Origin: Gemmatimonadota bacterium
GTDB taxonomy: Bacteria > Gemmatimonadota > Gemmatimonadetes > Gemmatimonadales > GWC2-71-9
NCBI GenBank assembly: GCA_039588295.1
Contig: JBDHAB010000048.1
Span: forward strand, 1-20,154
Length of the DNA: 20,154 nucleotides
Direction: 5' to 3'
How positions within the stretch are numbered: the first letter of the stretch is position 1; every line of letters starts with the position of its first letter. This document shows, in pieces, positions 1 to 20,154 of the stretch. Under the pieces are notes generated by a model. That model worked only from the letters and a program-made list of their open reading frames with translations, was not told where the DNA came from and did not search any database. Both the position numbers and the translations under genes were made by a program.

Positions 1-578
1 ATCCTCGAGAATACCGGCCTCGTGCGAGAGGTGCAGCAGATTGTCGTCCTCGCTGAAGGGTTTTTCCTTCGTCGCCGTGACGTCGATGCCGTGCCGCTCC
101 GCGAACTCGAGCAGTTGGGTGCGGCCCTCAAACTCCTGGAGAAACTCTGGCATCTTCCATGGGGCCAGCACTCGGATCTCGGGGTTCAAGGCGTAGTAGG
201 ACAGCTCGAACCGGACCTGGTCGTTGCCCTTTCCCGTTGCGCCGTGCGCGACAAACGGCGCGTGTTCGCGGGCGGCAATCTGAATCTGCCGCTTGGCGAT
301 GAGCGGCCGAGCCAACCCCGTTCCGAGGAGATACCTGCCTTCGTAGAGCGCGTTGGCCTTGAACGCCTGAAAAATGAAGTCCGTCACGAACTCCTCCCGG
401 AGATCCTCCACGCAGACCTTGGACGCGCCGGTCCGTAACGCTTTCTGCCTCGCGGCCTCCAGGTCGTCCCGTTGACCCACGTCCGCGACGTACGCGATCA
501 CGTCGTACCCTCGCAGGGACAGCCATTTGAGGATCACGGAAGTGTCCAGCCCGCCGCTGTACTGCCCTTGCCAGGCAT
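1..578 (-). CDS. argG: Argininosuccinate synthase, 5' part only (runs off the window edge); start region appears disrupted, possible pseudogene or sequence error
   Basis: Manual translation of the minus frame from 561 down: [14 protein letters not shown]...[13 protein letters not shown]...[14 protein letters not shown]...APWK...[19 protein letters not shown], all ArgG signature motifs. The ATG at 578 is out of frame with this body; an in-frame TTG exists at 585. Absent from the ORF track, presumably because there is no stop inside the window. Confidence 0.95.
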
Positions 579-765
579 TGGACAAGATTACATCCTAAAC
601 CGTCGACCGCACGTTACCCACTAGAGGTCGTTGGCATGTCGGCGACTTTCGTGGCCCCGCCACTGGACTGACGCCGCTGAATGACGTCCCGCTTCGGCGA
701 GACCGGCTGGAACCGTTGCCGGGCACGCACCGACTCGACCGCTGGCAGGAAGTAGGAGATTCATC

Positions 766-1566
766 ATGGCAATCATTACCATCACCAGGGGAGCCTACAG
801 CGGCGTTGAGGCGCTGGCAAAGCTGATCAGCGAGGAGCTTGGCTATCGCCGGTTCACCCGAGAGGAGCTGTTGCGGGTCGCTGCCGAGACGTTCGGGACG
901 TCCGAGAGCGAGCTGGAATCCGCCCTCGCGAACACGCCGGGGTTCCTCGAGGGCCGCGGCCTCAAGAAGCGGCACTTTATCTACTGCGCGCAGGCCACCA
1001 TCGCCAAAGCCGTCCAAAGCGACAACGTCGTGTATCATGGCCAGGCTGGCCACGTGCTGCTCAAAGGGATTCCGCACCATCTGAGGGTCGGGGTCTTGGC
1101 GAACAGGGAGTACCGTATCGGGGCGACGATGAAGCGATGCGACCTCACCCGGGGAAAGGCGATACAGTACCTCAAGGAGCTGGATCAGAAGCAAAGCAAT
1201 TGGATGAAATGGCTCCACGGCGTCGATATGAACGATCCTGCTTCCCAGGACCTCATGCTCAATCTGGAGAACTTGCCGGTCTCGAGCGCCGCGGCAACCA
1301 TCGTGCAAATGGCCAAGCGGGATTTCGCCACGACTCCGGAGTCGCAGAAGATCGTGGACGATCTGGTTGTGGCAAGTGAGGTTCGGGCCAAGCTCGGGAT
1401 GGATCCGGACATCTCGGACGATAGGATCCAGGTGGATGCCGACGATGGCGTTGTCACCATCACCGCCACCGTCCGCTACCTCGCGAATGCGGCCAAGGTG
1501 CGGGAGTTGGTGCAGGCGGTGCCGGGCGTGAAAGACATTCGGGGCAGGGGGGGAGCGCAGTTGTAG
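766..1566 (+). CDS. Cytidylate kinase-like family protein with C-terminal BON domain
   Basis: N-terminus IITITRGAYSG...LGY, VVYHGQAG, HLRV, and DLMLN resemble the cytidylate_kin2 family. C-terminus IQVDADDGVVTITATV...VQAVPGVKDI is BON-like. AGGAG SD at 754-758. Confidence 0.8.
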   Translation: MAIITITRGAYSGVEALAKLISEELGYRRFTREELLRVAAETFGTSESELESALANTPGFLEGRGLKKRHFIYCAQATIAKAVQSDNVVYHGQAGHVLLKGIPHHLRVGVLANREYRIGATMKRCDLTRGKAIQYLKELDQKQSNWMKWLHGVDMNDPASQDLMLNLENLPVSSAAATIVQMAKRDFATTPESQKIVDDLVVASEVRAKLGMDPDISDDRIQVDADDGVVTITATVRYLANAAKVRELVQAVPGVKDIRGRGGAQL

Positions 1567-1592
1567 CGCCGCGCATACTCGCGGTCGCGTGA

Positions 1593-1623
1593 GATCGGGC
1601 GGCCGAGGCTCAGCCGCCCGATC
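1593..1623. terminator. 11-bp GC-rich hairpin between convergent genes, possible bidirectional terminator
   Basis: GATCGGGCGGC (1593-1603) and GCCGCCCGATC (1613-1623) are perfect reverse complements with a 9-nt loop; no U tract on either side. Confidence 0.45.
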
Positions 1624-1684
1624 CACATCGATTCAGGCCGCGCGCTGGACTAGTCCGAGCCCACCGGGGTCCGCTGCGCTTTGG

Positions 1685-2176
1685 CTAGCGCTCCCGATGC
1701 TGCATGCCTCCCCCATGCTCCTGGACCGCCTTCTTGATCGTCGCGAGCTGCTCTGGTGTGAGCAGAGCCATGGCCTCCAGCACGCTCTCCAGTTGGATCC
1801 ACTGCATGTTCCCCATGGCGGTATGGTGTGCGGTGAAGAACGTGCGAACGGACTCGGGGTTGGGGTTCTCCGACATCAGCTCGTTGTGCAGGTTCTGCAT
1901 CGCCGCTTGTGCGGGCTGATGCGCTTCGTCCACCGCCTGCTTCGTCGCCTCTTCGAGCGCGGTGAGCTGTGCAACCTGATCGTCTGTGAGCTCGAGCTCG
2001 TCGTGGTGCTCCAACAGCATACTCAGCTGGAAGGAGTGCATCCCCCCCATCCTGACACCCTGATCTTGGTGCTCCATCTGCCGAGCATGTTCCTGTTCCT
2101 GATGCTGGTGCGCCTGCGCTGCGAGCGAGCCGACGCTCGCTAGAGCTACAATGACGAAACAAGCGAGAATCTTCAT
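1685..2176 (-). CDS. Secreted Spy/CpxP (LTXXQ) family chaperone or periplasmic metal-binding protein, His/Met-rich
   Basis: Sec signal peptide MKILACFVIVALASVGSLAAQ; two LTxxQ motifs (LELTDDQ, LLTPEQ); helical composition; AAGGA SD upstream. Confidence 0.8.
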   Translation of the reverse strand: MKILACFVIVALASVGSLAAQAHQHQEQEHARQMEHQDQGVRMGGMHSFQLSMLLEHHDELELTDDQVAQLTALEEATKQAVDEAHQPAQAAMQNLHNELMSENPNPESVRTFFTAHHTAMGNMQWIQLESVLEAMALLTPEQLATIKKAVQEHGGGMQHRER

Positions 2177-2221
2177 GACCCTGCGTCCTTTCGAATGTGA
2201 TGAGATCGAAGCGTCGCTCAG

Positions 2222-5200
2222 TTACCGCTGCTCGCTCACGAGCGATGCCAACCGTTCACGGATCTCCTGGACCTGCGGCTGGAGGTCCGCGTCCGCGTTC
2301 TGCCAGAGATTCACGAACCGGTTGTAGTACTCGATCGCCTGCTCGCGGTTCCCCGTCTCCTCGTACAGAGCTCCGAGACGCCGGAAGATCCACCACAACG
2401 TCAAGTTGTCCTGTCCGGAACGGAACAGGACCGGAGATGCGAGGTACCGTTCGTACACGGCGATCGCGGAATCGGCCATGCCTGCCGCGTCGTACGCGCG
2501 GCCGGTCTCGAACATCCCGCAGAGCACGCATTGTGGCACAAGCGCTGGGATGCTTCGATACTCCTCCACAGCGTCTGTGGGCCGCCCCTCGGCGAGCGCC
2601 AGCGAGCCCAGCGCATCGTGGACTCCAATCAGCTCTCCGGTACGTGCGCGGGTTTCTTGGCCGACCTCACTCTCGTACTGATCGAGCAACGCACGAGCCC
2701 GCTCCGGCCGTCCCGCCTCCGCGTAGAGGCTTGCCAGGCCGGGGTATTCGCGATCTGCCGGTTCGAGCCCGCGCCATGCGGCACTGCCGGTCAGCCGATC
2801 GAGCGCTCTCAGGGCTGAGTCGGCGTTCCCGTAGTACCTGAGGCTCAGCGCGGCACCGCCAATGGTCTCGAACACCGGCCGCGGCTGGTCGATGAACCGA
2901 AAGCCGTGCTGCTCCTGGAGGTCGTACAGCTCGAGAATGAGCTGCCATGCCTCGACGACCCGGCCTTGGACGGCGGCATAGGCGGCGAGCTCCGCGCCGG
3001 CCATCGCCTCGATGGCGGGGCTCCCACGCTGGGTGTCACGCAGCCCGCGCATGAGCGTTTCGGCCGCCTCGTAGTCGTACACCGCGCTCAGGAAGCCGGC
3101 GCGGTAGCGGGTCATTTGCGGCTGATCCGGATACTCGGACTGGAACCGCTCCAATACCGCTCGGGCGGAGTCCCTTTGGCCCAAGCCATACAGTGCCTCG
3201 ATGGCATTGCCGAACGTGACTGAGGGTGCGCCACCCAAGGCGATGGACCGAAGATAGAGCTCGGCAGCCTCCTCCTTCCTGCCAAGCGCGCCGTAATTCA
3301 CTGCCAAGTTGTTCAACGCAATCCGATCCGTCGGGTACTTCTCGAGCAGCGTCCGGTAGGCGTCGATCGACGCCTGGTTGTCGTCGGCCACGTACCGGTG
3401 GTAGGCCGCCTCGGCGAGGTACCGTTCGCGCTCCGTCAGGCGGTCGCGGAGCTCGAACGCCCGCGTGAACGCCTGCGAGGCGCGCTCCGGGTCGCGCTGC
3501 TGATTGGTGAGGATGATCCCGAGCTTGCGATACGCCATCGCAAATGCCGAGTCCGCGGCAATCGCTTCCTCCAGCAACGCGGTGGCGCGATCGAAGTCCG
3601 CCTGGTTGTTCGCCCGGTCGGCCTGCGCGTACTTCCGGAGCGCCTCCGTGGAGCTGGTCGTCACCTCCGCGAGCGGGGCGTCGGCGCGGATCGTGCGGAG
3701 CGACTCGCCGATCTTGGCCCGCAGGCTCGCCGACAGGTCATCGACTGCTTTGATGATGCCGCTCGGGTCGTTGGCCGACTCCCGACCGGCCCACAGTACC
3801 TCCCCGGTACCGGCCGCGGTGAGCCGGCTCGAAACCACGAACCCGTTTCCGACCGGCAGGATCTCGCCGGTCACGATGGCCTTGAGTCCCTCTCGCTCCG
3901 CCACCTCCGCCGCGAGGGTTGGCGTGAGGAGCTCGTCCGGGTCGCGTTCCATGCGAGCGAGCACCCGCCCGACCTGTGCGCGCTCGAGCACCGTGACTGA
4001 GCGGGACTGGGTGAGATCGATGCGGAACAGCTCGGTGACCGTCTCCCCGATCGTGGAATCGCCGGAGCGGTTCTCGAATTGTGCCAGCACGATTCGCTCG
4101 CGTTCCTCGAGCACGCCCGAGGCGACCAGCGTTCCGACGGGACCGATCCCCAAGGCACGCATGGCCATGTAGGCGGCCACCACCACGGTGAGGGCGCCCA
4201 ACGCGATGCCACCGGCGGTCATCGCCCGCTTCCAGGTGAGCCACCGATGAATGCGCCCCAAGCCATCCGAGAAGGTGTCCGTTCCTGCCCGCGCCACCGC
4301 ACGGCGCCGTTCCGCACGCCCGGTCAACAGTGCGAGCGGCAGCCCTGCCGCCAACGTGACGATGGTTGCGGGGACGACCCACTCGGGCAGTCCGAGCAGT
4401 ACCATCGCGCTGTAGGCGACGAGCACGACCAACGCCGTTCCGATCCCGTACAAGCCCATGACACGAGCCGGATGACTGCGTCGCAATTGTGCCTCGAGGG
4501 TTCCGCCTGACACCCACATGTCGGCGGGTGTGACCGGACCGGTGGGGGTCGTGAGCGCATCCAGCTGGGTACGCAGTTCGGCCGCGCTTTGCCACCGGTC
4601 GGCCGGCCGCTTCTCCAGGCACCGCATTACCACGGTGGCGAGCGGTGGAGGAACCGCTTCCCGCAGTTCGGTCACTGGTCTCGCCGGTTCGGTCACGTGC
4701 TTTGCCAGCACGGTTTGCGGGCTACCGTCTTGGAACGGCGGACGCCCCGTGAGCATCTCGTACGCCATCGCTCCAACGGCATAGATGTCGGCGCGGTGGT
4801 CGATGTTGGGATCGCCGGACGCCTGCTCCGGCGACATGTACGCGGGTGTCCCGACCGCCATGCCGAAGCTCGTGATGCCCTTTCCGGCCGTTGCCTCCGT
4901 GACCGCCTTGGCCACGCCGAAATCGGTGACCAGCCCGTGGTCCTCGGACAGGAGCACGTTGTCCGGCTTGATATCTCGGTGCACGATCCCTTGCTTGTGC
5001 GCGAGGGCTAGCGCGTCGACCACCTCCCGCAGGAACCGCACCGCTTCATGGATTGGAAGCTCCCCTTCGCGGGTGAGCTTGTCCCGCAGCGACTCGCCGT
5101 CGATGTACGGCATGACATAGTAGAGGAACCCGTCGGCCTCACCGGAATCGTGCAGCGGTAGTATGTGCGGATGGGTGAGTTTGGCCGCGATGCGGATCTC

Positions 5201-5386
5201 GCGCAGGAACCGCTCGCTGCCCAACGACGCAGCCAAGTCGGGGCGCAACACCTTGATCGCCACCTTCCGGTCGTGCCGGAGGTCCTGCGCCAGATACACA
5301 GTGGCCATGCCGCCGCTCCCGATTTCACGCTCGAGCGTGTAGCGGTCGGCGAGGGCGGCCTTCAGGCGGTCGAAGGTGTCGGTCAC
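2222..5386 (-). CDS. Hanks-type Ser/Thr protein kinase with about 3 TM helices, a TolB-N-like domain and TPR repeats
   Basis: GSGGMATVY, VAIK, HRDIKPDN, DFG, GTPAYMSPE, DIYAVG motifs; hydrophobic helices after the kinase domain; IVLAQFENRSGD domain; TPR-like repeats (DSAFAMAYRKLG, ALNNLAVNY) and C-terminal FVNLWQNADADLQP. Start taken at GTG 5386 (ORF track start 5419). Confidence 0.93.
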   Translation of the reverse strand: MTDTFDRLKAALADRYTLEREIGSGGMATVYLAQDLRHDRKVAIKVLRPDLAASLGSERFLREIRIAAKLTHPHILPLHDSGEADGFLYYVMPYIDGESLRDKLTREGELPIHEAVRFLREVVDALALAHKQGIVHRDIKPDNVLLSEDHGLVTDFGVAKAVTEATAGKGITSFGMAVGTPAYMSPEQASGDPNIDHRADIYAVGAMAYEMLTGRPPFQDGSPQTVLAKHVTEPARPVTELREAVPPPLATVVMRCLEKRPADRWQSAAELRTQLDALTTPTGPVTPADMWVSGGTLEAQLRRSHPARVMGLYGIGTALVVLVAYSAMVLLGLPEWVVPATIVTLAAGLPLALLTGRAERRRAVARAGTDTFSDGLGRIHRWLTWKRAMTAGGIALGALTVVVAAYMAMRALGIGPVGTLVASGVLEERERIVLAQFENRSGDSTIGETVTELFRIDLTQSRSVTVLERAQVGRVLARMERDPDELLTPTLAAEVAEREGLKAIVTGEILPVGNGFVVSSRLTAAGTGEVLWAGRESANDPSGIIKAVDDLSASLRAKIGESLRTIRADAPLAEVTTSSTEALRKYAQADRANNQADFDRATALLEEAIAADSAFAMAYRKLGIILTNQQRDPERASQAFTRAFELRDRLTERERYLAEAAYHRYVADDNQASIDAYRTLLEKYPTDRIALNNLAVNYGALGRKEEAAELYLRSIALGGAPSVTFGNAIEALYGLGQRDSARAVLERFQSEYPDQPQMTRYRAGFLSAVYDYEAAETLMRGLRDTQRGSPAIEAMAGAELAAYAAVQGRVVEAWQLILELYDLQEQHGFRFIDQPRPVFETIGGAALSLRYYGNADSALRALDRLTGSAAWRGLEPADREYPGLASLYAEAGRPERARALLDQYESEVGQETRARTGELIGVHDALGSLALAEGRPTDAVEEYRSIPALVPQCVLCGMFETGRAYDAAGMADSAIAVYERYLASPVLFRSGQDNLTLWWIFRRLGALYEETGNREQAIEYYNRFVNLWQNADADLQPQVQEIRERLASLVSEQR

Positions 5387-5626
5387 GTCAGTCCAAAGTC
5401 GCAGTTGGTCGTCGAACAATACACGGGGGTCGAGACCAAAGCCACGGCCCCCGGGCGCGAGCCGAGGACACTACGCGAGGTCGGTGACGGGAGATTCACC
5501 GCCGAGCGGGCGGGGCCGTGTACGCTGCGGTCGCTGAGTCGCGAGCCGCAACCGCCGTGTGCGGGTCTCGCCAGGTCGCGGACCGGTGCGCATCTTCTCA
5601 TCGGATCGAAGCCTCGAGGAACGCTC

Positions 5627-7711
5627 ATGCTCCGTATCGCCCGCATTTTTTGCCTGCTCGTCATTGTGCTCGCGCATCTGCCTCACCTGCTCGCAGCGCA
5701 GGACTTCACGCTCGAACAGATACTCTCGGCACCGTTTCCATCGGGGCTCGTCGCCGCACCCACCGAAGATGCCGTCGCGTGGGTGCAGAGCGCCAACGGG
5801 GTTCGCAACATCTGGGTGGCGCGGTCGCCCGAGTACCAGGGCGTCCAGGTCACCGCCTATGCCGAAGATGATGGGCAGCAACTTACGAACCTCGAGTGGA
5901 CGCACGGCGGTGATGCCCTCGTGTTCGTGCGCGGGGGCGCGCCAAACAGGCAGGGGGAGATTCCCAACCCTGCGACGGAGGCGCTTGGGGTGGAGCGGGC
6001 CATCTGGATCGTGCCGGTCGCTGGCGGCGACCCGCGACAGCTTGCAGAGGGAAGTGCACCGGCGGTCTCGCCCAGCGGACGGGTTGCCGCCTTCCTCAAA
6101 GGTGGGGCTATCTGGTCGGTCACCCTCGACGACTCGGCGACGGTCGAGGAGCTCGTCAGTCCGCGTGGCTCGCCCGGTTCGCTTCGGTGGTCACCCGACG
6201 GCTCGCGTCTGGCTTTCAGAAGTGCGCGAGGCGATCACGCGTTGATCGGGGTCTACGACCTCGGCGAGAGGACGCTGGAGTACCTCGACCCGTCAGTCGA
6301 TCTCGATGGCAATCCGGTGTGGTCGCAGGACGGGCGCCGGGTCGCCTTTATCAGGATTCCGAACGACCGGCATGCCCTGCCGTTCGCACCGCGACGTGAG
6401 ATGGAGCCGTGGTCGATTCGAGTTGTCGACGTGGCGACCGGCGCTGGCCGAGAGGTCTGGAGTGCAGCGCCCGGCCGCGGCAGCGCCTTCCGCGGCGTCG
6501 TCGCCGAAAACCAGCTTCTCTGGGCGGCGGGCGATCGGATCGTGCTCCCGTGGGAGCGCGACGGGTGGGTGCACCTCTACTCCCTGCCGATTGGCGGCGG
6601 TGAGCCAACGCTGCTGACCCCCGGGGCGTTTGAAGTGGAGTACGTTGCCCTCAGTGCCAGTGGGCGGGAGGTGATCTACTCGTCCAACCAGGGCGACATC
6701 GACCGCCGGCATCTGTGGCAGGTCCCCGTGGTTGGTGGGCGGCCGGTGGTGCTCACCCCCGGGGCGGGGATCGAGTGGGCGCCGACCGTCACCGAGAGCG
6801 GCACGGTGGCCTTTCTCGCCTCGGATGCGCGCACTCCTGCCCACGCGGAGATCTTGCTGCGGGACGGAAGGCGGCCGCTCGCTCCGGGGACGATGCCTCG
6901 CGATTTCCCCTCGCAGTACCTGGTCGAGCCCGAGCCCGTCGTATTCGCGGCGGCGGATGGCATGCCGATTCACGGGCAGCTCTTTCTCCCGCGAGACGCG
7001 ACTCCCGACGATCCACGGCCCGGGGTGCTGTTCTTCCACGGTGGCTCCCGTCGCCAGATGCTCCTTGGCTTTCACTACATGGGCTACTACCACAACACGT
7101 ATGCGCTCAACCAGTACTTGGCGAGCCTAGGCTACGTCGTGCTCTCGGTGAACTACCGCAGCGGGATCGGCTACGGACTCGACTTTCGGGAAGCGATCGA
7201 CTACGGAGCCCGTGGGGCGAGCGAATACCGAGACGTTGTGGGTGCGGGGCTCTACCTTCAGAGCCGCGTCGACGTCGATCCCGAGCGAATTGGACTGTGG
7301 GGCGGTTCGTACGGCGGGTATCTCACGGCGTTGGGGCTGGCTCGAGCTTCCGACCTGTTCAAGGCTGGGGTGGATTTTCACGGCGTGCATGACTGGAACG
7401 TGGTGATCCGCAACTTCGTCCCGAGCTACGATCCGGCGGCGCGCGCCGAGGTAGCCCGACTCGCGTACGAGTCATCGCCCATGGCGTCGGTCGACCGATG
7501 GCGGTCCCCCGTGCTCGTGATCCATGCGGACGACGATCGCAACGTGCCGTTCAGCGAGACCGTGGACTTAGTGGCGGCGCTCCGTGCGCGCGGGGTCGAG
7601 GTTGAGCAGCTCGTGTTCCCGGATGACGTGCATGGATTCCTGCTGCACGCGAACTGGCTCGCGGCATACCGCGCGACGGTGGACTTCTTCGAGCGCCGAC
7701 TCAAGGAGTGA
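5627..7711 (+). CDS. Secreted S9 family (prolyl oligopeptidase / dipeptidyl peptidase-like) peptidase with TolB/WD40-like propeller
   Basis: Signal peptide from ATG 5627 (GAGGA SD at 5616-5620); WSPDG and WSQDG propeller repeats; HGG, GGSYGG nucleophile, DDRNV (Asp) and DDVH (His) catalytic triad. Confidence 0.93.
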   Translation: MLRIARIFCLLVIVLAHLPHLLAAQDFTLEQILSAPFPSGLVAAPTEDAVAWVQSANGVRNIWVARSPEYQGVQVTAYAEDDGQQLTNLEWTHGGDALVFVRGGAPNRQGEIPNPATEALGVERAIWIVPVAGGDPRQLAEGSAPAVSPSGRVAAFLKGGAIWSVTLDDSATVEELVSPRGSPGSLRWSPDGSRLAFRSARGDHALIGVYDLGERTLEYLDPSVDLDGNPVWSQDGRRVAFIRIPNDRHALPFAPRREMEPWSIRVVDVATGAGREVWSAAPGRGSAFRGVVAENQLLWAAGDRIVLPWERDGWVHLYSLPIGGGEPTLLTPGAFEVEYVALSASGREVIYSSNQGDIDRRHLWQVPVVGGRPVVLTPGAGIEWAPTVTESGTVAFLASDARTPAHAEILLRDGRRPLAPGTMPRDFPSQYLVEPEPVVFAAADGMPIHGQLFLPRDATPDDPRPGVLFFHGGSRRQMLLGFHYMGYYHNTYALNQYLASLGYVVLSVNYRSGIGYGLDFREAIDYGARGASEYRDVVGAGLYLQSRVDVDPERIGLWGGSYGGYLTALGLARASDLFKAGVDFHGVHDWNVVIRNFVPSYDPAARAEVARLAYESSPMASVDRWRSPVLVIHADDDRNVPFSETVDLVAALRARGVEVEQLVFPDDVHGFLLHANWLAAYRATVDFFERRLKE

Positions 7712-7740
7712 ACTAGCGATCCGGTTCAGCTCCGTTCGCC

Positions 7741-9552
7741 TTACGGACTCACGGGCACCAGCTCGAATGTGAACCCTTGCTGGGTCAGGATGACTTTGGT
7801 GACCCGGTCGCCGTCCATAATGAACTCGACGCTCGCTTCGATCGGGATCCCCGTGACGCGGAACGTGGTCGGCGTAACGCTCGCCAGTGCATAGGCGGGT
7901 TGTCCCGGCAGGACGCCCTGGAGCTTGCCGTCGAGGAGCTCGATGCTCAGGTCGATTGGCGGAGCGTCGGCTGTGTAGCGTCCGACGAACCGGCTCAACT
8001 CCTCCTCGCTCAGCTCCACGGCGTCGGTGGAGTCGGCCGTCTCGGGCTTCCGCTCGAAGGTGGTGAGATTCTCCACTCGGACCTCGTCCACCTCCCCATC
8101 GTGATCCAAGGAGAACGTGACCAGCGACTTGCCGAGCATCCGGTCCCGCCACGTGACGCGGAACGTCTCATAGTGCCAGTGACCCATGTCGCCGACGAAC
8201 GCCGGCCCATAGTGCAGTGCCAGGGCTCCATCCTCGAGGACGACCTCGGCCTCACCGTAGAGGGAGTCGGGGTCGAGATACACGCCCGCGTAGTCCTCGA
8301 GCGGGTGCGAGGGGTTCGTTCCCATCACCCGCTTTTCCTCGGTCTTCTGTTCCTGCTCTTTCGCCTGATCGAGGAGCGGCTTCACCATCTCGTAGAGATC
8401 CGCACTCCAGTCCTTCTCGGGCGCCTCGAGATAGGCGTCGAAGATGCGGTACATGAGCGCGGTCGGCAGCATTGAACCGTTCATATTCGTGAGAATCACG
8501 AGTCCCAGCTTCTCGCTCGGCATCATGGCAACCAGTGCGCTCATCCCGTCGATGTTCCCTCCGTGCTGCACGACCTTCTCACCGCGGTGGTCCTGCATGA
8601 ACCACCCGAGACCGTACGTGGTGAAGTTGGCTTCGGGAAAGAGCCGCTTCCATACGCCGCTCTGCGGGACGAGTGCGTGTGGCTTCTGCATCTCCTGGAC
8701 GACCGCGGACGACAGGATGCGCTGCCCACCGTACTCGCCGTCGTTGAGATGGAGGCGCACCCATTGCGCCATGTCGACGACGTTGGAGTTGATGGAACCC
8801 GCGGGAGCGACGTTGTCGATATTGCGCCACGCCACGGTTCGGACGGTATCGTCGATCTCGGCATGCGGAGTCGCCACGTTCACCTGGTCGGCGAGCGCGC
8901 GCACCGTGGTGTTGCTCGCCACCATGCCCAACGGCTGAAAGATCCGTTTGGTGACGAAGTCGTCCCAGCTCTTGCCGGAGATGCGTGCCACGATTTCCCC
9001 GGCCGTCAGGAACATCAGATTCTGGTAGCCGAACTGCGACCGGAAACTCCAGCTGGGCTCCAGGAATCTGACTCGCCGGATGATCTCCTCTCGGGAGAGA
9101 TTGGAGCCGTACCACAGCAGGTCTCCGCGGGACAGGCCACTCCGGTGGCTCAACAGGTCGCGGATGGTCATCTCCTTGGCTGCGTATGGGTCGTACATCT
9201 CAAACTCGGGAAGCCGGCTCACCACGGGGTCGTCCCAGGAGAGCTCCTTGCTGTCGACCAGAGCGCCGACCGCGGCCACCGTGAACGCCTTTGACGATGA
9301 CCCGATCGCGAACAAGGTCCGTTCGCTCACGGACTCATTGGTACCGATCGTCCGGACACCGTAGCCCTTGGCGTACACAAGGGTGTCATTCCTCACGATG
9401 GAGACGGCAAGGCCTGGTACCTTCCAGGTCACCATCGCCTCGGTGACATACTGGTCAAAACCGCGGAACGGCGCCTGCGCGTCCACGGGGGACGCGAGGA
9501 GCGCGCTCGAGGTCACAAGTATCGAGAAGGCCGTGGTGACGTACCGCTGCAT
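7741..9552 (-). CDS. Secreted beta-lactamase-fold serine hydrolase (AmpC/S12-like) with two C-terminal DUF3471-like domains
   Basis: IGSSSKAF (SxxK), LLSHRSGL, YQN (YxN), HGGNIDG motifs; signal peptide from ATG 9552 with GGAG SD; YAGVY and FVGRY repeats in the C-terminal region. Confidence 0.92.
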   Translation of the reverse strand: MQRYVTTAFSILVTSSALLASPVDAQAPFRGFDQYVTEAMVTWKVPGLAVSIVRNDTLVYAKGYGVRTIGTNESVSERTLFAIGSSSKAFTVAAVGALVDSKELSWDDPVVSRLPEFEMYDPYAAKEMTIRDLLSHRSGLSRGDLLWYGSNLSREEIIRRVRFLEPSWSFRSQFGYQNLMFLTAGEIVARISGKSWDDFVTKRIFQPLGMVASNTTVRALADQVNVATPHAEIDDTVRTVAWRNIDNVAPAGSINSNVVDMAQWVRLHLNDGEYGGQRILSSAVVQEMQKPHALVPQSGVWKRLFPEANFTTYGLGWFMQDHRGEKVVQHGGNIDGMSALVAMMPSEKLGLVILTNMNGSMLPTALMYRIFDAYLEAPEKDWSADLYEMVKPLLDQAKEQEQKTEEKRVMGTNPSHPLEDYAGVYLDPDSLYGEAEVVLEDGALALHYGPAFVGDMGHWHYETFRVTWRDRMLGKSLVTFSLDHDGEVDEVRVENLTTFERKPETADSTDAVELSEEELSRFVGRYTADAPPIDLSIELLDGKLQGVLPGQPAYALASVTPTTFRVTGIPIEASVEFIMDGDRVTKVILTQQGFTFELVPVSP

Positions 9553-9766
9553 GGTGGGCACTCCAGAGAACGTGGTTGGGAGAAGGTGTTGTCCGATGTA
9601 CCCCCCCGCAAGTGGCAGCTGCAACCCCCCTCGGCGGCGTTGCCGACGTTGTGCCGAGGATGCATTGTCACGACGCCACGCTACATTCCAAGGCGATCGA
9701 CCAGTGGTTCTTGAGAGGGTTCACCTTTGTGCGCGAGAACGCGGCGTCACTCGGAGAACGGCCGAC

Positions 9767-11065
9767 ATGAAACGTTTGACTTCGGAACCGATGGGCACGC
9801 GTCCCTTCGTCTTTGTCGCATGCGTCGCCGCGATACTTACGGCACCGTCGGCCTTCGCGCAGACGCCGTGCTGTGAGTTGATCGGACGGCCGCAGGCCGA
9901 GCAGTACCACGTTACCGCGATCGCCGAGCGCCGCTTCACGCACGGCGAGCTGTGGGATGCGCTTGAACCCTATGTGACTGGTGCGGGTGTGCGAGTGGAG
10001 ACCATCGGCTGGTCCGTGCAAGGTCGGGCGATCCGAGCCGTGAAGTTCGGCTCGGGCCCCACGCGCGTCCTGCTCTGGTCGCAAATGCATGGCGACGAGT
10101 CGACGGCAACGATGGCGCTGGCCGATGTCATTCGCTTCTTCGCAGAGGGGGGCGCGGATCCGCTCCGCGTACGCATTCGTGATCGCCTCACGGTCACGAT
10201 GGTCCCGATGTTGAACCCGGACGGTGCCGAGCGTTTCCAGCGGCACAACGCCGTGGGGGTGGATGTGAACCGCGATGCCCGCCGGGTAGCCACGCCGGAG
10301 GCGCGGGCGCTCAAGGCGTTGCGCGACAGTCTGGAGCCGGACTTCGGGTTCAACCTGCACGACCAGGGCGCACGAAACGCAGCCGGTTCGGACGGTCGCC
10401 AGGTTGCCGTCGCGCTCCTGGCGCCGGCGGCGGACTCGTCACGTGCCTACGGTCCGGTGCGCGCCCGTGCGCGGCAGCTGGCGGCCCTGCTGGCGACCGC
10501 GTTGCAGGAGGTCATACCGCATCGGGTGGCCAAGTACGACGACGAGTTCAACCCCCGTGCGTTCGGAGATCTCATCCAGCAGTGGGGCACCAGCACCGTC
10601 CTCATTGAGAGCGGGGCGCTCCCGGAGGATCCGGAAAAACAGGGACTCCGCCGTCTCAATGTCGCCCTGCTCTTGACCGCCTTCGAGGCGATCGCCACCG
10701 AGCGGTACCGGGATGCCGATTCCGCCGCCTATGAGGACCTGCCGTCCAATCACCGGATCGCCAGCGACGTCCTCCTGCGGGGTGGCTGGGTCGTGTTACC
10801 GGAGGGTGCTGCGCTGCGTCTGGATGTCGCCCTGGTATTCGAGGACCCGGTCGCCCGTCGACGACTGCTCATCGATGAGGTCGGGGATCTCGACGACGCG
10901 CAGGCTATTGACACGGTCGATGTGAGCGGGCTCTATCTCCACCTCGCCAGCCCTTCTACGCTCGATCACCGCGATTGGTGGCTCATTCGTGGCGAGCCGG
11001 TGGGGATCGTGGTGCGACGAGGGAGCGAAGAGGAGTCCGAGGTCGTGCGGCGGGTACCGGAGTGA
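9767..11065 (+). CDS. Secreted M14 zinc carboxypeptidase family protein
   Basis: IGWSVQGR, MHGDE (HxxE), NPDG, DVNRD, FNLHDQ and LIESG motifs; signal peptide ending in AFAQ; GGAGA SD upstream of ATG 9767. Confidence 0.9.
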   Translation: MKRLTSEPMGTRPFVFVACVAAILTAPSAFAQTPCCELIGRPQAEQYHVTAIAERRFTHGELWDALEPYVTGAGVRVETIGWSVQGRAIRAVKFGSGPTRVLLWSQMHGDESTATMALADVIRFFAEGGADPLRVRIRDRLTVTMVPMLNPDGAERFQRHNAVGVDVNRDARRVATPEARALKALRDSLEPDFGFNLHDQGARNAAGSDGRQVAVALLAPAADSSRAYGPVRARARQLAALLATALQEVIPHRVAKYDDEFNPRAFGDLIQQWGTSTVLIESGALPEDPEKQGLRRLNVALLLTAFEAIATERYRDADSAAYEDLPSNHRIASDVLLRGGWVVLPEGAALRLDVALVFEDPVARRRLLIDEVGDLDDAQAIDTVDVSGLYLHLASPSTLDHRDWWLIRGEPVGIVVRRGSEEESEVVRRVPE

Positions 11066-11129
11066 GAACCCCGGCCCCACGACCGCCCCAGCTGTGCTGA
11101 TACCCCGAGCGCCGTCCTCCGCGACCTCG

Positions 11130-11639
11130 CTACATCGGCTGTTCGTCGGCGGTGGGTCCGTACATCGCGGGGACCGGCGTGCCCAGGAGCCGGAGGTACA
11201 CGGAAAGCTGGCCCCGGTGGTGGATCACGTGGTTCATCACCATCGAGCGCAGCACGGCCACCTTGGGCATCGTGAACACGGTTTCGCCGCCAGCCAAGAG
11301 CGACCAGTCGCGCATCCAATCGGCGTCAGAGGTCTTGGTGATCGCCTCGTGCGCCTCGGCGACGTGCTTGTCGAGAGTGGCGAGGAGCTCGGTGTTGGTG
11401 CCGCAGACCGTGGGTTGGAACGGTGGGCCGTCTTTCGGGGCGATGTCCAGCTCGTCCTGCATGCAGGTCATCACGGTCCATTGCGGCATCTCGGCCAGGT
11501 GTGAGGCGAGGCGGCCGAGGGTCATGGATTTCTCGTGCGGCTGCCAGTCGTGTTTCGCTTCCGGCACGCGCTCCAGCATCCGGCGCGTGCTGGCCATCTC
11601 TTGGTCGAACTCGGGGAGCAAGGACTCGGTGATGGTCAT
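11130..11639 (-). CDS. DinB/YfiT family protein
   Basis: WQPHEKSMTLGRLASHLAE, NHVIHHRGQLSVYLR and VPAMYGPTADE motifs with a His triad; GGAG SD before ATG 11639. Confidence 0.92.
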   Translation of the reverse strand: MTITESLLPEFDQEMASTRRMLERVPEAKHDWQPHEKSMTLGRLASHLAEMPQWTVMTCMQDELDIAPKDGPPFQPTVCGTNTELLATLDKHVAEAHEAITKTSDADWMRDWSLLAGGETVFTMPKVAVLRSMVMNHVIHHRGQLSVYLRLLGTPVPAMYGPTADEQPM

Positions 11640-11811
11640 GGTCGGTCTCCGTAATCTGATCATGCAACACTAGCAGGGTGGGGCGCCCAGGGGGAAGCGT
11701 CCACCGCCCTTGTGTCTCGCGCAATGGCGCTGCGCCTGTCATCTTGTTCGTATGCGCGACCGCCTCGAGCGATACAACCTGAGGGCCTCCGACTCGACTC
11801 GCCACGTCCAC

Positions 11812-12999
11812 ATGAACAGCCGCGAACGCGTTCGTATCGCTATGGCATTGAATGAACCGGACCGCGTGCCGGTGTTCTGCCAGCTCGCCCTCGGCCACTA
11901 CTTCCTGAACGCCACCGCTTCTCCGGTCGATATCTGGTACCGGTCCGAGGCGTTCGCTGACGCGTTAGTCGAGCTGCAACAGCGGTACTGCTTCGACGGC
12001 ATCCTGGTCAATCTGCCGGGTCGGGATCCGGAGTTCGAGCGACACGTCGACCGTGTCGAAGAGGGTGCGCGCGAAACCACGGTCCGATGGAAGAACGGCT
12101 GCTTCACGCGAGTGCCGCGCGACGACAACCCGCATTACCTGCAGCCCGACGGCACGCAGTTCCATCCTGCTTTCGGGGATGTGGAGCCCGAGAAGCTCTG
12201 GTACGTGGAGCCCTGGGACCTTACCGGGATTACCTACCCCTCGACGTGGGATTTCGAGGATGAGCCCCGGTCCGTCGACGACTTCTTCCCCCCGCACCAC
12301 TTCGATACCATCGCCGCGGTCCGGGAGAAGACGGGAGGGGAGATCTCGGTACACTCGGAGATCTTCAGCCCGCTCTCCCAGGTCCTCGAGCTGCTGGGGT
12401 ACGAGCAGGCGCTGGTCGCGCTCGTGGAAGATGCGCCCAAGGTTCATGCGTGTTTGGAGCGTCTCACCGACGGAGCGATCGACCTCGCGAGCCGCCAAGC
12501 GGCGGCGGGGGCCGACGCGGTGCTCATCTCCTCGGCGTTCGCGGGTGGTGGATTCATCTCGCCCGCGCATTACCGGGAGTTCGTGCTACCCTACGAGCGC
12601 CGTGTGATCGCGGAGGTCCGCGCCCGGCATCCCCAGGTCACGATGTACACGCACACCTGCGGGGCCATCGGCGATCGACTCGATCTGATGCTCGAGACCG
12701 GAACGCAAGGGATCGATACGCTCGATCCGCCGCCACTTGGCACGGTCGAACTCGAGGACGCCGTGGCCGTGCTCGAGGGCAAAGCGTTCATCAAGGGGAA
12801 CATCGATCCCGTGAACACACTCCTGCACGGTGATGAAGCGAAGGTTCGGGAGGCCGTGCTGCACCGGTTGCGCGTTGCCAAGCCGGGTGGCGGCTTCATC
12901 CTGAGCTCGGCGTGCTCGGTGGCTCCAGCGGCCAAACCGGAGGTACTGGAGTTGATGACCGAGATCGCGATGGAGTACGGCGTGTACGGCACCACATAG
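11812..12999 (+). CDS. Uroporphyrinogen decarboxylase superfamily protein, MtbA/MtaA/CmuA (MT2)-like corrinoid methyltransferase
   Basis: MNSRERV...PDRVPV N-terminus; FISPAHYREFVLPY; HTCG (HxC); KGNIDP; GGGFILSSAC (third Zn ligand). Start may be 11752 or 11812. Confidence 0.85.
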   Translation: MNSRERVRIAMALNEPDRVPVFCQLALGHYFLNATASPVDIWYRSEAFADALVELQQRYCFDGILVNLPGRDPEFERHVDRVEEGARETTVRWKNGCFTRVPRDDNPHYLQPDGTQFHPAFGDVEPEKLWYVEPWDLTGITYPSTWDFEDEPRSVDDFFPPHHFDTIAAVREKTGGEISVHSEIFSPLSQVLELLGYEQALVALVEDAPKVHACLERLTDGAIDLASRQAAAGADAVLISSAFAGGGFISPAHYREFVLPYERRVIAEVRARHPQVTMYTHTCGAIGDRLDLMLETGTQGIDTLDPPPLGTVELEDAVAVLEGKAFIKGNIDPVNTLLHGDEAKVREAVLHRLRVAKPGGGFILSSACSVAPAAKPEVLELMTEIAMEYGVYGTT

Positions 13000-13014
13000 C
13001 GAGCCGACGGAGTC

Positions 13015-14790
13015 CTACCGTACCATCTGCTCCCACCCGATGCGCCGGATGAGCAGGACGACGCCTACGGCGCAGAGCGCGGCTCCAGCCAGTGCCAGCA
13101 TCCCTCGCAGGTACGCTCCAAAGAGCATCAGGCCGATGGCGGGGAGGGTGCAGTAGACGATCCCCGCCGCAAGCACGGCCGCCAGGAGTGACAGTCCAAG
13201 GTGGCGGTCCGGTTGGGTTTCCGGCACTGACGCCGCGATGGGTCTCCAGCCCGGCCCCCCGGGGCGCACCTTCCGGTAGAAGCTCCTGAGCGTCTCCTCA
13301 CGTTCGGGTCGGGTGAGGTAGGTCGCCACCAGCCACGCTGCGATCGTGAACGCGGCCACTACGGCGAGCCGATACTCGTTGGCCTCGACGAAACGACTTA
13401 CGACGAGGAACCCGGCCAGCGACGCCACCATCGCCACGATCTCGGACCAGGCGTTGATGCGCCACCAGAACCATCGCAACATGAATACCGCGCCGGTTCC
13501 GGCACCGAGGGCGGCCAAGAACTTCCATGCTTCGTCCACCGAGGTGCCGCGCATCAGCCAGGCCGCAACACTCCCCACGGCCAACACCAGAATCGACGCC
13601 GCTCGCGAGACCCGCGTGAGGTGTTTGTCGCTGGCGTCGGGCCGCACGAAGCGCTTGTAGAAGTCGCTCACCAGGTAGGACGCGCCCCAGTTCATCTGCG
13701 TGGAGATGGTGGACATGAACGCCGCAAAGAACGCGACCAGCATGAGGCCGCGGAGGCCGGCGGGTGCCAAGTCGCGGATGACGCTCGGGAACCCGACGCC
13801 CGGGTCGTCCATGGTGCGAAGGTCCGGGTACATAGCGAGTGCGGCAAACGCCACGAGCAGCCACGGCCAAGGTCGGACGCAGTAGTGCGCGATCTGGAAC
13901 CACAGCGTCGCCAGCACCGAGTGTCGCTCGTCCTTGGCGGACGCCATCCGCTGGACCACATACCCCCCGCCTCCTGGCTCCGCTCCCGGATACCACGAGG
14001 CCCACCATTGGACGAACAGCATGACGAAGAAGATCCCCAGCGGCATCCACGGATCGGTTGCGGTGAAATTTGGCAAGTAGCGGAAGGCGTCTTCGCCCTG
14101 CGGAAAGGCGGTCACCACCTCGGCTCGCATCGCTTCCATTCCGCCCAGGTGATTCACCGCGATCGCCGCGAGCGCGATCGAGCCCGCCATTGCCAAGATG
14201 AACTGGACGAAGTCGGTTACCGCAACACCCCAGAGTCCGGCCAGCGTCGCATAGATCCCGACCACGCCGAGCAAGACCACGATGAGAATCCACTCACTGC
14301 CGCCTGCCCCTGCCTCTTGCCCGGCGAAGACCGTCTGCTGCAGGACGGTGACCATTGCGCCCGTGACCCACCCGATGATGATCGCGTTTACCAGGAGCGC
14401 GATGTAGATGGCGCGAAAGCCGCGGAGGAACGCCGCTGCCTTCCCGCCGTAACGGAGCTCGACGAGTTCGACATCCGTCATCACCTCCGCGCGGCGCCAC
14501 AGCCTGGCGTAGACGAATACCGTGATCATTCCGCCCAACGCGAACGCCCACCAGAACCAGTTGCCCGCAAGTCCATGACGCGCGACCAGCCCCGTGACGG
14601 CAAGCGGTGTGTCGGCGGCGAACGTCGTGGCCACCATGGACGTCCCCGCGATCCACCACGGGAGTGAGCGTCCCGAAAGGAAGTATTCGGTGAGGTTTTT
14701 GCCTGCGCGCTTGCGGAAACCCAAGCCAATCGCGAACGCGAGGGCCAAGTACGCGACGATGACGAGCCAGTCGAGACCGGTGAGTTCCAC
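13015..14790 (-). CDS. Sodium:solute symporter (SSS) family transporter
   Basis: EYFLSGRSLPWW, SMVATTFAADTP, QRMASAKDE and AAFMSTISTQMN motifs; more than 13 hydrophobic segments; GTG start. Confidence 0.93.
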   Translation of the reverse strand: MELTGLDWLVIVAYLALAFAIGLGFRKRAGKNLTEYFLSGRSLPWWIAGTSMVATTFAADTPLAVTGLVARHGLAGNWFWWAFALGGMITVFVYARLWRRAEVMTDVELVELRYGGKAAAFLRGFRAIYIALLVNAIIIGWVTGAMVTVLQQTVFAGQEAGAGGSEWILIVVLLGVVGIYATLAGLWGVAVTDFVQFILAMAGSIALAAIAVNHLGGMEAMRAEVVTAFPQGEDAFRYLPNFTATDPWMPLGIFFVMLFVQWWASWYPGAEPGGGGYVVQRMASAKDERHSVLATLWFQIAHYCVRPWPWLLVAFAALAMYPDLRTMDDPGVGFPSVIRDLAPAGLRGLMLVAFFAAFMSTISTQMNWGASYLVSDFYKRFVRPDASDKHLTRVSRAASILVLAVGSVAAWLMRGTSVDEAWKFLAALGAGTGAVFMLRWFWWRINAWSEIVAMVASLAGFLVVSRFVEANEYRLAVVAAFTIAAWLVATYLTRPEREETLRSFYRKVRPGGPGWRPIAASVPETQPDRHLGLSLLAAVLAAGIVYCTLPAIGLMLFGAYLRGMLALAGAALCAVGVVLLIRRIGWEQMVR

Positions 14791-14874
14791 GATTCGATTC
14801 GCGCTTTCTCGAAGTTGGTGACGTGTGGTGGACGTAGACCAGATGGTCCGAGAGCGACGGGGGCCCGCTACATC

Positions 14875-15765
14875 CTACTGACGCAACCCGTCCACCATTT
14901 CCCGCAACGCCCGGATATGCTGCGGTGTCGTTCCGCAGCATCCTCCGATGACCGACACACCGATCGCGAGGAGGGCCCGGGCTTGATCGGCCATGAATTC
15001 GGGTGTCTCGTCGTACACCGTCTTGCCCCCCTTGCTTCGTGGGAGCCCCGCGTTGGGCTGAATACAGAGCGGGAGCTGGCTGTGACGGCGAAACTCTTCG
15101 GCGATCTCGACCATGTGCTCGCTGCCGTTGCCGCAGTTCGAGCCGACGGCGTCCGCACCGACCTCCTCGAGTCCCATTGCCGCTGCTTCCACACTGACTC
15201 CCATGATCGTGTAGAATCCCCGCGGTGTCGGGTCGAACGTCATCGTGGCCACGACCGGTGTCTCCACGGAGACGTCCTTGGCCGCCAGCACCGCGAGTCT
15301 TGCCTCCTCGAGATCGGTCATGGTCTCCACGAACACACAATCCACGTCCGCGGCAACGAGACACTCCATCTGGTGCCGGTAGCTGGCATACAGCTCGTCG
15401 AGTCCAGTTTCGCCGTAGGGCTTGAGGAGCGCGCCACTGGGACCACAGGACCCGACAACATACGCGCGACCCGCAACCACGCCGCGAGCGGCGAGCACGG
15501 CCTCGCGGTTGAGCGCTTCCGCTTCGGCAGCCAAGCCGGAAAGCGCGAGCTTCAGCGGAGACGCGCCGAACGTGTTGGTCTCGATGATCTCGGCCCCGGC
15601 GTCGAGATAGAGCTGAGCGATCTCCTCGAGCACCTCGGGACGTGACAGCGTGACCGATTCCGGAGGCTCACCCGGTTTGAGTCCCCGCTCGAACAGCATC
15701 GTTCCCATGGCGCCGTCGGCGACGATGGGATCGCCGGATACCAGCCGCTCGGCAAACGGTCTCAC
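14875..15765 (-). CDS. Homocysteine S-methyltransferase domain protein (stand-alone MetH N-terminal, Hcy-binding module)
   Basis: DGAMGT, AGAEIIETNTFGA, FVETM, GSNC, PNAGLP and GGCCGTTP (three Zn-binding Cys). GTG start at 15765, 1 nt after the upstream TGA. Confidence 0.93.
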   Translation of the reverse strand: MRPFAERLVSGDPIVADGAMGTMLFERGLKPGEPPESVTLSRPEVLEEIAQLYLDAGAEIIETNTFGASPLKLALSGLAAEAEALNREAVLAARGVVAGRAYVVGSCGPSGALLKPYGETGLDELYASYRHQMECLVAADVDCVFVETMTDLEEARLAVLAAKDVSVETPVVATMTFDPTPRGFYTIMGVSVEAAAMGLEEVGADAVGSNCGNGSEHMVEIAEEFRRHSQLPLCIQPNAGLPRSKGGKTVYDETPEFMADQARALLAIGVSVIGGCCGTTPQHIRALREMVDGLRQ

Positions 15766-15766
15766 C

Positions 15767-16405
15767 TCAACGTGGCGCCGCGAGTTGCTTGACCACGACA
15801 ACTGCGTTTGCCGCGTCGAACCCATAGGCATCCGCGCCGATCTCCTTGGCGAACTCTTCGGTGACGGGCGCTCCGCCGACGATGGTCCGGATCTGCCCGT
15901 CGAGGTTCTCCCGCCGCACCAGCTCGCAGACCTCACTCATCGCCGGCATCGTCGTCGTGAGCAGCGCGGACATGCCGATGACGGAAGCGCCCTCCTCTTT
16001 GGCTGACTGCACCATCTTGTCCGGGTGCACGTCGTGTCCTAGATCGACGACATCGAACCCAGCGCCCTTGAGCATGATGCCGACCAGGTTCTTGCCGATA
16101 TCGTGCAGATCGCCGCGTACCGATCCGATCACCACCTTGCCGAGAGAGGGAATGCCCTCCGAAATGAGCAGCGGCCGGAGCTCGTCCATGCCGGCGTACA
16201 TTGCCTTGGCCGCCATGAGCACGTCGGGAAGGAAGATTTCGTGCACGCGAAACCGCTCACCCACGACATCCATCCCGGCGATCAGCCCGTCATCCAGGAT
16301 CGACTTGGGAGAGACCTCCTGCTGAATCACCTGCCGCGTGAGCTCTCCGACCCGTGCGTGGTCTCCACGGATGACGGCGTTCGCAATCTCAGCTAGCAAC
16401 TTCAC
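15767..16405 (-). CDS. Corrinoid (cobalamin-binding) protein, cap plus B12-binding domain, MttC/MtgC-like
   Basis: GLIAGMDVVGERF...FLPDV cap domain; GDLHDIGKNLV (DxHxxG); SALLTTT; VGGAPV; GGAG SD 7 nt before the GTG start. Confidence 0.95.
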   Translation of the reverse strand: MKLLAEIANAVIRGDHARVGELTRQVIQQEVSPKSILDDGLIAGMDVVGERFRVHEIFLPDVLMAAKAMYAGMDELRPLLISEGIPSLGKVVIGSVRGDLHDIGKNLVGIMLKGAGFDVVDLGHDVHPDKMVQSAKEEGASVIGMSALLTTTMPAMSEVCELVRRENLDGQIRTIVGGAPVTEEFAKEIGADAYGFDAANAVVVVKQLAAPR

Positions 16406-16435
16406 ATCGATTCTCCCGCGCGGGTCAAGGGACCG

Positions 16436-17143
16436 TCACCGGATAAACAACTGGCGGATTCGCTCGCGGCAGCTCCTGGTCTCACACCGGCTACAGAACT
16501 CGTAGGTCGGCGGAAACCGGTGAATCTCTCTCGGACCGGCAATCATCACGCCCGAAACCGATTTGAGAGGTTGCATGAGGCAGCTATCGGTCAGCGTTAC
16601 CCCGATCTGCTCCGGCTCGAGATACTGGAACAACCGTCGTTGGCCCGTGACGTGCCACCCACAGTACCCGGGACTGTATCGCAGCGCCGCCCCATCGGGC
16701 GTGTCCCACCCACGCTCCGTGAGGAGATCTTCGTACCGACGCTCGGCCAGATCAGCCGTACCGTCCGCGGCTGCCGACGCCATCGCATCCAACATCGACG
16801 CCAGCGCAAAGTCGTTCAGGTTAAAGCCTCTGGCGATCGCTTGACTCGTTTGCTCGCCGAGCGTGACGACAAAGAGCGCCAATCGGTCTGCCCGTGGAAA
16901 GATGTCACCGACAGGCGCATTCGGCTCGTTCCGACCCTCGCCGCGATAGACGTCCCCGAACTCGGACCTGGGAATGTCCACGATCACGCCAGCCGGCGCG
17001 ACGGTTTCCGCGAAAATCGCCGCCGCCGCGGCATAGAGGTCCTCGATGCGGTCCTGAATCTCCGCCCCCGGTGGGATGCCCAGGTTCTCGAACACGTGGG
17101 CGCGGTCGGGCGCGACCTCCTCTGGTACGAAGGTCAGGATCAC
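16436..17143 (-). CDS. Stand-alone methionine synthase (MetH) SAM-dependent reactivation domain protein
   Basis: LFVVTLG, RYSPGY, IGVTLTDSCLMQPLKSVSG motifs of the Met_synt_B12 activation domain; GTGA start/stop overlap with the upstream gene. Confidence 0.88.
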   Translation of the reverse strand: MILTFVPEEVAPDRAHVFENLGIPPGAEIQDRIEDLYAAAAAIFAETVAPAGVIVDIPRSEFGDVYRGEGRNEPNAPVGDIFPRADRLALFVVTLGEQTSQAIARGFNLNDFALASMLDAMASAAADGTADLAERRYEDLLTERGWDTPDGAALRYSPGYCGWHVTGQRRLFQYLEPEQIGVTLTDSCLMQPLKSVSGVMIAGPREIHRFPPTYEFCSRCETRSCRERIRQLFIR

Positions 17144-18606
17144 GCGCGCATGCTCCGGTAGGGGAGCGCGTCCATGCCGTAGCGCTTCGCTTCCGAGGCC
17201 ATGCGGCGCGTCAGCTCCGTCTTGACGTCGTCGGACAAGGACGACGGAGTGTACTGTGTGAGGAGCCTCTCCACTTCGTTGTGCGCCCGCTGCCCGAGCG
17301 TGCGGCCTCCTTCGTCCTGCCAGCGTGACCGGTTCGCACGATCGATCGTCACTCCTGGAAAGCGAAGCTCGTCCCGCAGATACTTCCGCGTGTGATCGGA
17401 GATCAGGAGATGCTGTTCTTGCAGCAGCTCCTCGAAGCGCGGGATGGCCGGGAAGTCTTCGCGTGGCTCGACACCGGCGACGAGCCGGAGGGCCATCCCG
17501 CAGATCTCGTTGTCCAAGACCAGCTTCTCGAGACTCTGACAGCTCTCGAAGTCGAGCATGCCCGGACCGGAGATGCTGTTGATGCCAGCCAGCGCGGCGA
17601 GCGTCGCGCCCATGGACGTTTCGAGGCCAGCCTGCGCGTCGAGCAACTTGGCGTCACTCAATGCCATGTACGCCTGCGTCGGCATTCCCAGATGCTTGCC
17701 GATCTCGCTGTAGGCACATTCCACCATCATGGTTTCCACCGCGCCCATCGGCGTGGTTTCGTAGCGAATGTCGAACACGGCGGGTGAGCCACCGTAGAGA
17801 GCCGGCGTCCCGGGACTGGTGAGCTGGCTGATGACGATGCCGCTCAACGTCTCGGCCGTGTGCTGCACCAGCGTCCCGACGATGGTGACCGGAGCCACGA
17901 ACCCCGTGAGCGGCATCGAGACGTACTCCACGGGAATCGCGTGTTCCGCGCAGTCGATCAGATTCTGCGAGGTGACGTCACTCCATTTCAGCGGGGCGGT
18001 GGGGCAGCAGGAGAAGATCGTGAGTGGCTTTGCCTTCAGTTCTTCCACCGATCCCCGAACCGCCAGTTGGAGATCCCGCATGACGGCAAACGCGTCGGCG
18101 GTGAACGCGCCCGTCACGACCGGCTTCTCGCACAGCATCAGGCTCAAGTACAGCCGGTAGCTGTCCGAGACGTTCTGGTGGACGTCACTGGGCACGAGTG
18201 CCGTGCTCTGGAACGCGAGGTGGTCGAGCTGCGCGATGACTTTGGCATACCTGACGTAGTCGTCGGTCGTCGGGGGACGCTCAACTTGCGTGTCGTGGTC
18301 GAGTACGTTGATTGCGGCGGACCCTGGCGTGAAGTGGATGTTGGGATCGGACAGGTCGCCGGCGCCGTCGCCGAGCGCGTCGTACAGTTGAAATCCGGGC
18401 GGCACGGTGCGCAGTGCCTGGTCGATGATGTCGTCGGTAAGGAATACCCGGTGCGAGTCGGCTCGTACCTCTGCACCGTGATCCGCGAGCAGCGAGACAA
18501 CCGCGGGATTGTTGATCTCCACGCCTAGCGAGCGCAGCAGCGACCGTGCTTCCCCGATGATTTGCTCCACGAGCTGATCGCCCAGGAACCGGACACCGGG
18601 TCTCAT
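17140..18606 (-). CDS. MttB-family trimethylamine/quaternary amine:corrinoid methyltransferase, non-pyrrolysine
   Basis: APVTIVGTLVQHTAETLSG, PGTPALYG, GAVE, SDAKLLDAQAGLET, GPGML and SLEKLVLDNE motifs; continuous 488-aa ORF with no in-frame amber codon. Confidence 0.93.
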   Translation of the reverse strand: MRPGVRFLGDQLVEQIIGEARSLLRSLGVEINNPAVVSLLADHGAEVRADSHRVFLTDDIIDQALRTVPPGFQLYDALGDGAGDLSDPNIHFTPGSAAINVLDHDTQVERPPTTDDYVRYAKVIAQLDHLAFQSTALVPSDVHQNVSDSYRLYLSLMLCEKPVVTGAFTADAFAVMRDLQLAVRGSVEELKAKPLTIFSCCPTAPLKWSDVTSQNLIDCAEHAIPVEYVSMPLTGFVAPVTIVGTLVQHTAETLSGIVISQLTSPGTPALYGGSPAVFDIRYETTPMGAVETMMVECAYSEIGKHLGMPTQAYMALSDAKLLDAQAGLETSMGATLAALAGINSISGPGMLDFESCQSLEKLVLDNEICGMALRLVAGVEPREDFPAIPRFEELLQEQHLLISDHTRKYLRDELRFPGVTIDRANRSRWQDEGGRTLGQRAHNEVERLLTQYTPSSLSDDVKTELTRRMASEAKRYGMDALPYRSMRA

Positions 18607-18632
18607 TGCATCGTGCCCACGTGATTCGGCAC
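18603..18632 (-). CDS. Putative 9-aa leader peptide (MPNHVGTMQ) translationally coupled to the MttB gene
   Basis: AAGGAGG SD (18640-18646) lies 7 nt before GTG 18632; the TGA stop overlaps the MttB ATG (ATGA). Confidence 0.4.
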   Translation of the reverse strand: MPNHVGTMQ

Positions 18633-18675
18633 CGGCACCCCTCCTTCGCCTTCACGACCCGTAGATGACTCGCGA

Positions 18676-18704
18676 ATTGTACCGTCGAGGGTTCGGCCAC
18701 TCAA
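18676..18704 (-). promoter_or_regulatory. Sigma70-type promoter of the methyltransferase operon
   Basis: TTGAGT-N17-TACAAT on the minus strand, about 70 nt upstream of the MttB start codon. Confidence 0.65.
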
Positions 18705-18916
18705 GCAAGCGTGTGTCACGCTCAGCCCCTCACCCTGTCCTCCTGGCGGCGGCGCTGGGGGCTGATCAGACCGGTGGTCCCGCGGCCCGCCACCAATGGT
18801 ACGAAATGTATCGGTCCGACTCGTCTTGATACGCCGCTGCGTTTTGTGACGCCGGACACAATGCCGTAACCCATTCACAGTTAGATAGTTGGCCCTCCGG
18901 TTCCATGGGTGCCAGG

Positions 18917-18931
18917 TGGCATCGTTCGTGC
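18917..18931 (+). promoter_or_regulatory. Sigma54 (-24/-12) promoter upstream of the lipoprotein genes
   Basis: TGGCATCGTTCGTGC = GG-N10-GC, close to the TGGCAC-N5-TTGC consensus; AT-richer tract and TGT-N10-ACA (18845-18860) upstream. Confidence 0.55.
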
Positions 18932-19036
18932 GACCAGTGCCTCGCGTGTGCAAGACGTTTCCGGCGTGCAGGACGTCTAGCCAAGTGATGGGAAGGACGA
19001 TAGAGACATGACCATTTCACTCGTGCGAGGTAACCG

Positions 19037-19840
19037 ATGAGACGCATGACCAGCTTTACCCTGGTGGCCGCGCTGGCGGCCCTTGCCGCCTGCAGTGACG
19101 GGGGGCCGGGATCCACCGTTGCGATCCGGTTCGCCACGGCTCCGACCGGAGCCGCTCCGGCCCCGTTCGCCACCCCCGGCGCCGACATGTCGGCTGCCGC
19201 GGCGCAGGACATCGCTCTTGAAGGATCCAACGGCCGTCTCACGATCACCGACATCCGGGTGATCGTCGAGGAACTCGAGCTGGAGCCGGTCGAGACCGGT
19301 GACTGCGACGACGACGTGGTGGAAGTGGAATGCCCCGACTTCGAGCAGCGATGGTTCTTCGTACAGGTGCCGGTGGATGGCACCGATCTGCAAGTGGCCG
19401 TCACGCAGGCCGACGGCAGGTTCGACGAGGTCGAGTTCGAGGTGGGTGATGCGGAAGTCGACGACGACGACGCCGATGACCTGCTGGACGCCCAGCTGAT
19501 CGAGGACCTGTTCAACAACGACATCCTGCCGGAATTCCCCAACTGGCCGGAGAAGGCCAGCATGGTCATTGTCGGGACATTCGAGCCGAAGAACCCGGAC
19601 GGCTCCTTCGGCGCGGCGCAGTCCTTTGAGACGTATTTCGAGGCAGAGATCGAGGTCGAGTTCGACCTGATTCCGCCGTTCGACACGGCGACCGATACCG
19701 ACATCACGATCGTACTTCATCCGGACATGTGGTTCGGTCTGCCGGACGGGACGGTCATGGACCTTGCCGCGTTGCAAGGACAGCTGCTCGAGTTCGAGCT
19801 CGAGTTCGAGGACGGACTGGAGATAGAGATCGACGACTGA
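19037..19840 (+). CDS. Highly acidic lipoprotein of unknown function
   Basis: Lipobox LAAC after a basic then hydrophobic signal; GAGG SD; beta-strand-like pattern; about 60 D/E versus about 9 K/R by manual count. Confidence 0.85.
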   Translation: MRRMTSFTLVAALAALAACSDGGPGSTVAIRFATAPTGAAPAPFATPGADMSAAAAQDIALEGSNGRLTITDIRVIVEELELEPVETGDCDDDVVEVECPDFEQRWFFVQVPVDGTDLQVAVTQADGRFDEVEFEVGDAEVDDDDADDLLDAQLIEDLFNNDILPEFPNWPEKASMVIVGTFEPKNPDGSFGAAQSFETYFEAEIEVEFDLIPPFDTATDTDITIVLHPDMWFGLPDGTVMDLAALQGQLLEFELEFEDGLEIEIDD

Positions 19841-19865
19841 CGCAGCTCGGAGCGAATATGGTATC

Positions 19866-19900
19866 CCGGGTGCTCTCCACTGGAGAGCACCCGGTTCTTC
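19866..19900 (+). terminator. Perfect 14-bp inverted repeat with weak U tract; attenuating terminator or mRNA-stabilising hairpin
   Basis: CCGGGTGCTCTCCA-C-TGGAGAGCACCCGG followed by TTCTTC. Confidence 0.6.
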
Positions 19901-19917
19901 AGAGGAGGTGACTCATC

Positions 19918-20154
19918 ATGCAGCGTTTTCGCATAGCAACCATCGTCGGGAGTGCCGTGGCGCTTTTCGGGGCGTGCGGTGAGTCCACGGGCCCGGCCGT
20001 CAACCGCAACGACCCTGGGACAGGGACGAACACCCTCAGTGTCATCGCCGACATCGATGGCCAAGACATCCCCGGCGGCCTCGCGACCGACATGGACGTG
20101 CAGCTCCGCGATGCGCAGGGCGCTCCGGTGTCCGGAGCGACGGTGACGATCCAG
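19918..20154 (+). CDS. Lipoprotein, 5' part (runs off the window), probable Ig-like / carboxypeptidase-regulatory-like domain
   Basis: Manual translation MQRFRIATIVGSAVALFGAC-GESTGP...VQLRDAQGAPVSGATVTIQ; GAGGAGG SD at 19902-19908; lipobox-like FGAC. Not in the ORF track. Confidence 0.85.
   Translation, partial: MQRFRIATIVGSAVALFGACGESTGPAVNRNDPGTGTNTLSVIADIDGQDIPGGLATDMDVQLRDAQGAPVSGATVTIQ

What the first reader, a model, noticed from the sequence alone, without database searches (positions are those of the whole stretch)
13015..18704. Split methionine synthase with the folate module swapped for an MttB methyltransferase: candidate folate-independent methylamine-to-methionine pathway
Seen: one tight minus-strand unit (promoter, MttB, GTGA overlap, reactivation domain, 30-nt gap, corrinoid protein, 1-nt gap, Hcy S-methyltransferase, 84-nt gap, SSS transporter). 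Known: MetH consists of Hcy-binding, pterin (methyl-THF)-binding, cap/B12 and reactivation modules. Characterised MttB-family systems (MttBC, MtgBCA, MtcB, MtpB) pass the methyl group to CoM or THF for energy metabolism. Here three MetH modules are separate genes, the pterin module is missing and MttB stands in its place. Inference: an imported N-methyl compound is demethylated by MttB and the methyl goes via the corrinoid directly to homocysteine, a B12-dependent analogue of betaine-homocysteine methyltransferase. Split MetH and MttB systems are each known; I cannot confirm from the sequence alone that this combination is undescribed.
Basis: partly seen in the sequence, partly recalled or inferred. 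Interest (0 to 1): 0.85.

Follow-up and report, generated by a model that had tools for sequence, protein, structure and literature searches.

The report
MttB-fed B12 methionine synthase cassette
Four tightly packed genes most likely use vitamin B12 to move a methyl group from an unidentified imported compound onto homocysteine, making methionine without folate; the gene set is real and widespread, was proposed in a 2022 paper, and still awaits an experimental test.

Summary
The five genes, their families and their spacings are as described. The conserved unit is four genes (MttB-like, activation protein, corrinoid protein, homocysteine methyltransferase): 45 of 55 related loci with room keep this order; SSS follows in 2 of 45. 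The cluster and the folate-free hypothesis are in print (Williams et al. 2022, PMC9324843); their Electryonea contig is my locus L072 (MttB 65% identical). This scan also reported it on other genomes. My literature searches found no experimental test.

Added here:
- The host keeps a full MetH and has no free pterin methyltransferase.
- 46 of 50 cassette genomes show no free pterin methyltransferase; 8 of 50 (MAGs) also show no MetH, MetE-type enzyme or MetF.
- The MttB has Leu at the pyrrolysine site and 0 of 4 glycine-betaine-binding residues.
- In 8 Gemmatimonadota relatives a distinct basic-amino-acid/polyamine antiporter adjoins the cassette, hinting at a methylated basic amino acid donor.
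- The activation protein has four invariant cysteines.

Verdict: new member of a described but untested kind; direct donor-to-corrinoid-to-homocysteine transfer about 70% likely.

The parts
18676..18704 (-). Sigma-70-like promoter candidate (TTGAGT-17-TACAAT), 69 nt upstream of mttB; plausible position, not above chance
   Evidence: 2 found vs 1.0 +/- 1.2 in shuffles
17140..18606 (-). Non-pyrrolysine MttB-superfamily methyltransferase (488 aa), presumed donor:corrinoid methyltransferase (MT1); Leu316 at the Pyl position; S96/Q311/S346/E354 in place of MtgB Y97/R312/H348/F356
   Evidence: PF06253; alignment to 9YCE/2QNE/7XCL; model matches 2QNE/7XCL at TM 0.86-0.88; conservation
16436..17143 (-). 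Stand-alone MetH-type (SAM-dependent) B12 activation protein (235 aa) with invariant Cys161 and C-terminal CxxCxxxxC (217/220/225)
   Evidence: PF02965; model pLDDT 95, best fold match T. maritima TM0269 1J6R and MetH activation domains; four Cys in 65 of 65 homologues
15767..16405 (-). Corrinoid protein (212 aa), cap + B12-binding domain with DxHxxG (D99, H101, G104)
   Evidence: PF02607+PF02310; best NCBIfam scores MtgC/MtbC-type, below cut-offs; motif in 63 of 63 homologues
14875..15765 (-). Homocysteine S-methyltransferase domain protein (296 aa, GTG start), three Zn-ligand Cys (211, 276, 277) plus E147, T148, N238, Y251
   Evidence: PF02574; best solved relative T. maritima MetH 1Q7M, E 1.3e-52; conservation
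13015..14790 (-). Sodium:solute symporter (591 aa); linked to the cassette only in the host's genus; substrate unknown
   Evidence: PF00474; linkage
11815..12999 (+). Convergent URO-D/MtaA-CmuA-like protein (394 aa) with HxC...C motif; accessory, found at this place in host and 2 congeners; role uncertain
   Evidence: PF01208; MtaA/CmuA models below cut-off; aligned to 4AY7; distribution

Best explanation
The four-gene core is a self-contained, cobalamin-dependent methyl-salvage methionine synthase. (1) An imported methylated compound binds the MttB-like TIM barrel, which methylates cob(I)alamin on the corrinoid protein. (2) The zinc-thiolate Hcy domain moves the methyl to homocysteine (supplied by SahH), giving methionine. 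(3) When the cofactor oxidises to Co(II), the activation protein repairs it by SAM-dependent reductive methylation. Folate is bypassed. In this host it is an accessory route beside a full folate-dependent MetH; in some lineages it may be the only Hcy-remethylating route. The donor is unknown. It is unlikely to be glycine betaine or a similar short betaine; a cationic N-methylated compound, possibly a methylated basic amino acid, is my leading guess. SHOWN: gene content, order, families, folds, motifs, co-occurrence. INFERRED: all chemistry, co-transcription, direction, donor, transporter role.
For: Conserved M-A-C-H order in 45 of 55 loci with >=2.6 kb downstream, from records of many phyla. 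Host (96% complete): PF00809 only in FolP and MetH; one MttB; no RamA-type activase; no PF01717. 50 cassette genomes: 84 PF00809 matches = 46 FolP (TIGR01496), 34 in MetH-length frames, 4 others in 4 genomes. The two of those four that I inspected sit in separate canonical clusters with other MttB paralogues, a corrinoid protein and RamA or MetF, which shows the search finds MT2s where they exist. 8 of 50 genomes show no MetH, PF01717, MetF or free pterin protein, and their only intact PF02574 gene is the cassette's; 7 of these 8, and 49 of 50 overall, have SahH. Zn ligands and Hcy-site residues aligned to T. maritima MetH are conserved. A transporter adjoins the cassette in 13 of 16 Gemmatimonadota genomes examined (host included): SSS in 6, a distinct AdiC-like antiporter clade in 8, one with both. 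Williams et al. 2022 reached the same hypothesis from genomes alone.
Against: No activity, genetic or expression data exist here or in the papers found. No SAM/SAH riboswitch was found in the window or 8 related loci. 34 of 50 genomes already carry MetH and 10 carry PF01717, so need is not shown. The absences rest on MAGs whose completeness was not given; two of the 8 (G039, G048) also lack FolP and are probably incomplete. 10 of 55 loci with room lack the strict order, and 4 of these have none of the partners within the locus. Most non-Gemmatimonadota loci have no neighbouring transporter. The residue aligned to T. maritima D105 is Ser in 43 of 49 homologues (its role in Hcy binding is recalled, and Thermus MetH has Ala there). 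[quoted passage not shown]
Confidence: 0.7

Rival explanations
1. The relay is MttB -> corrinoid -> PF02574 protein, but the acceptor is another thiol or selenol (detoxification, or making a different methyl-thioether). In the host the convergent MtaA-like URO-D protein could be an alternative acceptor or donor module.
For: PF02574 proteins include enzymes other than MetH modules (NCBIfam hits to YitJ-, BHMT- and MmuM-type models, all below cut-off). D105-equivalent is Ser. No methionine riboswitch. The URO-D gene is the host's only PF01208 gene and keeps the HxC...C motif of MtaA.
Against: Closest solved relatives are MetH Hcy modules; E147/T148/N238/Y251 and the N-terminal DGxxGT motif are conserved; a MetH-type activation protein travels with it; SahH is present in 49 of 50 genomes. 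URO-D is beside the cassette in only the host and 2 of 100 relatives.
Confidence: 0.1
2. Catabolic MtgBCD-like system: MttB and the corrinoid protein demethylate the substrate, and a pterin-binding module supplied in trans (free MT2, or the folate domain of MetH) carries the methyl to THF. The Hcy protein is a side branch.
For: This is how characterised MttB systems work (PMC13080624; PMC12478193). 34 of 50 genomes have a MetH folate domain.
Against: No free pterin MT2 in the host or in 46 of 50 genomes; 16 of 50 show no MetH; no C1-oxidation genes among the cassette-adjacent ORFs scanned; the Hcy gene, not a pterin gene, is the conserved neighbour.
Confidence: 0.08
3. The MttB-clade barrel has become a methyl-folate (or other internal C1 carrier) binding module, so the cassette is an isoenzyme of MetH and uses no imported methylamine.
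For: The pocket has lost the betaine-binding residues; most loci lack a transporter; MttB and the MetH folate domain are both TIM barrels (PMC9842639 passage; weak fold hit).
Against: 11 of 50 cassette genomes show no MetF, including the 8 with no other methionine synthase; two unrelated transporters attach to the cassette in Gemmatimonadota; the fold is plain MttB (TM 0.86-0.88).
Confidence: 0.06
4. The Hcy protein is a stand-alone BHMT/MmuM-like enzyme that takes methyl directly from a sulfonium or betaine, uncoupled from the corrinoid.
For: P. inhibens Bmt was reported to form methionine from DMSP or betaine without THF or cobalamin (PMC12366255, abstract only).
Against: It does not explain the tight, cross-phylum linkage with MttB, corrinoid and activation genes; the sequence is much closer to MetH modules (182 bits) than to BHMT (73) or MmuM (59).
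Confidence: 0.04

Closest known systems
[quoted passage not shown] Electryoneota and other MAGs (Williams et al. 2022, Environ Microbiol, PMC9324843; passages and supplement 1 read)
   Same: Same four genes in the same order; orthologous (their Electryonea contig Ga0374944_199913 is locus L072: MttB 65%, Act 44%, Cor 63%, Hcy 54% identical); same hypothesis (corrinoid-dependent methionine synthesis from an unknown donor); full MetH also present.
   Different: Here an SSS transporter and a convergent URO-D-like gene are attached. The paper's passages and Table S4 mention no transporter, pocket residues, activation-protein cysteines or genomes lacking folate routes, and report no experiment.
MtgBCDE of Ruegeria pomeroyi / split MetH of Phaeobacter inhibens (Mausz et al. 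2025, PMC12478193, parts 1-4 of 6 read; Price et al. 2018, PMC5764234, passages)
   Same: A free corrinoid protein shared between an MttB-family demethylase and a free PF02574 Hcy module.
   Different: There the pterin-binding MtgD is essential, reactivation is by RamA/DUF1638 (no PF02965), the genes are scattered and the donor is glycine betaine. Here there is no pterin protein or RamA, a PF02965 activation protein is present, the genes form one operon-like block and the betaine residues are absent.
MtgB of Desulfitobacterium hafniense and other non-Pyl MttB enzymes (MtcB, MtpB, MtyB, MthB) (Picking et al. 2026, PMC13080624, parts 1-3 of 6 read)
   Same: Same superfamily and fold (about 27% identity, TM 0.86); no pyrrolysine.
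   Different: Y97, R312, H348 and F356 align to S96, Q311, S346 and E354. R312, which the paper says is conserved in MtcB/MtpB/MthB/MtyB, is Gln in 80 of 80 homologues. Those systems pass the methyl to THF and use RamA.
Cobalamin-dependent methionine synthase MetH (Thermotoga-type with separate activation protein TM0269)
   Same: Hcy module, cap/B12 module and activation-domain fold all have counterparts.
   Different: No methyl-THF module; the corrinoid protein scores higher with MtgC/MtbC models than with MetH; the activation protein carries extra conserved cysteines.
Folate-independent core methionine synthases MesA/B/C/D (Price et al. 2021, PMC7857596, passages)
   Same: Homocysteine methylated without methyl-folate, for MesA-C probably from a corrinoid protein.
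   Different: Those are MetE-type catalytic domains fed by CoFeSP or MtrA; here the acceptor is a MetH-type PF02574 domain with a dedicated MttB and corrinoid protein.

Membership tests
Williams et al. 2022 MttB-methionine synthase gene cluster | Non-Pyl MttB/MtgB homologue, Hcy S-methyltransferase, corrinoid protein and activation protein in one cluster | tested here: met
   definition
Williams et al. 2022 MttB-methionine synthase gene cluster | Orthology to the published members | tested here: met
   L072 is the Electryonea contig listed in Table S4; 65/44/63/54% identity in the same order
Williams et al. 2022 MttB-methionine synthase gene cluster | Makes methionine from a non-folate donor (hypothesis of the paper) | not testable with these tools
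   needs biochemistry; only co-occurrence support
MttB superfamily (PF06253) | Profile match above cut-off and MttB TIM-barrel fold | tested here: met
   246 bits vs cut-off 25; TM 0.86-0.88 to 2QNE, 7XCL, 9YCE
Pyrrolysine trimethylamine methyltransferase MttB | In-frame UAG / pyrrolysine in the active site | tested here: not met
   Pyl position aligns to Leu316, codon TTG at 17661-17659; TIGR02369 340 bits vs cut-off 525
MtgB glycine betaine methyltransferase | Y97, F356 (cation-pi) and R312, H348 (carboxylate) | tested here: not met
   0 of 4: S96, E354, Q311, S346 by sequence alignment to 9YCE; residues defined; conservation
Characterised quaternary-amine MttBs (MtcB, MtpB, MtyB, MthB) | Conserved Arg equivalent to MtgB R312 | tested here: not met
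   Gln in the window protein and 80 of 80 homologues; statement of Arg conservation from PMC13080624; those four sequences were not aligned here
MetH (complete or split) | Hcy-binding Zn module with three Cys ligands | tested here: met
   C211, C276, C277 align to T. maritima C207, C272, C273 (ligand role recalled); invariant
MetH (complete or split) | Cap + B12-binding module with DxHxxG | tested here: met
MetH (complete or split) | SAM-binding activation domain | tested here: met
   PF02965 47 bits vs cut-off 25; fold match 1J6R E 8.4e-12; SAM binding itself not tested
MetH (complete or split) | Pterin (methyl-THF)-binding module in the system | tested here: not met
   none in window or 80 loci by tblastn with the host MetH pterin domain; no free one in host
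MtgBCDE (roseobacter type) | Free pterin-binding MtgD and RamA-type activase | tested here: not met
   host has neither
BHMT / Bmt-type direct methyltransferase | Direct, B12-independent transfer from betaine or sulfonium to Hcy | not testable with these tools
   sequence is closer to MetH modules than BHMT; betaine-binding residues of BHMT were not mapped

The most novel reading that the evidence does not exclude
The cassette salvages methyl groups from N-methylated basic amino acids released by protein breakdown (for example N-epsilon-methylated lysines, or methylated arginine or histidine). It imports them by an AdiC-like antiporter or SSS, demethylates them with a new MttB specificity class (invariant D352-F353-E354, Q311, Y313) and passes the methyl straight to homocysteine. 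The activation protein carries its own four-cysteine metal centre as the electron source. In peptide-fermenting lineages such as Cloacimonadota and Zixibacteria it would be the only route from homocysteine to methionine.
Probability: 0.2. Interest if true: 0.75.

Novelty: new member of a known kind. Interest (0 to 1): 0.42.

Why it matters
If it works as proposed, it is a B12-dependent, folate-free methionine synthase with a dedicated methyl-donor enzyme, spread over many uncultured anaerobic and sediment phyla. It would give a function to a large, highly conserved MttB clade now liable to be annotated as trimethylamine methyltransferase, and would point to an unrecognised sink for a methylated compound. 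The gene set and idea are already published, so the value of this locus is as another member plus clues (pocket residues, linked transporters, genomes lacking folate routes) that narrow the donor screen. All four proteins are small and predicted soluble, so the question can be tested directly.

Tried and rejected
- Five-gene unit as the conserved system: rejected (SSS next to Hcy in 2 of 45 loci with room, plus one truncated locus).
- Glycine betaine or Pyl-dependent trimethylamine as donor: rejected on residues.
- The Rfam PYLIS_3 match at 17562-17661: it begins at the codon aligned to pyrrolysine, which is TTG here, so I read it as coding-sequence similarity, not recoding.
- Riboswitch search of the window and 8 of the 80 loci: none.
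- Promoter and terminator scan: at chance level.
- Complex prediction MttB + Hcy protein: no answer, score 0.00 in two runs; no evidence either way.
- URO-D gene as a core member: rejected (3 of 100 relatives have it, 2 beside the cassette).
- Neighbour clustering and Pfam scan of 48 cassette-adjacent ORFs: no other recurrent partner beyond the antiporter and SSS, apart from small lineage-bound sets such as a CBS protein and a ferredoxin-domain protein.
- Literature: searches found no experimental test of the cluster and no paper linking MttB to methyl-lysine demethylation (0 papers; 2 listings on pyrrolysine and recoding, not read). GapMind 2026 and the mlp-cluster preprint have no 'MttB' occurrence (passages only; preprint supplements not seen). 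The library lacks most subscription papers.
- Earlier-findings word search for the antiporter/methyl-lysine idea returned nothing.
Full report
OBSERVATION. The five ORFs are present on the minus strand with the families named: MttB 17140-18606 (PF06253), activation protein 16436-17143 (PF02965), corrinoid protein 15767-16405 (PF02607 + PF02310), Hcy S-methyltransferase 14875-15765 (PF02574) and SSS 13015-14790 (PF00474). Gaps are -4, 30, 1 and 84 nt. The promoter-like site is 69 nt before the start but is at chance level. A URO-D/MtaA-like gene (11815-12999, +) converges on the SSS gene. Co-transcription is inferred from spacing only.

HOST CONTEXT. The genome is 96% complete and, from the titles of its closest related loci, belongs to Gemmatimonadota. 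It encodes a full-length MetH (C3:66150-69866) next to a YitJ-like Hcy+MetF fusion. Its only PF00809 matches are that MetH and FolP. It has one MttB, SahH, no RamA-type activase, no PF01717 and no CobS, but has a cobalamin riboswitch, which suggests B12 uptake (inference). The cassette is not a recent break-up of the host MetH: Hcy domain 41% to the YitJ-like protein and 34-41% over parts of MetH, corrinoid 32%, activation protein no hit at 1e-5.

CONSERVATION. Of 55 loci with at least 2.6 kb downstream, 45 have MttB-activation-corrinoid-Hcy in order; 10 do not, 4 of them with no partner in the locus. The other 25 are too short to judge, and 6 of those still show all four. SSS follows Hcy in 2 of 45 four-gene loci with room, plus one truncated locus. 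Among 60 relatives the SSS link occurs only in the host's genus (G051-G054, G058); other genera carry 50-56% identical SSS genes with no cassette gene in the regions fetched (7 regions). So the conserved unit is four genes.

IS A PTERIN MODULE NEEDED? I searched 50 of the 80 locus genomes (48 with all four genes, 2 lacking the activation gene). PF00809 gave 84 matches in 47 genomes: 46 coincide with TIGR01496 FolP, 34 lie in MetH-length frames and 4 are other, in 4 genomes. Two of those four were inspected: each lies in a separate cluster with other MttB paralogues, a corrinoid protein and RamA or MetF; the other two (G013, G038) were not inspected. PF01717 was found in 10 of 50, MetF in 39 of 50, SahH in 49 of 50. 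Eight genomes (G028, G036, G039, G041, G044, G045, G047, G048: four titled Cloacimonadota, two Zixibacteria, one Melioribacteraceae, one unclassified) show no MetH, PF01717, MetF or free pterin protein, and their only intact PF02574 gene is the cassette's. These are MAGs of unstated completeness, two also lack FolP, and kin are not independent, so this supports but does not prove folate independence.

THE PROTEINS. MttB: the model matches MtgB (2QNE, 9YCE) and M. barkeri MttB (7XCL) at TM 0.86-0.88. The pyrrolysine position is Leu316. MtgB binds glycine betaine through Y97, F356, R312 and H348, and R312 is reported conserved in MtcB, MtpB, MthB and MtyB (PMC13080624). By sequence alignment to 9YCE (chain numbering offset by 2) these align to S96, E354, Q311 and S346. 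Q311, Y313, D352, F353 and E354 are invariant in 80 of 80 homologues; S96 in 79, S346 in 73. The pocket has lost the carboxylate-binding base and gained acids, which fits a cationic donor with no nearby carboxylate (inference; the 349-353 loop has low pLDDT). Hcy protein: closest solved relative is the T. maritima MetH Hcy module (E 1.3e-52); C211, C276, C277, E147, T148 and N238 are invariant (their roles are recalled from MetH literature). Corrinoid protein: DxHxxG in 63 of 63. Activation protein: MetH activation fold, best match TM0269, with C161, C217, C220 and C225 in 65 of 65 homologues, suggesting a metal site (inference, untested).

TRANSPORTER CLUE. In Gemmatimonadota an AdiC-like basic amino acid/polyamine antiporter (best NCBIfam scores TIGR00905 and PRK10644, below cut-off) directly adjoins the cassette in 8 genomes: upstream in G054, G055, G056 and downstream in G002, G092, G096, G104, G106. 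In family f3, 4 of 20 genomes have the MttB and the same 4 have the antiporter. In a 20-row tree the 8 linked copies lie on one side of a 96/99 branch from 9 unlinked copies, including the host's own (three distant long-branch rows were left out of the groups). Counting the host, 13 of 16 Gemmatimonadota cassette genomes examined here have SSS (6) or the antiporter (8), one having both; G066, G116 and G125 have neither by these queries. Two unrelated transporters at two positions argue for an imported donor. The antiporter family points weakly to a methylated basic amino acid or polyamine. Linked genes travel together, so this is a hint only, and most loci from other phyla show no transporter.

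URO-D NEIGHBOUR. It is the host's only PF01208 gene, keeps the MtaA-type HxC...C motif and is found in 3 of 100 relatives: beside the cassette in G051 and G054, and unlinked beside an SSS fragment in G116. The URO-D superfamily includes corrinoid O-, S- and halogen-demethylases (PMC10418091 passage). It may be a second module using the same corrinoid protein, or it may have arrived with the SSS. It is not core.

MECHANISM. Best reading (0.7): donor-CH3 -> MttB -> methyl-corrinoid -> Zn-activated homocysteine -> methionine, with SAM-dependent repair of Co(II) by the activation protein. Rivals: another thiol or selenol acceptor (0.1); THF-directed catabolism with a pterin module in trans (0.08); MttB using methyl-folate (0.06); stand-alone BHMT-like activity (0.04). 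A complex prediction gave no answer and is not counted.

PRIOR WORK. Williams et al. 2022 (PMC9324843; passages and supplement 1 read) describe this four-gene cluster in Ca. Electryoneota and 'diverse bacteria'. [quoted passage not shown] Their Electryonea contig is my L072. The nearest tested system, MtgBCDE of roseobacters, needs the pterin protein MtgD and uses RamA (PMC12478193; PMC5764234; bioRxiv 2025.12.19.695462 passages). Searches found no experimental test; the library omits most subscription journals, and bioRxiv supplements were closed. Earlier notes of this scan show look-alike stretches in 17 genomes, and the 8 displayed reach the same conclusion; they are unchecked AI notes and add no independent support. 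The unpublished genome G071 enters only the denominators.

VERDICT. Real, conserved, and a new member of a cluster already described and interpreted in print but untested. Interest 0.42: not a new idea, but an open and directly testable one, with the donor narrowed by the residue and transporter clues.

Noticed in passing
window 11815-12999 (+): URO-D/MtaA-CmuA-like gene converging on the SSS gene; the host's only PF01208 gene; deleted in several congeners; in G116 it lies beside an SSS fragment and a SAM methyltransferase, away from the cassette.
   Followed up: partly
L010:11751-13172, L069:6611-7921, L099:3379-4698, L111:9254-10612, L112, L114, L123, L124: A distinct AdiC-like basic amino acid/polyamine antiporter clade adjoins the cassette up- or downstream in 8 Gemmatimonadota genomes.
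   Followed up: yes
window 16436-17143 (-): Four invariant cysteines (YCGW plus CxxCxxxxC) in the activation protein; possible Fe-S or Zn site.
   Followed up: partly
L060:5608-6918 and L079:6516-7862: Two loci lacking the activation gene have a 4Fe-4S dicluster protein directly upstream of MttB; possible alternative reactivation partner.
   Followed up: no
window 17562-17661 (-): Rfam PYLIS_3 match above gathering score although the codon at the pyrrolysine position is TTG; also seen in L034.
   Followed up: yes
G000:C3:63408-69866: Full MetH followed by a YitJ-like Hcy+MetF fusion that keeps its three cysteines; the role of this extra Hcy domain is unclear.
   Followed up: no
G000:C24:34017-37190: Cobalamin riboswitch two genes downstream of sahH, ahead of ORFs that look like a B12 ABC/TonB uptake set (by eye, not scanned).
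   Followed up: partly
L121 (G021:C223) and L120 (G010:C5): Canonical MttB clusters in Gemmatimonadota MAGs: one with pterin MT2, MetF and a PylD-like gene, one with two MttBs, pterin MT2, corrinoid protein and RamA. A further MttB with an in-frame TAG is at G010:C4.
   Followed up: partly
L015 / L114 Hcy gene: Frameshift near residue 182 in the Hcy gene of G005 = G106; assembly error or pseudogene not resolved.
   Followed up: no
window 595-11663 and 19037-19840: Ordinary neighbours: cytidylate-kinase-like/BON protein, LTXXQ/heavy-metal-resistance protein, Ser/Thr kinase with TPRs, S9 peptidase, serine hydrolase of the beta-lactamase family with DUF3471, M14 peptidase, DinB protein; the acidic 267-aa ORF at 19037-19840 has no Pfam or NCBIfam match.
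   Followed up: no
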